NCBI GenBank assembly: GCA_034658975.1
Contig: JAYEGJ010000126.1
Coordinates: forward strand, 1 to 57,436
Length of the DNA: 57,436 nucleotides
Source of the DNA: Actinomycetota bacterium
GTDB lineage: Bacteria; Actinomycetota; Acidimicrobiia; Spongiisociales; ZC4RG35
Direction: 5' to 3'
Of this stretch, positions 1-57,436 are shown one piece after another. How positions within the stretch are numbered: position 1 is the stretch's first letter; each line of letters starts with the position of its first letter. The notes under the pieces were generated by a model. It was not told the origin of the DNA. It saw nothing but the letters and a program-made list of their open reading frames with translations, and did not search any database. Made by a program: the position numbers and the translations under genes.

Positions 1-324
1 GTAGGGATCGTCACGTTGAAACAGAAACGCGAACACACCGCCGTAGAAGAAGAAATCCACGACAATCCTCGCGAACCAGGCAAGCACTACTACCCATGTT
101 CGTTCCCGGCGAGTCAATCCAACCGGCGGACTCTCAGACGCCACCTCGGTTTCGATGCTAATTCTTCAGACACCACCCTCGTGTCGTGGGCCATTCAGCA
201 GGCCTTTGCTGAGGAGATGTTGACCGCCCCAACCGGCACCATCCTCGATTCGCGAGGGCGCATAAGAGCGCGTTATGTGCGGCTTGAGCCGAGGTGAGGG
301 TCCTGTGTCTAGGGTTGATCAAGA

Positions 325-531
325 ATGTCCACCTCAGAGACACCATCGGAGGCCGGCTGGTACGACGACCCCGACGGTCGCCGCGACCTGCAGCGCTACT
401 GGAACGGCGAGACTTGGAGTGGTGCGCCACGGAAGCGTCCACCGCAGCTGAAGTGGTCAGGCGTTCTGGTGATGTTTGTGGGAGGAGTGGTCCTTACTGC
501 CGTTGTCTGGTTGGTCTGGATCGCTCTCTAA
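325..531 (+). CDS. DUF2510-type small membrane protein
   Basis: 68-aa ORF. N-terminal GWYDDPDG...RYWNGETWSG motif is characteristic of DUF2510, followed by one hydrophobic C-terminal helix (VLVMFVGGVVLTAVVWLVWIAL). Confidence 0.7.
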   Translation: MSTSETPSEAGWYDDPDGRRDLQRYWNGETWSGAPRKRPPQLKWSGVLVMFVGGVVLTAVVWLVWIAL

Positions 532-876
532 CCCACGACGCCAGCAACATGAGAGTCACCAGCAGATGCTGAGATATCAGAGGCTGAATTCCTCGAATTG
601 AACTCCCGGCTTCTGAACCTCTTGCCAGAGTAGATCCGACGAGAGAGTCCCTATTGCCGTGGTTGATGGCAAGTAAGGAGACCCTCAAAGGTGCCGGCCC
701 GGTGACCGAGCCAGGAGATTGACCCGCAGATCTGAGCGGTACGACTGTTAGAGGCCAAGAGGTCAGAAGAGGGCGCTCATACTCAAGCAGTGGGTCCAGT
801 CAGAATCGAACCCTCAACCTTCAGGTTAGAAGCCCGTTTAGGCGCATCTCGCTGACCTGGGGCGAAGTCGAAACTC

Positions 877-1773
877 TTACTCGTCGGCGGCGTTCGCGGC
901 CTGACGTCCCCGGTCGTAGTCGGAGAGGGCCAACTTGATTTCCACAGCCGCCTCGCCAGCTTTGGTGTGCGACGCTTCCTCAGATGGCTCGTCGTAGTTC
1001 TCGCCGGGCACCCGGGTCTGCAGGGCTGAGGTCTGGCTCGGCTCTACAGGCTGCGGCTTCTTCGGGGCGGTCGGTCTCACCTCTTCTGTCGCAGGCTCGA
1101 CGGTGCCACCGCTCATGTCCCGGGAGCGTGGCGCCTCTCCGTCCATCAATGGTGCAAAGACACTCTGGAGGAAGGTTTCTGTGTCACTTTTCTCTGTCTC
1201 GGACCTGGCGACGCCACGCCCGGGCACCGATTCGTCACCGCCGTTCGATGCTGATGGCGGTGTTGCCGGCGCAGCAGCCCGAAGCAAAGAGTCATCTTCA
1301 TCACGAGCTTCCTCTTCTGCTTCGGGCGTGGCCATTGCTGGGACTTCGATGAGTCTCGTAGGAACCGAGACCCTCACTGTCACACCGGGTGCGCCAGGTA
1401 CCAGACGAACCTTGATTCCGTGCCGAGCAGCCAAGACGGCAACCAGATAGATCCCTGACGCCGACTCAGATCGATCCTCCAGCCCTTGGGGGTCGTCGAG
1501 AAGGCGGTTCAGGCCATCGAGCAACTGGTCTGACACTCCCGATCCGCTATCCGCAAGCGCGATCAGATAGCCATCGGGCTCGACCGAGCCGGTCACGCGC
1601 ACCTTCTCAACCTCAGCGGAGGACTCGGTCGCGTTGTGGACCAGTTCCGACACGATCGAGGCCAGTCCTGCGACTACCTCGTCACTGACAACAACAGGCT
1701 CGATGGCGCCAACAGCGAGGCGCTCACGATCGGTGCCGGCGAGGGCAATCTCGATCAGCGCGGCTATGTCCAC
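877..1773 (-). CDS. CvnA-like protein reduced to an HATPase_c module plus acidic tail (truncated conservon sensor-kinase paralog)
   Basis: 298-aa ORF with GTG start. It aligns by eye with the C-terminal third of the 3284..4777 product (SELVHNATESS vs AELMENATRFS; DSGSGV vs DRGVGV; GIYLVAVLAARHGIKVRLVPGAPG vs GIYVVSKLAARHGIDLELIPGIPG; tail LSDYDRGRQAA vs LAAYDQGRRAA). An in-frame TGA about 9 codons upstream of the GTG excludes a longer N-terminus. The start overlaps the GTPase gene stop. Confidence 0.6.
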   Translation of the reverse strand: MDIAALIEIALAGTDRERLAVGAIEPVVVSDEVVAGLASIVSELVHNATESSAEVEKVRVTGSVEPDGYLIALADSGSGVSDQLLDGLNRLLDDPQGLEDRSESASGIYLVAVLAARHGIKVRLVPGAPGVTVRVSVPTRLIEVPAMATPEAEEEARDEDDSLLRAAAPATPPSASNGGDESVPGRGVARSETEKSDTETFLQSVFAPLMDGEAPRSRDMSGGTVEPATEEVRPTAPKKPQPVEPSQTSALQTRVPGENYDEPSEEASHTKAGEAAVEIKLALSDYDRGRQAANAADE

Positions 1774-2513
1774 GACGGAGACCCTAGTTCTGGCTCGTCA
1801 GGCACCAGGGCCTTGTCAACAGGGTCACCTCCACCCTCGATTGGCCAGGATGCAGCCGGAGAACGACCTTCGAGTTTCCGCAGGGGGACCCGATCGGGCT
1901 GGGACGGTTCAACGCGTGTGTCGACGCCTGAAGGCTCTGCCGACGTGTCCCTGGCCTTGCGCAAAGCATGTTCGGCAACCGCGACGAGCACCTTCTGCGC
2001 GTCGAAGCGCACGCGCGCGTCGCAATACATGACCGGGACCTCGGATCGGAGACTCAAGGCGGCACGGACTTCCTCGAGGTCATGGAGCCGCACGCCATCG
2101 AATGTGTTGACGGCCACGACGAATGGCGTTCCACGCTTCTCGAAGAAGTCGATGGCGCCAAAGCAGTCCTCGATGCGGCGGGTGTCGACGAGGACCACTG
2201 CCCCGATCGCCCCTCGGGCCAGCTCATTCCACATGAAATGGAATCGTTCCTGGCCGGGAGTCCCGAACAGATAGAGGACAAGGCCGTTGTTGAGGCTGAT
2301 CCGGCCAAAGTCCATTGCCACGGTCGTCCTGGTCTTGTTCGAGTTGGCCAGCAGTTCGTCCACTGTTGCACCGGCTTCGGTCATGACCGCCTCGCTGCGA
2401 AGCGGCTCGATCTCAGAGATCGCGCCGACGAACGTGGTCTTGCCGACGCCAAAGCCGCCGGCGACGACGATCTTGACGGGGATTAGTAGCGCGTTAGATA
2501 GATTTGATTCCAT
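1764..2513 (-). CDS. cvnD: Conservon small GTPase (CvnD-type ATP/GTP-binding protein)
   Basis: P-loop GGFGVGKTT, G3 FGTPGQERF, AVNTFD. The 344-aa ORF was trimmed to the ATG at 2513 (MESNLSN...) because the upstream 95 codons are R/S/P-rich and overlap the DUF742 gene out of frame. There is a 20-nt overlap with the upstream gene and an unusually long C-terminal tail. Confidence 0.85.
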   Translation of the reverse strand: MESNLSNALLIPVKIVVAGGFGVGKTTFVGAISEIEPLRSEAVMTEAGATVDELLANSNKTRTTVAMDFGRISLNNGLVLYLFGTPGQERFHFMWNELARGAIGAVVLVDTRRIEDCFGAIDFFEKRGTPFVVAVNTFDGVRLHDLEEVRAALSLRSEVPVMYCDARVRFDAQKVLVAVAEHALRKARDTSAEPSGVDTRVEPSQPDRVPLRKLEGRSPAASWPIEGGGDPVDKALVPDEPELGSPSWT

Positions 2514-2871
2514 CCAGCACCCTCTGAAGAAGATCGGCGTATCTCTCGCCGCCTTCTGCTGCGACCTCAGACGCGGGATTGGCGATTGCCACCGCGCCCA
2601 CCTCTGCCAGATCGCCGACGAGAACTCGAACGACGCCGATGGGAACCTCGAGGATGGCGGCGAGTTCGATGATGGCCGTCGGGGTCTCCGTCTTGTTGAC
2701 GATGGCGGCGGCCTCCCACCGGAGCTGGCCGCCCATCCGCATGCCGAAACTCGTGGCCATGACGTGGGCCTCCAGAGCGATCTCGGGGAACTCCGCACCG
2801 GTGCGCCCGCCCGTCATCGCATAGGGACGCACGAGGCGGCCGCTCCGACTGGATCCGGACACGTCTCTCAC
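2494..2871 (-). CDS. cvnC: DUF742 protein (CvnC-type)
   Basis: 125 aa. RPYAMTGGRTG motif and HTH-like C-terminus (ELAAILEVPIGVVRVLVGDL) are typical of DUF742. It has a 4-nt overlap with the roadblock gene. Confidence 0.8.
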   Translation of the reverse strand: MRDVSGSSRSGRLVRPYAMTGGRTGAEFPEIALEAHVMATSFGMRMGGQLRWEAAAIVNKTETPTAIIELAAILEVPIGVVRVLVGDLAEVGAVAIANPASEVAAEGGERYADLLQRVLDGIKSI

Positions 2872-3287
2872 ACGGCATCAACGAGCCGGGTCTTGAGCTC
2901 GTTGCGCACATCAGGGGTCAGGCTCTCTCCGACCCGCTGGACGAAGATCGACATCTCGAAGGCGATGGTGGCCATGTCAACGTCCTTGTCGGCCAGACAA
3001 CTGATGAGTGAGCCTCCTCTGATCCCGGTGATGAAAAGCCATCTGTGCTCCATCTCGACGATGACGTTGGACACCGCACCGGCGTCGAATTGACCTGCGG
3101 AGCCGTAGGCGAGTCCGATCATCCCCGACGAGACCGCGGCGAGACGATCTGCTGCCTCCCTACCGAGATCATCGGAGCCGGCAAGCGGGAGTCCGTCTGA
3201 TGACACGACCACGGCCTGCCTGATCGCCGGGACGGTCTCACAGAGCCTCTGGATCAACCAGTCGAGATTGTTGGCGGCCTCACTCAC
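2868..3287 (-). CDS. cvnB: Roadblock/LC7 (MglB-like) protein (CvnB-type)
   Basis: 139 aa. AVVVSSDGLPLA ... SGMIGLAYGSAGQF pattern of Roadblock/LC7, with a 4-nt overlap with cvnA. Confidence 0.85.
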   Translation of the reverse strand: MSEAANNLDWLIQRLCETVPAIRQAVVVSSDGLPLAGSDDLGREAADRLAAVSSGMIGLAYGSAGQFDAGAVSNVIVEMEHRWLFITGIRGGSLISCLADKDVDMATIAFEMSIFVQRVGESLTPDVRNELKTRLVDAV

Positions 3288-4777
3288 GAGATTCCCTCCT
3301 CTGTGCCGGACTCGTCCTCGGCCTCGACGGCCCCTTGGGCGGGGCCCGCGGCTCGTCTTCCTTGGTCATACGCCGCCAAGGCGCTCTTGATCCCTATGGC
3401 GCTCTCTCCCTCTACGACCGAGCGTTGCGACATGGACCCTTCGTCGAGGGTCTGCCCGGGTGAGCGCACCGGGAGGCTGCCCGTCATGGAGGTTTCGGTG
3501 AGATCGATCACGTGATCGGCCTTCTCGGCGACTGCCTGGCGTTCCGGTCGAGGGTCAGACTCAGCAGGCTTGGAGAACTCCCTGTGGATGGGCGGGGCGG
3601 TGAGGCTCGCTTCCAGGAGATGGCGTGGGATGGTCACGCGAGCGATAAGGCCCGGAATCCCGGGGATGAGCTCGAGATCGATACCGTGACGCGCCGCCAG
3701 CTTCGAGACGACATAGATTCCCATCGTCGGCTCCAACGCCAGCCCCAAGGCAGGTGGGTTGCGAAGGGTCCTGTTGAGCTGTTCGACCTTCTCATTGGTC
3801 ACGCCGACGCCCCGGTCGGTGATCGACAGCTGATATCCGTCCAGGTCAAAAACGGTGCTGACCTTCACCGGCTCGCTTGGGGGCGAAAACCGGGTGGCGT
3901 TCTCCATCAACTCGGCAAGAAGGTGGGCGACATCCGCGACCGCGCCACCGGCCAGTAGTGCAGGCTCGAGGGTGACGATCTCGATCCGCTGGTATTCGTC
4001 GATCTCGCTCACCGCGGCCCGCACCACATCGGCCATCTCCATCGACCTGGCCCAGACCCGCGGCGGTGGTTCCCCGGCCAACACCAGAAGACTCTCGGCA
4101 TTACGACGCATCCGGGTGGCGAGATGGTCGAGCGTGAAATAGGTACCGAGAATCTCCGGGTCGTCCTCCTGGGATTCGAGGTCATCGAGATGACCGAGTT
4201 GACGATCGATCAGCGACGCGTTTCGCCGGGCGAGGGTGACGATGAGGCTCGACACGCCCCCTTTGAGGGTTTCCATTTGTCTCGATGCCACCTCGCCGAG
4301 AGAAGAGTGGAGCCCCTCGAGGGACTTGGCCAGGTCAGCCAACTCGATGGGACCGTCAGTGTTGAGCTCCAACGGAGTCATCGTTGCCTTGGACGGATCG
4401 GGCATGGCAAGCGCGTCGACGAGCTCGGTGAGGTCCTGGTCGGCCACCCTCTGCGCGGCCTTGGTCACTTCTTCGACGCGGTTGACGAGAATGCCGGCCG
4501 TCCTGCGAATGACCATCAGCGATCGAATCGTCACGGCCAGCACCACCAGCCCGATGAGAATCGCTGCGATTTCCGCGATCGAGAAGCCGGAAGTCCCGTC
4601 CGAGATGACCAGGTAGTAGACCAGGAGACCACCAACTACCAGGCTCAACACGATCAGCGGCACGACCGCGAGTGTCAGCATCGATTGAATCTGCGAGCCC
4701 GACGCCCGAGATTCCCGTTTGTGGCGTGCCCCTTTGCTGGATGTCATCGCAAGCGACGATAACCAGGGAAGTGCCAT
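3284..4777 (-). CDS. cvnA: Conservon sensor histidine-kinase-like membrane protein (CvnA-type)
   Basis: 497 aa. Two N-terminal TM helices, a HAMP/coiled-coil-like linker and a C-terminal HATPase_c (ELMENATRFS, DRGVGV, GIYVVSKLAARHG). The true start may be the internal ATG near 4747. Confidence 0.85.
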   Translation of the reverse strand: MALPWLSSLAMTSSKGARHKRESRASGSQIQSMLTLAVVPLIVLSLVVGGLLVYYLVISDGTSGFSIAEIAAILIGLVVLAVTIRSLMVIRRTAGILVNRVEEVTKAAQRVADQDLTELVDALAMPDPSKATMTPLELNTDGPIELADLAKSLEGLHSSLGEVASRQMETLKGGVSSLIVTLARRNASLIDRQLGHLDDLESQEDDPEILGTYFTLDHLATRMRRNAESLLVLAGEPPPRVWARSMEMADVVRAAVSEIDEYQRIEIVTLEPALLAGGAVADVAHLLAELMENATRFSPPSEPVKVSTVFDLDGYQLSITDRGVGVTNEKVEQLNRTLRNPPALGLALEPTMGIYVVSKLAARHGIDLELIPGIPGLIARVTIPRHLLEASLTAPPIHREFSKPAESDPRPERQAVAEKADHVIDLTETSMTGSLPVRSPGQTLDEGSMSQRSVVEGESAIGIKSALAAYDQGRRAAGPAQGAVEAEDESGTEEGIS

Positions 4778-5097
4778 CTTCTGTTGATCATTGCTGGCCT
4801 TCTATGCCCTGCCGGACGGTGATTGGAGGCCCCACCATTGAGCAAAATGGAGGCTGGAAGACGAACTAAACCAACAATCCCCTATCCGGGTACCGCCGAC
4901 CTGGCGTTCATGCCTGCTTCAGGAAGCGGACCGGCATGTTGAGATAGCCTTCGAGACCGGGGTGCTTGGCTCCGTCTTTCTGGTCCCTTTTTGGGCCTGG
5001 CGTCTTCGGATCGGTCGGATAGACTTCTTGTAGCTGATGCGTCTCCTCTGGGAGCTTTCGGCGACCCGGTGGGCTGGGTGGTTGAAGGAGAACAGAG

Positions 5098-5322
5098 ATG
5101 CCACGAAGACGCAGCGGCGTTGTGGTCGGCAAAGACTTCAAGCCGCCCAATGGTTCGCCATACGCTGACTGGTGCTATCTGGTAGTCGATCTCTCTGATC
5201 AGGAGTTGATCTCAGTCCGGATCACCAAAAACCATGTCGAGAAAACGGTATTGGGCGATCGAGTCGAGTTCACACAACCACGTAAGCCAGACAAGGCGGT
5301 TCGCTGGTTGAGACACGTCTGA
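5098..5322 (+). CDS. Hypothetical small protein (74 aa)
   Basis: ATG preceded by GAAGGAG about 7 nt upstream. No family recognised. Confidence 0.4.
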   Translation: MPRRRSGVVVGKDFKPPNGSPYADWCYLVVDLSDQELISVRITKNHVEKTVLGDRVEFTQPRKPDKAVRWLRHV

Positions 5323-5464
5323 AGGCTACGACCTCATCCATTCCCGCTCAGGGTCAATACTCGCGCCTGTCGTCATCGTCGGAGCCAGGGGCCGAGCACT
5401 TTGCGCCGACGGTCTTGGCGAGGGTGGAGTAGGTTCACTGTTCTTCCAAGTGAGGAGCAGAACC

Positions 5465-5851
5465 ATGGGAGACCACCCCAATGCCGCAACCTTCCGCCAA
5501 CTGATTGCCGCCTTCAACAACCAGGACATGGAGTCCGCCGCCGGCCTAATCGATGCCGATGTTGTCTGGCATGCGATCGGAATGGAGGAGCCGATGCGTG
5601 GCGCCAGCGCTCTCACCGAGAGCGCAATGGCCTTCCCTCAGGGACTCGACGTCGTCGCCGAGATTCATGATGTTGTGGCCAACGACGACCACGTTGTGGG
5701 TCTGGTGAAGGCAACCGCCACGGAGGGAGATCAGACCTTTGAGTACAAAACGGCCGAGATTCTCCATTTCAAGGATGGGAAGGTCAGTGAGAGGTGGGCG
5801 TTCTCAGACGACACAGCCCGCATCAACGAGTTCTTCTCCCAGTTCGGGTAG
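5465..5851 (+). CDS. SnoaL/NTF2-like fold protein
   Basis: Trimmed to the ATG at 5465, which is preceded by GAGGAG. The pattern FRQLIAAFNNQD...ADVVWH...HFKDGKVSERWAF is typical of SnoaL-like/ketosteroid-isomerase-like proteins. Confidence 0.75.
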   Translation: MGDHPNAATFRQLIAAFNNQDMESAAGLIDADVVWHAIGMEEPMRGASALTESAMAFPQGLDVVAEIHDVVANDDHVVGLVKATATEGDQTFEYKTAEILHFKDGKVSERWAFSDDTARINEFFSQFG

Positions 5852-5914
5852 CAACCTCCAATTCAAACTCGCCCGACGCATCGGCAAGTAGAGCCATGTC
5901 GGTATCCTGAGTCG

Positions 5915-6559
5915 ATGTCTGACTGCTGCAATCCGTCCGGGTACCGGCACTTCTTCAACCAGAAGGAGGCTCGGCGCAACCTGGCCCACTACGACAAGAA
6001 GGGCCTGGACAAGACCGCCCGACGGATGGTCGACTATCTGGCGTCCCGCGGGGTTGAAGGGCGATCCGTGCTCGAAGTCGGTGGAGGGATCGGGGCTCTC
6101 CACGTCGAGTTGCTCAAGGCGGGGGCAGCTGACGCTGTCAACGTGGAGCTCTCCGGCGGCTACGAGGACGTGGCCGCAGAGCTGCTGGAGCGTGAGGGTT
6201 TGGGAGAGCGGGTCGAAAGGCATCTCGGGGATTTCACAGAACTCGCCGCTGGCCTTGAGGCGGACGACGTCGTCATGAACCGTGTCATCTGCTGCTACCC
6301 GAACATGGAGCGACTGATGGGGGCAGCCCTTTCCAGTAGCCGCCGCTTCGTCGCAGCCACTTTTCCTCGAGACCGGGCAGGAGCCCGGATCGGTCTATCC
6401 CTTGGTAACGCCTACTGCTGGGTTCGCAAGATCGATTTCAGAGCGTTCGTGCACCCACCGGATGCCATCCGGGAAACCGCCCGCAAGGCCGGATTCAAGG
6501 TCGCATTCCGCGACCAGGACTTCATCTGGCAAGGGGTCGTCTTCGAAAAGGCCTCCTGA
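5915..6559 (+). CDS. Class I SAM-dependent methyltransferase
   Basis: 214 aa. Motif I VLEVGGGIGAL, with an acidic residue after beta-2 (NVELS). The N-terminus is Cys-rich (MSDCCNPSGY). Confidence 0.8.
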   Translation: MSDCCNPSGYRHFFNQKEARRNLAHYDKKGLDKTARRMVDYLASRGVEGRSVLEVGGGIGALHVELLKAGAADAVNVELSGGYEDVAAELLEREGLGERVERHLGDFTELAAGLEADDVVMNRVICCYPNMERLMGAALSSSRRFVAATFPRDRAGARIGLSLGNAYCWVRKIDFRAFVHPPDAIRETARKAGFKVAFRDQDFIWQGVVFEKAS

Positions 6560-6583
6560 CCCACCAAAGCCGACGCAGACCCT

Positions 6584-7620
6584 TTAGGGCTGCTCGTCCT
6601 GGAGACCCGCAGCCGCTGAGGACTTGATGTGGTCGGATGAGATCGAGACCGGGGGTACTTCCGCCTGAGTCTGGTTCCACTCTCGGTTGTGGTGAGCCGC
6701 CAGTCGATGAAGGTGGTAAGCGGCCCGCCCGGGAACGGAATCGGCTGGCGCACCATGATTCGCTCAAATGGAGTCCACTCCAGAACAAGGTGAGGGGTGA
6801 CGTTCTTACCGTGATAGCACTGGAACGTACTGCCCGGACCGATTCTGCCGGCCTTGCGGTCGATTATCTCCTGGCGGTCAGATCTGAACAGGATCTTTCG
6901 AAACTCCGGTTGACTCAGGTAGTCCCATACCAGCTCTCGGGGCATGGAGATCTCCGTCGATAGGATTCCGAGTTCGTCTTCCGCGGTGTAGATGAACTTC
7001 TTGACATCCCGTTTGGCCTCATAGACAGGGTGCATGTCCTTGATGGATACGGCAACCGCCCCAAAGTCAGGGACCGTCTCGGTGTGATCCACCATCTCTG
7101 AGGAGGTCGTGTCGAGTTTGAGAGCCTCGGTGGCAGCCTCCGTGCACAGAACGTAGGCGCGGATACCCGTTTCGGATGTCACCCAGTTCTTGAGGAGTCT
7201 GTGGATCAGGTTGATGTCACTGCCCAGCAGTTGGTTGAAGCCACCGACCGGCTGGACCACCAATGTCCCATGGTGGACGAAGAACTTGAGGTCGAGCGAC
7301 GAGACATTGGCAGATGCGTTGCAGCGGCAGGTGTTGTTGAGAACCATCAGCTCAATAGCCCTGCGGAATGCGACGTAGGTGTCCTCGATGCTCTCCAGGA
7401 AGGTTTAGCCACCGATGAAACCGTCGTCGAAACCGTAACTCATCACCGCGTCGCCTTCGAGTTGAGAGACCACGAGAGGGGCACGAACGTGTTCCACCAA
7501 CAATTCGAGCAGGTCGGTCAACGTCCCCTGTGCATGCTCGATCTCGGATGCACCCAGATATGACGTGTAGCCGGTGATGTCGGCGATGAGGAGGAAGCCA
7601 CGGTGTTCCACTGCTCTCAA
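6584..7620 (-). pseudogene. DUF2652 (cyclase-fold) + SRPBCC-type gene interrupted by an in-frame TAA, with a probable 3' frameshift
   Basis: ORFs 7405..7620 and 6412..7347 are in the same frame and are separated only by TAA at 7405-7407. Read-through gives ...GFDDGFIGG*TFLESIEDTYVAFRR...DLKFFVHHG..., the continuous DUF2652 pattern. The last ~75 codons of the long ORF are R/S/P-rich and antisense to the methyltransferase gene. Another frame stops at 6584-6586. Confidence 0.6.
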
Positions 7621-7708
7621 CCCTATCGGGGCATGAGTTGCCCAAACGGCGACCTTCTCAGCATCGAATTAGCGGCCTCGCTGTTGTCGCACAGCAACGG
7701 GCATTGGG

Positions 7709-9460
7709 TCAGGTCGCGGGATCCTCGTCGTGTTTCTTCAGGTCCCTCTTCCGCTTCTTGACGGCGCTGATCGTGTTGGCATGGAAGTTCTCGTCGCCGA
7801 TTCGCTCGTAGAGCCCATAGGTCTTGAGCCGGTCTTTCACCGGTCCCTTGAGACCGGCGAAGGCGAAGGCGATGCCACGCTTATCGAGGTCATGGAGTAC
7901 GTCTCCGAGGATCTCGGCGCCGGTCGTGTCGATGTCGGTGATGGCGTTGCCCACCACGAGAACGGTGTCGATGTCCCGGTCGGCGGATCGCAAACGCTCC
8001 TGGAGGCGGCGGCCGAACGTCGGAGCGTTGGCGAAGAACAGCGGAGCGTCGAACCGCAGCATCAGGAGGCCGGGGATGACCTTCGCCGACGGGTGGCGCT
8101 CGATGTCGTGGTATCCGGGCACCCCCTCGACCTTGCCCAACTCGGTGCTGTGTGGCCACCAGGCCTTCCTCACGAAGTTCCCGATCGACAACAGGATCGC
8201 GATGACTATGCCCTCCAGGATTCCTACGAGGACTACCCCCAGGAAAGCTCCCAAAGACATCAGAAACTCGGATCTCCGGATCTTGAGGAGCCACATCGTT
8301 CCGCCCCAGTCGAAGAGGGTGAACGAGGCCGTGATCACGATGGCTGCCAGTGTCGGCGACGGCATCTCCGCAATGATCCCCGGTGCCAGGAGGATGATGA
8401 GAATGACCCCGGCCGCCGCGATCAGCCCCGTCATTTGAGTCTTGGAACCGACCGCCATGGCGACGGCAGTTCGTGATGAGCTGGCGCTGGTCGGGAAACC
8501 CTGGAACATCCCCGACAGCAGGTTCGCCGAGCCAAGAGCCTTGATCTCGCTGTTCGGATCCACCCGGGTGCCCGACTTGAGCGCTGTTGCGGTCGACAGA
8601 GCTCCGGTGTCCGCGAAAGAGACGAGAGCCACGGCGACGGCTCCTCCAATGAGGGTTGGCAACAGGCTGGCGTCAAAAGTGGGAATGGTGAGTGGCGGCA
8701 GACCGGACGGGATGTCTCCGACCACCTGGACGCCTCTGTCGATGAGATCGAACAGGGCGACGGCCACTATGGAACCGACCGCGGCGACGACCACGCCGGG
8801 AATCGTCCTGCTTATCCGCCTGAGTCCCACGATCGTGAGCACGCTCCCGGCTGACAACGCCAGCGCTGCCCCCACCGTCTCCCCGTCGAACACGCCCCCG
8901 AGGACCGCCAGGAAGGTCTCGACACTCGAGCCCGCGTCCACGGAAAAGCCAAGAGCCTTTGGGAGCTGTGAGACGAGAACGATCACGGCGATCCCGTTGA
9001 GATATCCGATCCGGATCGGCTTGGAGAGAAGTTCGGTTATCACTCCTAAGCGGAGGTATCCAGCAGCAATGCAAACCAGTCCGGCGATAATGCTCAGTGC
9101 CGAGGCGAGGATGACGGCCGTCGCGGCGTCCCCCGCAGCCAGCGGAAGGATCACGACGGCGATAACCGGCGCCAGGGAGGAATCGGGTCCCAGCACCAGC
9201 TGCCGGTTGGGGCCGAGCAGCGCATAGGCGATGAGGGCCGCGATCGTTGTGTAGATCCCCGTCACCGCTGGAAGACCGGTCAACTCGGCGTAGGCCATGC
9301 CCTGGGGGATGAGCATCGTCGCCAGGACCAGTCCGGCAACGACGTCGTAACGGACGTAGTCGCGGCGGTAGCTGCGAACCATCCGCACCACCGGGATTCG
9401 GTCCAATACGGAAGGAGGCGCGGTCAAGAAGTCTCTTCCATGGGCGTACCAGTAAACCAC
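7709..9460 (-). CDS. SulP-family anion (sulfate/bicarbonate) transporter with C-terminal STAS domain
   Basis: 583 aa. Many TM segments (GLVLATMLIPQGMAYAELTGLP...) and a STAS-like C-terminus (LMLRFDAPLFFANA...VVGNAITDIDTTGAEIL). The start is uncertain. Confidence 0.9.
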   Translation of the reverse strand: MVYWYAHGRDFLTAPPSVLDRIPVVRMVRSYRRDYVRYDVVAGLVLATMLIPQGMAYAELTGLPAVTGIYTTIAALIAYALLGPNRQLVLGPDSSLAPVIAVVILPLAAGDAATAVILASALSIIAGLVCIAAGYLRLGVITELLSKPIRIGYLNGIAVIVLVSQLPKALGFSVDAGSSVETFLAVLGGVFDGETVGAALALSAGSVLTIVGLRRISRTIPGVVVAAVGSIVAVALFDLIDRGVQVVGDIPSGLPPLTIPTFDASLLPTLIGGAVAVALVSFADTGALSTATALKSGTRVDPNSEIKALGSANLLSGMFQGFPTSASSSRTAVAMAVGSKTQMTGLIAAAGVILIILLAPGIIAEMPSPTLAAIVITASFTLFDWGGTMWLLKIRRSEFLMSLGAFLGVVLVGILEGIVIAILLSIGNFVRKAWWPHSTELGKVEGVPGYHDIERHPSAKVIPGLLMLRFDAPLFFANAPTFGRRLQERLRSADRDIDTVLVVGNAITDIDTTGAEILGDVLHDLDKRGIAFAFAGLKGPVKDRLKTYGLYERIGDENFHANTISAVKKRKRDLKKHDEDPAT

Positions 9461-9529
9461 TCTGGAGTACCCGGTAACGAGTATCAGGTACCAGGACGAT
9501 GAAAAGCCCCCTCCCCGGCTGGAATCGGG

Positions 9530-11479
9530 TCAGGTCTTGGTTCGAGCCCTTCGGGCGGGCAGGTAGAACCGATCCTCGTACTCGGCGACCATCCTGGCGG
9601 CGGTCACCTCTGAACCCAAGGTGCGCCACGAGTGTCTGATCCGATCGACAAAGACACGCCTCGACTCGAAGAACTCGTCACGGACGACAGTCAGCGTGTC
9701 GATGGCGGCGACCGCCTCTTCGTCGTCGCGCTGGTCGTCGTCAGGCGAATCGCTGGTCGGAATGGCCCATCCGTTCTCACCGTCGTACATCTCTGCCCAC
9801 CAGCCATCGAGAATCGAGCAGTTGAGACCACCATTGAGAACCACCTTCTCACCACTGGTCCCCGAGGCCTCCCTGGGCCGGATCGGATTGTTCAGCCAGA
9901 TGTCGCTGCCTTGTACCAGTCGCGCACCGACCCTGATGTCGTAGTCGGGGATGAAAGAGAATCTTCCGTTCGAGGCCTCGGAATCGGCGAAGGCGAGAAT
10001 CTCAGCAACCAGGGCCTTGCCGGCGAGGTTGGCCGGGTGAGCCTTCCCCGCAAAGACAAAATGGACCGGCCGGGAGTCGTCGGCGAGCATCTCGACCAGA
10101 CGGTCATACTGGCGGAGAAGAAGGTTTGCCCTCTTGTACGGGGCAAATCGCCTGGCGAAGCCAATCACCAATGCTTCGGGATCCAGTTCTCCGCCGACGC
10201 CGGCGATGAGTTCTCCAAGGCGAGCCTTCTGTCGCAGTCGTCCTTCTTCGATGACGCTTTCGTCGATTTCACCGGCCCTAGCCCACGCCTCGGTGGAGCC
10301 GAGATTCCAGCCCAAACCGAGGTGCTCGTCGAAGATCCGCTGAAACTCGTCGCCGGTCCATGTGCGGGCGTGGACGCCGTTGGTCACATGTCCTATCCCC
10401 TGCCCCTGCTCGAGGTTGGAGAAGAGTTCACGACTCACCTGACCATGCAGTTTGGATACGCCATTGGCCGCCTTCGAAACACGAAGACACATGGCGGCCA
10501 TGTTGAAGTTTTCATTGTCATCCGGGTCTTCGCCGAGGGCCCAGAGTTCATCGACTGAGATGTTCCACTTCCTGGCCCATGGCTCGAGATATGGGACGAC
10601 CATCTCGCGAGGGAACTTGTCAATACCTGCCGGAACGGGGGTGTGGGTGGTGAAGATCAGACCCTTGCCGATCTCGTCAACCGCCTCGGCAAGGCTGCCG
10701 TTGATCAGGCGGTCGATCAACTCGAAAGCAATGAACCCTGCATGACCCTCATTGAGATGGTGGACCTCGATCGACAGACCCATCGCTTCCAGTGCTCTGG
10801 CGCCGCCAACACCCAGGACCATCTCCTGTTGGAGACGGTATTCCTTGGATCCGAAGTAGAGATGGTCCGTGATCAAACGGTCGTGGTCGTTGTTCGACTC
10901 GAGATCTGTGTCCAGAAGAAAGAGACCAACCCGCCCTACGTCGATCCTCCATACGCGTGCCTGCACATCGCGACCCGGTAACGGCACCGAGATGACTACT
11001 CCGGTGTCCCTGGCGCCGACGGACTCAGGCGTCACCGGCTCCCAATACTCTGTCTGCTCCCCACCTTCGACGCTCTGGTGATAGACACCCGCGCGATAGA
11101 AGATGCCCAAGCCGATGAGCGGAAGACCGAGGTCGCAGGCCGCCTTGAGATGATCCCCGGCGAGCACCCCCAACCCACCGGAGTACTGGGGCAGGAGATG
11201 AGAGAGGCCGAACTCAGGCGAGCAGTAGGCGATCGTCGGATCCGGCCGAGAGACGTCGTCGAGCCTCTCTAGCTCGGCATCCAGTTTCCTCATGAACTCG
11301 TGATCATCTGCAAGAGCCAGGCATTGCTCATCGGACAGAGAGCGCACGGTCGAGACGGGATGACTGGTGTCATCGGCGCCCGGGAGCGAGGCCAGCAGAT
11401 CGCGGGCGGAAATGTCCCACGTCCAGCGGTAGTTCGCTGCCAGGTCAACGAGGCGCGCCCTCAAATGGTCTCTGTTCAA
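9530..11479 (-). CDS. glgP: Alpha-glucan (maltodextrin/glycogen) phosphorylase, GT35
   Basis: 649 aa. AYCSPEFG, HLNEGHAGF, TNGVHARTW and the PLP-lysine region EASGTSGEKVVLNGG. Confidence 0.9.
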   Translation of the reverse strand: MNRDHLRARLVDLAANYRWTWDISARDLLASLPGADDTSHPVSTVRSLSDEQCLALADDHEFMRKLDAELERLDDVSRPDPTIAYCSPEFGLSHLLPQYSGGLGVLAGDHLKAACDLGLPLIGLGIFYRAGVYHQSVEGGEQTEYWEPVTPESVGARDTGVVISVPLPGRDVQARVWRIDVGRVGLFLLDTDLESNNDHDRLITDHLYFGSKEYRLQQEMVLGVGGARALEAMGLSIEVHHLNEGHAGFIAFELIDRLINGSLAEAVDEIGKGLIFTTHTPVPAGIDKFPREMVVPYLEPWARKWNISVDELWALGEDPDDNENFNMAAMCLRVSKAANGVSKLHGQVSRELFSNLEQGQGIGHVTNGVHARTWTGDEFQRIFDEHLGLGWNLGSTEAWARAGEIDESVIEEGRLRQKARLGELIAGVGGELDPEALVIGFARRFAPYKRANLLLRQYDRLVEMLADDSRPVHFVFAGKAHPANLAGKALVAEILAFADSEASNGRFSFIPDYDIRVGARLVQGSDIWLNNPIRPREASGTSGEKVVLNGGLNCSILDGWWAEMYDGENGWAIPTSDSPDDDQRDDEEAVAAIDTLTVVRDEFFESRRVFVDRIRHSWRTLGSEVTAARMVAEYEDRFYLPARRARTKT

Positions 11480-11502
11480 AGTGTGTCTCCTTGGCCTGAC
11501 TG

Positions 11503-12987
11503 TCAGAAGTTGCGATCACTGGTGCGATTGAGAGCAGCAAGCCGACCAGCAAGGTCTACGGTCGCAGCACCCGGAGGCATACGCCAAAGCCAGTTGCCTT
11601 CGGCCGTGCCCGGATAGTTCATGCGGGCCTCGTCACCAAGGCCGAGCAAGTCCTGCATGGGAGCTACGGCTATCACCGCCAACGAGCCCCACACCGCAGA
11701 CACCAGATCCCAGGCATAGGTCTCGATCGTGCCGCCGCTCAGGGCGAGCGCCTCCTCCCGATACTTCTCGGTCTCCTCCAGAAGCCGGCCCAGTGCCGTG
11801 CCGTTGTCGTGGGTGCCGGTGTAGGCGACGCGATCCTGAGTGAAACTATCGGGATGATCGGGATTGCCCGGATACCGGTCAAACCCTTCCTGGGCGATCG
11901 CCATGCCCGGATAACCGAGCTTTCGCCTCTCGACTTCGACCAGGTCACTGATGGGGCCAAGGTCCTCGAGAATGAAGGGCCGGGATCCCATCCGTCGCTC
12001 CAACTCATCGAAGAAGGAGACTCCAGGACCGTCGCGCCACGTCCCGCCCATCGCATCCGGCGAGCGACCGTCGATCTCGTAGTACCTGATGAAGCCTGTG
12101 AAGTGATCAATGCGGAGCACGTCCGCCTGTCGGAAGTAGTTCTCGAGACGTCTGAACCACCAGTCGTATTTGTCTTTCTCGTGCTGTCTCCACCGGTACA
12201 GCGGAGTGCCCCAACGCTGACCGGTATCGGAGAACATGTCGGGGGGCACCCCGGACACGACGGTGGGCTCGCCGGCTTCATCAACGGTGAACAGTTCGGG
12301 ATTGACCCAAACGTCAACGCTGTCGGCGGCGACGTAAAGGGGAACATCTCCGATGAGCCTGACGCCCCGGTCCGCGGCTTGCCGACGGAGCCGGCCAAGC
12401 TGGCGGTAGAAGACGAACTGGCCGAACGAATGGAACTCGACCTCTTCGGCAAGGTCGCCATGTGCGGCCGCCAGCGCCGAAGGCTCACGCAGACGCAAAC
12501 TATCCGGCCAGTGGGTCCAACTCGCCTCCCCAAAGGTCTTCTTCAGGGCCATGAAAAGCGAGTAGTCATCGAGCCACTCCGCCTCCGCACGGCGGAACGC
12601 TTCGAAATCGGAGCGCAACTCTCCGACGAGACGGCTGTAGGCAATGCGCAACAGCACGGTCTTCGACTCGCCCACAATTTCGTAGTCGACGAAATCGGCG
12701 CTTCCCACTTCGGCCAATTCGCTCTCTCTGAGAAGGCCGTCTTCGACCAAGACTTGGGGTGAGATGAGCATCGTGTTGCCCGCATAGGAAGAGAACGACG
12801 AGTAGGGCGAATTCCCGAACCCCGTCGGGCCCAACGGCAGAACCTGCCAGTAGCGGCACCCCGCCTCCACCAGCCAATCGATCCATTCGAAGGCTCCGGG
12901 ACCGAGATCTCCAATGCCGAACCGCGACGGAAGGCTGGTCACGTGGAGAAGGACGCCTGAAGACCTGTCGAACATCGACGATTTCAT
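11503..12987 (-). CDS. malQ: 4-alpha-glucanotransferase (amylomaltase, GH77)
   Basis: 494 aa. GVLLHVTSLPSRFGIGDLGP, IGDVPLYV, RIDHFTGF. Confidence 0.9.
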   Translation of the reverse strand: MKSSMFDRSSGVLLHVTSLPSRFGIGDLGPGAFEWIDWLVEAGCRYWQVLPLGPTGFGNSPYSSFSSYAGNTMLISPQVLVEDGLLRESELAEVGSADFVDYEIVGESKTVLLRIAYSRLVGELRSDFEAFRRAEAEWLDDYSLFMALKKTFGEASWTHWPDSLRLREPSALAAAHGDLAEEVEFHSFGQFVFYRQLGRLRRQAADRGVRLIGDVPLYVAADSVDVWVNPELFTVDEAGEPTVVSGVPPDMFSDTGQRWGTPLYRWRQHEKDKYDWWFRRLENYFRQADVLRIDHFTGFIRYYEIDGRSPDAMGGTWRDGPGVSFFDELERRMGSRPFILEDLGPISDLVEVERRKLGYPGMAIAQEGFDRYPGNPDHPDSFTQDRVAYTGTHDNGTALGRLLEETEKYREEALALSGGTIETYAWDLVSAVWGSLAVIAVAPMQDLLGLGDEARMNYPGTAEGNWLWRMPPGAATVDLAGRLAALNRTSDRNF

Positions 12988-13997
12988 CGCGATCCCCGAG
13001 TCTCGGTCGTGTTTCGCAGAATCAGTTTGTGAGGAAGCACCCGATCACCGTCGTACGGCCGTCCTTCAACGGCGTCCAACAGAGCCTGCACGGCGACCTC
13101 GCCTTGTTCGAAAACGGGTTGATGCACGGTGGAGAGGCCCATGGCCTCGGCGAAGTCGTGGTCGTCGAACCCCATGATGGCCAGAACCCCCGGAACGTCG
13201 ACTCCGAGTTCGCGCGCCGCCTGCATGGCTCCCGCCGCCATCTCGTCCGAAAGACAGAAAAGGGCGGTGGGAGGATTCTCCATCTTCAAGAGCTCGCGGG
13301 TGGCATCCGCTCCGCCGCCGATGGAGAAGTTCGCGTTGAAGACGAGCGAATCGTCCACCTCGAGACCTGCGTCCTGGATGGCCTGCCTGAAGCCGGCCTC
13401 GCGTTCACCGGGAATCGACAATCGCGTGGGCCCGTCGGGCATGCCGCCCAACATGCCGATTCGGCGATGACCCAGCTTGATCAGGTGGCTGGTCGCCTCC
13501 CGAGCCGCTTGGACATTGTCCACTGCCACGGTGACGACGCCCTCTGTGGGCTGACCCACGGCGATCATGCGCACACCCCGATCCAATAGAACCTTCACCT
13601 CTGCCGCCTCGATGGGTATGTCAACGAGAATCACCCCATCCACACGTCGGGATCGGGGCAGGACGTCTTCAACGAGGCGCCGGCGCTGCTGGTCATCCCC
13701 CGCGACATGGAGCTGGATGTCGTACCCGGCGGCTGACGCGACAGCCTCGACGCTTTCCACCACCTGGGCGTAGTACCACTGACCGGGCAGTGGCACCGCC
13801 ACGATGATGGTGTGGCCCCCGGTCGAAGACAGGTGCGCCGCGTAGGGATCGGGCACGTAGTCGAGTCTCGCCGCCACGGCCTCCACCTTCTCCCTGGTGG
13901 CCGGAGCGACCGAGGGCAAGCCGCGCAGAGCACGACTGACCGTGGCAACCGAGACCCCGGCCTCGTGTGCGACGTCGCGAATCGTGACACTGGTCAT
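12984..13997 (-). CDS. LacI-family transcriptional regulator
   Basis: 337 aa. N-terminal HTH VTIRDVAHEAGVSVATVSRAL plus a periplasmic-binding-protein-like sugar-binding core. It has 4-nt overlaps with both neighbours. Confidence 0.9.
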   Translation of the reverse strand: MTSVTIRDVAHEAGVSVATVSRALRGLPSVAPATREKVEAVAARLDYVPDPYAAHLSSTGGHTIIVAVPLPGQWYYAQVVESVEAVASAAGYDIQLHVAGDDQQRRRLVEDVLPRSRRVDGVILVDIPIEAAEVKVLLDRGVRMIAVGQPTEGVVTVAVDNVQAAREATSHLIKLGHRRIGMLGGMPDGPTRLSIPGEREAGFRQAIQDAGLEVDDSLVFNANFSIGGGADATRELLKMENPPTALFCLSDEMAAGAMQAARELGVDVPGVLAIMGFDDHDFAEAMGLSTVHQPVFEQGEVAVQALLDAVEGRPYDGDRVLPHKLILRNTTETRGSR

Positions 13998-16987
13998 TGC
14001 ACACCCACCATGGGAATTTGTCCGAAGTCATCGGGATCGAGGTCGTCTATCGACCCCGATGTCACCGCCGGGTAGTCGGCCAGGAGCGCCTCTCCTCCAC
14101 CTGGAGCGATGACGTCATAGATCCGCGTGTGGTTGATGTCGTCGGGTGCTCCGCCGCCACGCCATTGCTCGGCGGTGACATTGATGTCGCGGACACGGCG
14201 GACGCCGGGCGACGGGAACCCCTCCTGGCTGAGAACGACTACCGCATAGCTCCACGAAGCAGTATCCCCATCTCCGAAGATCGCCTTCGGCACGCGCACG
14301 ACGACCTTGCCCTGATCGCCGAAGACGGCAATCGAGATCGTTGGCTCCGTCTCCTCTGTGGACCCATCGGCCGACGCCACGAAGACCGCCGACTGCCAGC
14401 CTTCGATGGTCACCCCGTACTCCCACCCGCTTCCATCGGCGAGCGCTGCGTTACGACCGGGGAGCAGGAGCCGGGCACCGGTGCCGGTGCCGGGATCGGT
14501 GTCGATGTACACGTCGAAGGTCTGCACCGAGAGGCCTGACGGTGAGCCCCACGGGTTCCCAATAGGGCTTACAACCTCAAATGTGAATACAACCTCGTCT
14601 CCTTCGGTGCCGGCCTGGAACCGGGTCAGGTCGTAGCTGCCGGCCGCGAACACTCCGTCGCTCGGATACACGTACGTCCCCGGACCGTGATCGTCGCCGA
14701 TCGGATCCTCCACGTCGAGGAAGACCTCGACATCGGAGATGTCGGGAACCTGGAAGCCCAGCGGCCCTGTCTCCGGCAGCAGGGATTCGTCGATCAGAGC
14801 CTTTGCGAGAACGATGTTCCCGCCCTCGAGGGCGCCGAGTTCGGCTAGTGGAACCGCGATCTCCAGCGTCTCACCGGCAGCGGCATCGAGATCGAGGCAC
14901 CTCGACGGATCGAAGTCGAGAATGGGATTGCACAACAGGGCACCGTCGGCGCCGGCCACCAGGACGTGGGTCGCCCCAAAGCCGAGGACGCTTCCCTCGT
15001 AAGAAGTCGAAGTTTTCGAACCCTGGGGGGCGCCGATATACAACTCGACGCCGGACCCGGCGTCCCCGTCGTAGCGGAGGTAGAGGTTCTCCTTGTCGAA
15101 CGCCCACCACAAGCCGGCTGCTTCGTAGAGGCCGGCGTCGTCCCAGGCGGGTTCGGGCTCACCGTCAATGTCGATCGTGATCAGATCAACCGGTGTCCTG
15201 TCGGCGGCGACCGGTGTCTGGGGGATAATCGGAACGTCAACAAATCCGGGCCGGTCCTGGCCAAGAGCGTCGTAGACCTGGCCCAACAGCTCACGGAAGG
15301 CCCGATCGAAATAGGAATCGTCGCCCGAGTCCTGGTCAGAGCCATACCACCAGAACCAATCCGAGCCCTCGGCGAACAGCATCGCCTCCGTGGCATCCGC
15401 AAGCGCTTCCGCGGAGACCTCGCCCGACTGTTCCGCCTTGCGCAGGTCCTGACGGGTGTCGAAGAGGTAGTCCCAGGCGTCGGCCTCCTCCTGTTCGCCG
15501 ATCCAGGTCGCGTAATTGGGCTGGAACCACGAGGCCGGGAACACGTTCTTGATCGGCTCGGGCTCCCCGAAAGCTTCGAGGTAGGCCGACGGCGTGGTGA
15601 TCTCGAGCCAGTCGGTGTCGGCGAGACGCTCATAAAGGGCGTTGAGAAAGTCGATGCCGTCGTTGTCGTAGTGCTCCCACGCGTTCTCGCCGTCGAGAAT
15701 CACCGACACCACGGCCGGGCTTCCGGCGTCGTGGGATGCCTGGACGTCGATCGACTCGTAGACCGCCCGCAGTCTGGCGATCAGGTCGTCAACCGCCAGG
15801 TCGGGTGGCATGCCCGAGTACTCGAACCCGATCTGGTCTGACAGGCGGATGTCCCGGAAGAATATCGCCACCGGGTCACGCTGATTGACCTGGGCCGAGT
15901 ATGCCTTGTAGAGCGTCGTGGCCTCGATGACCGTGTCGCTCGAGTCTCGCTCGAAGGACCCGATGTCGAGGGTCTTGGCCAGGACGTCCTCGCCGGTCGC
16001 GATCCATTTGACGCCGTTCTTGGAGATCAGGTTCATGATGTCCTGAGCGACGGCACCCTCACCAGGCCACATTCCGGTGGGACGCCTGCCGAGCAGACGC
16101 TCGGCGGTGTCGAGCCCGCGCAGCACCTGCTGGTCGGCGTCGGCGATCTCGCGCAAACGGCTCGACGGCATCGTGGCTGCCGGGTCGCCAACCAGGGCGA
16201 GATTCGTGTCGGCAAGGAGGGGAAGAATCGGATGGGCCAGCGGGGTCGTCGTCACCTCGATGCGCCCTTCTTCCCACAAGCGGGCGTGAAGCGGAATGAC
16301 GTCCTGGATGATTCGAAGGTGCTCGTCGAATAACACCAACTTGTCCTCCTCGGCATAGTCCCTCTCCTTGGCGACAAGAGAAGCGAGAGGCTCTTCTGCG
16401 AGGAATCCCGGGTCGGTCCATGCGAGGTTGAAGAGAACCTGGAGATCCCGGAAGTCACCGTCGGTCCACGACTCGACCACACCGGGGACACCTTGAGCGG
16501 CCCGGGCATCGGCCAGCTCCTTCAGTCGGGGGAACCTGGCCACGATCTTCGAGTTCACATCGAAGAGGCGCTCGGCAATGAAGGTCTTCTCCTCGAGCGT
16601 CAGTTCATCGGCCGGTATCTCCGATGCGACCCAGTAGGAATCCTTGGCCCCGTTTGCCAGATCCTCGAGCTGGAGGAGGAGCACGGGCGTGAGGTTGAAC
16701 GTGGCCGTCACCTCGGGATAGTTCTCGAGCATGGCTGCCATGTCCCAATAGTCCTTGGTGGCGTGGACCCTCACCCAGGGACGGGTGTAGACGCCGTCGG
16801 CATCCTTCGGATAGAAGGGCTGGTGCTGGTGCCAGACCAGGTTCACAAACAACTCCGGCTCGTCAATCTGCGGGACCGTCGTAGTGGGAGCGGGGGCCAG
16901 GGTTGTCGTCGTGGTTGCCGCCTCGCCGTCAGAAGTGCACGCGGCAAGGACCAGGGACAACAGCGCGGCTAGAGCAATCGTCCTCAT
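13994..16987 (-). CDS. GH57-family alpha-glucan hydrolase lipoprotein (amylopullulanase-like) with glucodextranase-like C-terminal domain
   Basis: Trimmed to ATG 16987 (MRTIALAALLSLVLAAC lipobox). GH57 signatures WHQHQPFY, HATKDYWDM, DGENAWEHY. The C-terminus (DDHGPGTYVYP...FDVYIDTDPG) resembles the glucodextranase C-terminal module. Confidence 0.85.
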   Translation of the reverse strand: MRTIALAALLSLVLAACTSDGEAATTTTTLAPAPTTTVPQIDEPELFVNLVWHQHQPFYPKDADGVYTRPWVRVHATKDYWDMAAMLENYPEVTATFNLTPVLLLQLEDLANGAKDSYWVASEIPADELTLEEKTFIAERLFDVNSKIVARFPRLKELADARAAQGVPGVVESWTDGDFRDLQVLFNLAWTDPGFLAEEPLASLVAKERDYAEEDKLVLFDEHLRIIQDVIPLHARLWEEGRIEVTTTPLAHPILPLLADTNLALVGDPAATMPSSRLREIADADQQVLRGLDTAERLLGRRPTGMWPGEGAVAQDIMNLISKNGVKWIATGEDVLAKTLDIGSFERDSSDTVIEATTLYKAYSAQVNQRDPVAIFFRDIRLSDQIGFEYSGMPPDLAVDDLIARLRAVYESIDVQASHDAGSPAVVSVILDGENAWEHYDNDGIDFLNALYERLADTDWLEITTPSAYLEAFGEPEPIKNVFPASWFQPNYATWIGEQEEADAWDYLFDTRQDLRKAEQSGEVSAEALADATEAMLFAEGSDWFWWYGSDQDSGDDSYFDRAFRELLGQVYDALGQDRPGFVDVPIIPQTPVAADRTPVDLITIDIDGEPEPAWDDAGLYEAAGLWWAFDKENLYLRYDGDAGSGVELYIGAPQGSKTSTSYEGSVLGFGATHVLVAGADGALLCNPILDFDPSRCLDLDAAAGETLEIAVPLAELGALEGGNIVLAKALIDESLLPETGPLGFQVPDISDVEVFLDVEDPIGDDHGPGTYVYPSDGVFAAGSYDLTRFQAGTEGDEVVFTFEVVSPIGNPWGSPSGLSVQTFDVYIDTDPGTGTGARLLLPGRNAALADGSGWEYGVTIEGWQSAVFVASADGSTEETEPTISIAVFGDQGKVVVRVPKAIFGDGDTASWSYAVVVLSQEGFPSPGVRRVRDINVTAEQWRGGGAPDDINHTRIYDVIAPGGGEALLADYPAVTSGSIDDLDPDDFGQIPMVGVQ

Positions 16988-18855
16988 CACGCCACCACCA
17001 CTGCGGCCCGGGGCGCCATCGTCACGATCGATCCCTCGACGCTGCCTTCGCCCCACAGGACTTCTGACAAGGCGTCGTCACTGAAGCTCGCGACTTCGTC
17101 AGACCTGTTGATGGCCACGACCAGTCGCCGATCGCCGAGGGTCCTCTGAAACGTGAGGAACCCGTCCCGGCCTTCGAGCGGCCTCCACTCCCCTGTGACG
17201 AGAGCGGGCTCCTTCCGCCGCAGCTGCCCGAGTTCCCGGAGGGTCTGGTGTACCTCATGTTCCGTGGGGTCATGTTCCGTGGGGTCGCCCTCCCAGGGGA
17301 ATGCTCCCCGGCTTGCAGGCTCGTCTCCACCTTCGAGGCCGACCTCATCGCCGTAATAGATACCCGGGGCGCCCGGATAGGTGAGCTGGAGGACAGTGGC
17401 GAGGCGGAGCCTCCAGGTCTCGCCGGCGCTCTCGGTGAGGAAGCGGCCGGTGTCGTGGCTGCCGATCAGGTTCTGGTTGGCGAGGGTCACCGGCCAGGCG
17501 TACTGAGCCCACATGCGTGAGAGGCCGTCGATCATCCCATCGCCTCCGAGGTCTCCGGCAGCGAAGAAGCGGGTGCAGAGGTCGCGGAAGGTGTAGTTCA
17601 TGGTTGCGTCGAAGCGATCACCCTGGAGCCACGGCGAGGCGTCACCCATGACCTCACAAAGCAGATAGGCATCGGGCTTGACCGCGCGCACCACCTCCCG
17701 GAAGTCATTCCAGAAGTCGGGGTCTACGTAGCGGACGACATCCATTCGCCAGCCATCGATGTCGTATTCCCTCGGCCAGTGGGCGGCCACGTCAAGCATG
17801 TAGGAGCGTGCCTCCGGGTTGGCGAGGTTGACACGTGGCATGGTCGGAACTCCGTACCAGGCCTCGAAACTCGCCTGAACCGGCCTGACGATCCCGTCGT
17901 CGGATATGAGAGGGAAACCGAGTTCGGTGCCAAGTCCGTCGATGTAATCACGGAAGTCGGAGTCTGATTGAGCCCGGTCCGATCGATACCGAATACTGAC
18001 CGGCCACTCCTCGACGACGAACCAGTCCCAATACTCAGAGTCCGGACCCTTCTCGGCGACGTCGGCGAACGCAAAGAAACGGGGGTGAACGTGATTGAAC
18101 GAGGCGTCCAGGATCACCCGTATCGATCGGGCGTGTGCCTCTGCGACCAAATCCTTCAGGGCCTGGTTGCCGCCCAGCATCGGGTCGACGGTGTAGTAGT
18201 CCACGGTGTCGTAGCGGTGATTCGACGGCGAGACAAAGATCGGGTTCAGGTAGAGGACATCGACCCCCATCTCGCTCAGATAGTCGAGACGCCGGATTAT
18301 CCCCCCAAGGTCTCCACCCTGGAACCCGCGCCGCTCCGGCGGCGACCCCCAAGGGTGCAGGCCGGTGTCGTCGGCGTGTTCACTTCGAGCGAAGCGATCG
18401 GGAAAGATCTGATAGATGCCGGCGCCCTTGACCCAATCGGGAACATCAAGGGCATCGGACGCAGTCAGCTTCCACCGGTCGATGCGCTCCACGGCGTTGC
18501 TGATCCCTGACGGGACCCGATAGACGCCCTTTCCGTTCGGAGCACTGAACGCAAAGGAATACTCGACATCTTCAACGAAGGGCCCGACGACCACCTCCCA
18601 GTAGATGAATCGGATGGTCTGAGCCGCTCGGGCCATCAGATATCCGGCTACTTCCTTGCCCTGACGAACCACGAGCATTCCGTCACTCAGGGCGGGGTCG
18701 GTCCAAACCCTGAATCGAACCGAGCCATCGGCATCGGAGTCGAGGAAGGCGCGATTAACAGGGTCGAACCGCACATCCCAGGGCGAGAGATCGCCGGGGG
18801 AGCCATAGACGCCGTGGTCGTCCGCCAGGGGGCGACGCTCAGCCTTTGACGGCAC
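16987..18855 (-). CDS. GH13 alpha-amylase-family enzyme (cyclomaltodextrinase/neopullulanase-like)
   Basis: 622 aa. YQIFPDRFA, GGDLGGIIRRLDYLSEMGVDVLYLNPIF, DGWRMDVV, CEVMGD, IGSHD. No signal peptide. Confidence 0.9.
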   Translation of the reverse strand: MPSKAERRPLADDHGVYGSPGDLSPWDVRFDPVNRAFLDSDADGSVRFRVWTDPALSDGMLVVRQGKEVAGYLMARAAQTIRFIYWEVVVGPFVEDVEYSFAFSAPNGKGVYRVPSGISNAVERIDRWKLTASDALDVPDWVKGAGIYQIFPDRFARSEHADDTGLHPWGSPPERRGFQGGDLGGIIRRLDYLSEMGVDVLYLNPIFVSPSNHRYDTVDYYTVDPMLGGNQALKDLVAEAHARSIRVILDASFNHVHPRFFAFADVAEKGPDSEYWDWFVVEEWPVSIRYRSDRAQSDSDFRDYIDGLGTELGFPLISDDGIVRPVQASFEAWYGVPTMPRVNLANPEARSYMLDVAAHWPREYDIDGWRMDVVRYVDPDFWNDFREVVRAVKPDAYLLCEVMGDASPWLQGDRFDATMNYTFRDLCTRFFAAGDLGGDGMIDGLSRMWAQYAWPVTLANQNLIGSHDTGRFLTESAGETWRLRLATVLQLTYPGAPGIYYGDEVGLEGGDEPASRGAFPWEGDPTEHDPTEHEVHQTLRELGQLRRKEPALVTGEWRPLEGRDGFLTFQRTLGDRRLVVAINRSDEVASFSDDALSEVLWGEGSVEGSIVTMAPRAAVVVA

Positions 18856-19780
18856 CCTGAGTCAGACCCGAGACGATGTACCTCTGGAGGAAGAGGAACA
18901 GGATGACAACTGGAACGCCGGCCATAAGGGCACCGGCGGCGAAGGGACCCCAGCGCTGGTTGAACTGGTCGCTCAGGAATCTGAACAGACCAACCGACAG
19001 CGTGTAGTTCTCCGGACTTCCTTGACCGAGAACCGCGTCGGCGAGGACGAAGTCATTGATCAGGAAAATGAACGACAGGAGGAAGACCACGGCGAGGATC
19101 GGTGCCACCAGCGGCAGGATGATCCTGAAGAAGACCTGATGGTGGCTGGCCCCGTCGACCTTGGCCGACTCGTCGAGATCCTTGGGGATCGTGTCGAAGA
19201 AGCCCTTCATCAGCCAGGTGTTCACGCCGAGAGCGCCGCCCAGGTACACGAGCGTCAAGCCGGATTTGGTGCCGAGGCCGATGGCCGGGAACACACCCTT
19301 GATCTGGACCATGATCAGGAAGATGGCCACGAAGGCGAGAATCTGAGGGAACATCTGGATCAGAAGCACCGCAAGCAGGCCAACCCGACGCCCCTGGAAG
19401 CGCATTCTCGAGAAGGCATAAGCGGCCAAAGCCGAGAGGAAGGTCATGATGACCGAGGCCCCACCGGCGATCATGATCGTGTTCAGATACCAACTCGAGT
19501 AGGGAATCGCGCCGGAGAAGAGCACCTTGTAGTTCTCGAGCGTGAACGAGTCCGGGATCAGCCTCTGCGAGGTCAGAGTCCCGAGAGGATTGAGCGAGGC
19601 GGAGACCACCCAGATCACGGGGAATAGGGCAAAGATGAGGGCTGCCCAGGCCACCAGATGCCTCCAGCCAACAGTTCTGAACCATTTGATGAGCGGAGTG
19701 CGGCCGCCAACGACGGCTCCGGTACCGGCCTTGGTCTTGACTTGGGCGGGAACTCTGCCCTCTTGTGGAATTGCCGTCAT
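18839..19780 (-). CDS. malG: Maltose/maltodextrin ABC transporter permease (MalG-type)
   Basis: 313 aa, 6 TM, EAA loop DESAKVDGASHHQVFFRIILP. Confidence 0.9.
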   Translation of the reverse strand: MTAIPQEGRVPAQVKTKAGTGAVVGGRTPLIKWFRTVGWRHLVAWAALIFALFPVIWVVSASLNPLGTLTSQRLIPDSFTLENYKVLFSGAIPYSSWYLNTIMIAGGASVIMTFLSALAAYAFSRMRFQGRRVGLLAVLLIQMFPQILAFVAIFLIMVQIKGVFPAIGLGTKSGLTLVYLGGALGVNTWLMKGFFDTIPKDLDESAKVDGASHHQVFFRIILPLVAPILAVVFLLSFIFLINDFVLADAVLGQGSPENYTLSVGLFRFLSDQFNQRWGPFAAGALMAGVPVVILFLFLQRYIVSGLTQGAVKG

Positions 19781-21390
19781 CAGACCAAATCCTCCAGTGC
19801 GCGGGTTCTACGGAAGCTGATTCCCGAAACAGTCGCCACCATCAGAAAGATCAGGACGGCGATCGCCGAGGCAAAGCCCCACTGAGCGCCGGAACCCGAT
19901 TCGAAGGCGAGTCGATAGGTGTAGCTGATGAGAATGTCGGTGTGACCGGCCGGAGTCACGGCGCCCTCGATCGGAGGACCTCCCCGGTTGAGGAGGTAGA
20001 TCACGTTGAAGTTGTTGAAGTTGAATGCGAACGAGGCAATCAGCAACGGAGCCACCGAGATCATCAGCATCGGGAAAGTGATCCGACGGAAAGCCTGGCG
20101 GGGAGTGGCTCCATCGACGTAGGAGGCCTCCTTGAGCTCGTCAGGAATACTCTGGAGCGCACCCGTGGAGACAAGAAACATGTACGGGAACCCGAGCCAC
20201 AGGTTGACCAGAAGCACAGAAGCCTTGGCGAGAGTCGGATCGCGAAGCCAGGCGATGTCGGCGTCGAGGATCCTGTTTATCACTCCGAACTCCTGGTTCA
20301 ACATGCCGGCCCAGACGAGAGCGGTCATGAAACTGGGCAGTGCATAGGGAATGACGAGGAGGGCGCGGTAGAGCTTCTGTCCGCGCATCGCCGGATGATT
20401 GAGGGCGATCGCGAGGCCTAGTCCCACGATAAAGGTGAGGACCACGGACGAGATGGCAAAGACGTAGTTCCATATCAGCACCCGCATGAATGGGCCGCGG
20501 ATGGCCTCGTTGGTGAAGGCTCTCGTGTAGTTGTCGAACCCGATGAAGATCTGCCACCCGGGATCTAGCGTGTTGCCTTCGGGATCGGTGAATCGTCCAT
20601 CTTTGGGCTCATAGACGACACCCGTGTCGCTGTCGGTTAGGAGTCCCGAGGACTCGTCGTATGTGTACAGAGCTGAGTAGACCGCTGCCGAAGTCAAAGT
20701 CGCGGCCTTGATCGCCCCTTCGTCCGTTGGGACCTCGAACTCGACGATCTCCGCCTGACGATCGGATACGTCCTTGATTCCGAGAGTGGCATAGGGATCG
20801 ACGGCGATGACCTTCCCATCGGCGTCGGTAGTCACTTCGTCGGGAGTGACGGGCTCGAGCCCTTCCGCGGTTCCGAGGAACTCGTTGCCAGTGTCGTCGA
20901 TCAGATAGAAGGCCAGGGCGCCACTGTCGTCCATGATTGTCAGCTCGAACCTGGTGGTCCCGGGAACATTGGAAACACGACCGGTGAGGTTGTCGATTGC
21001 CTGCTGCTCGGTGAGTCGATGGTCGACCGACGAGTTGGTCAGCGAAATGGACCCGGAGTAGAGAACCGGGACCATCTGGAAGGCCAGGGCGAAGATCGTC
21101 CCTGGGACCAGGTACTTCGCAGCCAATCGTTTCTTGGAGAGGTATGCCCAATCGATCAGCGCGGTGGCGAAGGCGGTGACGGCAAGGCCGGCCCACCACT
21201 CGTTCTCGACCATGGACGGCAGTCCGGCGAGGAACATCGCATTGATTGCGGCGAGAAGGAGGAGCTTGACAACCAAGCCCCAGGTGAATGAGAGACGTCG
21301 GGGGGATTCCTCCCCCCGACGTCCATCGTCAGGGGAGCCCGACAGATGGTCTACAGATACAGACCCTCCGTTTGGCTCCGTCTCGGTCAT
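19780..21390 (-). CDS. malF: Maltose/maltodextrin ABC transporter permease with large extracytoplasmic loop (MalF-type)
   Basis: 536 aa. Long loop between early TMs and EAA loop EASYVDGATPRQAFRRITFPML. Confidence 0.9.
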   Translation of the reverse strand: MTETEPNGGSVSVDHLSGSPDDGRRGEESPRRLSFTWGLVVKLLLLAAINAMFLAGLPSMVENEWWAGLAVTAFATALIDWAYLSKKRLAAKYLVPGTIFALAFQMVPVLYSGSISLTNSSVDHRLTEQQAIDNLTGRVSNVPGTTRFELTIMDDSGALAFYLIDDTGNEFLGTAEGLEPVTPDEVTTDADGKVIAVDPYATLGIKDVSDRQAEIVEFEVPTDEGAIKAATLTSAAVYSALYTYDESSGLLTDSDTGVVYEPKDGRFTDPEGNTLDPGWQIFIGFDNYTRAFTNEAIRGPFMRVLIWNYVFAISSVVLTFIVGLGLAIALNHPAMRGQKLYRALLVIPYALPSFMTALVWAGMLNQEFGVINRILDADIAWLRDPTLAKASVLLVNLWLGFPYMFLVSTGALQSIPDELKEASYVDGATPRQAFRRITFPMLMISVAPLLIASFAFNFNNFNVIYLLNRGGPPIEGAVTPAGHTDILISYTYRLAFESGSGAQWGFASAIAVLIFLMVATVSGISFRRTRALEDLV

Positions 21391-21397
21391 TTGTCGA

Positions 21398-22753
21398 TCA
21401 GCCCTCGGCGATCGTGGCGCGGATCTGCTCCGCAGCGTTGGTGAACGCCTCCACAGGATCGCTGCCGGTGAAGATCAATTCGTAAGCGTCGGTCCACGCC
21501 TGCCAAACAGCACCCATCTGAGGGATGGCGGGCATCGGGTATCCGTTCTGACCGGCCTCACCGAAACCCTTGATGTTGGGGTCGGCGGCCGCAACGACGT
21601 CAAAGGCCGCGGTGTGGGCAGGTGGACGACCACCGGCACCGAAGAGGGCTTCCTGCGCCTCCTGGGTAGCCATGTAGTCGATCACGAAGGTCGAAGCGAT
21701 CAGTGGGTTCTCGGCGAACTGAGAAACCATGAAGCCCTGTACGCCAATGAACGGCTGGGGCTCGCCGCCGCCAACCGACGGTATGGCCTCGACGACATAG
21801 TTGACGCCTGCCTCATCGAATGAACCAAGGGCCCACGGGCCGGTGATTGCAAACGGAGCAGCACCCGTGCTGAACGACTCGATCATCACGTCATAAAGAG
21901 TATCGATGCTGATCACGCCCTGATCCGACAACTCACCGAAGTAGACGGCGGCAGCAAGGCCACCCTCACTGTCGATACCGATGTCATCGGGGTTGTAGCT
22001 GCCGTCGGCGTTGAGACCGAAGACATAGCCACCGAGGGAGGTGACGATCGGGTAGTTGTGGAATGGGTCGCCGTTGCCGTTCTCCTGCAATGCGAGGGGA
22101 AGGGTGATGGTGCCATCGGTCTGGAGCGCCAGAGCTGTATCGACCATGTCCTCGAACGTGGCCGGGCTGTCCGGAACCAGGTCCACGTTGCGAATGAGAG
22201 CGATGTTCTCAATGGCATATGGCAGACCGTAGATCTGACCCTCATAGTTGAAGGCGGAAACCGCTGCAGTTGCGAAGTCGCCTTCAACAGCAGCGATGTC
22301 GAGCGGCGCAACGACGCCGGCAGCGACAAGGCCGCCAAGCCAGTCGTGGGCACCGATGATCACATCGGGTCCCTCACCGGCGGGAGCAGCCGTGATCAGA
22401 CGATCGCGAATGTCTCCGAATCCAAGTTCCTGGACCGCGACGGTGATGCCCTGGGCGGCAGCAAAGTCGTCGGCAAAGGCCTGGATGACCGGAGCCCGTG
22501 TGTCGTCGGCCCAGATCACCAGGTCGGCGTCGGCACGAACGATTGCTTCGGTGGTTGTAGTGGTGTCTTCTCCAGCCGCCGTGGTCTCTGTGACCTCGGC
22601 TTCGGTGGTTGTGGTCGCTGCGGGAGCTTCCGTCGTAACGGTCGCCTCGCCCTCCGTCGTGGTGGTGTCACCAGCATCGGAAGGACTGCAAGCAGCGAGA
22701 ACCATGGCCAGGGCTGCAAGCAGCGCAAGCCATACGGTTCGCTTAGATCTCAA
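21398..22753 (-). CDS. malE: Maltose/maltodextrin-binding lipoprotein (MalE-type SBP)
   Basis: 451 aa. Lipobox LAAC, a T/E-rich linker, then an SBP family-1 core. Confidence 0.9.
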   Translation of the reverse strand: MRSKRTVWLALLAALAMVLAACSPSDAGDTTTTEGEATVTTEAPAATTTTEAEVTETTAAGEDTTTTTEAIVRADADLVIWADDTRAPVIQAFADDFAAAQGITVAVQELGFGDIRDRLITAAPAGEGPDVIIGAHDWLGGLVAAGVVAPLDIAAVEGDFATAAVSAFNYEGQIYGLPYAIENIALIRNVDLVPDSPATFEDMVDTALALQTDGTITLPLALQENGNGDPFHNYPIVTSLGGYVFGLNADGSYNPDDIGIDSEGGLAAAVYFGELSDQGVISIDTLYDVMIESFSTGAAPFAITGPWALGSFDEAGVNYVVEAIPSVGGGEPQPFIGVQGFMVSQFAENPLIASTFVIDYMATQEAQEALFGAGGRPPAHTAAFDVVAAADPNIKGFGEAGQNGYPMPAIPQMGAVWQAWTDAYELIFTGSDPVEAFTNAAEQIRATIAEG

Positions 22754-22922
22754 TTGGATCCTCCTGTTGGAAAGGGTAAAAGGCCCGTCGGCTCAGAGAC
22801 GCCCGAAGGCGACTCGTCGAGTCCCGTAGGCCTCGACAGGCCATATCGTGCAATAGATACCGCAGATGCCTCAGCATCCCCAGGGTCTTTGGTCACACGA
22901 TTCTGGTCCATCTCGGGGGGAA

Positions 22923-22936
22923 TGTAACCGTTTACA
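22923..22936. promoter_or_regulatory. LacI/GalR-type operator candidate 1 (TGTAACCGTTTACA)
   Basis: Matches the generic family palindrome TGNAANCGNTTNCA. It lies about 170 nt upstream of malE in the malE/yjbQ divergent intergenic region. Confidence 0.45.
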
Positions 22937-22945
22937 TCAGAACCA

Positions 22946-22959
22946 TGCAAACGGTTACA
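22946..22959. promoter_or_regulatory. LacI/GalR-type operator candidate 2 (TGCAAACGGTTACA)
   Basis: Second match to TGNAANCGNTTNCA, 9 nt from site 1. It is nearly the reverse complement of site 1. Confidence 0.45.
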
Positions 22960-23020
22960 TCGACGCACGTCGATGGACAGACGGGGAGACCGTTCGCAAT
23001 GGCGCGGTACGCTCGGCCAC

Positions 23021-23428
23021 ATGAAGACGGAACAGCTCACCGTGACCACCGGAGGCCGGGCGACGACCCTCGACATCACTGCCGAAGTTGCTCGCTTCTG
23101 CGCCGACGAAGGCGACGGGCTCGTCTCGGTCTTCATCCCCCATGCCACCGCCGGTGTCGCCATATTCGAAACCGGAGCGGGAAGCGATCACGATGTCCTG
23201 ATGGCCATCGATCGGCTGCTGCCCGCTGAACCGGGTCGATGGCGACATGAGCACGGAACACCGGGGCATGGACGTGACCATGTTCTCCCGGCGTTCATCT
23301 CGCCATCGATCACGATCCCGGTGGAGGCTGGCCGGATGGCCCTCGGCACGTGGCAGTCGCTCGTCCTCGTCGACACCAACGTCGACAACCCGGTGCGGAC
23401 CATCCGGCTGTCCTTCATCGCCGGCTGA
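23021..23428 (+). CDS. YjbQ/UPF0047 family protein (secondary thiamine-phosphate synthase type)
   Basis: Trimmed to MKTEQLTV.... IPHATAGVAIFE ... GHGRDHVLPAF ... LGTWQSLVLVD are typical of UPF0047. Confidence 0.85.
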   Translation: MKTEQLTVTTGGRATTLDITAEVARFCADEGDGLVSVFIPHATAGVAIFETGAGSDHDVLMAIDRLLPAEPGRWRHEHGTPGHGRDHVLPAFISPSITIPVEAGRMALGTWQSLVLVDTNVDNPVRTIRLSFIAG

Positions 23429-23547
23429 GGCCCACCTAGTTCGCGTTCCTAATGCTGTGCGTTCGGTATACCGAATCTACGCCGCGCAGAAGCCGAGGAG
23501 GCCCCCATTGAGGTCTGTGGAAAACTCGATAACCTGATAGGTCTGCC

Positions 23548-24516
23548 ATGAGTAGACAACTCTTCCCCCAGAACGTCATCGCGATGATCTGGGACTTCGA
23601 CAAAACGTTGATCCCCGGGAACATGCAGGGACCGCTCTTCCGTCATTTCGGGATTGACGAGACCGAGTTCTGGAGAGAGGTAGACGGCCTCGAGCAGTTC
23701 TACCAAAACCAGGGGTCCACCCTGGTTCAGCGCGATCACCTCTACCTCAACCACATCCTGACCTACGTCCGGGAGGGCCGGATGCCGGGACTGGACAACG
23801 CCCTGTTGAAGACACTCGGCGCAGAGATCGACTTCTACACCGGCATGCCCGACTTCCTCGAGTTGGTGCGCAAGACGGTGGAGTCCGAGCCCAAGTTCGC
23901 CGAGCATCAGATTCAGGTGGAGCACTACGTGGTGTCGACCGGGCTTCGGCAGATGATCCTCGGCTCGGTCATCGCCCCCCAGGTCGAGCACGTCTGGGCA
24001 TGCGAGTTCACCGAGGTCGTGGCACCGCCCGATTACCAGAGCCACCAGGGTCAGCTATTTGCACCCGATGGTGAGATACGCCAGTTGGTCTACACCATCG
24101 ACAACACCTCGAAGACGCGCGCCCTCTTCGAGATCAACAAGGGAACCAACAAGAACAGCACGATCGATGTGAACGCCAAGATCGCACATGCCGATCGCCG
24201 CGTCCCGTTCCAGAACATGATCTACATCGCCGACGGACCGTCGGATGTCCCGGTCTTCTCGGTCGTCGAGGCCAACGGAGGGCGGACCTACGCCGTCTAC
24301 CGCCCCGGATCTCACGGGGAGTTCGACCAGGCCGCCCGATTGCTCGAACAGGACAGGGTCGACGCCTTCGGCGAGGCCGACTACTCCGACGGGTCCCACA
24401 CGGCGATGTGGCTCAACCATGCTGCCCACACGATCGCCAATCGAATCGTGAGAGATCGCGAAGAGACGCTCAACGAACGGATGGGCTTGCCCCCTCGGCA
24501 CGTACCCGAGGAGTGA
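23548..24516 (+). CDS. HAD-superfamily hydrolase-like protein
   Basis: 322 aa. Motif I IWDFDKTL and motif IV YIADGPSDVP. Specific function unknown. Confidence 0.6.
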   Translation: MSRQLFPQNVIAMIWDFDKTLIPGNMQGPLFRHFGIDETEFWREVDGLEQFYQNQGSTLVQRDHLYLNHILTYVREGRMPGLDNALLKTLGAEIDFYTGMPDFLELVRKTVESEPKFAEHQIQVEHYVVSTGLRQMILGSVIAPQVEHVWACEFTEVVAPPDYQSHQGQLFAPDGEIRQLVYTIDNTSKTRALFEINKGTNKNSTIDVNAKIAHADRRVPFQNMIYIADGPSDVPVFSVVEANGGRTYAVYRPGSHGEFDQAARLLEQDRVDAFGEADYSDGSHTAMWLNHAAHTIANRIVRDREETLNERMGLPPRHVPEE

Positions 24517-24540
24517 TCCGAGAGCGCACGCAAGCAATAT

Positions 24541-24570
24541 GAAAGGGCGGTCCCGAAGGACCGCCCTTTC
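24541..24570. terminator. Bidirectional hairpin terminator between convergent genes
   Basis: Perfect 13-bp stem gaaagggcggtcc / ggaccgccctttc with loop cgaa. Confidence 0.6.
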
Positions 24571-24595
24571 CGCTCCCAATGGGTTAGGAGCAGCC

Positions 24596-25450
24596 TTACT
24601 TGTCGCCGGCACCCTCATCGTGAGTCTTCTCTTCACAGATGCGGGTGAATGAGTAGACCTCGCGATGACCCTGGTCCGTCTCGAGGACCACATCGAAGGT
24701 CTCGCCGCACGGGGCCTCGGGGAACTCAACCTTGAGCCACCACTCGCCGGACTCACCGATCACGGTGCTTCCCGACCCGAACTTCGACTCGATCCAGATC
24801 TTCGTTCCGGGATCGCCCATGCCGTACCACTTGTCGTAGGGGACTTCCTCGCCACACGACCCGTACTTCTGAGTGGCCGAAAACTCGTAATCCTTGGGCT
24901 CTTCCTTCGGCTCTTCCTTGGGCTCGTCGGGAGCGTCGTAGTACGCCTTCACCGAAGCGGTCGACTTGTTGCCGGCTTCGTCCACTGCATCGAAGGCCGC
25001 CAGGTTGCCACCGTCATGGGTGAGGATCAGAACGATGCGCCAGTTGCCTTCGCCGTCGACGTCAGCTTCGTAGTCGCCGGCAAACACGCGAGCACCGGGC
25101 TCGGTCTTGCCTTCGAACGCAACCTTCTTCTCATCGAAATGCTGACCGTCCTCGGGGAAGAGAATGACGATGTCTGGAGGAGTCGTGTCCTTCTCCTCGA
25201 CCTCTTCTTCGGGCTCATCCTTCGGCTCATCATCGAGATCGCCCGAATGATCATCCTTGATCGGTTCCTCTTTCACCGCTTGGGTGGTCGGAGGCTGTTC
25301 CTTCTCCACAATGGAGGTGGTTGTCGCGGGCACTCTGATCGCTACCGGCTCACCGGCGGTGTCGTCGCCAGGTGTGGCCATAAAGGCAACGGCCGCACCG
25401 GCAACCAGGACGAGCGCAAAGGCCGCAACGAAGACCAACGCCTTCTTCAT
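24596..25450 (-). CDS. Membrane-anchored acidic protein with Ig-like region (hypothetical)
   Basis: Trimmed to MKKALVF..., preceded by GAGGGAG. N-terminal TM/signal anchor, E/P/K-rich spacers and a beta-rich region (DIVILFPEDGQHF...GNWRIVL). The C-terminal domain has 4 Cys. Confidence 0.6.
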   Translation of the reverse strand: MKKALVFVAAFALVLVAGAAVAFMATPGDDTAGEPVAIRVPATTTSIVEKEQPPTTQAVKEEPIKDDHSGDLDDEPKDEPEEEVEEKDTTPPDIVILFPEDGQHFDEKKVAFEGKTEPGARVFAGDYEADVDGEGNWRIVLILTHDGGNLAAFDAVDEAGNKSTASVKAYYDAPDEPKEEPKEEPKDYEFSATQKYGSCGEEVPYDKWYGMGDPGTKIWIESKFGSGSTVIGESGEWWLKVEFPEAPCGETFDVVLETDQGHREVYSFTRICEEKTHDEGAGDK

Positions 25451-25541
25451 GCCTAACTCCCTCAAGTCACGCACTCCCAGCGCGCCACCGCGGCATCATT
25501 ATCCACTCTGGTGAGCCAGCCGCACATGGGCTATTCGGCCT

Positions 25542-26492
25542 ATGAGAGCGATATCCACCGCAATACGGCCGACTCCTCCGATAATCGGCGACGTGGAATG
25601 GCTAACTGAGACCTTCGGCGTATCTGAATCGACGTTCAAACCGGTGCTCTACACGGTCGGAACGTTCGTCATCATCCTCATCGGCAGGGCCCTGGTCCTC
25701 CGAATAGTCACCGCGCCGGGGCTCGGTGATCCCGAATCCCATTACCGGGCAAGGAAGGTCGTCAACTACACGGCCACCATCGTCTTCCTCATCACTCTGG
25801 CCTTCATCTGGATTGATGCATTCCAGAATCTGCCCACTTATCTGGGGTTGGTCTCGGCCGGTATCGCCATTGCCCTCGCCGACGTTCTCAAGAACATGGC
25901 GGGCTGGGCGTTCATCCTGACTCGCCGTCCCTTCCAGGTCGGTGATCGTGTCGAGGTCAAAGGACTCAAAGGAGACGTCGTCGACGTTCGCCTCTTCCGG
26001 TTCACCCTCATGGAGGTCGAAGGTTGGGTCGACGCCGAGCAATCCACCGGAAGGCTGGTCCACGTTCCCAACGGGTTCGTGTTCAACAACGCGGTGCACA
26101 ACTACACCGAGGGCTTCGCCTTCATCTGGGACGAGTTGCCGGTTCTGGTCACCTTCGAGTCGAATTGGAGGAAGGCCGAGGAACTGATTCGTGAGGTCCT
26201 GAGCGACGCTGCCCCTGATGTTGAAAGCGCCGCCGGAAGCCGGATCAGGGAGACAGCCCGCACGTATTCGATCAGGGTTGGTGCTCTCACACCGACCGTT
26301 TACGTCTCTGTGCGTGACAGCGGTGTCCTGCTCACCGCTCGCTATCTGGTGGAGACCCGGACCCGACGGGGACGCGCCGACCGCATCTGGCGCGGGATTC
26401 TCGATTCGTTCGACGCCGAGCCGACGGTGGCCCTGGCCTACCCGACGATCCGGACACACCTGGCCGACATCGTTCACCTTCGGCAGGATTGA
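25542..26492 (+). CDS. Small-conductance mechanosensitive channel family protein (MscS-like)
   Basis: 316 aa. TM helices then FQVGDRVEVKGLKGDVVDVRLFRFTL...HVPNGFVFNN. Confidence 0.8.
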   Translation: MRAISTAIRPTPPIIGDVEWLTETFGVSESTFKPVLYTVGTFVIILIGRALVLRIVTAPGLGDPESHYRARKVVNYTATIVFLITLAFIWIDAFQNLPTYLGLVSAGIAIALADVLKNMAGWAFILTRRPFQVGDRVEVKGLKGDVVDVRLFRFTLMEVEGWVDAEQSTGRLVHVPNGFVFNNAVHNYTEGFAFIWDELPVLVTFESNWRKAEELIREVLSDAAPDVESAAGSRIRETARTYSIRVGALTPTVYVSVRDSGVLLTARYLVETRTRRGRADRIWRGILDSFDAEPTVALAYPTIRTHLADIVHLRQD

Positions 26493-27259
26493 TGTCAGAT
26501 CTCGTCGCCGACGCTGTTGATGTCCTCAGGCCGGCCGAACAGATCCTCGTATTCAGTGGCGCCGGACTCAGCACCGAATCGGGGATCCCGGACTTTCGGG
26601 GGCCTGACGGCCTGTGGACCAAGGTCGATCCCGACGACTTCACCATCGAACGCTACCGGCACAAGCGCGACCTCCGTGTTCAAGGCTGGAAGATGCACAT
26701 CGCCGGTGAGCTGTGGGGAGCCCGCTCCACGGTGCAGCCAAACAAGGGCCACATGGCGATCAAGGCGCTGCGCGATCGGGGCCGCCTGGCCGGCGTCGTG
26801 ACCCAGAATATCGACGGCCTCCACCATCAGTCAGGACTGGAGGACGACTTCGTCGCCGAACTTCACGGCAACGTGCGCAACGCCCATTGCATGTCGTGCG
26901 ATGGCACGTGGCCGACCGAATCCGTCCTCGAGTGGGTTGAGGCCGGCGAGGAGGATCCGGCCTGCCCGCGCTGCGGAGGCCTCGTGAAGACGGACACGAT
27001 CATGTATGGCGAGGTCCTCCCCGACGAGGAAGTTCGCAAGGCGGGCATCTTCCTGGCCATTGCCGAAGCCGTGCTCGTCGTGGGGTCAACGGTCTCGGTG
27101 TGGCCTGCCGCCGACTTCGTGATCCGTGCCGCCAACCAGGCCAAGCCGATAGTCGTGATCAACCGGGGACCGACCGAGGTCGATCACATCGCGGCCGTCA
27201 AGATCGATGCGGGGATAGGCGACACCCTCCCGGGACTCGTCGAGGCGTTGCTGACTTAG
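26489..27259 (+). CDS. cobB: NAD-dependent protein deacylase (Sir2 family)
   Basis: GAGLSTESGIPDFRGPDGLW, QNIDGLH, and a Zn ribbon CMSC...CPRC. Confidence 0.9.
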   Translation: MMSDLVADAVDVLRPAEQILVFSGAGLSTESGIPDFRGPDGLWTKVDPDDFTIERYRHKRDLRVQGWKMHIAGELWGARSTVQPNKGHMAIKALRDRGRLAGVVTQNIDGLHHQSGLEDDFVAELHGNVRNAHCMSCDGTWPTESVLEWVEAGEEDPACPRCGGLVKTDTIMYGEVLPDEEVRKAGIFLAIAEAVLVVGSTVSVWPAADFVIRAANQAKPIVVINRGPTEVDHIAAVKIDAGIGDTLPGLVEALLT

Positions 27260-27417
27260 TGTCCCGAGTCGCAACTCATGCACAGAATCTCGACTGGCCT
27301 CGACGCCCCTGACGGCGTCCTCCGCCTCGACGCAGCTACGGCTGCGCCTTCGTTGTGCGTCCTTGTCAGGAACGCCTATGCCTGGCCGAGATCAGCACGG
27401 ACCTACGACCCGGGACA

Positions 27418-28020
27418 CTAGGAACCGACCCCGAAGAACTGATCGAGCCTCTGGGCGAGTTGGCCTGCCGTCAATCTGCCGAGGGTCACGTCGACCACCA
27501 CCCCATCGGCGTCATAGATGACCGTGGTGGGCGAGCCGCGGGCGCCGAAGTTGGTTGCCAACTGGCGACCGTCGATGCCTCCGACGTCGCGGGCCAGTGG
27601 CCAGTCGCCGATTCCCAACCGATGGGCGAAGGGAAGACCTGAGCCGTTGTTCATCGTGTTGATGCCTACGAAATCGACATCTTCACCCAGCCGCAATGAC
27701 AGTTCGGCGAACCCGGGCAACTCCTGCCGACAGACCTCACACCAGGAGGCGAAGAACGCAGCAACAGTTGGCTTGCCTGAGAACTGGTCGAGCGTCACTC
27801 TGGTTTCGCCGCCGTCCAAGGCGGGAAGATCCCAGGCATCGGTTTCCGTCGTGCCGACCGCCGTCTCGCTCGAGCTGAAGGCGAACACGAAAACGACCGC
27901 GATCAACACGACACCGACCCCGATGACGGCTCTGGTCATCAGCTGCTTGCGTCGTGCTATCCGACGGCGTTCTTCGGCGCGCGCCCGCTTCGAGCTCCGC
28001 TTTGACTTGGTTGTCGACAT
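27418..28020 (-). CDS. TlpA/ResA-like thiol:disulfide oxidoreductase (membrane-anchored thioredoxin fold)
   Basis: Trimmed to MSTTKSKRS.... One TM helix and the motif FFASWCEVC. Confidence 0.8.
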   Translation of the reverse strand: MSTTKSKRSSKRARAEERRRIARRKQLMTRAVIGVGVVLIAVVFVFAFSSSETAVGTTETDAWDLPALDGGETRVTLDQFSGKPTVAAFFASWCEVCRQELPGFAELSLRLGEDVDFVGINTMNNGSGLPFAHRLGIGDWPLARDVGGIDGRQLATNFGARGSPTTVIYDADGVVVDVTLGRLTAGQLAQRLDQFFGVGS

Positions 28021-28127
28021 CCTCTGAGGTTGAACCAGCTTCGGCGACGTTGCATCACACAATGTCGCAAATCCGACATTCGAGGTTGGCGGAATCACAC
28101 GCTTTTCCCGCCGGTACCATCGAAGGC

Positions 28128-29909
28128 ATGTCTGGTTTCACACCTCGTCTCGACGAGCAGAACTTCACTCTGAATCATGTCGCTGATCTGGAGAGCGTTT
28201 CCAAGCTGAATGGTTACCAGCATGCCGATCCGGCGACGGTTGCCGTGATCCTCGATGAGGCAGCCCGGTTTTTCACGGAGGTAATCGCTCCCCTGAATCG
28301 CGTCGGTGATGAGCAGGGCTCCATCCTCGAGGACGACGGAGTTGTCACACCCGATGGCTTCAAGGAGGCATATGCGAAGTGGACCGAGGCCGGATGGTCG
28401 GCCGCGGGCATGCCCGAGGAGTGGGGTGGCGGCGGTCTCCCCTACGTCGTGGCCGTTGCCATCGACGAGATGTTCCGATCCTCCAATCTCGCCTTCTCCC
28501 TGGCCGGCATGCTCACCCATGGCTCCATCCATGCCCTTGTCGCCCACGGTTCCGACGAGTTGAACAGCACCTACGTCGAGAAGCTCGTCAGCGGCCAGTG
28601 GGCCGGCACGATGAACCTCACCGAGGCGGACGCCGGGTCCGACCTGGGAGCAATCCGCTCCAAGGCGGTACTCCAGGACGACGGCTCATATCTGATCTTC
28701 GGAACGAAGGTCTTCATCACCTGGGGCGATCAGGATCTCACCGAGAACATCATTCATCTCGTCCTGGCCAGAACGCCGGACGCGCCTCCAGGCACGCGGG
28801 GCATCTCGATGTTCGTGGTCCCCAAGTTTCTCCCCGACGAGAACGGGAACCCGGGTGACCGCAACGACATCAAGGTCGTTTCCATCGAGCACAAGCTCGG
28901 GATCCATGCCTCACCTACCTGCGTGATCTCATTTGGAGACGCCGGTGAAGGGGCAGTCGGCTATCTCGTCGGCAACGAGATGGACGGCATGCGGAACATG
29001 TTCACCATGATGAACGCCGCCCGAATCGGCGTCGGCATGGAAGGGATGGCCGTGTCCGAGGCCGCGTTCCAGAAGGCCTCGACCTACGCCCATGAGCGTC
29101 TCCAGGGTCGTGCCGTCGGGTCGTCGTCCAAGGACAGTGTTGCCATCGTCGAGCACGCCGACGTACGTCGGATGCTGCTCACGATGAAGGCGAACACGGA
29201 GGCGATGCGCAGCCTTCTCTACTTCACCGCTCAGGAAGGTGACTTCGCCAAGCACTCCGAGGACGAAGAACGAGCCCGGTCGGCCAAAGACCGCCTCGCC
29301 CTGCTCACGCCGGTGGTCAAGGCCTGGTGTACCGATCTCGGAGTCGAGATGGCCTCGATCGGTCTCCAGGTGCACGGTGGCATGGGATACGTCGAGGAGA
29401 CTGGCGCCGCCCAATACCTGCGTGATGTCCGAATCACCCCGATCTACGAGGGGACCAACGGAATCCAGGCGATGGATCTGGTTGCCCGCAAGCTCACTCT
29501 CGAGAGTGGCGCCGTGCTCAGCCGCTTCATAACGGAGATGACCGACGTCTTGAAGTACATGAACGACTACGACGACCTCGGGGATTTCCGGGACGAGCTG
29601 ACCACCGCGATCCAGGGGCTGGCAGACACCTCCACCTGGCTTGGCGAGCAGCTCGCAGCAGGGAACATCGAGGACGCATTGGCCGGAGCGAGTCCTTACA
29701 TGACCCAATTCGGCACCGTTATCGGCGGCTGGCTCATGGCCAAGGCTGCGGTGGCGGCAAAGTCGGAACCGGCCGAGTTCGATGCCGATTTCCTGACCGA
29801 CAAGGTGACCACTGCCCGCTTCTACGGCGAGCACCTGCTCCCCCAGGCCAACGGTCTCATACCAACCGTCAAGGGCGGAGCCGGTCTACTCAAGAAGGCG
29901 ACGCTCTAG
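28128..29909 (+). CDS. Long-type acyl-CoA dehydrogenase
   Basis: Trimmed to ATG 28128 (MSGFTPRL...). GGMGYVEETGAAQYLRDVRITPIYEGTNGIQ and an extra C-terminal helical domain. Confidence 0.9.
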   Translation: MSGFTPRLDEQNFTLNHVADLESVSKLNGYQHADPATVAVILDEAARFFTEVIAPLNRVGDEQGSILEDDGVVTPDGFKEAYAKWTEAGWSAAGMPEEWGGGGLPYVVAVAIDEMFRSSNLAFSLAGMLTHGSIHALVAHGSDELNSTYVEKLVSGQWAGTMNLTEADAGSDLGAIRSKAVLQDDGSYLIFGTKVFITWGDQDLTENIIHLVLARTPDAPPGTRGISMFVVPKFLPDENGNPGDRNDIKVVSIEHKLGIHASPTCVISFGDAGEGAVGYLVGNEMDGMRNMFTMMNAARIGVGMEGMAVSEAAFQKASTYAHERLQGRAVGSSSKDSVAIVEHADVRRMLLTMKANTEAMRSLLYFTAQEGDFAKHSEDEERARSAKDRLALLTPVVKAWCTDLGVEMASIGLQVHGGMGYVEETGAAQYLRDVRITPIYEGTNGIQAMDLVARKLTLESGAVLSRFITEMTDVLKYMNDYDDLGDFRDELTTAIQGLADTSTWLGEQLAAGNIEDALAGASPYMTQFGTVIGGWLMAKAAVAAKSEPAEFDADFLTDKVTTARFYGEHLLPQANGLIPTVKGGAGLLKKATL

Positions 29910-29926
29910 TCCCGTAGGCTCCCCCA

Positions 29927-30697
29927 ATGGACCTGAGTGGCAAAGTGATCGTCGTGACCGGTGCCGGAAGCGGCATTGGTGAGGCCATGGCGCGTCGATT
30001 CGCAAGGGAGAGCCCGGCTGCCCTCGTTCTCGTGGATCTCAATGGCAGCGCCGCGGAGTCGGTGGCCGGAGAGCTGGGTGCCACCGCCCGGCAGATGGAT
30101 GTCTCGGATGCGGAATCGAACCGCGACCTGATCGAGTACGTCGAGGACGCCCACGGCCCGGTCGATCTCTTCTGTGCCAACGCAGGCATCGGGGTTGCCG
30201 GCGACGAGCAATCGAACCCCGAGGAGTGGGACCGCATGTGGCAGGTCAACCTCATGTCACATGTCCACGCCGCCAAGCATCTCATCCCCGGTTGGGTGGC
30301 GCGCGGCAGCGGCTACTTCCTGTCAACGGCTTCGGCCGCGGGGCTGTTGACCAATCTCAAGGCGGCCCAGTATTCGGTCACGAAGCACGCAGCGATCGCC
30401 TTCGCCGAATGGCTTGCAGTGACCTACGGCGACAAGGGTGTGAAAGTGAGCTGCCTGTGCCCGATGGGCGTCGACACCCCCTTTGTCCGGGCGGCCGAAG
30501 AATTCGAGGATCTTCTCGGACCGCATCTGATCGAACCGTCGGCGGTGGCGGATTCGGTCGTCCGGGGAATCGCCGAGGAGAGCTTCCTGATCCTGCCCCA
30601 TCCAGAGGTCGGAAAGTTCTTCCAGAACAAGGCGAACGACTACGACCGTTGGATCTCGGGAATGCAACGCCTCCAAGAATCTGTTTTCCCGGACTGA
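29927..30697 (+). CDS. Short-chain dehydrogenase/reductase (SDR)
   Basis: TGAGSGIGEA cofactor motif and the catalytic YSVTK. Confidence 0.9.
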   Translation: MDLSGKVIVVTGAGSGIGEAMARRFARESPAALVLVDLNGSAAESVAGELGATARQMDVSDAESNRDLIEYVEDAHGPVDLFCANAGIGVAGDEQSNPEEWDRMWQVNLMSHVHAAKHLIPGWVARGSGYFLSTASAAGLLTNLKAAQYSVTKHAAIAFAEWLAVTYGDKGVKVSCLCPMGVDTPFVRAAEEFEDLLGPHLIEPSAVADSVVRGIAEESFLILPHPEVGKFFQNKANDYDRWISGMQRLQESVFPD

Positions 30698-30715
30698 ATC
30701 AGGCAGAATCAGGTC

Positions 30716-31885
30716 ATGGAAAAACGGCGAGTCGTTATCACGGGCGTAGGAGCGGTCGGCGCACCCGGCATCGGGACGGATGACCTGTGGAAAGGCCTCC
30801 AGGCCGATCCCGGACCCGCACCGCGCCTGATCGAAGGATGGGACCCCGAATTGTGGCTCCCCCGCCGCGAGGCGAGGCGTCTCGACAAGTTCACGGAGTT
30901 CGCCCTTGTTTCGACTATTGAAGCCTTCGAAGACTCGGGTGAGCTCGATGTCGATCCCAACAGAGTCGGTGTCGCCATTGCCACCGGGATCGGTGGCCTC
31001 GAGTCCCTGGAGAACCTCGTCCTCGAGTCACGAGAAGACAATCCACGAGTCTCCCCCTTCCTCATCCCGATGATGATGGCCAACGCCGCCGCCGCCGCCA
31101 TCTCCATCAAGTATGGATTCGGGGGTCAGGCATCCACACCGGTCGTCGCCTGCGCCGCCGGAGCCCAATCCATCCTCGACGGCGTCAGGCAAATCCAATG
31201 GGGATACGCAGATGCCGTGGTCTCCGGCGGCACCGAAGCCGCCGCCCGGGATTCCGCACGCGCCGGTTTCAAGGCGGCGAGGGCACTCTCCCCCTCCGGA
31301 TACGCCCACCCCTTCGACCTAGACCGCGACGGTTTCGTCATGGGCGAAGGGGCGGCAATCCTGATTCTCGAGGCGGAAGAAACCGCACTGGCACGGGGGG
31401 CGACTCCACTCGCCGAGGTCCTCGGCGGGGCATCCACTGCCGACGCCTACCACGTCACGGCACCGCACCCCGAGGGTGACGGAGCCGAGCGGGCCATCAG
31501 GTTGGCCCTCGAAGACAGCAGCCTCGCCCCTTCGGATATCGCCTATATCAACGCCCACGGGACAGGCACCGAACTCAATGATCGAACCGAGGGGGCCGTC
31601 ATCCAGAGAATCTTCGGTGACGACCAACCCGCCGTGTCTTCTATCAAGGGAACGACGGGGCATGGCCTGGGTGCGTCGGGCTCTATCGAGGCAGCCGTTG
31701 TCGTCGAGGCCATCCGGCGCAAGGAACTCCCGCCAAACGTGGGGCTGGTCAATCAGGACCCGGAGATCCCGCTGAACGATATCGTGAGGAAGCCCCGCGC
31801 CTGGGAGCCCGGGCCGGTCGTGTCCAACTCCTTCGGCTTTGGTGGCCACAACACCGTCCTGGTAATCGGGCCGATAGCCCGCTGA
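30716..31885 (+). CDS. fabF: Beta-ketoacyl-ACP synthase II-like condensing enzyme
   Basis: Active-site Cys (VVACAAGAQ), HGTGT, GHGLGASG, FGFGGHN. Confidence 0.85.
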   Translation: MEKRRVVITGVGAVGAPGIGTDDLWKGLQADPGPAPRLIEGWDPELWLPRREARRLDKFTEFALVSTIEAFEDSGELDVDPNRVGVAIATGIGGLESLENLVLESREDNPRVSPFLIPMMMANAAAAAISIKYGFGGQASTPVVACAAGAQSILDGVRQIQWGYADAVVSGGTEAAARDSARAGFKAARALSPSGYAHPFDLDRDGFVMGEGAAILILEAEETALARGATPLAEVLGGASTADAYHVTAPHPEGDGAERAIRLALEDSSLAPSDIAYINAHGTGTELNDRTEGAVIQRIFGDDQPAVSSIKGTTGHGLGASGSIEAAVVVEAIRRKELPPNVGLVNQDPEIPLNDIVRKPRAWEPGPVVSNSFGFGGHNTVLVIGPIAR

Positions 31886-31911
31886 CCCCAAACGCGCGGT
31901 ATCCTCGTAAA

Positions 31912-32010
31912 GACGGGAGCTCGGTGACACCGGGCTGAGAGGGAGCCTTGGAGGCTCCGACCGATCGAACCTGAACCCGGATAATGCCGGCGCAGGGACT
32001 CAGCTCTCAT
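31912..32010 (+). ncRNA. TPP (THI-box) riboswitch
   Basis: Conserved gggctgaga ... cgaacctgaacccggataatgccggcgcaggga core, with P1 pairing gagct (31917)/agctc (32002). It lies directly upstream of a thiamine ABC transporter operon. Boundaries are approximate. Confidence 0.8.
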
Positions 32011-32032
32011 CGCTCCCCGAGAAGAGGAGAAG

Positions 32033-33082
32033 ATGAGACATCCAATCAAGGCAGTTTGCCTGATCGTCGCCCTGGGACTCGTCGGCGCCGCATGTGGCGG
32101 GCCCGAGGACACCGAAACGCCAGAGACACTGACCCTCATCGCTCACGATTCATTCGTTGGCGCCATCACCGACGAGACGTTTGCTGCGTTCACCGAGGAG
32201 ACCGGGATCGAAGTCGAGGTTCTCGCCGCCGGAGACGCGGGAGCGATGGTCAATCAGGCGGTCCTCACCAAGGACAATCCCCTCGCCGACGTCCTGTTCG
32301 GCGTCGACGACACCTTCCTGTCCAGAGCTCTCTCCGAGGAGATCTTCCTCGCCCACAAGGCCCGTGACCTGGGCAAGGTTGACCGGGACCTTCGCCATCC
32401 GGACAATCTGGTGACACCCATCGACTTCGGCGACGTGTGCATCAACTACGACAAGGAATGGTTCGACAATACGGGCACCGTGGTGCCCGACGACCTCGAC
32501 GATCTCCGAGCGAGCCTCTATGCAATGAGCTTCACCGTTGAGCACCCGGCGACGTCTTCACCCGGGCTCGCCTTCATGCTCGCCACCATCGACGTTTTTG
32601 GCGAAGAGGGATGGCTCGACTGGTGGGGGGACATGAAGAAGGGGGGCATCAACGTGACCTCGGACTGGACCACGGCCTACTACGCGGACTTCGCCAGACA
32701 CGGCGGGTCGAGTGCCATGGTCGTCTCCTACGCCTCCTCACCGCCGGCCGAAGTGATCTTCTCGGAGGTGCCAATCGACACCGCACCGACGGGCGTCATC
32801 GACGCCGGCTGCTACCGCCAGGTGGAGTACGCCGGGATCCTTGCCGGTACCCCCTATCCGGGATCGGCCGGTCAACTGGTCGATTTCCTCCTGTCGAAGG
32901 ATTTTCAGGAGACCATCCCACTCAACTGGTTCGTGTATCCGGCCAACGGTGACGCCGAACTGCCCCAGGAGTTCGTCGAGCACACCTCACTTCCCGAGAG
33001 CCCAACCCGGTTCGACGCGGAGTACATAGCCGAGAACCGCGACCGCTGGATCGATGAGTGGATCGAGGTGATGGGGAACTGA
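32033..33082 (+). CDS. thiB: Thiamine/TPP-binding ABC transporter lipoprotein
   Basis: 349 aa. Lipobox GAAC and an SBP fold. Context is the TPP riboswitch upstream and ThiP/ThiQ downstream. Confidence 0.8.
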   Translation: MRHPIKAVCLIVALGLVGAACGGPEDTETPETLTLIAHDSFVGAITDETFAAFTEETGIEVEVLAAGDAGAMVNQAVLTKDNPLADVLFGVDDTFLSRALSEEIFLAHKARDLGKVDRDLRHPDNLVTPIDFGDVCINYDKEWFDNTGTVVPDDLDDLRASLYAMSFTVEHPATSSPGLAFMLATIDVFGEEGWLDWWGDMKKGGINVTSDWTTAYYADFARHGGSSAMVVSYASSPPAEVIFSEVPIDTAPTGVIDAGCYRQVEYAGILAGTPYPGSAGQLVDFLLSKDFQETIPLNWFVYPANGDAELPQEFVEHTSLPESPTRFDAEYIAENRDRWIDEWIEVMGN

Positions 33083-34632
33083 TGAGGAAGACCCGGTGGG
33101 GCTGGGTGGCGGTCGCCGCCGTCCCGACGATCTTCCTCGGCTACTTCTTCGCCTACCCGGTCGCTCGCATCCTCGGTCTGGGGCTGTCAGAGATCGACAT
33201 CGGGTCGAGCGGTCTCGAAGCGCGGCTGATTCGGGTCGGCTGGTTCACGTTTTGGCAGGCAGGCGTCTCGACGGTGCTGACGATTCTGATGGCGGCCCCT
33301 CTCACCTGGGCCGTTTCGAGCCATGATTTTCCCGGCCGACGGCTGGCAACAGCGTTCGTGACTGTGCCGTTCGTCTTGCCGACTGTGGTGGTGGGCACGG
33401 CCTTTCTCGCACTCGGCTTCTCCGAGTCGCTGGGGGCGATCCTTGCGGCGCACGTGTTCTTCAATGTGGCCGTTGTTGTGAGAACCGTCTCGACTCTCTG
33501 GTCGAGGATCGATCCCAAACTCCACGAGGCGGCCCGTACCCTCGGCGCATCCGATTGGAGCGTCTTTCGCACCATCACCCTCCCGCTCCTCCGACCGGCG
33601 ATAGCGGCGGCGGCCTCGATCGTGTTCCTCTTCACATTCACCTCCTTCGGTGTGGTGCTGATCCTCGGAGGATTCCGGTACGCGACCCTGGAGGTGGAGA
33701 TCTACAGACAGGCGGTCAACCTGTTCGACCTCCCGCTGGCGGCCGCCCTGGCGGTCGTCCAGATGGTCGGCGTTACCTCCGCCCTCTACCTGTACTCCCG
33801 CTACCAGGAACGTCACTCGGTGTCCTGGACCCTGGATTCGAGCGCCACCCTTCCCCGGCCTGTTGGGAAGGCACGCGTCTGGGTCGCCCTGGCGGTCATC
33901 CCCACCATGGCCATGCTCGCCGCTCCACTCGCTTCTCTGGTTGCCGGGTCCCTGGGCGGGCGGTTCTATGTCTCGCTTCTCACCAACGACCCGGTAGTGG
34001 GCAACCCGGGCTCTGCCATCGCCAACAGCCTCCTCTTCGCCACAGTCGCAACAGTGATCGCCACCACCGTCGGCCTGATGGCCGCGGTCCTGATCACCAG
34101 ACGGTCGGGCGGGTTGTCGAGGTGGTTCGACCTCACGTTGATGCTTCCCCTGGGGACGTCGGCGGTGACGATCGGATTCGGGTTCATCGTCGCCCTCGAT
34201 TGGCCTGTGGACCTGCGCACATCACTCTGGCTGGTGCCGATCGCCCACGCGCTGGTTGCCATTCCTTTCGTCGTGCGAGCAACGGTGCCCACCCTCCGGG
34301 CGATTCCACCCGAGCTGCGGCAATCGGCGTCGGTGTTGGGGGCGTCGCCCGCCCGTGTTTGGCGCGAGATCGACCTCCCCATCGTGGCGCGGGCTGCGGC
34401 GGTCGGAGCCGGATTCGCCATCGCCGTCTCGCTCGGGGAGTTCGGGGCGACATCGTTCATCGCACGTCCCAACACCGTGACCATCCCCACGATGATCTTT
34501 CGGCTCCTGGGTCGTCCGGGCGAAACCTCCTTCGGGATGGCAATGGCATTGGCGGTCGTTCTCGCCGTCCTGGTCACTGCGGTCGTTCTTTGGATCGACC
34601 GTGCCAGCGTCGGAGAGGTGGGTCGGTTCTGA
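33082..34632 (+). CDS. thiP: Thiamine ABC transporter permease (duplicated 6-TM, ThiP-type)
   Basis: Trimmed to ATG 33082, which overlaps the thiB TGA. About 516 aa with two permease repeats. Confidence 0.85.
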   Translation: MRKTRWGWVAVAAVPTIFLGYFFAYPVARILGLGLSEIDIGSSGLEARLIRVGWFTFWQAGVSTVLTILMAAPLTWAVSSHDFPGRRLATAFVTVPFVLPTVVVGTAFLALGFSESLGAILAAHVFFNVAVVVRTVSTLWSRIDPKLHEAARTLGASDWSVFRTITLPLLRPAIAAAASIVFLFTFTSFGVVLILGGFRYATLEVEIYRQAVNLFDLPLAAALAVVQMVGVTSALYLYSRYQERHSVSWTLDSSATLPRPVGKARVWVALAVIPTMAMLAAPLASLVAGSLGGRFYVSLLTNDPVVGNPGSAIANSLLFATVATVIATTVGLMAAVLITRRSGGLSRWFDLTLMLPLGTSAVTIGFGFIVALDWPVDLRTSLWLVPIAHALVAIPFVVRATVPTLRAIPPELRQSASVLGASPARVWREIDLPIVARAAAVGAGFAIAVSLGEFGATSFIARPNTVTIPTMIFRLLGRPGETSFGMAMALAVVLAVLVTAVVLWIDRASVGEVGRF

Positions 34633-35327
34633 TGCTGTCGGTCGAGCGGATCAACGTCTCTCTCGACGGGTACGAGACCCTGGTGGATGCATCCCTCAGG
34701 CTGGACGACGGCGAGATCGTCAGCGTCCTCGGGCCTTCGGGAGCGGGCAAGACCACCCTTCTTCGGGCCATTGCCGGTCTTGTGGAGGTTTCCTCGGGGA
34801 GTGTGATCTGGGATGGACAATCGGTCATGGACATTCCAACCCACCAACGAGGCTTTGGCCTGATGTTCCAGGGGTACGCCCTCTTCCCGCATCTCGACGT
34901 GGCCGGGAACATCGGCTTCGGGCTGAGGATGGCCGGCCAGCGAGAGACCGGTGCGACGGTGTCCCACGTTTTGGAACTGGTGGGCCTCGGCGGGTTCGAA
35001 GACAGGGCCATCGACTCCCTGTCAGGAGGCGAGCAGCAACGGGTCGCTTTGGCTCGCACCCTCGCCCCGAATCCGAAGCTGGTGATGCTCGACGAGCCGC
35101 TCGGTGCCCTCGACCGCAACATCCGCCGGCAATTGGTCGACGAGACGAGAGCGACACTCGTAGAGAGAGGTGTCACTGCCGTCGTCGTCACCCACGATCG
35201 CGACGAGGCCGTGGCCCTCGGTGATCGGCTCGCCTTGATGCGCGACGGCAGGGTGGTTCAGACCGGGACCCTCGACCAGATCCTGGCCGACCCGGCTGAC
35301 CCCTGGGTTGGCGAGTTCCTCGCCTGA
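34632..35327 (+). CDS. thiQ: Thiamine ABC transporter ATP-binding protein
   Basis: In-frame ATG at 34632 overlapping the thiP stop (ATGA). Walker A GPSGAGKTT, signature LSGGEQQRV, Walker B LVMLDEP. Confidence 0.85.
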   Translation: MLSVERINVSLDGYETLVDASLRLDDGEIVSVLGPSGAGKTTLLRAIAGLVEVSSGSVIWDGQSVMDIPTHQRGFGLMFQGYALFPHLDVAGNIGFGLRMAGQRETGATVSHVLELVGLGGFEDRAIDSLSGGEQQRVALARTLAPNPKLVMLDEPLGALDRNIRRQLVDETRATLVERGVTAVVVTHDRDEAVALGDRLALMRDGRVVQTGTLDQILADPADPWVGEFLA

Positions 35328-35341
35328 GCGCAAGCCACACA

Positions 35342-35371
35342 GAAGACCCCCTTCGTGAGAAGGGGGTCTTC
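35342..35371. terminator. Bidirectional hairpin terminator
   Basis: Perfect 13-bp stem gaagacccccttc / gaagggggtcttc with a gtga loop, between convergent thiQ and 35402..36052. Confidence 0.7.
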
Positions 35372-35401
35372 CTACCTGGGCTAGGTGAGGAGTGGAGTGC
35401 C

Positions 35402-36052
35402 CTAGGCGTCCGGGGTATCTGCCTGGCTGTCAGTCATTGACTGCTGCCGCAGTTCCCGGAGTTCTTCAAGAGTGATGAGTCCATCGCCGTCGAGCAGTTC
35501 TTCGACCTCGGCGGTCTTCAGGGGATGGTCGTCCCCGAGGGCCGCGTACTCATCGGCGTCGATGCCGCCATCGTCGAGGAGGGCGCCGAAGCGTGCCCCT
35601 CGCTTGAAATCATGCCGTCTGGGATGACGGAACTCGCCAAGCTCCTCCTTGGTGAGCTCGCCGTCTTCCCATGCCTCGTCGAGACGGTCACCGAATAGCG
35701 GGTGATCTTCGGGAAGATCCGAAACTTCGTCCTCGGTGATCACGCCGTCTTCGAGCGCTGCCTCGATTATCTCGCGCTGGGCCTCACGCTCGGCCCTGAT
35801 TTCGCCTGCCTTGGCTTCGACCGCGTTCAGCACCGCATCGGCATCGGCCTGTTCGATTGTTCCTTCGCTGACGAGGTCGGAGAGGACATCGCCGAGAAAC
35901 TCCATGCCGCGGCCCATGAGGCCCTGCTCCTCCGGCGCGTCGGTCTCTTCCTGCGCCGAGGCGACGCTTGGCGAAGAGACGATCGTGGTTATGAATCCCG
36001 CGCCGACGAGTAGGCCTCCGGCGACGAGGGCAGCAATGACCTTGCTACGCAT
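35402..36052 (-). CDS. Secreted/anchored acidic EF-hand-like repeat protein
   Basis: 216 aa. N-terminal signal/TM (VIAALVAGGLLVGAGFITTIV). One canonical-looking EF-hand loop DGDGLITLEEL and degenerate repeats (EDGVITEDEV, EDGELTKEEL). Confidence 0.6.
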   Translation of the reverse strand: MRSKVIAALVAGGLLVGAGFITTIVSSPSVASAQEETDAPEEQGLMGRGMEFLGDVLSDLVSEGTIEQADADAVLNAVEAKAGEIRAEREAQREIIEAALEDGVITEDEVSDLPEDHPLFGDRLDEAWEDGELTKEELGEFRHPRRHDFKRGARFGALLDDGGIDADEYAALGDDHPLKTAEVEELLDGDGLITLEELRELRQQSMTDSQADTPDA

Positions 36053-36150
36053 TTTCTGGCTCCTTATTCCTGGCTGTTCGAGGACCAGTATCCGAGGGAG
36101 TTGTTAGAGAGCGGTGAAGCGGCGGTGAGGATGTTGCGCCTCTTTCGCAT

Positions 36151-36193
36151 CGGTGTGCAATCCGTCGGCCTCAGCCCGACGCGTTGCACACCG
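36151..36193. terminator. Hairpin downstream of the thioesterase gene
   Basis: 10-bp outer stem cggtgtgcaa / ttgcacaccg plus inner cgtcgg / ccgacg. No U-tract. Confidence 0.4.
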
Positions 36194-36205
36194 GTCGACG
36201 GTGGC

Positions 36206-36619
36206 CTACCTGAACAGCTCGAGAAAGGCGTCCGGTGTGCGCCGCGGCTTCCCGGCGAGGTCGGTCGCCGCAAACGTGACGGCAAGCCGGGCAACCTCAG
36301 CGTCGTCGGTAGACATGCGCTGCTGCCAGGTCGACTTCACCCTGCCCACCTGATCGACCCAGGTGTTGATCTCCAACTCCTGTCCGTAGGTGGCGGCCGA
36401 CAGGAACCGGGCATGTATCTCGACCACCACGAACTGGAGGCCGCGCTCCTTCAAGACGTCGAGCCCCCAGCCGATCTCGGACAGATACTCGATACGAGCG
36501 GTTTCGAAGTAGCCGAAGTAGTTGGTGTGATTCACATGGTCGTAGGGGTCCAGTTCGTAGAACCGAACCTTCAGCGACGTTGTGTGGACTTCACGATCAT
36601 TGGGCAGCTCGACGGCCAT
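36206..36619 (-). CDS. Acyl-CoA thioesterase, hotdog fold (4HBT/YbgC-like)
   Basis: 137 aa. VRFYELDPYDHVNHTNYFGYFE motif. Confidence 0.85.
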   Translation of the reverse strand: MAVELPNDREVHTTSLKVRFYELDPYDHVNHTNYFGYFETARIEYLSEIGWGLDVLKERGLQFVVVEIHARFLSAATYGQELEINTWVDQVGRVKSTWQQRMSTDDAEVARLAVTFAATDLAGKPRRTPDAFLELFR

Positions 36620-36662
36620 TCACTCTCCAGACGGGCCTTGACTCAACGCTACTCTTGCCACG

Positions 36663-37679
36663 ATGAAGGCCTGGCAGATAACCGACACCAATGGAATCGA
36701 CTCCTACGTCCTCAACGACGTGCCCACGCCGGAGCCGGGCCCGGGCGAGGTGCGGGTCAAGATCAAGACGGCGGGACTGAACCACCTCGACCTCTGGGTG
36801 TCGATGGGTCTCCCCGCCCCCAAAGAGTTCCCGCACACGGGTGGGGCGGATGCGGCCGGCGTGATCGACGCCGTGGGCAAGGGGGTGGCCGGATTCGAGA
36901 TCGGCGACGAGATCATCGTCGACCCTTCCATCTCGTGTGGCACCTGCGACTTCTGCCTCAACGACGACGTCGTCTATTGCAGGTCTTTCAAGATCCTCGG
37001 CGAGCATCTTCCCGGGACCTTCGCCGAGTCTGTGGTCATCCCCACCATCAACGCCGTCCGCAAGCCGAAGGCCCTGTCGTGGGAGGTCGCCGGATCATTC
37101 GGACTCGCCACCGTGACGGCCTTGCGGATGCTCGAGAAGGGTCGGTTGCTGAGGGGTGAGACGGTTCTGGTCGTCGGGGTCGGCGGGGGTGTCTCTTCGG
37201 CCGCCATGTCGCTGGCGCAGGCCTTGGGGGCCAAGGTGTATGTCACCTCAAGATCACCTGAGAAGATCGCCTGGGCCGTCGACAACGGTGCGATCGCCGG
37301 CTTCGACTCCGCAGGGGAATTCGGCAAGGAGATGACGGCCGTCGGCGGAGCCGACCTGGTCATCGAGAACGTCGGGCCAGCAACCATGTCCCAGTCGATG
37401 CGCGCGGCCAAGCCGGGTGGACGCATCGCCATCTGCGGTTCGACCAGCGGCGCCAAACTCGACCTGACCCTCCCCGTCCTCTTCTTCAAGCAGCTCGAAC
37501 TGATCGGATCGTCGATGGGGACACACTCCCAATTCGCCCGGGCCACCAACTGGCTGCGGTTGGGCAAGGCTCATTCCGCGGTTGCGAGAGTCTTCGATTT
37601 CTCCGAACTCCCTGACGCTCTCCGGTATCTCGAGTCGGGTTCTCAAGTTGGCAATGTTGCGCTCAGTCACACAGACTGA
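36663..37679 (+). CDS. Zinc-type alcohol dehydrogenase/quinone oxidoreductase (MDR family)
   Basis: 338 aa. GroES-like N-domain and a Rossmann motif VVGVGGGVSSAA. Confidence 0.9.
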   Translation: MKAWQITDTNGIDSYVLNDVPTPEPGPGEVRVKIKTAGLNHLDLWVSMGLPAPKEFPHTGGADAAGVIDAVGKGVAGFEIGDEIIVDPSISCGTCDFCLNDDVVYCRSFKILGEHLPGTFAESVVIPTINAVRKPKALSWEVAGSFGLATVTALRMLEKGRLLRGETVLVVGVGGGVSSAAMSLAQALGAKVYVTSRSPEKIAWAVDNGAIAGFDSAGEFGKEMTAVGGADLVIENVGPATMSQSMRAAKPGGRIAICGSTSGAKLDLTLPVLFFKQLELIGSSMGTHSQFARATNWLRLGKAHSAVARVFDFSELPDALRYLESGSQVGNVALSHTD

Positions 37680-37685
37680 GCCCCG

Positions 37686-38819
37686 ATGCGTATAGCAGTA
37701 CCCAAGGAGTCGGAGGGAGAGCGACGCGTCGCCATCACTCCACAGGTCGCCCAACGACTCATTGATGCCAAACACTCGATCGTTATTGAAACCGGTGCCG
37801 GGCTCGGCGCCGGCTTCACCGATGACTCCTACCGGGAGGTCGGAGCCGAAGTAATGCCCGACCCGTTCACCGGTTCCGATTTGGTGGTCGCCGTGGGACC
37901 GCCAACACCTTCGCAGGCAGAACACGTGCCCGAGGGTGGCGCCCTCGCCGGGTTCCTCGACCCGTTCGCCTCGGCCGACCTGGTGAAGGTGCTGACCAGG
38001 CGGCGAATCACTTCATTTGCCGTGGAGGCCATCCCCCGTACGACATTGGCCCAGAGCATGGATGCCCTTTCGTCGCAGGCAACGGCGGCCGGCTATCACG
38101 CCGTTCTGCTGGCTGCCACGGAGACACCGAGAATCTTCCCGATGCTGACGACCGCCGCTGGAACGATCCCACCCGTCCGGCTGCTGGTGCTCGGCGCAGG
38201 AGTTGCCGGGCTCCAGGCCATCGCCACTGCGAAGAGACTCGGAGCGGTGGTGTCGGCCTACGACATCCGGCCCGAGGTCCAGGAACAGATCGAATCGCTG
38301 GGAGCGAAGTTCATCGCGGCCCCGGTCGACGAGTCCGCTGCCAGTTCATCGGGCTACGCCAAAGAGGTGGCCGATGAGACCCAGAGGCGCCAGCAGGCAG
38401 CACTCGCCGACGCCGTGGCCGACGCGGACGTCGTCATCACGACGGCTCAGGTCCCGGGCCGGGCGGCGCCACTCCTCATTTCCCGAGAGATGGTCGACCA
38501 GATGAGCCCCGGATCGGTGATCGTCGACGTGGCCGCGCCAACAGGCGGCAACTGTGAGCTCACCCACCCAGGTGAGACCTACGACTACAACGGCATCCAG
38601 ATCATCGGCCCGACCGATCTCCCCAGCAGAGTGGCTGTTGACGCCAGCCAGATGTACGGGCGAAACCTCGCTGCCTTCATCGCCCGAATCTCCGATGAGG
38701 AAGGCGAAGTCACATTCGACTTCGATGACGAGATCGTTTCCGGAGCCTGCATCACCCACGGAGGGCGGGTGACCCACCCGGTGACCCGACGAGCCCTCGG
38801 AATGGATGGTGAGGAATGA
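37686..38819 (+). CDS. pntAA: NAD(P) transhydrogenase subunit alpha part 1
   Basis: 377 aa. AlaDH/PNT N- and C-domains, LVLGAGVAGLQAIATAKRLGA. Confidence 0.9.
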   Translation: MRIAVPKESEGERRVAITPQVAQRLIDAKHSIVIETGAGLGAGFTDDSYREVGAEVMPDPFTGSDLVVAVGPPTPSQAEHVPEGGALAGFLDPFASADLVKVLTRRRITSFAVEAIPRTTLAQSMDALSSQATAAGYHAVLLAATETPRIFPMLTTAAGTIPPVRLLVLGAGVAGLQAIATAKRLGAVVSAYDIRPEVQEQIESLGAKFIAAPVDESAASSSGYAKEVADETQRRQQAALADAVADADVVITTAQVPGRAAPLLISREMVDQMSPGSVIVDVAAPTGGNCELTHPGETYDYNGIQIIGPTDLPSRVAVDASQMYGRNLAAFIARISDEEGEVTFDFDDEIVSGACITHGGRVTHPVTRRALGMDGEE

Positions 38820-39112
38820 GTCCTCTCGTAGTCGGGATCACGGTCTTCGTCCTCGCCGCCTTCGTCGGCTTCGAGGTCATCTCCAAGGTCCCACCCACGC
38901 TGCACACGCCCCTCATGTCCGGAGCGAATGCCATCTCCGGTATCACGATCATCGGCGCTATCGCGGCCGCCGGACTCGGCTCGACGCAGTTGGCCCAGGT
39001 GCTGGGCTTCCTGGCTGTCGTGATGGCAACCATCAACGTGGTCGGCGGGTTCCTGGTCACCGATCGGATGCTCGAGATGTTCAAGAGCAGGCGTCAGCGA
39101 GACGCCGAATGA
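38816..39112 (+). CDS. pntAB: NAD(P) transhydrogenase subunit alpha part 2 (membrane)
   Basis: 98 aa, 3 TM, with 4-nt overlaps on both sides. Confidence 0.9.
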   Translation: MSPLVVGITVFVLAAFVGFEVISKVPPTLHTPLMSGANAISGITIIGAIAAAGLGSTQLAQVLGFLAVVMATINVVGGFLVTDRMLEMFKSRRQRDAE

Positions 39113-40476
39113 TCGAACTTCTCTATCTCGCCGCAGCCGTCCTGTTCATCATCGGCCTGAGGAAACTCGGCGGGCCGCGCACGGCTCGATCCGGGAACCG
39201 CCTGGCCGCCGTGGGCATGCTCGTCGCCATCGTCTTGACACTCGTCGCCCAGGACATCGTCAACTGGGGAACGGTTGTCGCCGGTCTGGTGGTCGGGGCG
39301 GGTCTGGGTGCATGGTTCGCGGTTCGGGTTCAGATGACCGCGATGCCTCAGATGGTCGCGGCATTCAATGGGTTTGGTGGCATCGCCTCTGCGCTGGTCG
39401 CCTCCGTCGCCGTCCTCGAATCGGACCTGGCTTCGATAGCGGCCGAGACCAGCACCTCGATCCTCGCCTCGATCATCATCGGTGCGGTCACCTTCACCGG
39501 GAGCTTCGTCGCCTTCGGAAAGCTTCAGGGCATCCTCCCCGGCAGGCCACTTCTGTACCCGGGCCAGAAGGTCGTCAACGGGTTGCTCATGCTCGCCCTC
39601 ATCGGTGTTGCCGTCTGGGGCGCCGTCGCAGAGGATCCGGCCGGGTTCTGGATCGTGGGCGCGATCGCACTGGTCATCGGCGTGTTGACGGTCGTCCCGA
39701 TCGGCGGCGCCGACATGCCCGTCGTGATCTCGCTGCTCAACTCGTTCTCCGGGTTGGCGGCAGCGGCGGCCGGATTCGCCATCGAGAGCAATGCTCTCAT
39801 CATCGGCGGGGCACTCGTCGGGGCGGCGGGGATGATCCTCACCTTCCAGATGACGGAGGCGATGAACCGATCTCTGGGTAATGTTCTGTTCGCCGGATTC
39901 GGATCGGGCGAGGGCGGCGGTCCGGCCGGCCCGATCGACGAGAAGCCGGTCAACCGTGCTACCGCCGACGATGTCGCTATCGCTCTCGGCTATGCCGAAT
40001 CGGTGATGATCGTTCCCGGCTACGGCCTGGCGGTCGCCCAGGCTCAGCACGCGGCGAGAAAGCTCGCCGATGCCCTTGAGGACGCCGACATCAAGGTGCA
40101 ATACGCCATTCACCCGGTTGCGGGACGCATGCCCGGGCACATGAACGTGCTGCTTGCCGAGGCCGATGTTCCCTACGAACAGCTTCTCGATCTCGAGCAG
40201 GCCGACCCACAGCTTCCAGAGACCGACGTGGTTCTGGTCCTCGGTGCCAACGACGTGGTCAACCCGTCGGCGCGTGACGATCCGGGCTCGCCCATCTACG
40301 GGATGCCGATCCTCAACGTTGACTACGCAGGTCGTGTCATCGTGGTGAAGCGGAGCCTGTCGCCCGGGTTTGCCGGCATCGACAATCCGTTGTTCTACGA
40401 GGACAACACGTTGATGTTCTTCTCCGATGCCAAGGCGGCTCTCGAAGACACTCTGGCGGCGCTCAAGACGCTGTAA
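39109..40476 (+). CDS. pntB: NAD(P) transhydrogenase subunit beta
   Basis: Trimmed to ATG 39109 (MIELLYLAAAVLFIIGL). C-terminal NADP(H) domain GYGLAVAQAQH...HPVAGRMPGHMNVLLAEA. Confidence 0.9.
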   Translation: MIELLYLAAAVLFIIGLRKLGGPRTARSGNRLAAVGMLVAIVLTLVAQDIVNWGTVVAGLVVGAGLGAWFAVRVQMTAMPQMVAAFNGFGGIASALVASVAVLESDLASIAAETSTSILASIIIGAVTFTGSFVAFGKLQGILPGRPLLYPGQKVVNGLLMLALIGVAVWGAVAEDPAGFWIVGAIALVIGVLTVVPIGGADMPVVISLLNSFSGLAAAAAGFAIESNALIIGGALVGAAGMILTFQMTEAMNRSLGNVLFAGFGSGEGGGPAGPIDEKPVNRATADDVAIALGYAESVMIVPGYGLAVAQAQHAARKLADALEDADIKVQYAIHPVAGRMPGHMNVLLAEADVPYEQLLDLEQADPQLPETDVVLVLGANDVVNPSARDDPGSPIYGMPILNVDYAGRVIVVKRSLSPGFAGIDNPLFYEDNTLMFFSDAKAALEDTLAALKTL

Positions 40477-40561
40477 CCGTGCCCCGATTGAGGCGGATCG
40501 GGCTCGGCCAGGCCCTGATCGCCGAGGGTTTACAGTCGTTGGATTCGTCTAGGAGGCCTGA

Positions 40562-40945
40562 GTGAGTGACAAGGTTGGTTCATGGACGGTCAACTATCTG
40601 CCCGAAGAGGGGGGTCGGTATACCGGCGCCCTCGAGGTGAGCGGATCGGGTGTGCACTTCGACACCTTGTATGAGTCGAGCAACAAGACGATCGTCAAAG
40701 CCATCTTTCTTGACGTCACGACGTTCGCCGCGGCCGGCGGTCACACCGTCTATCGGTATTCGAACGACGAAAAGGCGACCATCGATCTGCCGGTGGGAGA
40801 GATCTCCGGCGCCGAGGCAACCAGGTCAGGAATCACCAAGAGGGCCGTCGTCACCATGAACAATGGTGAGCAGTTCGTCTTCGACTACGGCATGTTGTCG
40901 GTGAAGAAACTGGTGGCGGCCATCGACTCCATCTCCGTCAGTTAG
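40562..40945 (+). CDS. Hypothetical protein (127 aa)
   Basis: GTG start preceded by AGGAGG. Beta-rich with no TM. Family not recognised. Confidence 0.5.
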   Translation: MSDKVGSWTVNYLPEEGGRYTGALEVSGSGVHFDTLYESSNKTIVKAIFLDVTTFAAAGGHTVYRYSNDEKATIDLPVGEISGAEATRSGITKRAVVTMNNGEQFVFDYGMLSVKKLVAAIDSISVS

Positions 40946-40946
40946 G

Positions 40947-42446
40947 TCAACTGCTCCCGCAGTCGCCTTCCGCTCGGAGAGAATCGGTATTCGTGAGTAG
41001 CTCAAAGGAGGCGGCCAGTTCCTCACACGGCGGCCTTCCGATCCTCACCATGGGGGCGTCTTCTTCCAGGAGGCCCCAGCTGATTACCTCCGCGGCGTAC
41101 TCATCCCCTCGTTCGACCCACGGCAGGCTGTCGTCATCCCAAGACTCCCGTCCGGTGGACTGCAAAAGGCGATCCTGGGTCGCGACGTCGACGTGATCGA
41201 TGATCCAGGCGTGGGCGAGCTCATGCAGAACCGAATTCCGCACACTGAGAGAGGGCTTGACGCAGGCTGATGCCCCGGGGCAGAGGTCACTCTCGAAGAG
41301 GCATAGAAACAGCTCACGAGAATCCTCATCTTGAAGAAGGCGTCCAGACCGTTCATCACATCGGCGGCTGGGCTCGAACGTGACGGTGTCGAAGCGGGGT
41401 TCTGCCAGGCCTGCCTTGCTGAAGCGCTTGAGTCCCGTCAGGAGAAGCTCTTCCAGTCGAGGCGTCCCGTTGTATATCTCGAGCTCATGACCACCTTCGG
41501 TGCGAACAGTGCCGGGGGCGACTTGGTCGCTGGGCCGGGGAAGCTCAAGCCCAGTCCACCATCCGTTGGGCAGGCTTTCGGATCTGCACCGGGAGAATGA
41601 TTCGACTTCCTCATAGCGGGCCTCCTCAAGGATCTGCCCTCCGACCGCTTGCCACACAACCGCTACCTGACGGCTGCACTCGTTTCTATCCGTCATGTTG
41701 TAGATAGCAACTGCGCGAGCCGGGTCTATCCCATAGTCGGCCGGTCCGAGGAAGATCGCCGGGCCACTCGCCTCCACGGTGTTGACCGTTTGAGTCAGGT
41801 CGATTCTGTCGACTCTCCCGATGGAGGAGCTTGCTTCGAGGATCGAGCCGAGTCCTTGCGCCGCAGTCCCGGTCAACGATTTGGTGAGTGTTGCCTGGCT
41901 GGAGTAGACGTTGCCGAGGTCGTCGACGCTGGCATCCGTCCACACGTCGGCATAGTCGCGGTAGAGGTTCTCGTAACGGGAAACGACGTCGGGTGATGCA
42001 CGAAGACCAACTTCCAGCCATGCGCTGTGGTCGTAGACCGTCTCCTCCGTGATCAAACCGTCCTCGAGAGTGCTGACTACCACGCTCAGTCCGCCACCCG
42101 CCGTGTCCGATCGGATGAGAGCGAGAGCTCCTTGAGGACCGAGGTGGATGTCGACGATGTCGTATCCAAGATCCCCCGAGTTCCAGCGGAGGAGATCACG
42201 CACCAAGAGGCCGCCCCGGACCCCCCCTCGCCATCTCTCCTGGAAGGCATTGGGGGAGTAGAAGTCCAAAACGCCGTAGTAGTCGTTGGCCGTATAGGCC
42301 ACGGCCAGTTCATCGAAATAGCCAATGGCCTCGTCCCCCCATGGGACTGGGTCGTTGACGGCGCTGATCGATCCGCAGGCCGTCGCCATAGTGGCGAGGA
42401 TGATGCCTGCGGAACGGAATCTCAGTCGGCGCAGTATCCGGATCAC
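40947..42446 (-). CDS. Lipoprotein with HExxH motif (putative secreted metallopeptidase-like protein)
   Basis: 499 aa. Lipobox ATMATAC and VLHELAHAW near the C-terminal third. Otherwise unrecognised. Confidence 0.6.
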   Translation of the reverse strand: MIRILRRLRFRSAGIILATMATACGSISAVNDPVPWGDEAIGYFDELAVAYTANDYYGVLDFYSPNAFQERWRGGVRGGLLVRDLLRWNSGDLGYDIVDIHLGPQGALALIRSDTAGGGLSVVVSTLEDGLITEETVYDHSAWLEVGLRASPDVVSRYENLYRDYADVWTDASVDDLGNVYSSQATLTKSLTGTAAQGLGSILEASSSIGRVDRIDLTQTVNTVEASGPAIFLGPADYGIDPARAVAIYNMTDRNECSRQVAVVWQAVGGQILEEARYEEVESFSRCRSESLPNGWWTGLELPRPSDQVAPGTVRTEGGHELEIYNGTPRLEELLLTGLKRFSKAGLAEPRFDTVTFEPSRRCDERSGRLLQDEDSRELFLCLFESDLCPGASACVKPSLSVRNSVLHELAHAWIIDHVDVATQDRLLQSTGRESWDDDSLPWVERGDEYAAEVISWGLLEEDAPMVRIGRPPCEELAASFELLTNTDSLRAEGDCGSS

Positions 42447-42642
42447 TTAGCCCTCTATTATCGCAAACTCGCGCAACTCGGACAGGAGTAAGCGCCAGAT
42501 GGGTTGTGTGATGGTCCGCATTGGCCAGCAATGCGGGCGGATGACCGAGTCACGGATGTCGGCCTCGGGTGGCGTGGCGCTTGGCTGACTACTGCGAATT
42601 GGGACTTTCGCCTGTCGTGCAATCGGGTGTCTTGGGGGCACT

Positions 42643-43146
42643 ATGGGGTGGAATGCCATTGGGGTGGCGATGCAGACGCAGATGACCTATCCGGCGTTGA
42701 GGGAATACACGGCTTTCGCTCGCCGGCACGAACCCGCTCTCCGTCATTCGCTCGTCGCTCACCTCGGATATGAGGCAGGTCGGGAGGCCACTCAGGACGC
42801 TCTCGTGTTTGCGCGGGAGAACTGGAATCGGCTTCAGTCAACCCACAATCCCGGTGGCTACCTGTTCCGTGTCGCGAAACGGCGCGCACTGCGTCGGGCA
42901 AGAACAAGGACAGAGATTCCTTTTGAGCGATCAGCCGATGAGTTGCCTTGGGTCGAGCCCAAGCTCGAGGAGGCTCTCCGACAGTTGTCCAGACGGCAGC
43001 GTGCAGTCGTCTTCCTCGTTGAGGGTTTGGGACTAAGCCATCGAGAGGCTGCCGAGCAGCTGAACATCTCGAAGTCCGCCGTGCAAACCCACCTGGAGAG
43101 CCATGTCAAAGCTCTTCGCCGGAGATGGCACGAACGTCATCAATGA
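42643..43146 (+). CDS. ECF-type sigma-70 family factor
   Basis: 167 aa. Region 2 (EATQDALVFARENWNRL...GGYLFRVAKRRAL) and region 4 HTH (LSHREAAEQLNISKSAVQTHL). The start may be internal. Confidence 0.8.
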   Translation: MGWNAIGVAMQTQMTYPALREYTAFARRHEPALRHSLVAHLGYEAGREATQDALVFARENWNRLQSTHNPGGYLFRVAKRRALRRARTRTEIPFERSADELPWVEPKLEEALRQLSRRQRAVVFLVEGLGLSHREAAEQLNISKSAVQTHLESHVKALRRRWHERHQ

Positions 43147-44344
43147 ACCGGTGGCCCCAGCCTCCGAATTGACTCCACCGTCAATACCGCCTGAGTTGCC
43201 TTCGGTGTGGGCGGCCGGGGACACGTTGGCGCTGGTCGACTCCTACTACCAGGCTCTCAACGACGGCGACCTGGGAGCGGCCCATGCGGTCGGCCCTTGG
43301 ACCTTCGACGAGGAGCGATCAGCAATCCTGGCCTACGACGCTCGATATGAGTGGACATGCTCGATGGTTGCGGACATGGAAGTCACCTGCTCAGAGCGAG
43401 TCTGGGATGCCTTCCACGGTCCCGCCGGACTGATCCACGAGGCCACTGCCACCTATCGGATCGAGCAAGGAAAGCTGGTGGGAGGCGAATCCGGTGTCTT
43501 CCCGAGCGTGAACGGCCCGGAAGGTGAGTTCCTCACATATCTCCAAGAGTTCGATGAATGGTTGTGGGAGGACCATCCCGACGTCGACTGGCTCTGGCTA
43601 ACCGAACACGAAGGTGTGCCCAACCTCTATATGAACCTGGAAACACCAAGGGCAGCTCCGATCAAGGAACTCGTCCTGGAATTCATCGAGATTTCCGACG
43701 CCTACCCGGCGCCCATCGGCGCGACACCTCAGAGCCAACTCGGTCCACCCATCCCATTCGACCCTCCCGACGTGTATCCCCCCGAAGGGCTGGACTTGAG
43801 AGTGGTGGGTATTGCACATGATGGTGGGCTCAATCTCAGAGAAAGTCCAGGACTGTCGCCTGTTGTTGCCGTCCTGGCTTCGACTGATGAAGTCAGCGCT
43901 ACCGGCAATGGCCATGAGGCTTCGGGGTCGATGTGGTGGGAGGTCGACGCCGGTGGAACCATCGGCTGGGTGAACGCCAAGTACCTGGCTTCATGGGCAA
44001 GCGCCCGATTGGATCTAACCCCTTACATCCTCAGCGAGTTCCGTGCGTATCCAGAAGCTGCATCAATGGAAGACCTGGGTCATCTGATCGCCGAATCCTT
44101 AGTCTCCGACGAGTATCCGTGGAGGTCGGTGGTGATCACTCCTACCACAACCATCTTCAACACTTTCATCGCCCTCGATGTGGTCGCCGATGATCCAATG
44201 GGGCTTCGCATCGCAATGAATGAGCCTGCGGGTCAGACGGGATGGCGCCTCACAGTCAACGGAGAGTCCGTCGACGGCGGATATCGACTCACGAGAGTCG
44301 AAGGCCAGCCTCTCCTCAACGCATGTGCTTGCTGGGCGCTATAG
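43103..44344 (+). CDS. Hypothetical protein with NTF2-like N-region and SH3b-like domain
   Basis: 413 aa, overlapping the sigma gene by 44 nt. LVDSYYQALNDGDL is NTF2-like and GLNLRESPG...WWEVDAGGTIGWVNAKYL is SH3b-like. No TM helix or zinc anti-sigma motif seen. Confidence 0.6.
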   Translation: MSKLFAGDGTNVINEPVAPASELTPPSIPPELPSVWAAGDTLALVDSYYQALNDGDLGAAHAVGPWTFDEERSAILAYDARYEWTCSMVADMEVTCSERVWDAFHGPAGLIHEATATYRIEQGKLVGGESGVFPSVNGPEGEFLTYLQEFDEWLWEDHPDVDWLWLTEHEGVPNLYMNLETPRAAPIKELVLEFIEISDAYPAPIGATPQSQLGPPIPFDPPDVYPPEGLDLRVVGIAHDGGLNLRESPGLSPVVAVLASTDEVSATGNGHEASGSMWWEVDAGGTIGWVNAKYLASWASARLDLTPYILSEFRAYPEAASMEDLGHLIAESLVSDEYPWRSVVITPTTTIFNTFIALDVVADDPMGLRIAMNEPAGQTGWRLTVNGESVDGGYRLTRVEGQPLLNACACWAL

Positions 44345-44457
44345 CTGGGACCACCGCCGGACGTTTGGCGGCTCGTGTTTGGGTCGCGGAAGTCTTCGGG
44401 TGAGCTGGTCGCGAGAGGGGACCTGTTGGGTGACCTGGTTGAGATCTTCCACGAGGA

Positions 44458-44478
44458 AACCCTGACCAGGGTCAGGGT
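44458..44478. terminator. Hairpin downstream of 43103..44344
   Basis: aaccctgac cag gtcagggtt, a 9-bp perfect stem with a 3-nt loop and no clear U-tract. Confidence 0.35.
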
Positions 44479-44564
44479 TGTTAGGGGGTCATACCCAATA
44501 GACCGGACGGGTTGCATGTTGCATCGTGGGCGTAGACAGACACACCACGACAAGGAGACCGACT

Positions 44565-44930
44565 ATGACGACCGAAATCCTTTCGACCACCAATGAGGTG
44601 TCGTCGGACTCTCGCAACCTGGCCACGCTGAGCCATCTCTCGGCGTTCGTTGCCTTCCTCGGCATCCCTTCGCTGGTCGGCCCGCTGGTCATGTGGCTCC
44701 TCAATCGAGACGACCCCTACGTCGAGAGCCAAGCCAAGGACGCGTTGAACTTCAACATCTCCTTCTTCATCTACGGTTTGATCGCGGCGATCTCGATCAT
44801 TTTGCTGGTTGGCATCATCGCCCTCCCCGCCGTCGCTATCACCTGGTTTGCGCTCGTGATCGTGGCATCAGTGAAGGCGGCCAGAGGCGACAACTACCGG
44901 TATCCCTTCACCATCAACTTCGTCTCGTGA
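44565..44930 (+). CDS. DUF4870-type small membrane protein
   Basis: Trimmed to the ATG at 44565, preceded by AAGGAGA. LSHLSAF..VGPLVMWL...ESQAKDALNFNISFFIY pattern with 3 TM. Confidence 0.75.
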   Translation: MTTEILSTTNEVSSDSRNLATLSHLSAFVAFLGIPSLVGPLVMWLLNRDDPYVESQAKDALNFNISFFIYGLIAAISIILLVGIIALPAVAITWFALVIVASVKAARGDNYRYPFTINFVS

Positions 44931-45085
44931 CAGACATCGTCACCACCCACATCGGAGGAGGTTCCAACTCCTCCGCCAGGCACCATCGGCAGCGACCGGG
45001 TTGAGGTGCCTCCCAACCAGACGAAGAGCCGAAGTCCCTCTTCCTCAAAAGTGCAAGGTTTGTCCGCGTTTGGACGTCCCCGATG

Positions 45086-45137
45086 TCCCCACCTCAGGTT
45101 GAGGGGATATAGGGGACGCCCGAAACCGGTCGTCCCC
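45086..45137. repeat. Left boundary repeat: 19-nt direct-repeat module + 35-nt inverted-repeat module
   Basis: 45086-45104 tccccacctcaggttgagg and 45103-45137 ggggatataggggacgcccgaaaccggtcgtcccc. Partner at 48831-48879. Confidence 0.85.
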
Positions 45138-45150
45138 ATATCGAAGACTC

Positions 45151-47364
45151 TCATGAGCGCCCCTCGAAGAGAGCTCTGAGTCCTTCCTGGTCTACCCAGA
45201 CTGAGCCGATCCAGGAGTCTGCAAGGACTCGTCCCTGGGGGGAGTCCTCCCATACCTGGGTGATCTCGATGAGCCCTTCGTACAGGGTGGGGTCAACGGC
45301 TTCCCAAGTTGTGGGCCAGTCTTGGCCGTCTCCGCCGAATACCAGGAAGGTGGGCTCATAGGTCGCTCGGTTGACTTGCCCAATCACCGAGCGCGGGTTC
45401 CCTCCGTCCCCGATGTGTCCGACATAGACGTACTGATCTGTGAGGAGCAGCCAGGATGGGACAGCGGAGGGCATGGGATATGCCCGGAGGATGGTCCCGT
45501 CAAGACCTGAGAGGAGCAGCTCTCCGTACTCCTGTGTGCAGATCACTTCGGTCGGATAGCTCCCGTTGATATTGCCGAACAGACAGTCGTTGTCCCGAGC
45601 CATCGCGATGAAGCCGGACGAAGGGACTTCGATTGTCCAGTTCCCTTCCGGCGTCGCTATTGCTGGGAGTAGCGGGACCGATCGGATGGTCTTGGGAAGT
45701 GCAGCTAGCTCGGGAACGACTCCGTCTCGCTCTGCGTCTTCGCCCGACTGGGAGGCCGGGTCGTCGAGGCTTCCCGGTAGCAGTTCTGTTGACTCCAGAA
45801 CACCTCCCAGCATCCATCCGTGCGTTCCCAACTCCGTCAAGACCAGGTCCCATTCGGCACCTTCGCTGTCAGTTGTCCGGCGTTCCAAGACGGCGACGAA
45901 ATCGCCCAACTCCAATTCCTCGACCGGGATGAAGTTGGTTCCCGGTCCGGCGTAGACGGTTGATCCTGCCTCCCGGGACACGGTCTCGAAGTGCTGGGTG
46001 GCCACGGCGCCCTGGAGCGTGCATTCGTCCACGTTGCGCCACACCGCTTCGAGGTCGCACTCTCTGGTGAGCAGTGCCCCGGTGTTGATGAAGAGGGTCG
46101 ATGCCCACTCTTCGCGGGTGGTGACACCAGAACACACAGTCTCGCCCCAACACAGCGTGCTCCTATCGACCCCCTCAACCTCGGGGAAATGGAACACTGT
46201 GGCGAAGAGTGGATCGAACAGCGACAAGACCTGGTGGGACGTGAGCGATCCGGGATCCCAAGTCTGGCCACTCTCGTCGAGAACTGCTACCCGAGCCACC
46301 CCTTCTGAGTTCAGGGTGATATCAACTGTCAGGCCCTCTGGCCCGAAGTCGCTGGTAACGAGCGCGGTCACCGCCTGCTCCAGGGTCGGTTCAGGCCCTG
46401 CCTGGTATATCGGGATCGGCGGGAGTCCTGGGTCTCCGTTGCAGAGCGTGAAGAAGGCGATCGGCCCTGTCGGCGTTGACTGCAAGGTTGGACACGAGAT
46501 GGTTGGCAGCAGATCACCATCTCGATCAACTGGGTCCCCTTGTACAACATGGAGGGTTCCGCCCAGAGCGCTGACGATTGTGTCGCATTCCACCTGGTCG
46601 CCCGAACAGTCAACTCTCCAGTTGTCGCCGTAGACCTGAGCCGACGTCTGCCCGTCATTCGTATACCGCGCCGCTGTGGTGACGACATCCTCGATCACCT
46701 TTGCACCCGGGGCGCCTACGTAATACACCATGAATTGGCTGTGGAGCGTGCAGATCGCCGAGTCGAACTCGTTCTGCGGGTTGGGGCGTCCTGGAAAACT
46801 TGTCGCCTGCCACCTGTCACAAGTGAAGCCGGCAGCCTCGACCAGATCACGCATCTCATGTACATCTGTGAATGTCGACGACGAGGTCGTTTCGCTTCTC
46901 TGGTCTTCCCACATCTCCGACACGGCCACTCCCATGTGCTGGTTGAAGCACTCGAAGAACCGACTATCGGGATTCGACGAGTCTGCGCCTGCAGCAAACG
47001 AGTTGTTGAAGAACCCTCTCTCAACGGTGAACTCCACCCTGGTCGTACCCTGAGCTACACAGTCGACGACTGCCTTGCCGGCAGCCTCGTACTCGGCTTC
47101 AGTGACGACACCGTCGGCGAGAATCTCAGCTGGGGTTGGCGCATCGGCCACCTGGGCGGGGGGTTGAATCTGGCCGCCAACAGTGGCAGTGACCCACACG
47201 ACCCCGGCAAGGCCAGCGACGGCAAGCGCCGGGATCCCAACTCTTCGTCGGATCTGACGGCTCCGACCACGCCTCATCGTCTCCGACGAACCGCGAGGGT
47301 TCCATGGGTCCTGTCGGGCGGCCTCAGCTTCGAGCATCGAACGAATCTGGTCGTCGGTCTTCAT
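45151..47364 (-). CDS. Single-pass membrane protein coupled to an ECF sigma factor (anti-sigma-like) with large extracytoplasmic region
   Basis: 737 aa. ATGA overlap with the sigma gene, a short cytoplasmic N-terminus, one TM (IPALAVAGLAGVVWVTA) and an SH3b-like segment (VYAGPGTNFIPVEELELGDFVAV...HGWM). Confidence 0.65.
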   Translation of the reverse strand: MKTDDQIRSMLEAEAARQDPWNPRGSSETMRRGRSRQIRRRVGIPALAVAGLAGVVWVTATVGGQIQPPAQVADAPTPAEILADGVVTEAEYEAAGKAVVDCVAQGTTRVEFTVERGFFNNSFAAGADSSNPDSRFFECFNQHMGVAVSEMWEDQRSETTSSSTFTDVHEMRDLVEAAGFTCDRWQATSFPGRPNPQNEFDSAICTLHSQFMVYYVGAPGAKVIEDVVTTAARYTNDGQTSAQVYGDNWRVDCSGDQVECDTIVSALGGTLHVVQGDPVDRDGDLLPTISCPTLQSTPTGPIAFFTLCNGDPGLPPIPIYQAGPEPTLEQAVTALVTSDFGPEGLTVDITLNSEGVARVAVLDESGQTWDPGSLTSHQVLSLFDPLFATVFHFPEVEGVDRSTLCWGETVCSGVTTREEWASTLFINTGALLTRECDLEAVWRNVDECTLQGAVATQHFETVSREAGSTVYAGPGTNFIPVEELELGDFVAVLERRTTDSEGAEWDLVLTELGTHGWMLGGVLESTELLPGSLDDPASQSGEDAERDGVVPELAALPKTIRSVPLLPAIATPEGNWTIEVPSSGFIAMARDNDCLFGNINGSYPTEVICTQEYGELLLSGLDGTILRAYPMPSAVPSWLLLTDQYVYVGHIGDGGNPRSVIGQVNRATYEPTFLVFGGDGQDWPTTWEAVDPTLYEGLIEITQVWEDSPQGRVLADSWIGSVWVDQEGLRALFEGRS

Positions 47365-47924
47365 GACAGGTCCTTCCTCAAGGCTTCCAAGCCGCGATGC
47401 AGGCGGCTCTTGATGGTTCCTTTTGCTACGCCGAACGCCTTGGCCATATCTGCTTCCGACATGTCCAGCAGATATCGGGCAACCACGACTTCCCGCTGGT
47501 GGACCGGCAGCCTGCGAAGGGTCGCGACCAATTTCGGGTCGGGTACTTGCGGATCGTCTTGGCCAACGTCAGGGACGGGGAGATTCGACCGGTATCGGCG
47601 GCGCTTGAGACGGTTCCTCGCCCAGTTCATCGCCACCACGTACACCCAACCCTCGGGGTTGGCCATGACAGACACCTTCTCCCACCGCTCGTATGCCCTG
47701 ACCATGGCTTCTTCGGTCGCGTCCGCAGCGAGATCGGCATTGCCGGTACCAACAGCGACAGCACGATGAACCTGATGGCCAGCACGGCTGTAGAAAGATT
47801 CGAAGGACTCAACTCTCAAGTCAGCACCCACGGTCGTCTCGGCATACATCATCACATAGACAGTCCGGAGCCCGCTTCGGTTCCCAGAACCCGACCGAAG
47901 AAAGGCGTCCTCGAAGCTACCCAC
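47361..47924 (-). CDS. ECF-type sigma-70 family factor
   Basis: Region 2 (FESFYSRAGHQVHR...EEAMVRAYERW...EGWVYVVAMNWARN) and region 4 (LPVHQREVVVARYLLDMSEADMAKAFGVAKGTIKSRL). The true start is probably the ATG at 47852 (MMYAETT). Confidence 0.85.
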   Translation of the reverse strand: MGSFEDAFLRSGSGNRSGLRTVYVMMYAETTVGADLRVESFESFYSRAGHQVHRAVAVGTGNADLAADATEEAMVRAYERWEKVSVMANPEGWVYVVAMNWARNRLKRRRYRSNLPVPDVGQDDPQVPDPKLVATLRRLPVHQREVVVARYLLDMSEADMAKAFGVAKGTIKSRLHRGLEALRKDLS

Positions 47925-47984
47925 GCTCCGGCGCTGCCGGTTTTTGGCTCCCAGAAGTCTCTTGTGATGGCCTCGACGCGGCCA

Positions 47985-48110
47985 TCAGGATCCACGAAGA
48001 AGCTCAATTGCTCTGCCAACCGTCTCCTTGACGCGTCGAATGCTTTGCTCCCAGTCGGAAATCTCCAGAGCATCGCTGATCGCATTGGCGACTTCGCTTC
48101 GGGTTGTCAT
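47985..48110 (-). CDS. Candidate 41-aa ORF translationally coupled to the upstream gene
   Basis: My own translation gives MTTRSEVANAISDALEISDWEQSIRRVKETVGRAIELLRGS. Its ATG overlaps the TGA of 48107..48733 (ATGA). It is below the ORF-track cutoff and competes with the listed 47852..48085 ORF in another frame. Confidence 0.3.
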   Translation of the reverse strand: MTTRSEVANAISDALEISDWEQSIRRVKETVGRAIELLRGS

Positions 48111-48733
48111 AGGCCGTCTCGTATCTCGAGAAGAGCTTGCTTCACGTTGAGTAGTTCATCACCGTGCAGTGACAAGAATTCCACTTGGCGTTCGGAGAGG
48201 ACGACGATCATGAGCTTCGACGCAACCTTCTCAACGGATTCCTCGGAGAGGTTTGACGAACCCAATGCAATGCTCTGCGATTCATCGGATCCCTCTACTG
48301 CAGCGGCTACAAACTCAGGCGTAATCAGTTCTTTCCAGGACGAAACCAGGAACGGGGCCCACGTGAGCCACACGTAATGCTCGTACATGGCCGGCGAGTA
48401 CGTCTCAATCCGGTAGCACTTGGCGAGGAAGAGCCGGTACTCGGATCCCTGATCTCCCGCCGAGCTGTAGTTCTTGACCTCAGCAACGAACATATTCCCA
48501 TTGACGTCTCCGCCAAGAAGCGTCCCGGCCAAATCAAATGAGAAGTGATCACCTTGGCTCGTTGATCCGGCTGAAGCGCTTGCCTTTGGGAACTGAAGTT
48601 TCCCGATGTGTCCAGGATTGTTCCAATGAACCATGGCGCGACACGTCGACTCAAGCCAGCGTTTCGCTGTCTCCGACCCGCTCGTCCCCCGAGCCTGAAT
48701 CTCCTCCCCAGTCAAAGGGCATTGACATGACAT
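48107..48733 (-). CDS. Hypothetical protein with PD-(D/E)xK-like nuclease motif
   Basis: 208 aa. D68 (FSFDLAG) and E85-V-K87 (VAEVKNY) have nuclease-like spacing. A/T-ending codons are noticeably more frequent than in neighbours. The family assignment is pattern-based only. Confidence 0.65.
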   Translation of the reverse strand: MSCQCPLTGEEIQARGTSGSETAKRWLESTCRAMVHWNNPGHIGKLQFPKASASAGSTSQGDHFSFDLAGTLLGGDVNGNMFVAEVKNYSSAGDQGSEYRLFLAKCYRIETYSPAMYEHYVWLTWAPFLVSSWKELITPEFVAAAVEGSDESQSIALGSSNLSEESVEKVASKLMIVVLSERQVEFLSLHGDELLNVKQALLEIRDGL

Positions 48734-48830
48734 TACCTAGTGAGAACAGTGACGAACCGATAAGGGGACGCCGAGAATCCATCCGGGTTCGAGCGTCCCC
48801 CAATCCTTTCGCCCGAACAAGCAGGGATGG

Positions 48831-48879
48831 GGGGACGACCGGTTTCGGGCGTCCCCTATATCCCCACCTCAGGTTGAGG
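48831..48879. repeat. Right boundary repeat: 35-nt inverted-repeat module + 19-nt direct-repeat module
   Basis: 48831-48865 ggggacgaccggtttcgggcgtcccctatatcccc is the exact reverse complement of 45103-45137. 48861-48879 tccccacctcaggttgagg is identical to 45086-45104 in direct orientation. Confidence 0.85.
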
Positions 48880-48935
48880 AGGATCGGACGACCGATATAC
48901 TTCTCCGGTCTCGCCTGTTGTCGCAGGCAAGCCCC

Positions 48936-49013
48936 GGGCGCGTAGAACAGTCTGGAGTGTTCGCCGGCCTGTCAAGCCGGAGGTCGCGGGTTCAAATCCC
49001 GTCGTGCCCGCCA
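48936..49013 (+). tRNA. tRNA-Asp (GTC)
   Basis: Hand-folded cloverleaf: acceptor GGGCGCG/CGTGCCC, D stem GAAC/GTTC, anticodon arm CCGGC-CTGTCAA-GCCGG, T arm GCGGG-TTCAAAT-CCCGT, encoded CCA. Confidence 0.95.
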
Positions 49014-49041
49014 ACCGGAGCCCTAGAGGTTTCGGTCCTTT

Positions 49042-49117
49042 GGTCAGGTAGCTCAGTCGGTAGAGCGCCGGTCTGAAAAACCGGAGGTCGACGGATCGAC
49101 GCCGTCCCTGACCACCA
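49042..49117 (+). tRNA. tRNA-Phe (GAA)
   Basis: Acceptor GGTCAGG/CCTGACC, D arm GCTC-AGTCGGTA-GAGC, anticodon arm CCGGT-CTGAAAA-ACCGG, T arm GACGG-ATCGACG-CCGTC, encoded CCA. Confidence 0.95.
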
Positions 49118-49137
49118 GAAGTCAACCGCATGCCTTT

Positions 49138-49180
49138 CTGTGCGGGTTTACTACGCGTCACGCGTAACTAACCCGCACAG
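49138..49180. terminator. Long imperfect hairpin downstream of the tRNA pair
   Basis: Outer stem ctgtgcgggtt / aacccgcacag (11 bp) enclosing the palindrome tacgcgt c acgcgta. No U-tract. Confidence 0.4.
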
Positions 49181-49265
49181 AACGGTCGAATGGACTCGGC
49201 CCGGGAACCATCCACCCCCGGCTGACGTCTGAAGCCTGTCCCCGCAATCGAGGAGTTCCACGCGC

Positions 49266-49961
49266 ATGGAAACCATGACGAGACCACCAGAGACGGAAAG
49301 CACCCCACCCGCTCCCCGCCCACCACGTGTCACGTTCCCTGCCGTCGTCGCTATCGCCTTCCTCGCCATCGTGGCCCTGTTCGGGTTCCTCACCTGGCGT
49401 GCCGTGAGCAACGCCGTCGACGGTGTTCCCACCGTGGCCGACATCCAGGAGGCCTTCGCTCCCCAGCCTTATGAAGACATAGGACCGGTCGTGGTCACAG
49501 CCATCTGGGACCTCGGCGAGTTGACCACCGTCGAGATGGTGGAGCACACCTATATCGAGAAGGGCACTGACGGCGGATGGCTTGCATGGGCCCGGGGCGA
49601 CAGTCTCTCGATGTTGGTCGTTGCCGAGATCGGCGCCGGAGTCGACCTCACCACCCTCACTCCGGCCGACTTCGACGTGAGCGATGATGGTGTCGTATCG
49701 CTCCAACTCCCCCACGCCGAGATCCACTACACGGCGATGGACAACGAAGCGACCGTGGTCATCGACCGTGAGGTAGGCCTTTTCACCAAGGGTGACTCAC
49801 AGCTCGAGAGCGAGGCCCGTCAGTTGGCCGAGACCATTCTCCTCAACCAGGCCATAGAGACCGGGATCCTCGAGAGCGCAGAGACGAACACGACGAAGGT
49901 CCTCACCAACTTCCTCATCAGCCTCGGCTACAGCAACGTGGAGATTACCTTCTCGGGCTGA
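49266..49961 (+). CDS. DUF4230-type membrane-anchored protein
   Basis: 231 aa. N-terminal TM (FPAVVAIAFLAIVALFGFL) and a body resembling DUF4230 (GELTTVEM...AEIGAGVDL...). Confidence 0.6.
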   Translation: METMTRPPETESTPPAPRPPRVTFPAVVAIAFLAIVALFGFLTWRAVSNAVDGVPTVADIQEAFAPQPYEDIGPVVVTAIWDLGELTTVEMVEHTYIEKGTDGGWLAWARGDSLSMLVVAEIGAGVDLTTLTPADFDVSDDGVVSLQLPHAEIHYTAMDNEATVVIDREVGLFTKGDSQLESEARQLAETILLNQAIETGILESAETNTTKVLTNFLISLGYSNVEITFSG

Positions 49962-49969
49962 CCTGGTTC

Positions 49970-50362
49970 CTACAGGTAGAGACCCGGCATAGGGTCTTCG
50001 GCGAGCGTCTGGGTTGCATCCCCTGTGGTCTCTGCAGAAACGTCCATTGGGCTCACACCCGCAGATGCGAGAACTCCGGCCAGAAGGCCTTCCAGCCATC
50101 CGACGAGTTCAGCTTGTGCCACACGGACCTCCGAAGGCGTAGGTGACACCTCTTCGAACCGTACTGAGAGCGTTAGAAGCTCCTCGTATAGATCGGCCGA
50201 GACGACGTCTGACAATTCGGCAATCACCCGATCGTGGATTCGCCGGAGGCGCTCACACCCCGCCACGTCACAAGGTGCGGACCTGGCCTCCACGAGCATC
50301 GCTCGAGCCATCGTGGTGATTCGGACCAATTTCTCCGGTTCGGCGACATGGGTTTCCCGCAT
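49970..50362 (-). CDS. bpa: Bacterial proteasome activator (Bpa/PafE family)
   Basis: Trimmed to the ATG at 50362, preceded by GGAGAAGGAG. It resembles my recollection of the M. tuberculosis Bpa (Rv3780) sequence, with segments such as PEKLVRITTMARAMLVEARSAP and RVAQAELVGWLEGLLAGV. The C-terminus is ...PGLYL, an HbYX-type tail. Confidence 0.8.
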   Translation of the reverse strand: MRETHVAEPEKLVRITTMARAMLVEARSAPCDVAGCERLRRIHDRVIAELSDVVSADLYEELLTLSVRFEEVSPTPSEVRVAQAELVGWLEGLLAGVLASAGVSPMDVSAETTGDATQTLAEDPMPGLYL

Positions 50363-50647
50363 TCGTACTCCTTCTCCTGGGAAAGCACCGGAACAGACCC
50401 GTCGATGCCCGCTATGTCGACCGTCCGACACTCGCGATCTCGCTGGAGAGGGCCGTTGAGCGTGAGCCACAAAAGTCCACGACACACCACTAATTCCCCT
50501 ATCGGAGGGCCCTTTTTCTCTGATAACACCACTGCAAGTGCTGGAAGATGACCGAGTGAGGCGGAGATACACCAGACCGAAAGCCTCCTACTCTGCTGGC
50601 GTCATGCCGGTACTCACCATCACGACTACAACTCGAGTCAGGGAACG

Positions 50648-51991
50648 ATGAGCAGTCCGGCCGAAACGGCAGCGGAGCAGAAGACGCTTCGGACGGTGGT
50701 TCGAAGTGAGTGGAGCGAACTCGGCACCATGGGAAGAAGCGCCCTGGTCGCATTGGGCGTGTCAGCCATCGTCGCCGTGGTTCTTGCGGTCTCAATCCCC
50801 CGACAAGTGGAACGGCATCTGATCCAGGGGGAGATCGAAACGTTCACCAGGATCGCCCAGGGGATGGCGGACGAAGGGATGATTCCTGTCGCATCGAACG
50901 ATACACAGGCCCTCGCCGAACTCGACGAAATGGTGAGGACGCGGCTGCTCGGCTCCAACACCGTGAGGGTCAAGGTCTGGGCACCGGACGGCACCATCAC
51001 CTACTCAGATGCCTCCGACGTCATCGGTCAGACCTTTCCCCTCTCGGAAGACCGCATCGAAGCCTTCCAAGGCGAAACAGTCTCGGAAACACCCGATCTC
51101 TCACTACCCGAGAATGCCTACGAGCGGACACTTCCTCCGGTCCACGAGTTCTACATCCCGGTATATGGAGAATCGGATACGGTCGAGGCGGTCTTCGAGG
51201 TCTATCACCTGGTGGAGCCGATCGAGACGACCGTCGGCAACGTTCGTCGATACACATGGACCAGCATCGCCGTCAGCTTCGTGCTGCTCGCGGTATTCCT
51301 CTCCGTTCTCATCATCGCCAACGGCCGAGCACTGACAAGAAGGCAGCGCATGACGGACGAGCTGTTTGGTGACCTCGTTCGATCCCAAGCCGACGAGCGC
51401 AGCAGAATCATTGGTTCCCTGCACGACGACATCGGTCAGTCGCTGTATCGCATCCATTACGGGCTCGAGGACATGAAGTCACGCGTCGACGCCGACGAGG
51501 CACTTGCCGAAGACCTGGACCGTCTCGGGGCCCTGACCAGCCAGGTGGACAGGGCGCTGAGGACCGAACTGCGGTTGCTTCAGTACGGAACGGGAGAAGA
51601 ACTCGCCCTCGGGCCGGCATTAGACGAACTCGCCGAGGTGACCGAGATGGAGTCGGATCTCGACGTCACAGTCGAGACCAGCACGGATCGTGCGCTTTCC
51701 CCTGCCGGGAGAGTCACTCTATTTCGAGCGGCGCGCGAGGCCGTCACCAATGTGCGCAAGCATGCCCAGGCGACCTCGGTGACGATTCGAGTCGATAGCA
51801 AAGGCAGCAACGTGAGGCTCGAAGTGGTCGACGATGGAATCGGAATCACCAATGAAGAGGCCCTCGGGATATTGATCACAAGAGAGCGCCTGGAAGCACT
51901 CGGTGGAGGCCTCAGGGTGACGGCTGATCGGGAGGGCGGAACGAGATTCATGGCCTGGCTCCCTGCCGAAGTCGTAGAGGTGACAACTTGA
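50648..51991 (+). CDS. Sensor histidine kinase, HisKA_3/NarL-partner type, with about 170-aa extracytoplasmic loop
   Basis: Two TM helices flank a sensor loop. H-box SLHDDIGQSL, then HATPase_c (REAVTNVRKHA, DDGIGI, GGLRV). Confidence 0.85.
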   Translation: MSSPAETAAEQKTLRTVVRSEWSELGTMGRSALVALGVSAIVAVVLAVSIPRQVERHLIQGEIETFTRIAQGMADEGMIPVASNDTQALAELDEMVRTRLLGSNTVRVKVWAPDGTITYSDASDVIGQTFPLSEDRIEAFQGETVSETPDLSLPENAYERTLPPVHEFYIPVYGESDTVEAVFEVYHLVEPIETTVGNVRRYTWTSIAVSFVLLAVFLSVLIIANGRALTRRQRMTDELFGDLVRSQADERSRIIGSLHDDIGQSLYRIHYGLEDMKSRVDADEALAEDLDRLGALTSQVDRALRTELRLLQYGTGEELALGPALDELAEVTEMESDLDVTVETSTDRALSPAGRVTLFRAAREAVTNVRKHAQATSVTIRVDSKGSNVRLEVVDDGIGITNEEALGILITRERLEALGGGLRVTADREGGTRFMAWLPAEVVEVTT

Positions 51992-52617
51992 GAGTCTTCC
52001 TCGCCGACGACCACCGCATCGTTCGTGAGGGGATCAGGACACTCCTGGCCTCCGAAGCCAACGTGGAGATCGTGGGCGAGGCATCGAGCGGAGACCAGCT
52101 TCTGGAATCGCTCGCCACCACTGATGTCGACGTGATCCTCCTCGACTTGAGAATGCCGGGTCTGAGTGGCCTCGACGTGCTCCAAGAAATGCAGCAAGGA
52201 GAAACGGACACGCGTGTCATCGTCCTTTCCATGCACGACGATCCCTCTTTCGTGAAGAGAGCAATCGAGCTGGGGGCGTCGGGGTATCTCCTCAAGTCGG
52301 TTGGCAAGGAAGAACTGCTCCGGGCTCTCGACATCGTCGCCGGAGGGGGCTCCTACGTTCAGGGCGAGATCACCGCGCCGCTCATCGCTCACATCGTCGA
52401 GCCATCGAAGGCGGTATCCGTCAGCAACCTGAGCAGTCGAGATATCAAGATGCTCGAGATGTTGGCTCAAGGGCTGGACAATCGGGCCATGGCCAAGCTG
52501 CTCGAGATGTCGGAGGCCTCAGTCAAGGCTCAGCTGCGCACGGTGTATTCGCGCCTCGAGGTCACCCGCCGATCCGAGGCCGTAGCCGTGGCCTTGCGCC
52601 TCGGCATCATCACCTAA
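51988..52617 (+). CDS. NarL/LuxR-family response regulator
   Basis: Receiver domain (FLADDH ... VILLDLRMPG ... K) plus a LuxR HTH (LSSRDIKMLEMLAQGLDNRAMAKLLEMSEASVKAQL). It has a 4-nt overlap with the kinase gene. Confidence 0.9.
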   Translation: MRVFLADDHRIVREGIRTLLASEANVEIVGEASSGDQLLESLATTDVDVILLDLRMPGLSGLDVLQEMQQGETDTRVIVLSMHDDPSFVKRAIELGASGYLLKSVGKEELLRALDIVAGGGSYVQGEITAPLIAHIVEPSKAVSVSNLSSRDIKMLEMLAQGLDNRAMAKLLEMSEASVKAQLRTVYSRLEVTRRSEAVAVALRLGIIT

Positions 52618-52805
52618 ACCCTTTGTGACCGTCTCTAGGGCCAAAGGTCCCATCGCAGGTATCTAACGGGTATCCAGCGACCCTCCCAACGATCTTCGAC
52701 AACGCCGATTTGACCCAAGACGGACGCATCGTCACCCCGTAATCAATGAAGTGACGGCACCTGTCTCGCCGCGCGTGGCAGGACACACATACCGACGGAG
52801 GTTCG

Positions 52806-54494
52806 ATGATGAGGCACAAACGACTTGCGATCATTGGCGTACTCGCCTTGATCGCTGCGTCGTGCACGGGTGGCGAAGCCGATGACACGACAACAACCCC
52901 CGAGGCGCCAGCGACCACCGTCGCCCCCGCCACTACGGCCGCTCCGACAACGACAGAGGCCACGGTGACGACGACGACGGAGGAACCCGCTCACCCGGAG
53001 ACCGACATGCGGTCGCTGGATGCTGGTGAGGCTGCGATCACGGTTGATGGTGATGCTGCTGATTGGGGTGATGTGGCCGGCCTGTCGATGACGTTGGAGC
53101 CGATCGTGGATCGTGCTGATGATCCGCTCGAAGACAAGGACGTCACCATCCGGATGGCTCATGACAGCGACCTGCTGTATGCGCTGTTCACCGTCGAGGA
53201 CGACTACGACTGGGTCGCTGACGACCACAACCTGTCGGCTGCACTTGCGGTCATGTTCCCGGTTGACACCGGTGGTCCGCATATGGGCGCCGACGATGAA
53301 GCAGGCGAAACATCCACCGGGATGGTGGACATCTGGCACTGGGAGCTGGATTGTGCTGCCGGCGAGTTGAACGGCGGAGGAGCCGGACATCCTGCCGGTG
53401 AAGGCAAGGATCCGGGCAACGACGACGTCTGCAACATGGACGACGAATGGGCCACCGACGCAGAAACCCGCGAGGACGACAACACCGCAACCGGTGAGAA
53501 CTCGTTGACGGGTGTGTGGTGGCACTCCAACCCCGTCGAGAATGGTGCTCCTGGCACCTGGTACTTCGAAATGTCCCGACCCCTCGACACCGGAGACGAG
53601 CAGGACGGACTGTTCACAGTTGGTGAGTCCACACTGCTGGCACTCGCCTACTGGGACGCCGACTTCGGACCCGACGGATGGGACGACTCCACCCACGTCC
53701 AATCCTCCAACCAAGGCTGGATCAACGTCAATCTGATAGCGGGATCGGCCGCCGAGGCAACACGGTCGTTGGATGCTGGTGAGGCTGCGATCACGGTTGA
53801 TGGTGATGCTGCTGATTGGGGTGATGTGGCCGGCCTGTCGATGACGTTGGAGCCGATCGTGGATCGTGCTGATGATCCGCTCGAAGACAAGGACGTCACC
53901 ATCCGGATGGCTCATGACAGCGACCTGCTGTATGCGCTGTTCACCGTCGAGGACGACTACGACTGGGTCGCTGACGACCACAACCTGTCGGCTGCACTTG
54001 CGGTCATGTTCCCGGTTGACACCGGTGGTCCGCATATGGGCGCCGACGATGAAGCAGGCGAAACATCCACCGGGATGGTGGACATCTGGCACTGGGAGCT
54101 GGATTGTGCTGCCGGCGAGTTGAACGGCGGAGGAGCCGGACATCCTGCCGGTGAAGGCAAGGATCCGGGCAACGACGACGTCTGCAACATGGACGACGAA
54201 TGGGCCACCGACGCAGAAACCCGCGAGGACGACAACACCGCAACCGGTGAGAACTCGTTGACGGGTGTGTGGTGGCACTCCAACCCCGTCGAGAATGGTG
54301 CTCCTGGCACCTGGTACTTCGAAATGTCCCGACCCCTCGACACCGGAGACGAGCAGGACGGACTGTTCACAGTTGGTGAGTCCACACTGCTGGCACTCGC
54401 CTACTGGGACGCCGACTTCGGACCCGACGGATGGGACGACTCCACCCACGTCCAATCCTCCAACCAAGGCTGGATCGAAGTAACGATCAACTGA
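52806..54494 (+). CDS. Lipoprotein with two tandem EB_dh/DOMON-like (putative heme-b or CBM9-like) domains
   Basis: 562 aa. Lipobox LIAASC, a T/P/A-rich linker, then two identical 238-aa modules (ITVDGDAADWGDV...IRMAHDSDLLYALFTVEDDYDW...DIWHWELD...WYFEMSRPL...AYWDADFG) reminiscent of the ethylbenzene-dehydrogenase gamma/DOMON-like fold. Confidence 0.75.
   Translation: MMRHKRLAIIGVLALIAASCTGGEADDTTTTPEAPATTVAPATTAAPTTTEATVTTTTEEPAHPETDMRSLDAGEAAITVDGDAADWGDVAGLSMTLEPIVDRADDPLEDKDVTIRMAHDSDLLYALFTVEDDYDWVADDHNLSAALAVMFPVDTGGPHMGADDEAGETSTGMVDIWHWELDCAAGELNGGGAGHPAGEGKDPGNDDVCNMDDEWATDAETREDDNTATGENSLTGVWWHSNPVENGAPGTWYFEMSRPLDTGDEQDGLFTVGESTLLALAYWDADFGPDGWDDSTHVQSSNQGWINVNLIAGSAAEATRSLDAGEAAITVDGDAADWGDVAGLSMTLEPIVDRADDPLEDKDVTIRMAHDSDLLYALFTVEDDYDWVADDHNLSAALAVMFPVDTGGPHMGADDEAGETSTGMVDIWHWELDCAAGELNGGGAGHPAGEGKDPGNDDVCNMDDEWATDAETREDDNTATGENSLTGVWWHSNPVENGAPGTWYFEMSRPLDTGDEQDGLFTVGESTLLALAYWDADFGPDGWDDSTHVQSSNQGWIEVTIN
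53010..53723 (+). repeat. Tandem duplication copy 1 (period 753 bp)
   Basis: By direct comparison, 53018-53723 is identical to 53771-54476. There is one synonymous C/T difference at 53016 vs 53769. Confidence 0.95.
53763..54476 (+). repeat. Tandem duplication copy 2
   Basis: See copy 1. The copies are separated by a 39-nt in-frame linker (53724-53762, NVNLIAGSAAEAT). Confidence 0.95.
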
Positions 54495-54567
54495 TCCGAT
54501 GGTGACGAGTCCTTGGGTCTCTCGACGAGACCCGAGGGCTCTCACTTATTCAGGCGGGAGGAGGTCT

Positions 54568-54801
54568 GTGAGCGGTAGAAAGAAATCGATAGGCCAACTT
54601 AGGGCGCTGCTCTCGGCCGTCGTGATAGTCCTCTACTTCGCATTGACCACGGTGTGGATCCCCTCGGCCCTGCTCAAATCGTCACTACTCACGGGGACCG
54701 GCCGCAACACCGCCGACCTCGTTGCGCTCGCAGTGTGGGGGGCGGGCCTGGGATTTGGGATCTGGGGGCTGCGCAAGGCTCAGGATCGAGACCTGATATG
54801 A
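54568..54801 (+). CDS. Small 2-TM membrane protein (77 aa)
   Basis: GTG at 54568 preceded by GGAGGAGG. Two hydrophobic helices. Its stop overlaps the next ATG (ATGA). Confidence 0.5.
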   Translation: MSGRKKSIGQLRALLSAVVIVLYFALTTVWIPSALLKSSLLTGTGRNTADLVALAVWGAGLGFGIWGLRKAQDRDLI

Positions 54802-56612
54802 CCGACCTCGAGTACTTCGACCTCAACATCCCCTGCCAGGCCGCCTGCCCGGTCCACACCAACGCCGGTGCCTACGTGGCGGCCATAGCCGACGGCGACG
54901 ACCGCATGGCCTACTTGACGGCCCGGCTGCCGAATCCCTTCGCCTCGGTCTGCGGCAGGGTTTGCGCCGCTCCCTGCGAGGACGCCTGCCGACGGGGTGA
55001 GATCGATCGACCCGTTGCGATTCGAGCCCTCAAGAGATTCGTCACCGAGACCTTCGGCGCAGAGGCACGGGGCAAGAGCCTGTGGTCGATCAGTGAGAAC
55101 GGGCATCGCGATGAGCGGCCGCAATCGGTTGCCATTGTCGGTGGCGGGCCGGGGGGCCTCGCCGCCGCCCACGATCTTCGCCTCCTCGGCTACCGGGTGA
55201 CCCTCCACGAGGCCAGCTCGGAACTCGGGGGCATGATGCGGCTCGGCATACCCGAATACCGGCTTCCCCGGGAACTCCTCGACCGCGAGATCCAGGGCAT
55301 CGTCGAACTCGGAATCGACGTACATCTCGGCTCGAGGTTGGGAGAGGACGTTTCGCTGAGAACCCTGCGCGAGAGCCATAACGCAGTGTTCCTCGCCATC
55401 GGTGCCACCCAGGCCCGTGATCTCGATATTCCCGGACATGATGCTGATGGCGTCTTCAAAGCACTGGAGTTCCTGCTCAACGTCAACCGTGGTTTCCATG
55501 TGGACGTTGGGGAGAGAGTGGTCGTGGTCGGTGGCGGAAATGTCGCCATGGATGCCGCCCGGACCGCCCTGCGGTCCGCCGCATACCGCGAAAAAGTGGA
55601 GTCGGAGTTCACGGAGTCGGTCGTCAAAGATGAGCAGTCCGGGTATGCCATCGACGTTGCCCGCAGTGCTCTACGTGCCGGCGCCACCGATGTCACCATC
55701 ATCTCTCTCGAGGCGCGGGACGAGATGCCCGCTGACGACTTCGAAATCGAGGAAGCAGAGGCCGAAGGCATTCGTTTCGTGCACCGACGCGGACCACAGG
55801 CGGTGCTGACCGAGGCTGGCCAGGTTTCCGCACTCATGACCGTGGGCGTGACGCGGGTCTTCGATGCCGAAGGACGCTTCAGCCCTGAATTCGACGCCGA
55901 GGACGTCGAGACCGTCGAAGCGGACTCGGTAATCCTTGCCATCGGTCAGGCGATAGACATCGAGAGTCTCGGCGAAGACGGGCCTGAAATCTCTCCCCGA
56001 CGGTCCATCGCCGTGGATGCCGAGACGCTTAGGACGAGTCTCCCCGACGTTTGGGCAGGAGGCGATGCTGCCTTCGGACCACGCATTCTCATCGATGCCG
56101 TCGCTGACGGTCGTCGCGCCGCGGCCTCCATCCATGCATTCCTTTCACCCGATGACCCGACGACTGCCCATCGTCCCGGCTCGATGACCGAGATCGAGGG
56201 TTTCCATCGTCTCTCAGATCGATACGACGAATGGGAGCGTGTTCCGATTCCGTCATTGCCCACCCAACGACGGATCGGGCTTCAGGAGGTGGAGACCGGG
56301 TTCACCGAGGCTGAGGCCAGGCTGGAGGCGAGCCGTTGCCTGCGTTGCTTCCTCAACATCACCCTCGACGTCGGGTCGTGCGTCTTGTGCGGTCTCTGCG
56401 CCGATGTCTGCCCGACGGATGTGATCTCGTTGGTTCCCTCCGAGGAGCTCAACGGCCAACCCGGGAAGACTGCCCTTCTTCTCGATGAATCGCGATGCAT
56501 CAGGTGCGCCCTGTGCGTCGAACGTTGCCCGAGCCGGGCCCTGTCGATGGGCATGTGGTCCGGGTTCGGCATTCCGGAGAAGGTTCCGGTGCTGATAGGA
56601 GGTCCAGCGTGA
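54798..56612 (+). CDS. GltD-like FAD/NAD(P)H-dependent Fe-S oxidoreductase fused to a 2x[4Fe-4S] ferredoxin domain
   Basis: Trimmed to ATG 54798. N-terminal Cys clusters (CQAACP, CGRVCAAPCEDAC), two dinucleotide folds (VAIVGGGPGGLAAA; VVVVGGGNVAMDAA), and C-terminal CVLCGLCADVCP and CIRCALCVERCP. Confidence 0.85.
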   Translation: MTDLEYFDLNIPCQAACPVHTNAGAYVAAIADGDDRMAYLTARLPNPFASVCGRVCAAPCEDACRRGEIDRPVAIRALKRFVTETFGAEARGKSLWSISENGHRDERPQSVAIVGGGPGGLAAAHDLRLLGYRVTLHEASSELGGMMRLGIPEYRLPRELLDREIQGIVELGIDVHLGSRLGEDVSLRTLRESHNAVFLAIGATQARDLDIPGHDADGVFKALEFLLNVNRGFHVDVGERVVVVGGGNVAMDAARTALRSAAYREKVESEFTESVVKDEQSGYAIDVARSALRAGATDVTIISLEARDEMPADDFEIEEAEAEGIRFVHRRGPQAVLTEAGQVSALMTVGVTRVFDAEGRFSPEFDAEDVETVEADSVILAIGQAIDIESLGEDGPEISPRRSIAVDAETLRTSLPDVWAGGDAAFGPRILIDAVADGRRAAASIHAFLSPDDPTTAHRPGSMTEIEGFHRLSDRYDEWERVPIPSLPTQRRIGLQEVETGFTEAEARLEASRCLRCFLNITLDVGSCVLCGLCADVCPTDVISLVPSEELNGQPGKTALLLDESRCIRCALCVERCPSRALSMGMWSGFGIPEKVPVLIGGPA

Positions 56613-57343
56613 AGCCCTCACTTACGGAACGTCTCAGAGAGACAAATGTGGGCCGGTCGATGTTCCGGATACCGGAGCGAAGGACCGACCGAGAGCGCGC
56701 CGGGGCTCACTGGTCCAACTTCTTCCTCCACATCTACCCCGTCAAGGTGCGACGCGAGCAGCTTCACTTCCGCTACTCGTGGTATCTCGGCATCGCCTCG
56801 CTGACGTTGTTCGCATCACTGGTCGCCTCGGGCATCTACCTCATGTTCTTCTATGTGCCATCACCGACAACCGCCTACGGAGACATCCAGATTCTCCAGA
56901 CGCAGGTGGCGTTCGGCCAGTTCATGCGCAACATCCACAGGTGGTCGGCTCATCTCATGGTCGTCGCCGTCATCGCCCACATGGCCCGGGTCTTCTACCG
57001 CGGTGCGTACAAGGCCCCGCGTGAGTTCAACTGGGTGATTGGAGTGGTACTGCTCATGATGACGCTGTTGCTCTCCTTCACCGGATATCTCCTGCCATGG
57101 GACCAACTCGCCTATTGGGCAATCACCGTCGGCACCTCTCTTGCTGCGTTCGTCCCGTTCATCGGTCAGGAAATCTCGCGCCTTCTGCTCGGCGGCCCCC
57201 AGGTGAGTTCGGCCACACTTCTTCGCTTCTACGTGCTGCATGTCGCCCTGCTCCCGACGATCGTCGTGTTCGGGGTCGCCATCCATCTTTGGCGCTGGCG
57301 CAAGGACAGCACGCTCGATACCGAGGGAGACAGTGATGTCTGA
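56609..57343 (+). CDS. Cytochrome b6-type (N-terminal, di-heme) cytochrome b
   Basis: GTG 56609 overlaps the upstream TGA. It resembles my recollection of cytochrome b6 (IHRWSAHLMVVAVIAHMARVFYRGAYKAPREFNWVIGV...GYLLPWDQLAYWA...LRFYVLHVALLP...IHLWR), with four conserved His. Confidence 0.85.
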   Translation: MKPSLTERLRETNVGRSMFRIPERRTDRERAGAHWSNFFLHIYPVKVRREQLHFRYSWYLGIASLTLFASLVASGIYLMFFYVPSPTTAYGDIQILQTQVAFGQFMRNIHRWSAHLMVVAVIAHMARVFYRGAYKAPREFNWVIGVVLLMMTLLLSFTGYLLPWDQLAYWAITVGTSLAAFVPFIGQEISRLLLGGPQVSSATLLRFYVLHVALLPTIVVFGVAIHLWRWRKDSTLDTEGDSDV

Positions 57344-57436
57344 GAATCCCGAGACCTTCGAAGGTCGCCGTGTGCTCGGCATAGTCCCGGGCAAGCCCCC
57401 GGTGGGAACGACCAAAGATCCCGAAAGCCAGGATCT
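57336..57436 (+). CDS. Partial CDS (5' end), next gene of the cytochrome b operon
   Basis: ATG at 57336 overlaps the cytochrome b gene by 8 nt and the frame stays open to the window end (MSENPETFEGRRVLGIVPGKPP...). Identity is unknown; a subunit-IV-like partner would be the expected position. Confidence 0.4.
   Translation, partial: MSENPETFEGRRVLGIVPGKPPVGTTKDPESQD

Follow-up and report, generated by a model that had tools for sequence, protein, structure and literature searches.

The 57,436-nucleotide stretch of acidimicrobial DNA analysed here (the window) contains a 3775-bp segment that is bracketed by exact 35-nt inverted and exact 19-nt direct repeats (45086-48879) and that appears to be, with a probability that we put at roughly 0.4, a decayed or trans-mobilised integrated cassette without a recombinase. 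The repeats have sharp identity borders, one of them overlaps a tRNA promoter, and the cargo between them is composite and decayed. If the segment is indeed an integrated cassette, the locus would bear the scar left when a circular DNA entered at a palindromic module that carries the tRNA-Asp promoter.

The 35-mer GGGGATATAGGGGACGCCCGAAACCGGTCGTCCCC is found at 45103-45137 on the plus strand and at 48831-48865 on the minus strand, and the 19-mer TCCCCACCTCAGGTTGAGG, denoted D, at 45086-45104 and 48861-48879, on the plus strand in both cases. These positions and sequences are as given in an earlier, sequence-only reading of this DNA; neither repeat has any other match with up to three mismatches in the 57-kb window, where 0 and 0.02 chance matches, respectively, are expected (0 being the expectation from shuffled sequences), and the described arrangement of inverted repeats flanked by direct ones is real and non-random. 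The inverted repeat lengthens to 40 nt at 95% identity and the direct repeat to 41 nt at 85% identity (45064-45104 versus 48839-48879) or, with gaps allowed, to about 60 nt, both ends being copies of one palindromic module of approximately 60-80 nt. On the left, this module comprises, all on the plus strand, a diverged outer arm delineated by alignment, h't (45064..45085), which repeats, directly but imperfectly (16/22), the right hairpin's 3' half together with TATAT; D (45086..45104), which contains a small hairpin, CCTCA-GGT-TGAGG, and is followed by no -10-like hexamer; and the left inverted repeat (45103..45142, exact over 45103-45137), which consists of ATATA and the 26-nt hairpin H (GGGGACG-N12-CGTCCCC). 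The outer arm pairs with 45103-45131; the single long hairpin so formed lies between convergent genes and has a dG of -41 to -45 kcal/mol (z of -3.2 to -4.0). The inverted repeat has its end 13 nt past the stop codon of the gene for a 737-aa protein, that is, in a terminator position. On the right, again on the plus strand, the inverted repeat, made of hairpin H' and TATAT (48826..48865, exact over 48831-48865), is followed by the second copy of D (48861..48879). The modules had previously been recognised as hairpins, which they are, but a third and longer GGGGACG...CGTCCCC hairpin, H3 (48764..48800, plus strand), had been missed. The borders of identity are abrupt: the core D is identical in 19/19 positions and the inner arms in 35/35, compared to 16/22 in the left outer arm, and the right outer arm aligns to the left inverted repeat (T'H) only with a 4-nt gap.

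No H or D modules were detected in the other ~53 kb of the window, even with 6 mismatches or a relaxed hairpin pattern, and the modules match no Rfam family. Genome and metagenome collections that do not contain the source lineage gave only chance matches to the 19-mer and did not return the window's own two copies. In an independent Logan assembly (SRR26901932), a 3753-bp contig is identical to positions 45108-48860 of the window and breaks 30 nt into either copy of the inverted repeat, which fits a graph with a presumed k of 31 meeting a 35-nt inverted repeat.

The proximity of the segment to a tRNA pair, remarked upon in the sequence-only reading, amounts to an overlap with its promoter. 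The right direct repeat ends 56 nt before tRNA-Asp (GTC; 48936-49013, plus strand), with tRNA-Phe (GAA; 49042-49117, plus strand) next, and the last six bases of the right D (48874-48879, TTGAGG) are the -35 box of the sigma-70-type promoter TTGAGG-16-TATACT of this pair (48874..48901, plus strand), so that the direct repeat is no anonymous target. The promoter spacer, y, is a degenerate copy of ATATA-H. The promoter is retained in L013, the only usable relative, as is the palindrome around the -35 box: the L013 arms GCGACCGC and GCGGTCG pair around it, which suggests that a palindromic site at the tRNA-Asp promoter is ancestral, and conservation in L013 of the right outer arm and of the -35 and -10 boxes marks these as native. 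Furthermore, H3 and H', just inside the right end, align with the region upstream of tRNA-Asp in L013 with a local score of 22 (p ~0.02), H3 being the best match to this native sequence, and L013 is closer to the right module (39/52) than to the left one (34/54). Given this resemblance, the ends of the segment are not obviously foreign. The tRNA-Asp locus is plastic in this lineage; none of the relatives fetched shows synteny with the window locus, and L013 possesses a partial duplicate of tRNA-Phe, which marks an island.

The cassette of four genes described earlier is not a clean one: its cargo is composite, consisting of a two-gene module in decay and, fused to it, a sigma/anti-sigma operon that is intact. 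The operon encodes, on the minus strand, an ECF (SigE-family) sigma factor, an assignment that we confirmed (47361..47852; 163 aa from the ATG of the Logan gene call), and the 737-aa protein (45151..47364), which is anti-sigma-like by position only; the two genes overlap by 4 nt. As read by eye, the 737-aa protein has a single stretch of hydrophobic residues, around positions 45-65, that probably spans the membrane; the protein belongs to no Pfam family and is nearly an orphan, with only 2 homologues among 5.8 billion proteins. Directly upstream of the sigma start codon is an ECF-type promoter-like motif, GGGAACC-N16-TGTCTA (47857..47885, minus strand), which is assigned by position only and whose relaxed form is not enriched in the window. 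The composition of the operon is near-native (GC3 0.69-0.70 versus 0.75 +/- 0.06). The sole homologous operon (L011) precedes, in the same direction, a probable tRNA-Met (CAT) gene, which was read by eye at the cut end of the contig, where ARAGORN found none.

The other part of the cargo is represented by gene A (48107..48733, minus strand), which encodes a 208-aa PD-(D/E)xK-type nuclease and has the lowest GC (54.7%) and GC3 (0.63) of the region. The invariant D...ExK motif (D67, E85, K87) and weak fold matches to Cap4, LmuA and restriction-nuclease domains bear out the original call. Elsewhere, gene A is always accompanied by gene B, its obligate partner of approximately 470 aa, in defence or mobile contexts, namely, with an integrase plus a relaxase; in a Qat/Mrr island; on a plasmid with a type ISP restriction-modification enzyme; and on a Streptomyces linear plasmid, beside Tn7-like transposition genes (TnsA-like and Mu-type transposase). 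In the segment, only a 41-codon remnant, B' (47985..48110, minus strand; tblastn E=7e-5), is left of B: the first 36 aa of B' share 44% identity with the N-terminal end of the L008 B protein, and, the same as in relatives, its start codon and the stop codon of A overlap (ATGA). The 77-aa small ORF proposed here earlier (47852-48085) is probably spurious, the conserved frame being that of B', a different one. The internal deletion that cut B to 41 codons shows that DNA was lost from the cassette, and a terminator-like hairpin with a T-run (47928..47950, plus strand), which is antisense to all cassette genes and separates the B stump from the sigma promoter, was probably left behind by the deleted DNA. 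Taken together, the near-orphan 737-aa protein, the defence and mobile contexts of A, its low GC3 and the truncation of B show that the cargo is accessory.

From these features, we infer an integration event, a circular form and an enzyme. The native chromosome would have carried one imperfect palindrome, h't-D-y, overlapping the -35 box of the tRNA-Asp promoter, and a circular DNA of 3775 bp would have had this site as a nearly perfect palindrome, H'T-D-T'H, a junction that would fold as a hairpin of ~90 nt (about -87 kcal/mol). Recombination between circle and chromosome inside the 19-bp core D would produce attL, h't-D-T'H (45064-45137), and attR, H'T-D-y (48831-48901), and regenerate the tRNA promoter; the empty site predicted for relatives without the cassette is ...CGTCCCCGATGTCCCCACCTCAGGTTGAGGAGGATCGGACGACC... 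Recombination between attP and attB yields the very asymmetry that is seen here, with a perfect core and inner arms and diverged outer arms; of the two possibilities raised in the sequence-only reading, a duplicated target or an att site, the latter fits this pattern. The recombinase would be encoded elsewhere in the genome or lost: in accord with the initial impression, no integrase or transposase families were found in the cassette, and no integrase, transposase or recombinase families in the ~45 window ORFs scanned, which counts against an integrated cassette. So do the near-native composition of the sigma/anti-sigma operon and the resemblance of the right-end sequence to L013, given that the simplest model wants the left outer arm to be native. 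In addition, a perfectly palindromic attP of 35 nt is unusual for integrases.

The same modules might instead form a mosaic of extragenic palindromes of the REP/BIME or REPIN kind, or reused terminator hairpins, an explanation that we consider rather unlikely, in which H-type hairpins and the D linker belong to a family of structured intergenic modules, either local or spread over the genome, two members flank a 3.7-kb segment by chance, gene conversion or recombination involving inverted copies made the inner arms uniform, and the cargo was never mobile as a unit. Four to five arms of the H type, all intergenic, alternate in orientation, namely, h'(-), H(+), H3(+), H'(-) and y(+), and are joined by two types of linker; the long left hairpin between convergent genes is typically placed for a terminator or BIME; the modules are similar to the native upstream sequence of L013; and mobility genes are lacking among the window genes scanned. 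Such GC-rich imperfect palindromes with conserved linkers and possible terminator function resemble REP/BIME mosaics and REPINs. Unlike these, however, the copies are confined to one locus in 57 kb, with no RAYT-like gene found in the window, and their absence from the remaining ~53 kb speaks against a family with 200 or more members, although not against a small one. The perfect core and inner arms next to outer arms of 73% identity are not explained by this model alone, in which conversion would have to be invoked twice, once in direct and once in inverted orientation, and the Rfam search provided no support. Distinctly less probable is a non-autonomous transposon of the type of the mobile insertion cassettes, such as MIC231 and the qnrD/qnrS2 mic elements (PMC3913671), with terminal inverted repeats of 35-40 bp that start with GGGG and abut a 12-bp target-site duplication, ACCTCAGGTTGA, a transposase encoded elsewhere, and insertion into a palindromic site similar to the element's own ends. 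Passenger genes that lie between perfect terminal repeats, with a perfect duplication on either flank, no transposase inside and mobilisation presumed to occur in trans, fit the definition of these cassettes (PMC3913671). If the duplication is taken to be 12 bp long, the direct repeat lies flush against the inverted repeats. A 3775-bp circle with abutted inverted repeats and a spacer of the duplication length would resemble copy-out/paste-in intermediates. Yet identity runs 5 nt and 2 nt past the abutting 12-mer, and a duplication of 12-19 bp is long by the standard of the bacterial transposons known, mobile insertion cassettes having 2-12 bp, and in this case overlaps the repeats or reaches into them; the target flanks resemble the inverted repeats over ~20 nt more, so that a preference for end-like targets has to be assumed in addition. 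Moreover, the inverted repeat has neither the inner TAAG nor the 5-bp duplication of the Tn3 family, the window contains no cognate insertion sequence (none is known) or second copy, and neither the left-end module, searched against plasmids, nor the 19-mer and the inverted repeat's 26-nt hairpin core, searched against viral contigs, revealed similar ends.

Very unlikely, even if compatible with any of the other readings, is an invertible segment in which the 35-nt inverted repeats are crossover sites and an invertase encoded elsewhere flips the 3.7-kb block. H is dyad-symmetric around a central AA/TT, with the hix/gix geometry (12 + AA + 12 = 26 bp), and both segment size and repeat length are near those of the phage Mu G segment, Gin/Hin-type segments being ~3-4 kb long between inverted repeats of ~34-35 bp. 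In the flipped state, the genes between 42643 and 49961 would all share one strand, and the hairpin of the 737-aa gene would be directly upstream of the tRNA promoter; in L011, too, the operon precedes the probable tRNA gene co-directionally. The reconstructed junctions are ...GGTCGTCCCCATATCGAAG for the present state versus ...GGTCGTCCCCCCATCCCTGC for the predicted flipped one; only one orientation was seen, and a k=31 Logan contig cannot show orientation. In contrast to Gin/Hin-type segments, no serine or tyrosine recombinase was found beside the segment or among the window genes scanned, and the direct repeats outside the inverted ones are left unexplained. Finally, a separate contig mis-joined into the chromosome at the hairpin repeats could be envisaged, since the source is apparently a metagenome assembly and the breaks in the Logan assembly coincide exactly with the inverted repeats, but such an artefact is highly improbable: the junctions h't-D-T'H and H'T-D-y are hybrid and specific, the repeats, at 19 nt for D and 35 nt for the inverted one, are short enough for normal reads to span, and the interior is identical base for base in the independent assembly.

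An integrated cassette that relied on an enzyme in trans would not be without parallels. The Xer-dependent dif modules of Acinetobacter plasmids are discrete gene modules without a recombinase of their own, bounded, similarly to the segment described here, by inversely oriented recombination sites that have a native cellular role, with movement presumably effected by host enzymes (PMC6449649, PMC7399989). Here, by contrast, no 11-6-11 XerC/XerD dif-like motif is discernible by eye, the sites are flanked by a 19-bp direct repeat, a single module is known, the host belongs to Acidimicrobiia, and the location is chromosomal. There is also a likeness to integrase-less islets and decayed integrative islands at tRNA loci. 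Although the core is located in the tRNA promoter (the -35 box) rather than at the tRNA gene's 3' end, the length and palindromic nature of the att-like sites give the element perfect 35-nt inverted repeats at its ends, and no integrase or remnant thereof is detectable, the segment shares with such islets direct repeats whose core is identical and whose arms diverge, an adjacent tRNA gene, and accessory, partly decayed cargo that includes a low-GC gene for a defence-type nuclease; as in those islets, the element's copy of the site would restore a host function, in this case, the promoter, upon integration.

Both of the exact repeats that the sequence-only reading had reported around the four-gene cassette, along with their coordinates, were confirmed by a search of the window. 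The 35-mer, GGGGATATAGGGGACGCCCGAAACCGGTCGTCCCC, occurs at 45103-45137 on the plus strand and at 48831-48865 on the minus strand, with no further match in the window at up to 3 mismatches, and the 19-mer direct repeat, hereafter D (TCCCCACCTCAGGTTGAGG), occurs in identical orientation at 45086-45104 and 48861-48879, with 19 of 19 positions exact and no third copy in the window; shuffled sequence gave essentially zero matches comparable to either. Extension of the inverted repeat gives 40 nt at 95%, and that of the direct repeat gives 41 nt at 85%; the inverted repeat is clearly the strongest long-range one across the 57 kb. A gap of 56 nt separates the direct repeat from the start of the tRNA-Asp gene to its right, after which comes tRNA-Phe. 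In an independent public assembly, Logan SRR26901932, a contig of 3753 bp is identical to window positions 45108-48860 and breaks 30 nt inside both copies of the inverted repeat, which is the expected break of a k=31 graph at a 35-nt inverted repeat, the value of k being inferred; the contig is blind to the orientation of the segment. An assembly artefact appears extremely improbable.

The ends are built from a small set of parts, namely, a 26-nt hairpin H (GGGGACG-N12-CGTCCCC) and its reverse complement H', the short linkers T (TATAT) and T' (ATATA), and D. The left end reads h't-D-T'H, where h't (45064-85) is a diverged direct copy, with 16/22 identical positions, of the 3' half of H' plus T, and the right end reads H3-(30 nt)-H'T-D-y, where H3 (48764-48800) denotes a third hairpin of the H type, of greater length, and y is the spacer that follows D. 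The left end lies between the convergent genes for the DUF4870 protein and the 737-aa protein, the exact inverted repeat ending 13 nt past the stop codon of the latter, and folds in its entirety into one extended hairpin with imperfect pairing (-41 to -45 kcal/mol, z about -3.2 to -4.0). Because the two ends can be aligned directly, with gaps, over ~60 nt, y included against T'H (GGAT----CGGACGACCGA versus GGATATAGGGGACGCCCGA), they are two direct copies of one palindromic module, in which the core and the inner arms are perfect and the outer arms are diverged. Orientation alternates along the arms h', H, H3, H' and y, which are joined by the linkers T-D-T' and the 30-nt spacer. In Rfam, only the two tRNAs had matches, and the modules matched no known RNA family. 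Another palindrome, with 26-nt arms and no sequence relation to the H and D modules, lies directly 3' of tRNA-Phe, at 49133-49185, and probably serves the tRNA pair as terminator.

The right copy of D ends in the hexamer TTGAGG (48874-79), which combines with TATACT, 16 nt further downstream, into a match to a promoter of the sigma-70 type ~35 nt upstream of tRNA-Asp, the sole good match of this type on the plus strand in the scanned region 44400-49400. A comparable locus was found in only one relative, an Acidimicrobiia MAG (GCA_033720975.1; loci L013/L014), the DUF4230 protein of which is 73% identical to that of the window; gene order is not common to the window and the relatives found through DUF4230. 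The BLAST homology between the window and L013 begins at 48874 and spans both tRNAs, both promoter boxes are kept, and the -35 box of L013 is bracketed by complementary arms (GCGACCGC...GCGGTCG); a palindrome at this promoter is, therefore, ancestral. For the 150 nt upstream of the -35 box in L013, the best alignment is with the H3 region of the window (48773-48810; score 22, p about 0.02 against shuffles), and the comparison with the sequence upstream of the left D is not significant (p = 0.67). In a global comparison with L013, the right module is somewhat closer (39/52) than the left one (34/54). In this relative, ~2.9 kb downstream of an intact tRNA-Phe (L013:4391-4464), the 3' half of tRNA-Phe recurs as a 48-nt fragment (L013:7333-7380) with 98% identity to window 49069-49117; partial copies of this sort usually betray an element that has integrated into a tRNA gene, and this one marks an island.

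The claim that the cassette lacks a transposase or integrase held as well: no recombinase family was detected in it with Pfam, NCBIfam or PADLOC, and integrase, resolvase, transposase and RAYT families were absent from the cassette and from the ~45 scanned ORFs of the window, which are ordinary chromosomal genes (sugar metabolism, ABC transporters, transhydrogenase, Bpa, two-component systems). Outside the window, the exact 19-mer had 3 matches in 185,579 GTDB species-representative genomes (Streptomyces, Pseudomonas and Kineosphaera) and 1 match in JGI metagenomes that was unrelated by inspection; the flanks of the Streptomyces match, the one genome match that was read, are unrelated, and all these matches are taken as chance. 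These scans did not return the window's own copies of the 19-mer, the source lineage being outside both collections. Viral contigs had no match to D or H, and plasmids searched with the left-end module yielded nothing relevant. Exact-protein look-ups for two DUF4870 starts and for the DUF4230 call of the window returned no record, and they yielded no independent contig over a junction or an empty site.

The cargo is composite. Gene A (48107-48733, minus strand), which encodes the PD-(D/E)xK nuclease, is a member of a family (37 matches) of well-conserved proteins, about 205 aa in length, in which D67, E85 and K87 are invariant, and its AlphaFold model (pLDDT 79.8) matches the nuclease domains of Cap4, LmuA, BstEII, Card1 and Avs3, although weakly, with a best E = 1.8e-3. 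In all of the examined relatives, the gene after A, termed B, overlaps it, encodes about 470-487 aa and has no Pfam or PADLOC family (L006:10001-12036, L007:10001-12036, L008:2036-4062, L018:5001-7066 and L019:4998-7024). The neighbours of the pair include an integrase, a TrwC relaxase and DndB in one context and Qat/KAP/Mrr genes in another; on an Arthrobacter plasmid, the neighbour is a type ISP restriction enzyme, and on a Streptomyces plasmid, Tn7-like transposition genes (TnsA-like, Mu-type transposase) directly adjoin. Gene neighbourhoods of this kind typify defence islands and mobile elements, and A-B is a conserved, unannotated two-gene module of Actinomycetota and a candidate for an uncharacterised defence system; the pair is a more concrete lead than the reading of the cassette as a whole. 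The pair is intact in Arthrobacter pA40H2, for example. In the cassette, only the first 41 codons of B remain (B', 47985-48110, minus strand; tblastn E = 7e-5), beginning at the usual ATGA overlap with A. The 77-aa small ORF proposed in the sequence-only reading lies in a different frame from B' and found no support. Between B' and the sigma promoter, a terminator-like hairpin with a T-run (47928-47950, plus strand) runs antisense to the surrounding genes and is probably a relic of DNA that was deleted along with most of B. The possibility that the repeats are part of the A-B module was rejected because homology to the relatives' A stops at the coding region; H and D motifs are absent from the A-B loci of the relatives. 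GC and GC3 reach their regional minimum in gene A, the only gene with a clearly low GC3, and composition was set aside as a sign of foreignness for the cassette.

The remaining part of the cargo is an operon in which the gene for an ECF sigma factor (47361-47852) overlaps that for the 737-aa protein by 4 nt; its composition is within about 1 sd of the background. The sigma factor contains Pfam Sigma70 regions 2 and 4 and is nearest to the SigE family in NCBIfam (E = 5.7e-35, below the curated cut-off of that model). Judged by eye, the 737-aa protein contains a single hydrophobic stretch near its N-terminus; it matches no Pfam family, and a search of 5.8 billion proteins yielded just two homologues, both encoded next to a sigma gene in other contexts. 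A GGGAACC-N16-TGTCTA motif is located directly upstream of the sigma start; the window shows no enrichment of this class of motif, so that a role as promoter is supported only by position. A motif of the same class (4 in the window, 3 expected), GGAACC-N16-CGTCT at 49204-49230 on the plus strand, precedes the DUF4230 gene (49266) by 36 nt, which is only a lead to DUF4230 as a possible member of an ECF regulon, given that the class is not enriched in the window. The only close homologue of the operon, at L011:456-3155 (71% and 53% identity), precedes, in the same orientation, a probable tRNA-Met (CAT) that is cut by the contig end and was read by eye, ARAGORN having found none. Just to the left of DUF4870, at 42643-44344 on the plus strand, another gene pair encodes an ECF sigma factor (167 aa) and, downstream and overlapping, a 413-aa SH3-domain protein, a region that is also low in GC3 (0.64-0.66). 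An origin of the cassette operon by recent inverted duplication of this pair was rejected, the sigma factors being 32% identical and their partners unrelated; likewise, H cannot be read as an ECF promoter (GGGAC-N13-CGTC) because the spacing is wrong.

Our tentative reading, to which we assign a probability of about 0.4, is that a recombinase-less circle was inserted at a native site by a Campbell-type crossover. The native chromosomal site would have been h't-D-y, and the 3775-bp circle would have borne the site H'T-D-T'H; crossover within D would then yield h't-D-T'H ... H'T-D-y, the order that is observed, and would restore the tRNA promoter. The empty site so reconstructed would read CGTCCCCGATGTCCCCACCTCAGGTTGAGGAGGATCGGACGACC, and the circle junction would read GGGCGTCCCCTATATCCCCACCTCAGGTTGAGGGGATATAGGGGACGCC, with a predicted hairpin of -87 kcal/mol. 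Integration explains most economically why the inner arms and core are perfect and the outer arms diverged, and it fits the accessory, partly decayed cargo as well as the plasticity of the tRNA locus in the lineage, in which L013 has an island with a partial tRNA-Phe copy. As at attL and attR, direct repeats with an identical core are present at both ends, but there is no integrase or recombinase inside, next to one of the att sites. This absence of a recombinase from the cassette and from the scanned ORFs of the window counts against integration, as do the perfect palindrome of the attP, which would be unusual, and the sequence immediately interior to the right end, which seems no less native than the left outer arm. 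This last feature, along with the structured modules and the missing mobility genes, would be accounted for by a REP/BIME-like mosaic or by reused terminator hairpins, and imperfect palindromes in alternating orientation with conserved linkers are indeed what such a mosaic contains. However, separate conversion events would be needed for the perfect inner arms and core, and no further copy of the H or D modules was found in the other ~53 kb of the window even with relaxed patterns. We consider this alternative doubtful, albeit a serious one.

The perfect repeats are explained equally well by a transposon resembling the mobile insertion cassettes (MICs; PMC3913671), with terminal repeats and an abutting 12-bp duplication, and terminal inverted repeats (35 nt exact, 40 nt at 95%) with no transposase family inside are present. 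Such an element would require a long duplication and a target resembling its own ends: although a 12-bp abutting duplication can be drawn, the identity spans a total of 19 nt, and similarity of the flanks to the inverted repeats continues for ~20 nt more. Neither a cognate insertion sequence nor copies with the same ends were found in the window, in plasmids (left-end module) or in viral contigs (26-nt hairpin, 19-mer). We regard this origin as unlikely. With even less confidence, it can be proposed that the palindrome of the tRNA-Asp promoter is a dedicated site at which a recombinase encoded elsewhere in the chromosome captures or exchanges recombinase-less circular cassettes. This would be, conceivably, an actinobacterial counterpart of dif modules or integron cassettes, again an improbable one, with a site that doubles as a tRNA promoter element; the ends of the element would form a perfect ~80-nt hairpin and may act as single-stranded DNA. 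Finally, inversion across the inverted repeats could have occurred atop any of these scenarios, changing the left junction from the present ...GGTCGTCCCCATATCGAAGACTC to a predicted ...GGTCGTCCCCCCATCCCTGCTTG. The flipped cassette would match the arrangement of the L011 operon with respect to its tRNA, but no resolvase or invertase family, adjacent or otherwise, is present among the scanned window genes, and inversion is unsupported and, in our view, very unlikely.

Tn3-family elements have ends with an inverted repeat of ~38 bp that starts with GGGG and ends with TAAG, plus a 5-bp duplication, whereas the cassette has the GGGG without the inner TAAG, and its 5-nt flanks differ (GTTGA versus ACCTC). 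In integron cassettes, the attC sites are direct and lie at the 3' end of a promoter-less gene, and an integron integrase and attI are nearby; here, by contrast, the sites are inverted, the cargo has a promoter-like motif of its own, and no integrase is found. The dif modules carry 28-bp XerC-6-XerD sites in inverse orientation at both ends (PMC6449649), and compared by eye with that description, H, T and D lack the 11-6-11 motif. Tn3-type ends, integron attC and dif sites were accordingly rejected, each lacking a defining feature, and the segment as a whole appears to lack a defining feature of each family tested, be it an integrase, a dif-like site, a simple target-site duplication or dispersed copies within reach. 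By analogy, it seems to work most like an integrase-less islet at a tRNA locus and, among systems served by an enzyme in trans, it most resembles dif modules or MICs. If the integration reading is correct, accessory genes, namely, a regulatory sigma/anti-sigma pair and a defence nuclease, enter a streamlined Acidimicrobiia chromosome at a promoter-proximal palindrome without a recombinase of their own, and the small set of trans-enzyme cassette systems (integron cassettes, dif modules, MICs) would reach into a little-studied phylum and include a novel kind of site. Should the modules instead be REP-like, the finding would be an ordinary structured intergenic repeat.

Elsewhere in the window, a 707-nt repeat was observed at 53017-53723 and 53770-54476, with copies that are 100% identical and 753 nt apart. 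Both copies lie inside a gene with an EB_dh domain (52806-54494), which consequently encodes two identical domains of ~236 aa, the result of either a very recent duplication within the gene or an assembly artefact.

Follow-up and report, generated by a model that had tools for sequence, protein, structure and literature searches.

The beginning of a cytochrome b6/Rieske-type operon in an Acidimicrobiia bacterium encodes a GltD-like flavoprotein and a lipoprotein with two EB_dh-fold modules

What would an operon make that places a lipoprotein with two EB_dh modules beside a GltD-like flavoprotein and a split cytochrome b6, and which way would electrons run through its products? The question is raised by the last part of the window, namely the 57,436-nt stretch of DNA analyzed here (contig JAYEGJ010000126.1 of assembly GCA_034658975.1), in which the genes for a respiratory complex of the cytochrome b6/Rieske type begin as one operon that is cut by the window end. 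Our preferred reading, to which as a whole we give a probability of about 45%, is that the window holds the 5′ two-thirds of the operon for a seven-subunit respiratory complex in an Acidimicrobiia bacterium, and that this complex bifurcates the electrons of menaquinol between an outward branch and the reduction of NAD(P)+, the direction of flow being what we infer.

All genes of the locus lie on the forward (+) strand, and the genes, domains and start/stop overlaps of the initial annotation were all reproduced by re-reading the open reading frames and by Pfam searches. A sensor histidine kinase (HisKA_3 and HATPase_c in Pfam; 50648..51991) is followed by a NarL/LuxR-type response regulator (51988..52617), the two genes overlapping by 4 nt. 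Ahead of the operon is then an intergenic region of 188 nt (52618..52805), a candidate target of the regulator; a GGAGG was read there 7 nt 5′ of the lipoprotein ATG, and a scan of the region for the sigma-70 consensus gave no match. The operon itself comprises the genes for the lipoprotein (562 aa; 52806..54494), a small two-helix membrane protein (77 aa; 54568..54801), a GltD-like NAD(P)-binding iron-sulfur flavoprotein (604 aa; 54798..56612), a cytochrome b6-type subunit (244 aa; 56609..57343), and the first 33 codons of subunit IV (Cytochrom_B_C; 57336..57436), at which the window ends. The flavoprotein gene overlaps the small-protein gene in ATGA and the cytochrome b6 gene in GTGA, and the last two genes overlap by 8 nt. 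The membrane-spanning topology predicted for the encoded proteins also holds. The same window encodes a PntAB transhydrogenase, and its context is heterotrophic, with glycogen and maltodextrin genes and an acyl-CoA dehydrogenase.

Genes for a Rieske protein and a cytochrome c are absent from the window itself. In relatives at 79–84% identity, nonetheless, the genes past the window end are seen. The loci L001–L004, L074, and L078 all run on with subunit IV and the Rieske protein, bearing out the guess that these two would follow, and with a dihaem cytochrome c. The N-terminus of the fifth open reading frame (MSENPETFEGRRVLGIVPGKP...) agrees with that of the subunit IV proteins of L001 and L002. 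Homology and synteny establish a core of cytochrome b6, subunit IV, Rieske protein, and membrane-anchored dihaem cytochrome c, on top of which come the cytoplasmic GltD/NfnB-like flavoprotein, the two-helix subunit, and the lipid-anchored EB_dh lipoprotein at the outer face. Sister operons adjoin COX1/COX2 haem-copper oxidase genes. A molybdoenzyme lies 5 kb downstream of the operon in L002 only; L003 is the contig of L002 from another assembly and ends inside an uncharacterized open reading frame at the position of the molybdoenzyme.

The cytochrome b6 subunit (Pfam Cytochrome_B, 1.5e-45) has its best PDB matches in cytochrome b6 of b6f complexes (1.4e-42). The four conserved His residues expected of a di-haem protein were found as His110/His124 and His211/His226, the ligands of haems bL and bH with b6-type spacing. 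The protein has no Cys, and Tyr59 takes the position of the haem-ci ligand Cys35 in the PDB alignment; indeed, the haem-ci Cys is missing and the Qo motif APWY is present in all GltD-linked loci compared, including the subunit IV proteins of L001 and L002. The best NCBIfam model was ExtP (261.8 bits against a cut-off of 290). The core belongs to the clade named after the APWY Qo motif (Kao & Hunte 2014), which equals subfamily G of Dibrova et al. and is biochemically uncharacterized (PMC4122944). An extra residue, His41, is invariant in 52/52 GltD-linked homologues and lies, as mapped by position rather than by alignment, like His43 of Kuste4571; an AlphaFold3 model puts the latter on an additional haem b between the monomers, from which the path continues over four Fe-S clusters to FAD (PMC12954380).

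The flavoprotein is composed of a GltD/NfnB-type Fer4_20 domain, FAD- and NAD(P)-binding Rossmann folds (Pyr_redox_2), and a C-terminal 2x[4Fe-4S] ferredoxin domain (Fer4_7 dicluster), and its 16 Cys residues are sufficient for four Fe-S clusters. In the PDB it matched 9bov_A best (1.3e-96; deposited as molybdopterin oxidoreductase), then 9n5u_A (deposited as NfnA) and 8oh5_C (deposited as a formate dehydrogenase subunit), and further NfnI (5jca_L) and GltD; by these matches, the solved structures nearest to it are NAD(P)H flavoprotein modules of the GltD/NfnB type. More than 8000 homologues were found, the closest in Acidimicrobiia metagenome-assembled genomes, and in about 45 loci of five phyla the gene adjoins those for cytochrome b6, subunit IV, and the Rieske protein. 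Contrary to the initial annotation, the GltD–cytochrome b6 core is not unusual: it occurs widely among Acidimicrobiia, Acidobacteriota, Planctomycetota, Myxococcota, and Calditrichota, and that this cytochrome b subfamily goes together with NAD(P)-binding Fe-S proteins has been published (PMC5600118), as has the link to a GltD/NfnB-like NAD(P) oxidoreductase in two Kuenenia complexes (PMC12954380). What is new lies in the accessories of the Acidimicrobiia, namely an undescribed lipoprotein with two EB_dh-fold modules, the 77-aa two-helix protein, and the two-component system.

For the small protein, the longest open reading frame spans 54499–54801, but the GTG at 54568 is the likely true start; it stands behind the Shine–Dalgarno sequence GGGAGGAGG, and the resulting 77 aa match the homologues. 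The gene is translationally coupled to the flavoprotein gene and is kept 5′ of it in nearly all Acidimicrobiia loci. Hydropathy scored only the first helix, the second being assigned by reading the sequence and its aligned homologues, and neither Pfam nor NCBIfam gave a match. The alignment shows YFxxxTxW(L/I)PS as a conserved motif, ends in a basic tail, and has no conserved His or Cys. In L007, L011, and L014, the two-helix protein is fused behind a monohaem cytochrome c domain and one extra helix.

The lipoprotein begins with a signal peptide (by hydropathy) and a lipobox Cys20, which was read from the sequence and is conserved in at least 90% of homologues, followed by a Thr/Pro/Ala-rich tether (residues ~21–66). 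EB_dh module 1 (residues 67–316) and module 2 (residues 320–562) are separated by a 13-aa linker, and Pfam detects two EB_dh domains (PF09459, E 4e-26). The duplication noted in the initial annotation was confirmed and extends to the DNA: within repeat copies 1 (714 nt; 53010..53723) and 2 (53763..54476), 707 nt are identical (53017–53723 = 53770–54476, period 753), while the flanking sequences are unrelated and a unique linker of 39 nt lies between the copies. The pattern of identical modules with unique linkers recurs in other, independent assemblies; the module pair of L001 is 99.86% identical over 720 nt, and the pairs of L081, L084, L092, and L124 are 100% identical over 689–730 nt. Diverged pairs (76–94%) also occur, and the tandem arrays of the family range from two to at least four modules.

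An AlphaFold2 model of one module (pLDDT 80, pTM 0.84) was closest in Foldseek to NxrC (7b04_C, 1.9e-10) and EbdC (2ivf_C, 4.2e-9), and NxrC was also the sole PDB sequence match. The haem of NxrC is ligated by Met155 and Lys305 (PMC8387239). The module motif GPHMGAD sits in the same loop as SPRM155GD of NxrC, and its Met-Gly is invariant in homologues of 25–89% identity. In terms of the Met/Lys ligand pair that was to be looked for, therefore, the Met is kept, but the canonical Lys of the EB_dh family is absent from the lipoprotein modules; instead, His231 is conserved in at least 90% of homologues down to 25% identity, and the second ligand is probably this His in place of Lys. The predicted haem-b ligands are Met160/His297 in module 1 and Met411/His548 in module 2, and from such conserved residues the lipoprotein probably binds haem b at the outer face. 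It is very improbable that the modules are instead haem-free CBM9-type binders of carbohydrate or cell wall unrelated to the complex, with the identical copies as an assembly artefact. CBM9 structures are indeed matched significantly (1i82_A, 3.4e-6; 7nwn, 7.6e-5), and the missing Lys and the low TIGR03477 score (44.7 bits against a cut-off of 169.85) would agree with such binders. CBM9 is, however, outscored by the haem-b subunits NxrC and EbdC, as the EB_dh assignment had anticipated, and the retained Met-Gly, the strong association of the family with quinol oxidoreductase genes, and the recurrence of identical, near-identical, and diverged module pairs all argue against this idea.

What, then, does the lipoprotein serve? 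Among 44 metagenomic loci of the family, 33 have a Rieske/cytochrome b or Fer4_11–NrfD module within 4 kb, and 38 do so when c-type cytochromes are counted too. The family adjoins GltD-less Rieske/cytochrome b operons and NrfD-type quinol modules as well, so that the lipoprotein is not a part particular to the GltD/cytochrome b complex, contrary to what its place in the operon had first suggested. Also, a monohaem cytochrome c occupies its gene slot in the loci L007, L011, L014, and L056 of sister lineages. Because 33/44 loci adjoin a Rieske/cytochrome b or NrfD-type module, we read the lipoprotein as a tethered electron carrier at the outer face.

The kinase and regulator bear on an alternative to this role. 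The kinase has two transmembrane segments about 150 residues apart flanking an outer loop (hydropathy), and its closest NCBIfam models, MctS, UhpB, NarQ, and NarX, all score far under cut-off; the regulator contains Response_reg (3e-30) and GerE (3e-11) and matches MctR and NarL at ~1e-41, also under cut-off. The suggestion that they are plausible regulators of the operon is strengthened by their position: the pair adjoins the lipoprotein gene in 10/12 EB_dh loci but in 0/8 loci without EB_dh (Fisher p = 7e-4), the kinase lying directly 5′ of the EB_dh gene in L001–4, L008, L015, L074, L077, and L078. This HisKA_3/NarL pair would probably switch on the lipoprotein-containing version of the operon. 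Streptomyces has a comparable three-component system, HbpS–SenS–SenR, and the lipoprotein, as an extracytoplasmic haem protein, might likewise be mainly a sensor accessory: it would signal redox state, O2, or NO to the kinase by way of the outer loop and carry no electrons for the complex. This we consider unlikely, even though the trio of lipoprotein, kinase, and regulator follows the above distribution and is kept beside an NrfD-type respiratory module. In transcription, the lipoprotein gene goes with the genes of the complex and not with the kinase; its stop lies 4 nt before the longest small-protein reading frame and 73 nt before the likely GTG start, while 188 nt separate it from the regulator gene. 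Furthermore, it fills the slot of a cytochrome c gene, about half of the metagenomic lipoprotein loci have no two-component system nearby, and two to at least four tandem modules fit a wire better than a sensor.

In terms of electron flow, the proposed wire between NAD(P)H and an outward haem was right in its topology but omitted the Rieske/cytochrome b unit with its Qo site (APWY). Since the complex is of this quinol-oxidizing type, it couples three redox pools and not two. In the preferred reading, menaquinol would be oxidized at the Qo site, where the two electrons part ways. One would pass outward through the Rieske cluster and the dihaem cytochrome c to the lipoprotein, probably onto haem b held by Met/His, and the tethered protein, as the mobile carrier, would hand it on to a terminal acceptor, a role played by a soluble or fused cytochrome c in sister lineages. 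The other would pass inward through haems bL and bH, possibly through an extra haem held by His41 of both monomers, and then through four Fe-S clusters and FAD to NAD(P)+, the exergonic outward branch paying for NAD(P)H made from quinol. For the two Kuenenia complexes, the same scheme of NAD(P)+ reduction through bifurcation at Qo has been proposed (PMC12954380). Against this reading, menaquinone by our own estimate leaves a small driving force for NAD(P)+ reduction against the membrane potential, a second source of NADPH is not obviously needed because of PntAB in the same window, and the lipoprotein co-occurs with the complex no more tightly than with the two-component system.

The same complex might alternatively take NAD(P)H as the donor, with electrons entering at FAD, reaching haem bH and the Qi side over the chain of Fe-S clusters, and reducing menaquinone; the quinol would then be oxidized at Qo, giving a built-in NAD(P)H dehydrogenase joined to a complex III that feeds the cytochrome c/lipoprotein and then an oxidase. 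Menaquinone reduction by NAD(P)H is strongly downhill, COX1/COX2 beside sister operons fit a main aerobic chain, and without the haem-ci Cys, which every GltD-linked cytochrome b6 has lost, bH is exposed on the cytoplasmic side, the same face at which FNR is bound in the chloroplast b6f complex (cited in PMC5600118). Nonetheless, this route was judged wasteful for Kuenenia (PMC12954380), and simple quinone reduction needs neither the invariant His41 nor the possible dedicated extra haem; we hold it to be rather unlikely. Distinctly unlikely is a reverse, uphill flow as in lithotrophs, in which the lipoprotein and the dihaem cytochrome c receive electrons from an external or high-potential donor and the complex runs backwards, so that menaquinone is reduced at the expense of the proton-motive force or by NAD(P)H confurcation. 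While related EB_dh subunits such as NxrC do take electrons away from an oxidizing enzyme (PMC8387239), no donor-oxidizing enzyme is conserved beside the operon (the molybdoenzyme of L002 being the single case), the context of the window is heterotrophic, and NAD(P)H would be spent on quinone reduction with no obvious benefit.

The complex can finally be set beside known systems. NxrC and EbdC, the gamma subunits of the type II DMSO-reductase family (Pfam EB_dh, TIGR03477), share with the lipoprotein module their fold, the Met ligand in the same P-x-M-G loop, and a WHW strand; the lipoprotein differs in its lipid anchor, its tandem repetition, its TIGR03477 score far under cut-off, its conserved His in place of Lys, and the lack of genes for a molybdopterin alpha or Fe-S beta partner at this operon. 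The cytochrome domain of cellobiose dehydrogenase and other DOMON haem-b domains are, like the lipoprotein as read here, β-sandwiches acting as tethered electron shuttles at the outer face, and they use Met/His ligation. Their sequence relation is very distant, however, the structural match is weak (1pl3_A, Foldseek E 0.16), and the partner there is a flavodehydrogenase, whereas here it is a membrane quinol oxidoreductase. Actinobacterial QcrCAB (bcc) resembles the complex in its monoderm host and dihaem cytochrome c subunit, and Gram-positive membrane-tethered or lipoprotein cytochromes c are also tethered rather than soluble carriers; QcrC and QcrB models were matched weakly, and QcrB is unsplit with PDWY (PMC4122944) and comes without a flavoprotein or an EB_dh carrier. 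The APWY clade, including Geobacter ExtOPQ (GSU2933-2932), shares with the present complex the split cytochrome b and the APWY motif of subunit IV, and ExtP and ExtQ are the best NCBIfam models, both under family cut-offs; its haem-ci motif is mostly described as WCMGG versus WYLGI here, and the Geobacter cluster has multihaem cytochromes with no flavoprotein listed (PMC5877670). The analogy drawn with anammox bacteria proves sound, as judged from published descriptions of the Kuenenia complexes. Kustd1480-1485 and Kuste4569-4574 of Kuenenia stuttgartiensis (R/b-2 and R/b-3) likewise combine a b6-type four-helix cytochrome b, subunit IV, and a Rieske protein with a same-operon putative NAD(P) oxidoreductase on the cytoplasmic side, in which four Fe-S clusters lead to FAD (PMC12954380), and the conserved N-terminal His of their cytochrome b6, a predicted ligand of an extra haem b, is likened to His41. 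At the outer face, hexa- or octahaem cytochromes and an HAO-like protein stand there in the place that a dihaem cytochrome c shares with the EB_dh-fold lipoprotein here. The present complex also has no haem-ci Cys, comes with a two-helix subunit and a two-component system, and belongs to an Actinomycetota bacterium without an anammoxosome. A kind of complex so far discussed mainly for anammox bacteria is hence found in a genome of the Acidimicrobiia.

In the window, a HisKA_3 histidine kinase gene (50648-51991; Pfam HisKA_3/HATPase_c) and a NarL-type response regulator gene (51988-52617; Pfam Response_reg and GerE) were called as ORFs on the plus strand, and further genes follow on the same strand after a gap of 188 nt: namely, those of a 562-aa lipoprotein (52806-54494; two EB_dh domains, PF09459, 4e-26), a small membrane protein (54499-54801 as the longest ORF), a 604-aa flavoprotein (54798-56612; Pfam Fer4_20, Pyr_redox_2 and a 4Fe-4S dicluster domain), and a 244-aa cytochrome b6 (56609-57343; Pfam Cytochrome_B, PF00033, 1.5e-45), and then the first 33 codons of a fifth ORF (from 57336), which encode the N-terminus of subunit IV. 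The domain calls of the initial annotation were all upheld by the Pfam search, and the junctions it described are right, namely ATGA at 54798, GTGA at 56609, and the 8-nt overlap at 57336-57343. For the small protein, the most likely start codon is GTG 54568, downstream of GGGAGGAGG, and the product would then comprise 77 aa, equal to the length of its homologues. The window represents an entire contig; its base composition is uniform (~60-64% G+C), a gene for a bacterial proteasome activator is present, and the nearest homologues of the flavoprotein, at 79-86% identity among more than 8000, are all found in metagenome-assembled genomes of Acidimicrobiia. A scan for promoter and terminator consensus sequences showed no excess over shuffled sequence.

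In relatives, the full operon runs in the order of kinase, regulator, EB_dh lipoprotein, small protein, flavoprotein, cytochrome b6 (244 aa), subunit IV (173 aa, Cytochrom_B_C), Rieske protein (162-168 aa), and dihaem cytochrome c (~234 aa); it was found in the homologous loci L001, L002/L003 (one contig in two assemblies), L004, L074, and L078. Because the 33 terminal codons agree with the N-terminus of the relatives' subunit IV and the relatives share this gene order, the window is cut inside a Rieske/cytochrome b6 operon. Extension downstream, which was made through the relatives, thus bears out the earlier guess that subunit IV and a Rieske protein follow; metagenome contigs were also scanned for an exact match to the last 47 nt of the window, and none was found. 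The Rieske protein of L001-L004, L074, and L078 carries CPHLGC...CPCHG, and its gene in the window's own genome would fall past the window end. A complete subunit IV with the APWY motif is present in all the relatives, while the window itself has 33 codons of it.

The cytochrome b6, a four-helix cytochrome b, has the ligand pairs His110/His124 and His211/His226 for haems bL and bH, 15 residues apart, which is the b6-type spacing in helix D, and its best matches in the PDB are cytochromes b6. It has no Cys at all, with Tyr59 aligned to Cys35 of b6f; indeed, the Cys for haem ci (CxGG motif) is missing in all 49 linked cytochromes b6 whose alignment spans Cys35. An extra His, His41 in FFLHIYPVKV, is furthermore invariant in all linked homologues (52/52, all phyla) and is absent in b6f sequences and in the PEWY-type paralogue of L025, the one such paralogue inspected. 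In a scan limited to one genome per species, the flavoprotein gene adjoins the genes for cytochrome b6, subunit IV, and Rieske protein in ~45 loci, and every subunit IV of the linked loci has the Qo motif APWY. The gene order in Acidimicrobiia is small protein, flavoprotein, b6, subunit IV, Rieske, and cytochrome c, and that in Acidobacteriota, Planctomycetota, Myxococcota, and Calditrichota is flavoprotein, Rieske, b6, and subunit IV, with subunit IV followed by an octahaem ORF in L028 and L029, the two loci of Acidobacteriota that were examined. The operon does not match the actinobacterial bcc complex QcrCAB: the cytochrome b here is split and paired with APWY, whereas QcrB is unsplit with PDWY and QcrA has three helices; the score with the bc1_QcrB_actin model is 113 bits against a cut-off of 500.

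The flavoprotein belongs to this operon by the start/stop overlaps of its gene with the neighbour genes and by the synteny kept in those ~45 loci. It contains 16 Cys residues, and its nearest solved structures are GltD/NfnB-type modules (9bov_A, 9n5u_A, 8oh5_C, and 5jca_L). It is neither a true small subunit of glutamate synthase nor NfnB: no GltB/NfnA partner is present and the neighbours are membrane redox subunits, while its 604 aa with an extra C-terminal 2x[4Fe-4S] contrast with ~450-480 aa without it in GltD proper and NfnB. All NCBIfam gltD models score below cut-off, and public annotation names its homologues only "FAD-dependent oxidoreductase". We also noticed that the flavoprotein gene of L077 (9144-10583) has an internal deletion (residues ~352-497) with the remaining operon intact, and this may be either a pseudogene or an assembly error.

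The lipoprotein has a signal peptide with a lipobox Cys20, conserved in at least 90% of its homologues, and a Thr/Pro/Ala-rich tether of ~45 residues precedes the two modules. In an AlphaFold2 model of one module (pLDDT 80, pTM 0.84), Foldseek placed NxrC of Kuenenia first (7b04_C, 1.9e-10) and EbdC second (2ivf_C, 4.2e-9), both of which are haem-b gamma subunits of molybdoenzymes; NxrC was also the sole match when the PDB was searched with the module sequence. The initial call of an EB_dh fold is hence supported by both PF09459 and Foldseek. The haem b of NxrC is ligated by Met155 and Lys305 (PMC8387239), of which Met155 lies in SPRMGD between the strands ALMFP and NLWHW, and its counterpart in the window is GPHMGAD flanked by AVMFP and DIWHWE. 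Across 32 close and 32 distant homologues, down to 25% identity, this Met-Gly does not vary. In the Lys305 region, the module family has no conserved Lys, and the only candidate replacement is an invariant His in THVQS (His231 of the module; His297 and His548 in the full protein). Met/His ligation of haem b is therefore predicted from the sequence.

The family of this module is small, with 386 clusters at 50% identity among 1.84 billion representatives, and its members are publicly annotated only as "ethylbenzene dehydrogenase-related protein". A gamma subunit of a molybdoenzyme was rejected because the alpha and beta genes are missing: neither a molybdopterin alpha nor an Fe-S beta gene was found in the window or in L001. 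The TIGR03477 score is 44.7 bits against a cut-off of 169.85. A carbohydrate-binding CBM9 module was likewise rejected; the CBM9 matches came third in Foldseek (1e-4 to 1e-6), three to five orders of magnitude weaker than NxrC and EbdC, and the gene neighbourhood is respiratory. As one outcome that would undo its proposal, the initial annotation had named CBM9-type domains without haem ligands that are not co-conserved with the downstream genes, and what we found is that CBM9 is not the best match and that the Met and His are invariant. In some distant homologues of the module (25-40% identity; e.g., P0286, P0281, and P0305), the C-terminus consists of PGF, a hydrophobic helix, and a basic tail, and this anchor looks like the archaeal PGF-CTERM sorting signal; other distant homologues are Cys-rich with a hydrophobic C-terminus. 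All of these still keep the Met-Gly and the His.

The two modules of the window are identical over 707 nt (copies at 53010-53723 and 53763-54476), while the 39-nt linker and the flanks are unrelated to each other. The repeat period of 753 nt is above the longest period of Tandem Repeats Finder (500), and the pair was found by a repeat search and a script. In L001 (8205-9665), the pair is 99.86% identical over 720 nt and the linker is similar, and yet the gene is only ~78% identical to that of the window; the identical or nearly identical tracts span 707-730 nt at 99.9-100% within genomes versus ~78% between genomes. Pairs of 100% identity also occur in L081, L084, L092, and L124, and other pairs are at 94%, 87%, and 76%. 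The homologous locus L094 has an array of at least four modules, and the closest relatives, L002-L004, have single-module genes. An assembly artefact is unlikely, given that the linker bridges consecutive copies end to start, that the architecture recurs in independent assemblies, and that diverged pairs exist. The simplest reading of these sequences would be that tandem modules gain, lose, and homogenise copies by unequal recombination or gene conversion, which looks like concerted evolution with copy-number change.

In terms of the role of the lipoprotein, loci without it are informative. In the Acidimicrobiia loci L007, L011, L014, and L056, the same slot is occupied by a monohaem cytochrome c gene, and in the first three of these, the monohaem domain is fused, with an additional helix in between, to the small two-helix protein (L007 8994-9998, L011 4774-5571, and L014 9090-9989, each with a signal peptide). 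These fusions indicate that the small protein is the membrane tether of an outer-face carrier and that the gene upstream is the carrier gene. When metagenomes were scanned with the module profile, furthermore, 80 loci were obtained, 44 of which had at least 4 kb of flank and were counted. Rieske/cytochrome b genes lie within 4 kb of the lipoprotein gene in 19/44 loci, 12 of them with the flavoprotein as well, and a Fer4_11, NrfD, and cytochrome c module is nearby in 15/44. One or the other module is present in 33/44 loci, or in 38/44 when c-type cytochromes are included, and four of the six leftover loci stop ~1 kb or less downstream of the lipoprotein gene (three within ~130 nt). The lipoprotein family is thus tied to quinol-oxidising membrane modules generally and not to the flavoprotein specifically.

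Several of these neighbourhoods deserve a description of their own. The lipoprotein family occurs in operons with Fer4_11, NrfD-type, and ~335-aa monohaem cytochrome c genes (L076 4650-11570 and L090 6719-13125, as well as L082, L086, L099, and L100), an arrangement similar to a minimal alternative complex III. Such operons often contain a second HisKA_3 kinase, with GAF, and a regulator. In L100, the NrfD-type module comes directly after the flavoprotein-Rieske/cytochrome b operon with the lipoprotein gene in between. Next to the COX1/COX2 genes of L014, an ORF at 4264-6501 (minus strand) encodes a 745-aa fusion of unusual architecture, with cytochrome b, 2x[4Fe-4S] ferredoxin, FlpD/MvhD-like, and cytochrome c parts from the N- to the C-terminus, and weak cytochrome b matches alike were seen in L006 and L011. 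In L002, genes ~5 kb downstream of the operon (16182-20491) encode a cupredoxin of the plastocyanin/azurin type, TatA, a molybdopterin oxidoreductase of 874 aa, and a Fer4_11 subunit. The other assembly of this contig, L003, has the cupredoxin and TatA and ends in an uncharacterised ORF at the molybdoenzyme position, and no such genes were found near L001 or in the window.

The gene content, order, and coupling, the cofactor-binding residues, and the homology to named classes are observed. Beyond these, we infer that cytochrome b6 has the flavoprotein docked at its cytoplasmic face and that the lipoprotein is a haem protein in electron exchange with the dihaem cytochrome c. By analogy with the published bifurcation scheme, which is most likely for the direction of flow, quinol would be oxidised at Qo and its electrons split, one passing outward via the Rieske protein and cytochrome c to the lipoprotein and the other inward via bL, bH, and the Fe-S chain to FAD and NAD(P)+. 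The main alternative is the same complex with NAD(P)H entering as the donor at the cytoplasmic face. Thermodynamics speaks for it, as do the oxidase neighbours of sister operons, namely the COX1/COX2 haem-copper oxidase genes that adjoin the operons in L007, L011, L014, and L006; the dedicated His41 and the published arguments, however, speak against it, and the sequence would favour neither direction decisively. As for the kinase and regulator, these adjoin the lipoprotein gene in 10/12 loci of the first sample versus 0/8 loci without the lipoprotein (Fisher p = 7e-4), and in 21/44 loci of the metagenome sample. While this adjacency fits regulated expression of the lipoprotein carrier, it also keeps alive a sensor role in which the haem lipoprotein signals to the kinase.

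As a broader reading, which is tentative and to which we would give a probability of about 0.3, Acidimicrobiia and related monoderm Actinomycetota might use this lipid-anchored, EB_dh/DOMON-fold, Met/His haem-b family as a general outer-face carrier (a "cytochrome c substitute") that would serve three or more types of quinol oxidoreductase, including the NAD(P)-linked Rieske/cytochrome b, the plain Rieske/cytochrome b, and the NrfD-type complexes. Its tandem modules, numbering two to at least four, would be held identical through gene conversion and form a haem-b wire able to reach through the cell wall, and the NAD(P)-linked complex would be a quinol-driven, bifurcating NAD(P)+ reductase in ordinary aerobic bacteria.

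Elsewhere in the window, genes for the proton-translocating NAD(P) transhydrogenase PntA/PntB lie ~12 kb upstream (37686-40476), and their presence bears on the NADPH supply of the cell. An ECF-type sigma factor gene (47361-47924, minus strand) overlaps by 4 nt with a 737-aa ORF without a Pfam match (45151-47364), which may encode a large anti-sigma or membrane protein, and a 499-aa ORF (40947-42446, minus strand) has no matches. A glycogen/maltodextrin cluster (9530-22753, minus strand) contains glucan phosphorylase, GH77 4-alpha-glucanotransferase, alpha-amylase, and ABC sugar transporter components as well as a 1020-aa GH57 protein with a glucodextranase-type C-terminal module.

A standing question of bioenergetics is whether bifurcation at Qo can make NAD(P)H, and to our knowledge, work on the NAD(P)-linked Rieske/cytochrome b complexes has been confined to anammox bacteria, whose growth is very slow and for which genetics is lacking. 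Acidimicrobiia commonly have a simpler version, in which the cytochrome c subunit contains two c-type haems and haem ci is absent. The NAD(P)-linked version occurs also in Acidobacteriota, Planctomycetota, Myxococcota, and Calditrichota, where the two loci examined have an octahaem cytochrome. This spread offers organisms that are easier to work with, and complexes of smaller size, for biochemical and cryo-EM studies. The lipoprotein is a candidate for a new class of outer-face haem-b carrier in monoderm bacteria, and its tandem modules are a clear case of domain copies kept identical in genomes and diverging between them. Our literature search returned nothing relevant on an EB_dh/DOMON protein in a Rieske/cytochrome b operon or on the complex in Acidimicrobiia. 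The Acidimicrobiia variant, which has a two-helix tether and a dihaem cytochrome c and lacks haem ci, is new, as are the EB_dh-fold lipoprotein, probably with Met/His haem ligation, as the putative outer partner of this and other quinol oxidoreductases, and the tandem homogenised modules; no paper that describes them was found.

The core itself is of a known kind, the "APWY clade" of Kao and Hunte, who noted that none of its members had been characterised and suggested reverse operation (PMC4122944); they also list Ilumatobacter coccineus YM16-304 as having a split cytochrome b. The clade is equivalent to the subfamily G that Dibrova et al. defined, for which co-occurrence of the short cytochromes b with NAD(P)-binding, Cys-rich oxidoreductases is already on record (PMC5600118). 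Among curated NCBIfam models, the nearest are ExtP and ExtQ, from the ext cluster of Geobacter, and the scores fall just or well short of the cut-offs; the cluster comprises Rieske, cytochrome b, and multihaem cytochrome genes with no flavoprotein listed (PMC5877670), whereas the operon of the window has one. The examples touched by experiment are Kustd1480-1485 and Kuste4569-4574 of Kuenenia, for which NAD(P)+ reduction by Qo bifurcation was proposed (PMC12954380), and only in Kuenenia has co-assembly of the flavoprotein with the membrane core been shown, by complexome profiling (cited in PMC12954380 and PMC5600118). In AlphaFold3 models of these complexes, four Fe-S clusters lead to FAD, and an extra haem b is held by one His per cytochrome b6 monomer (PMC12954380). 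The 16-Cys flavoprotein of the window, its GltD/NfnB-type relatives, and His41 fit this picture, while the anammox type has a hexa- or octahaem cytochrome c as the partner and the Acidimicrobiia relatives of the window have a dihaem cytochrome c instead.
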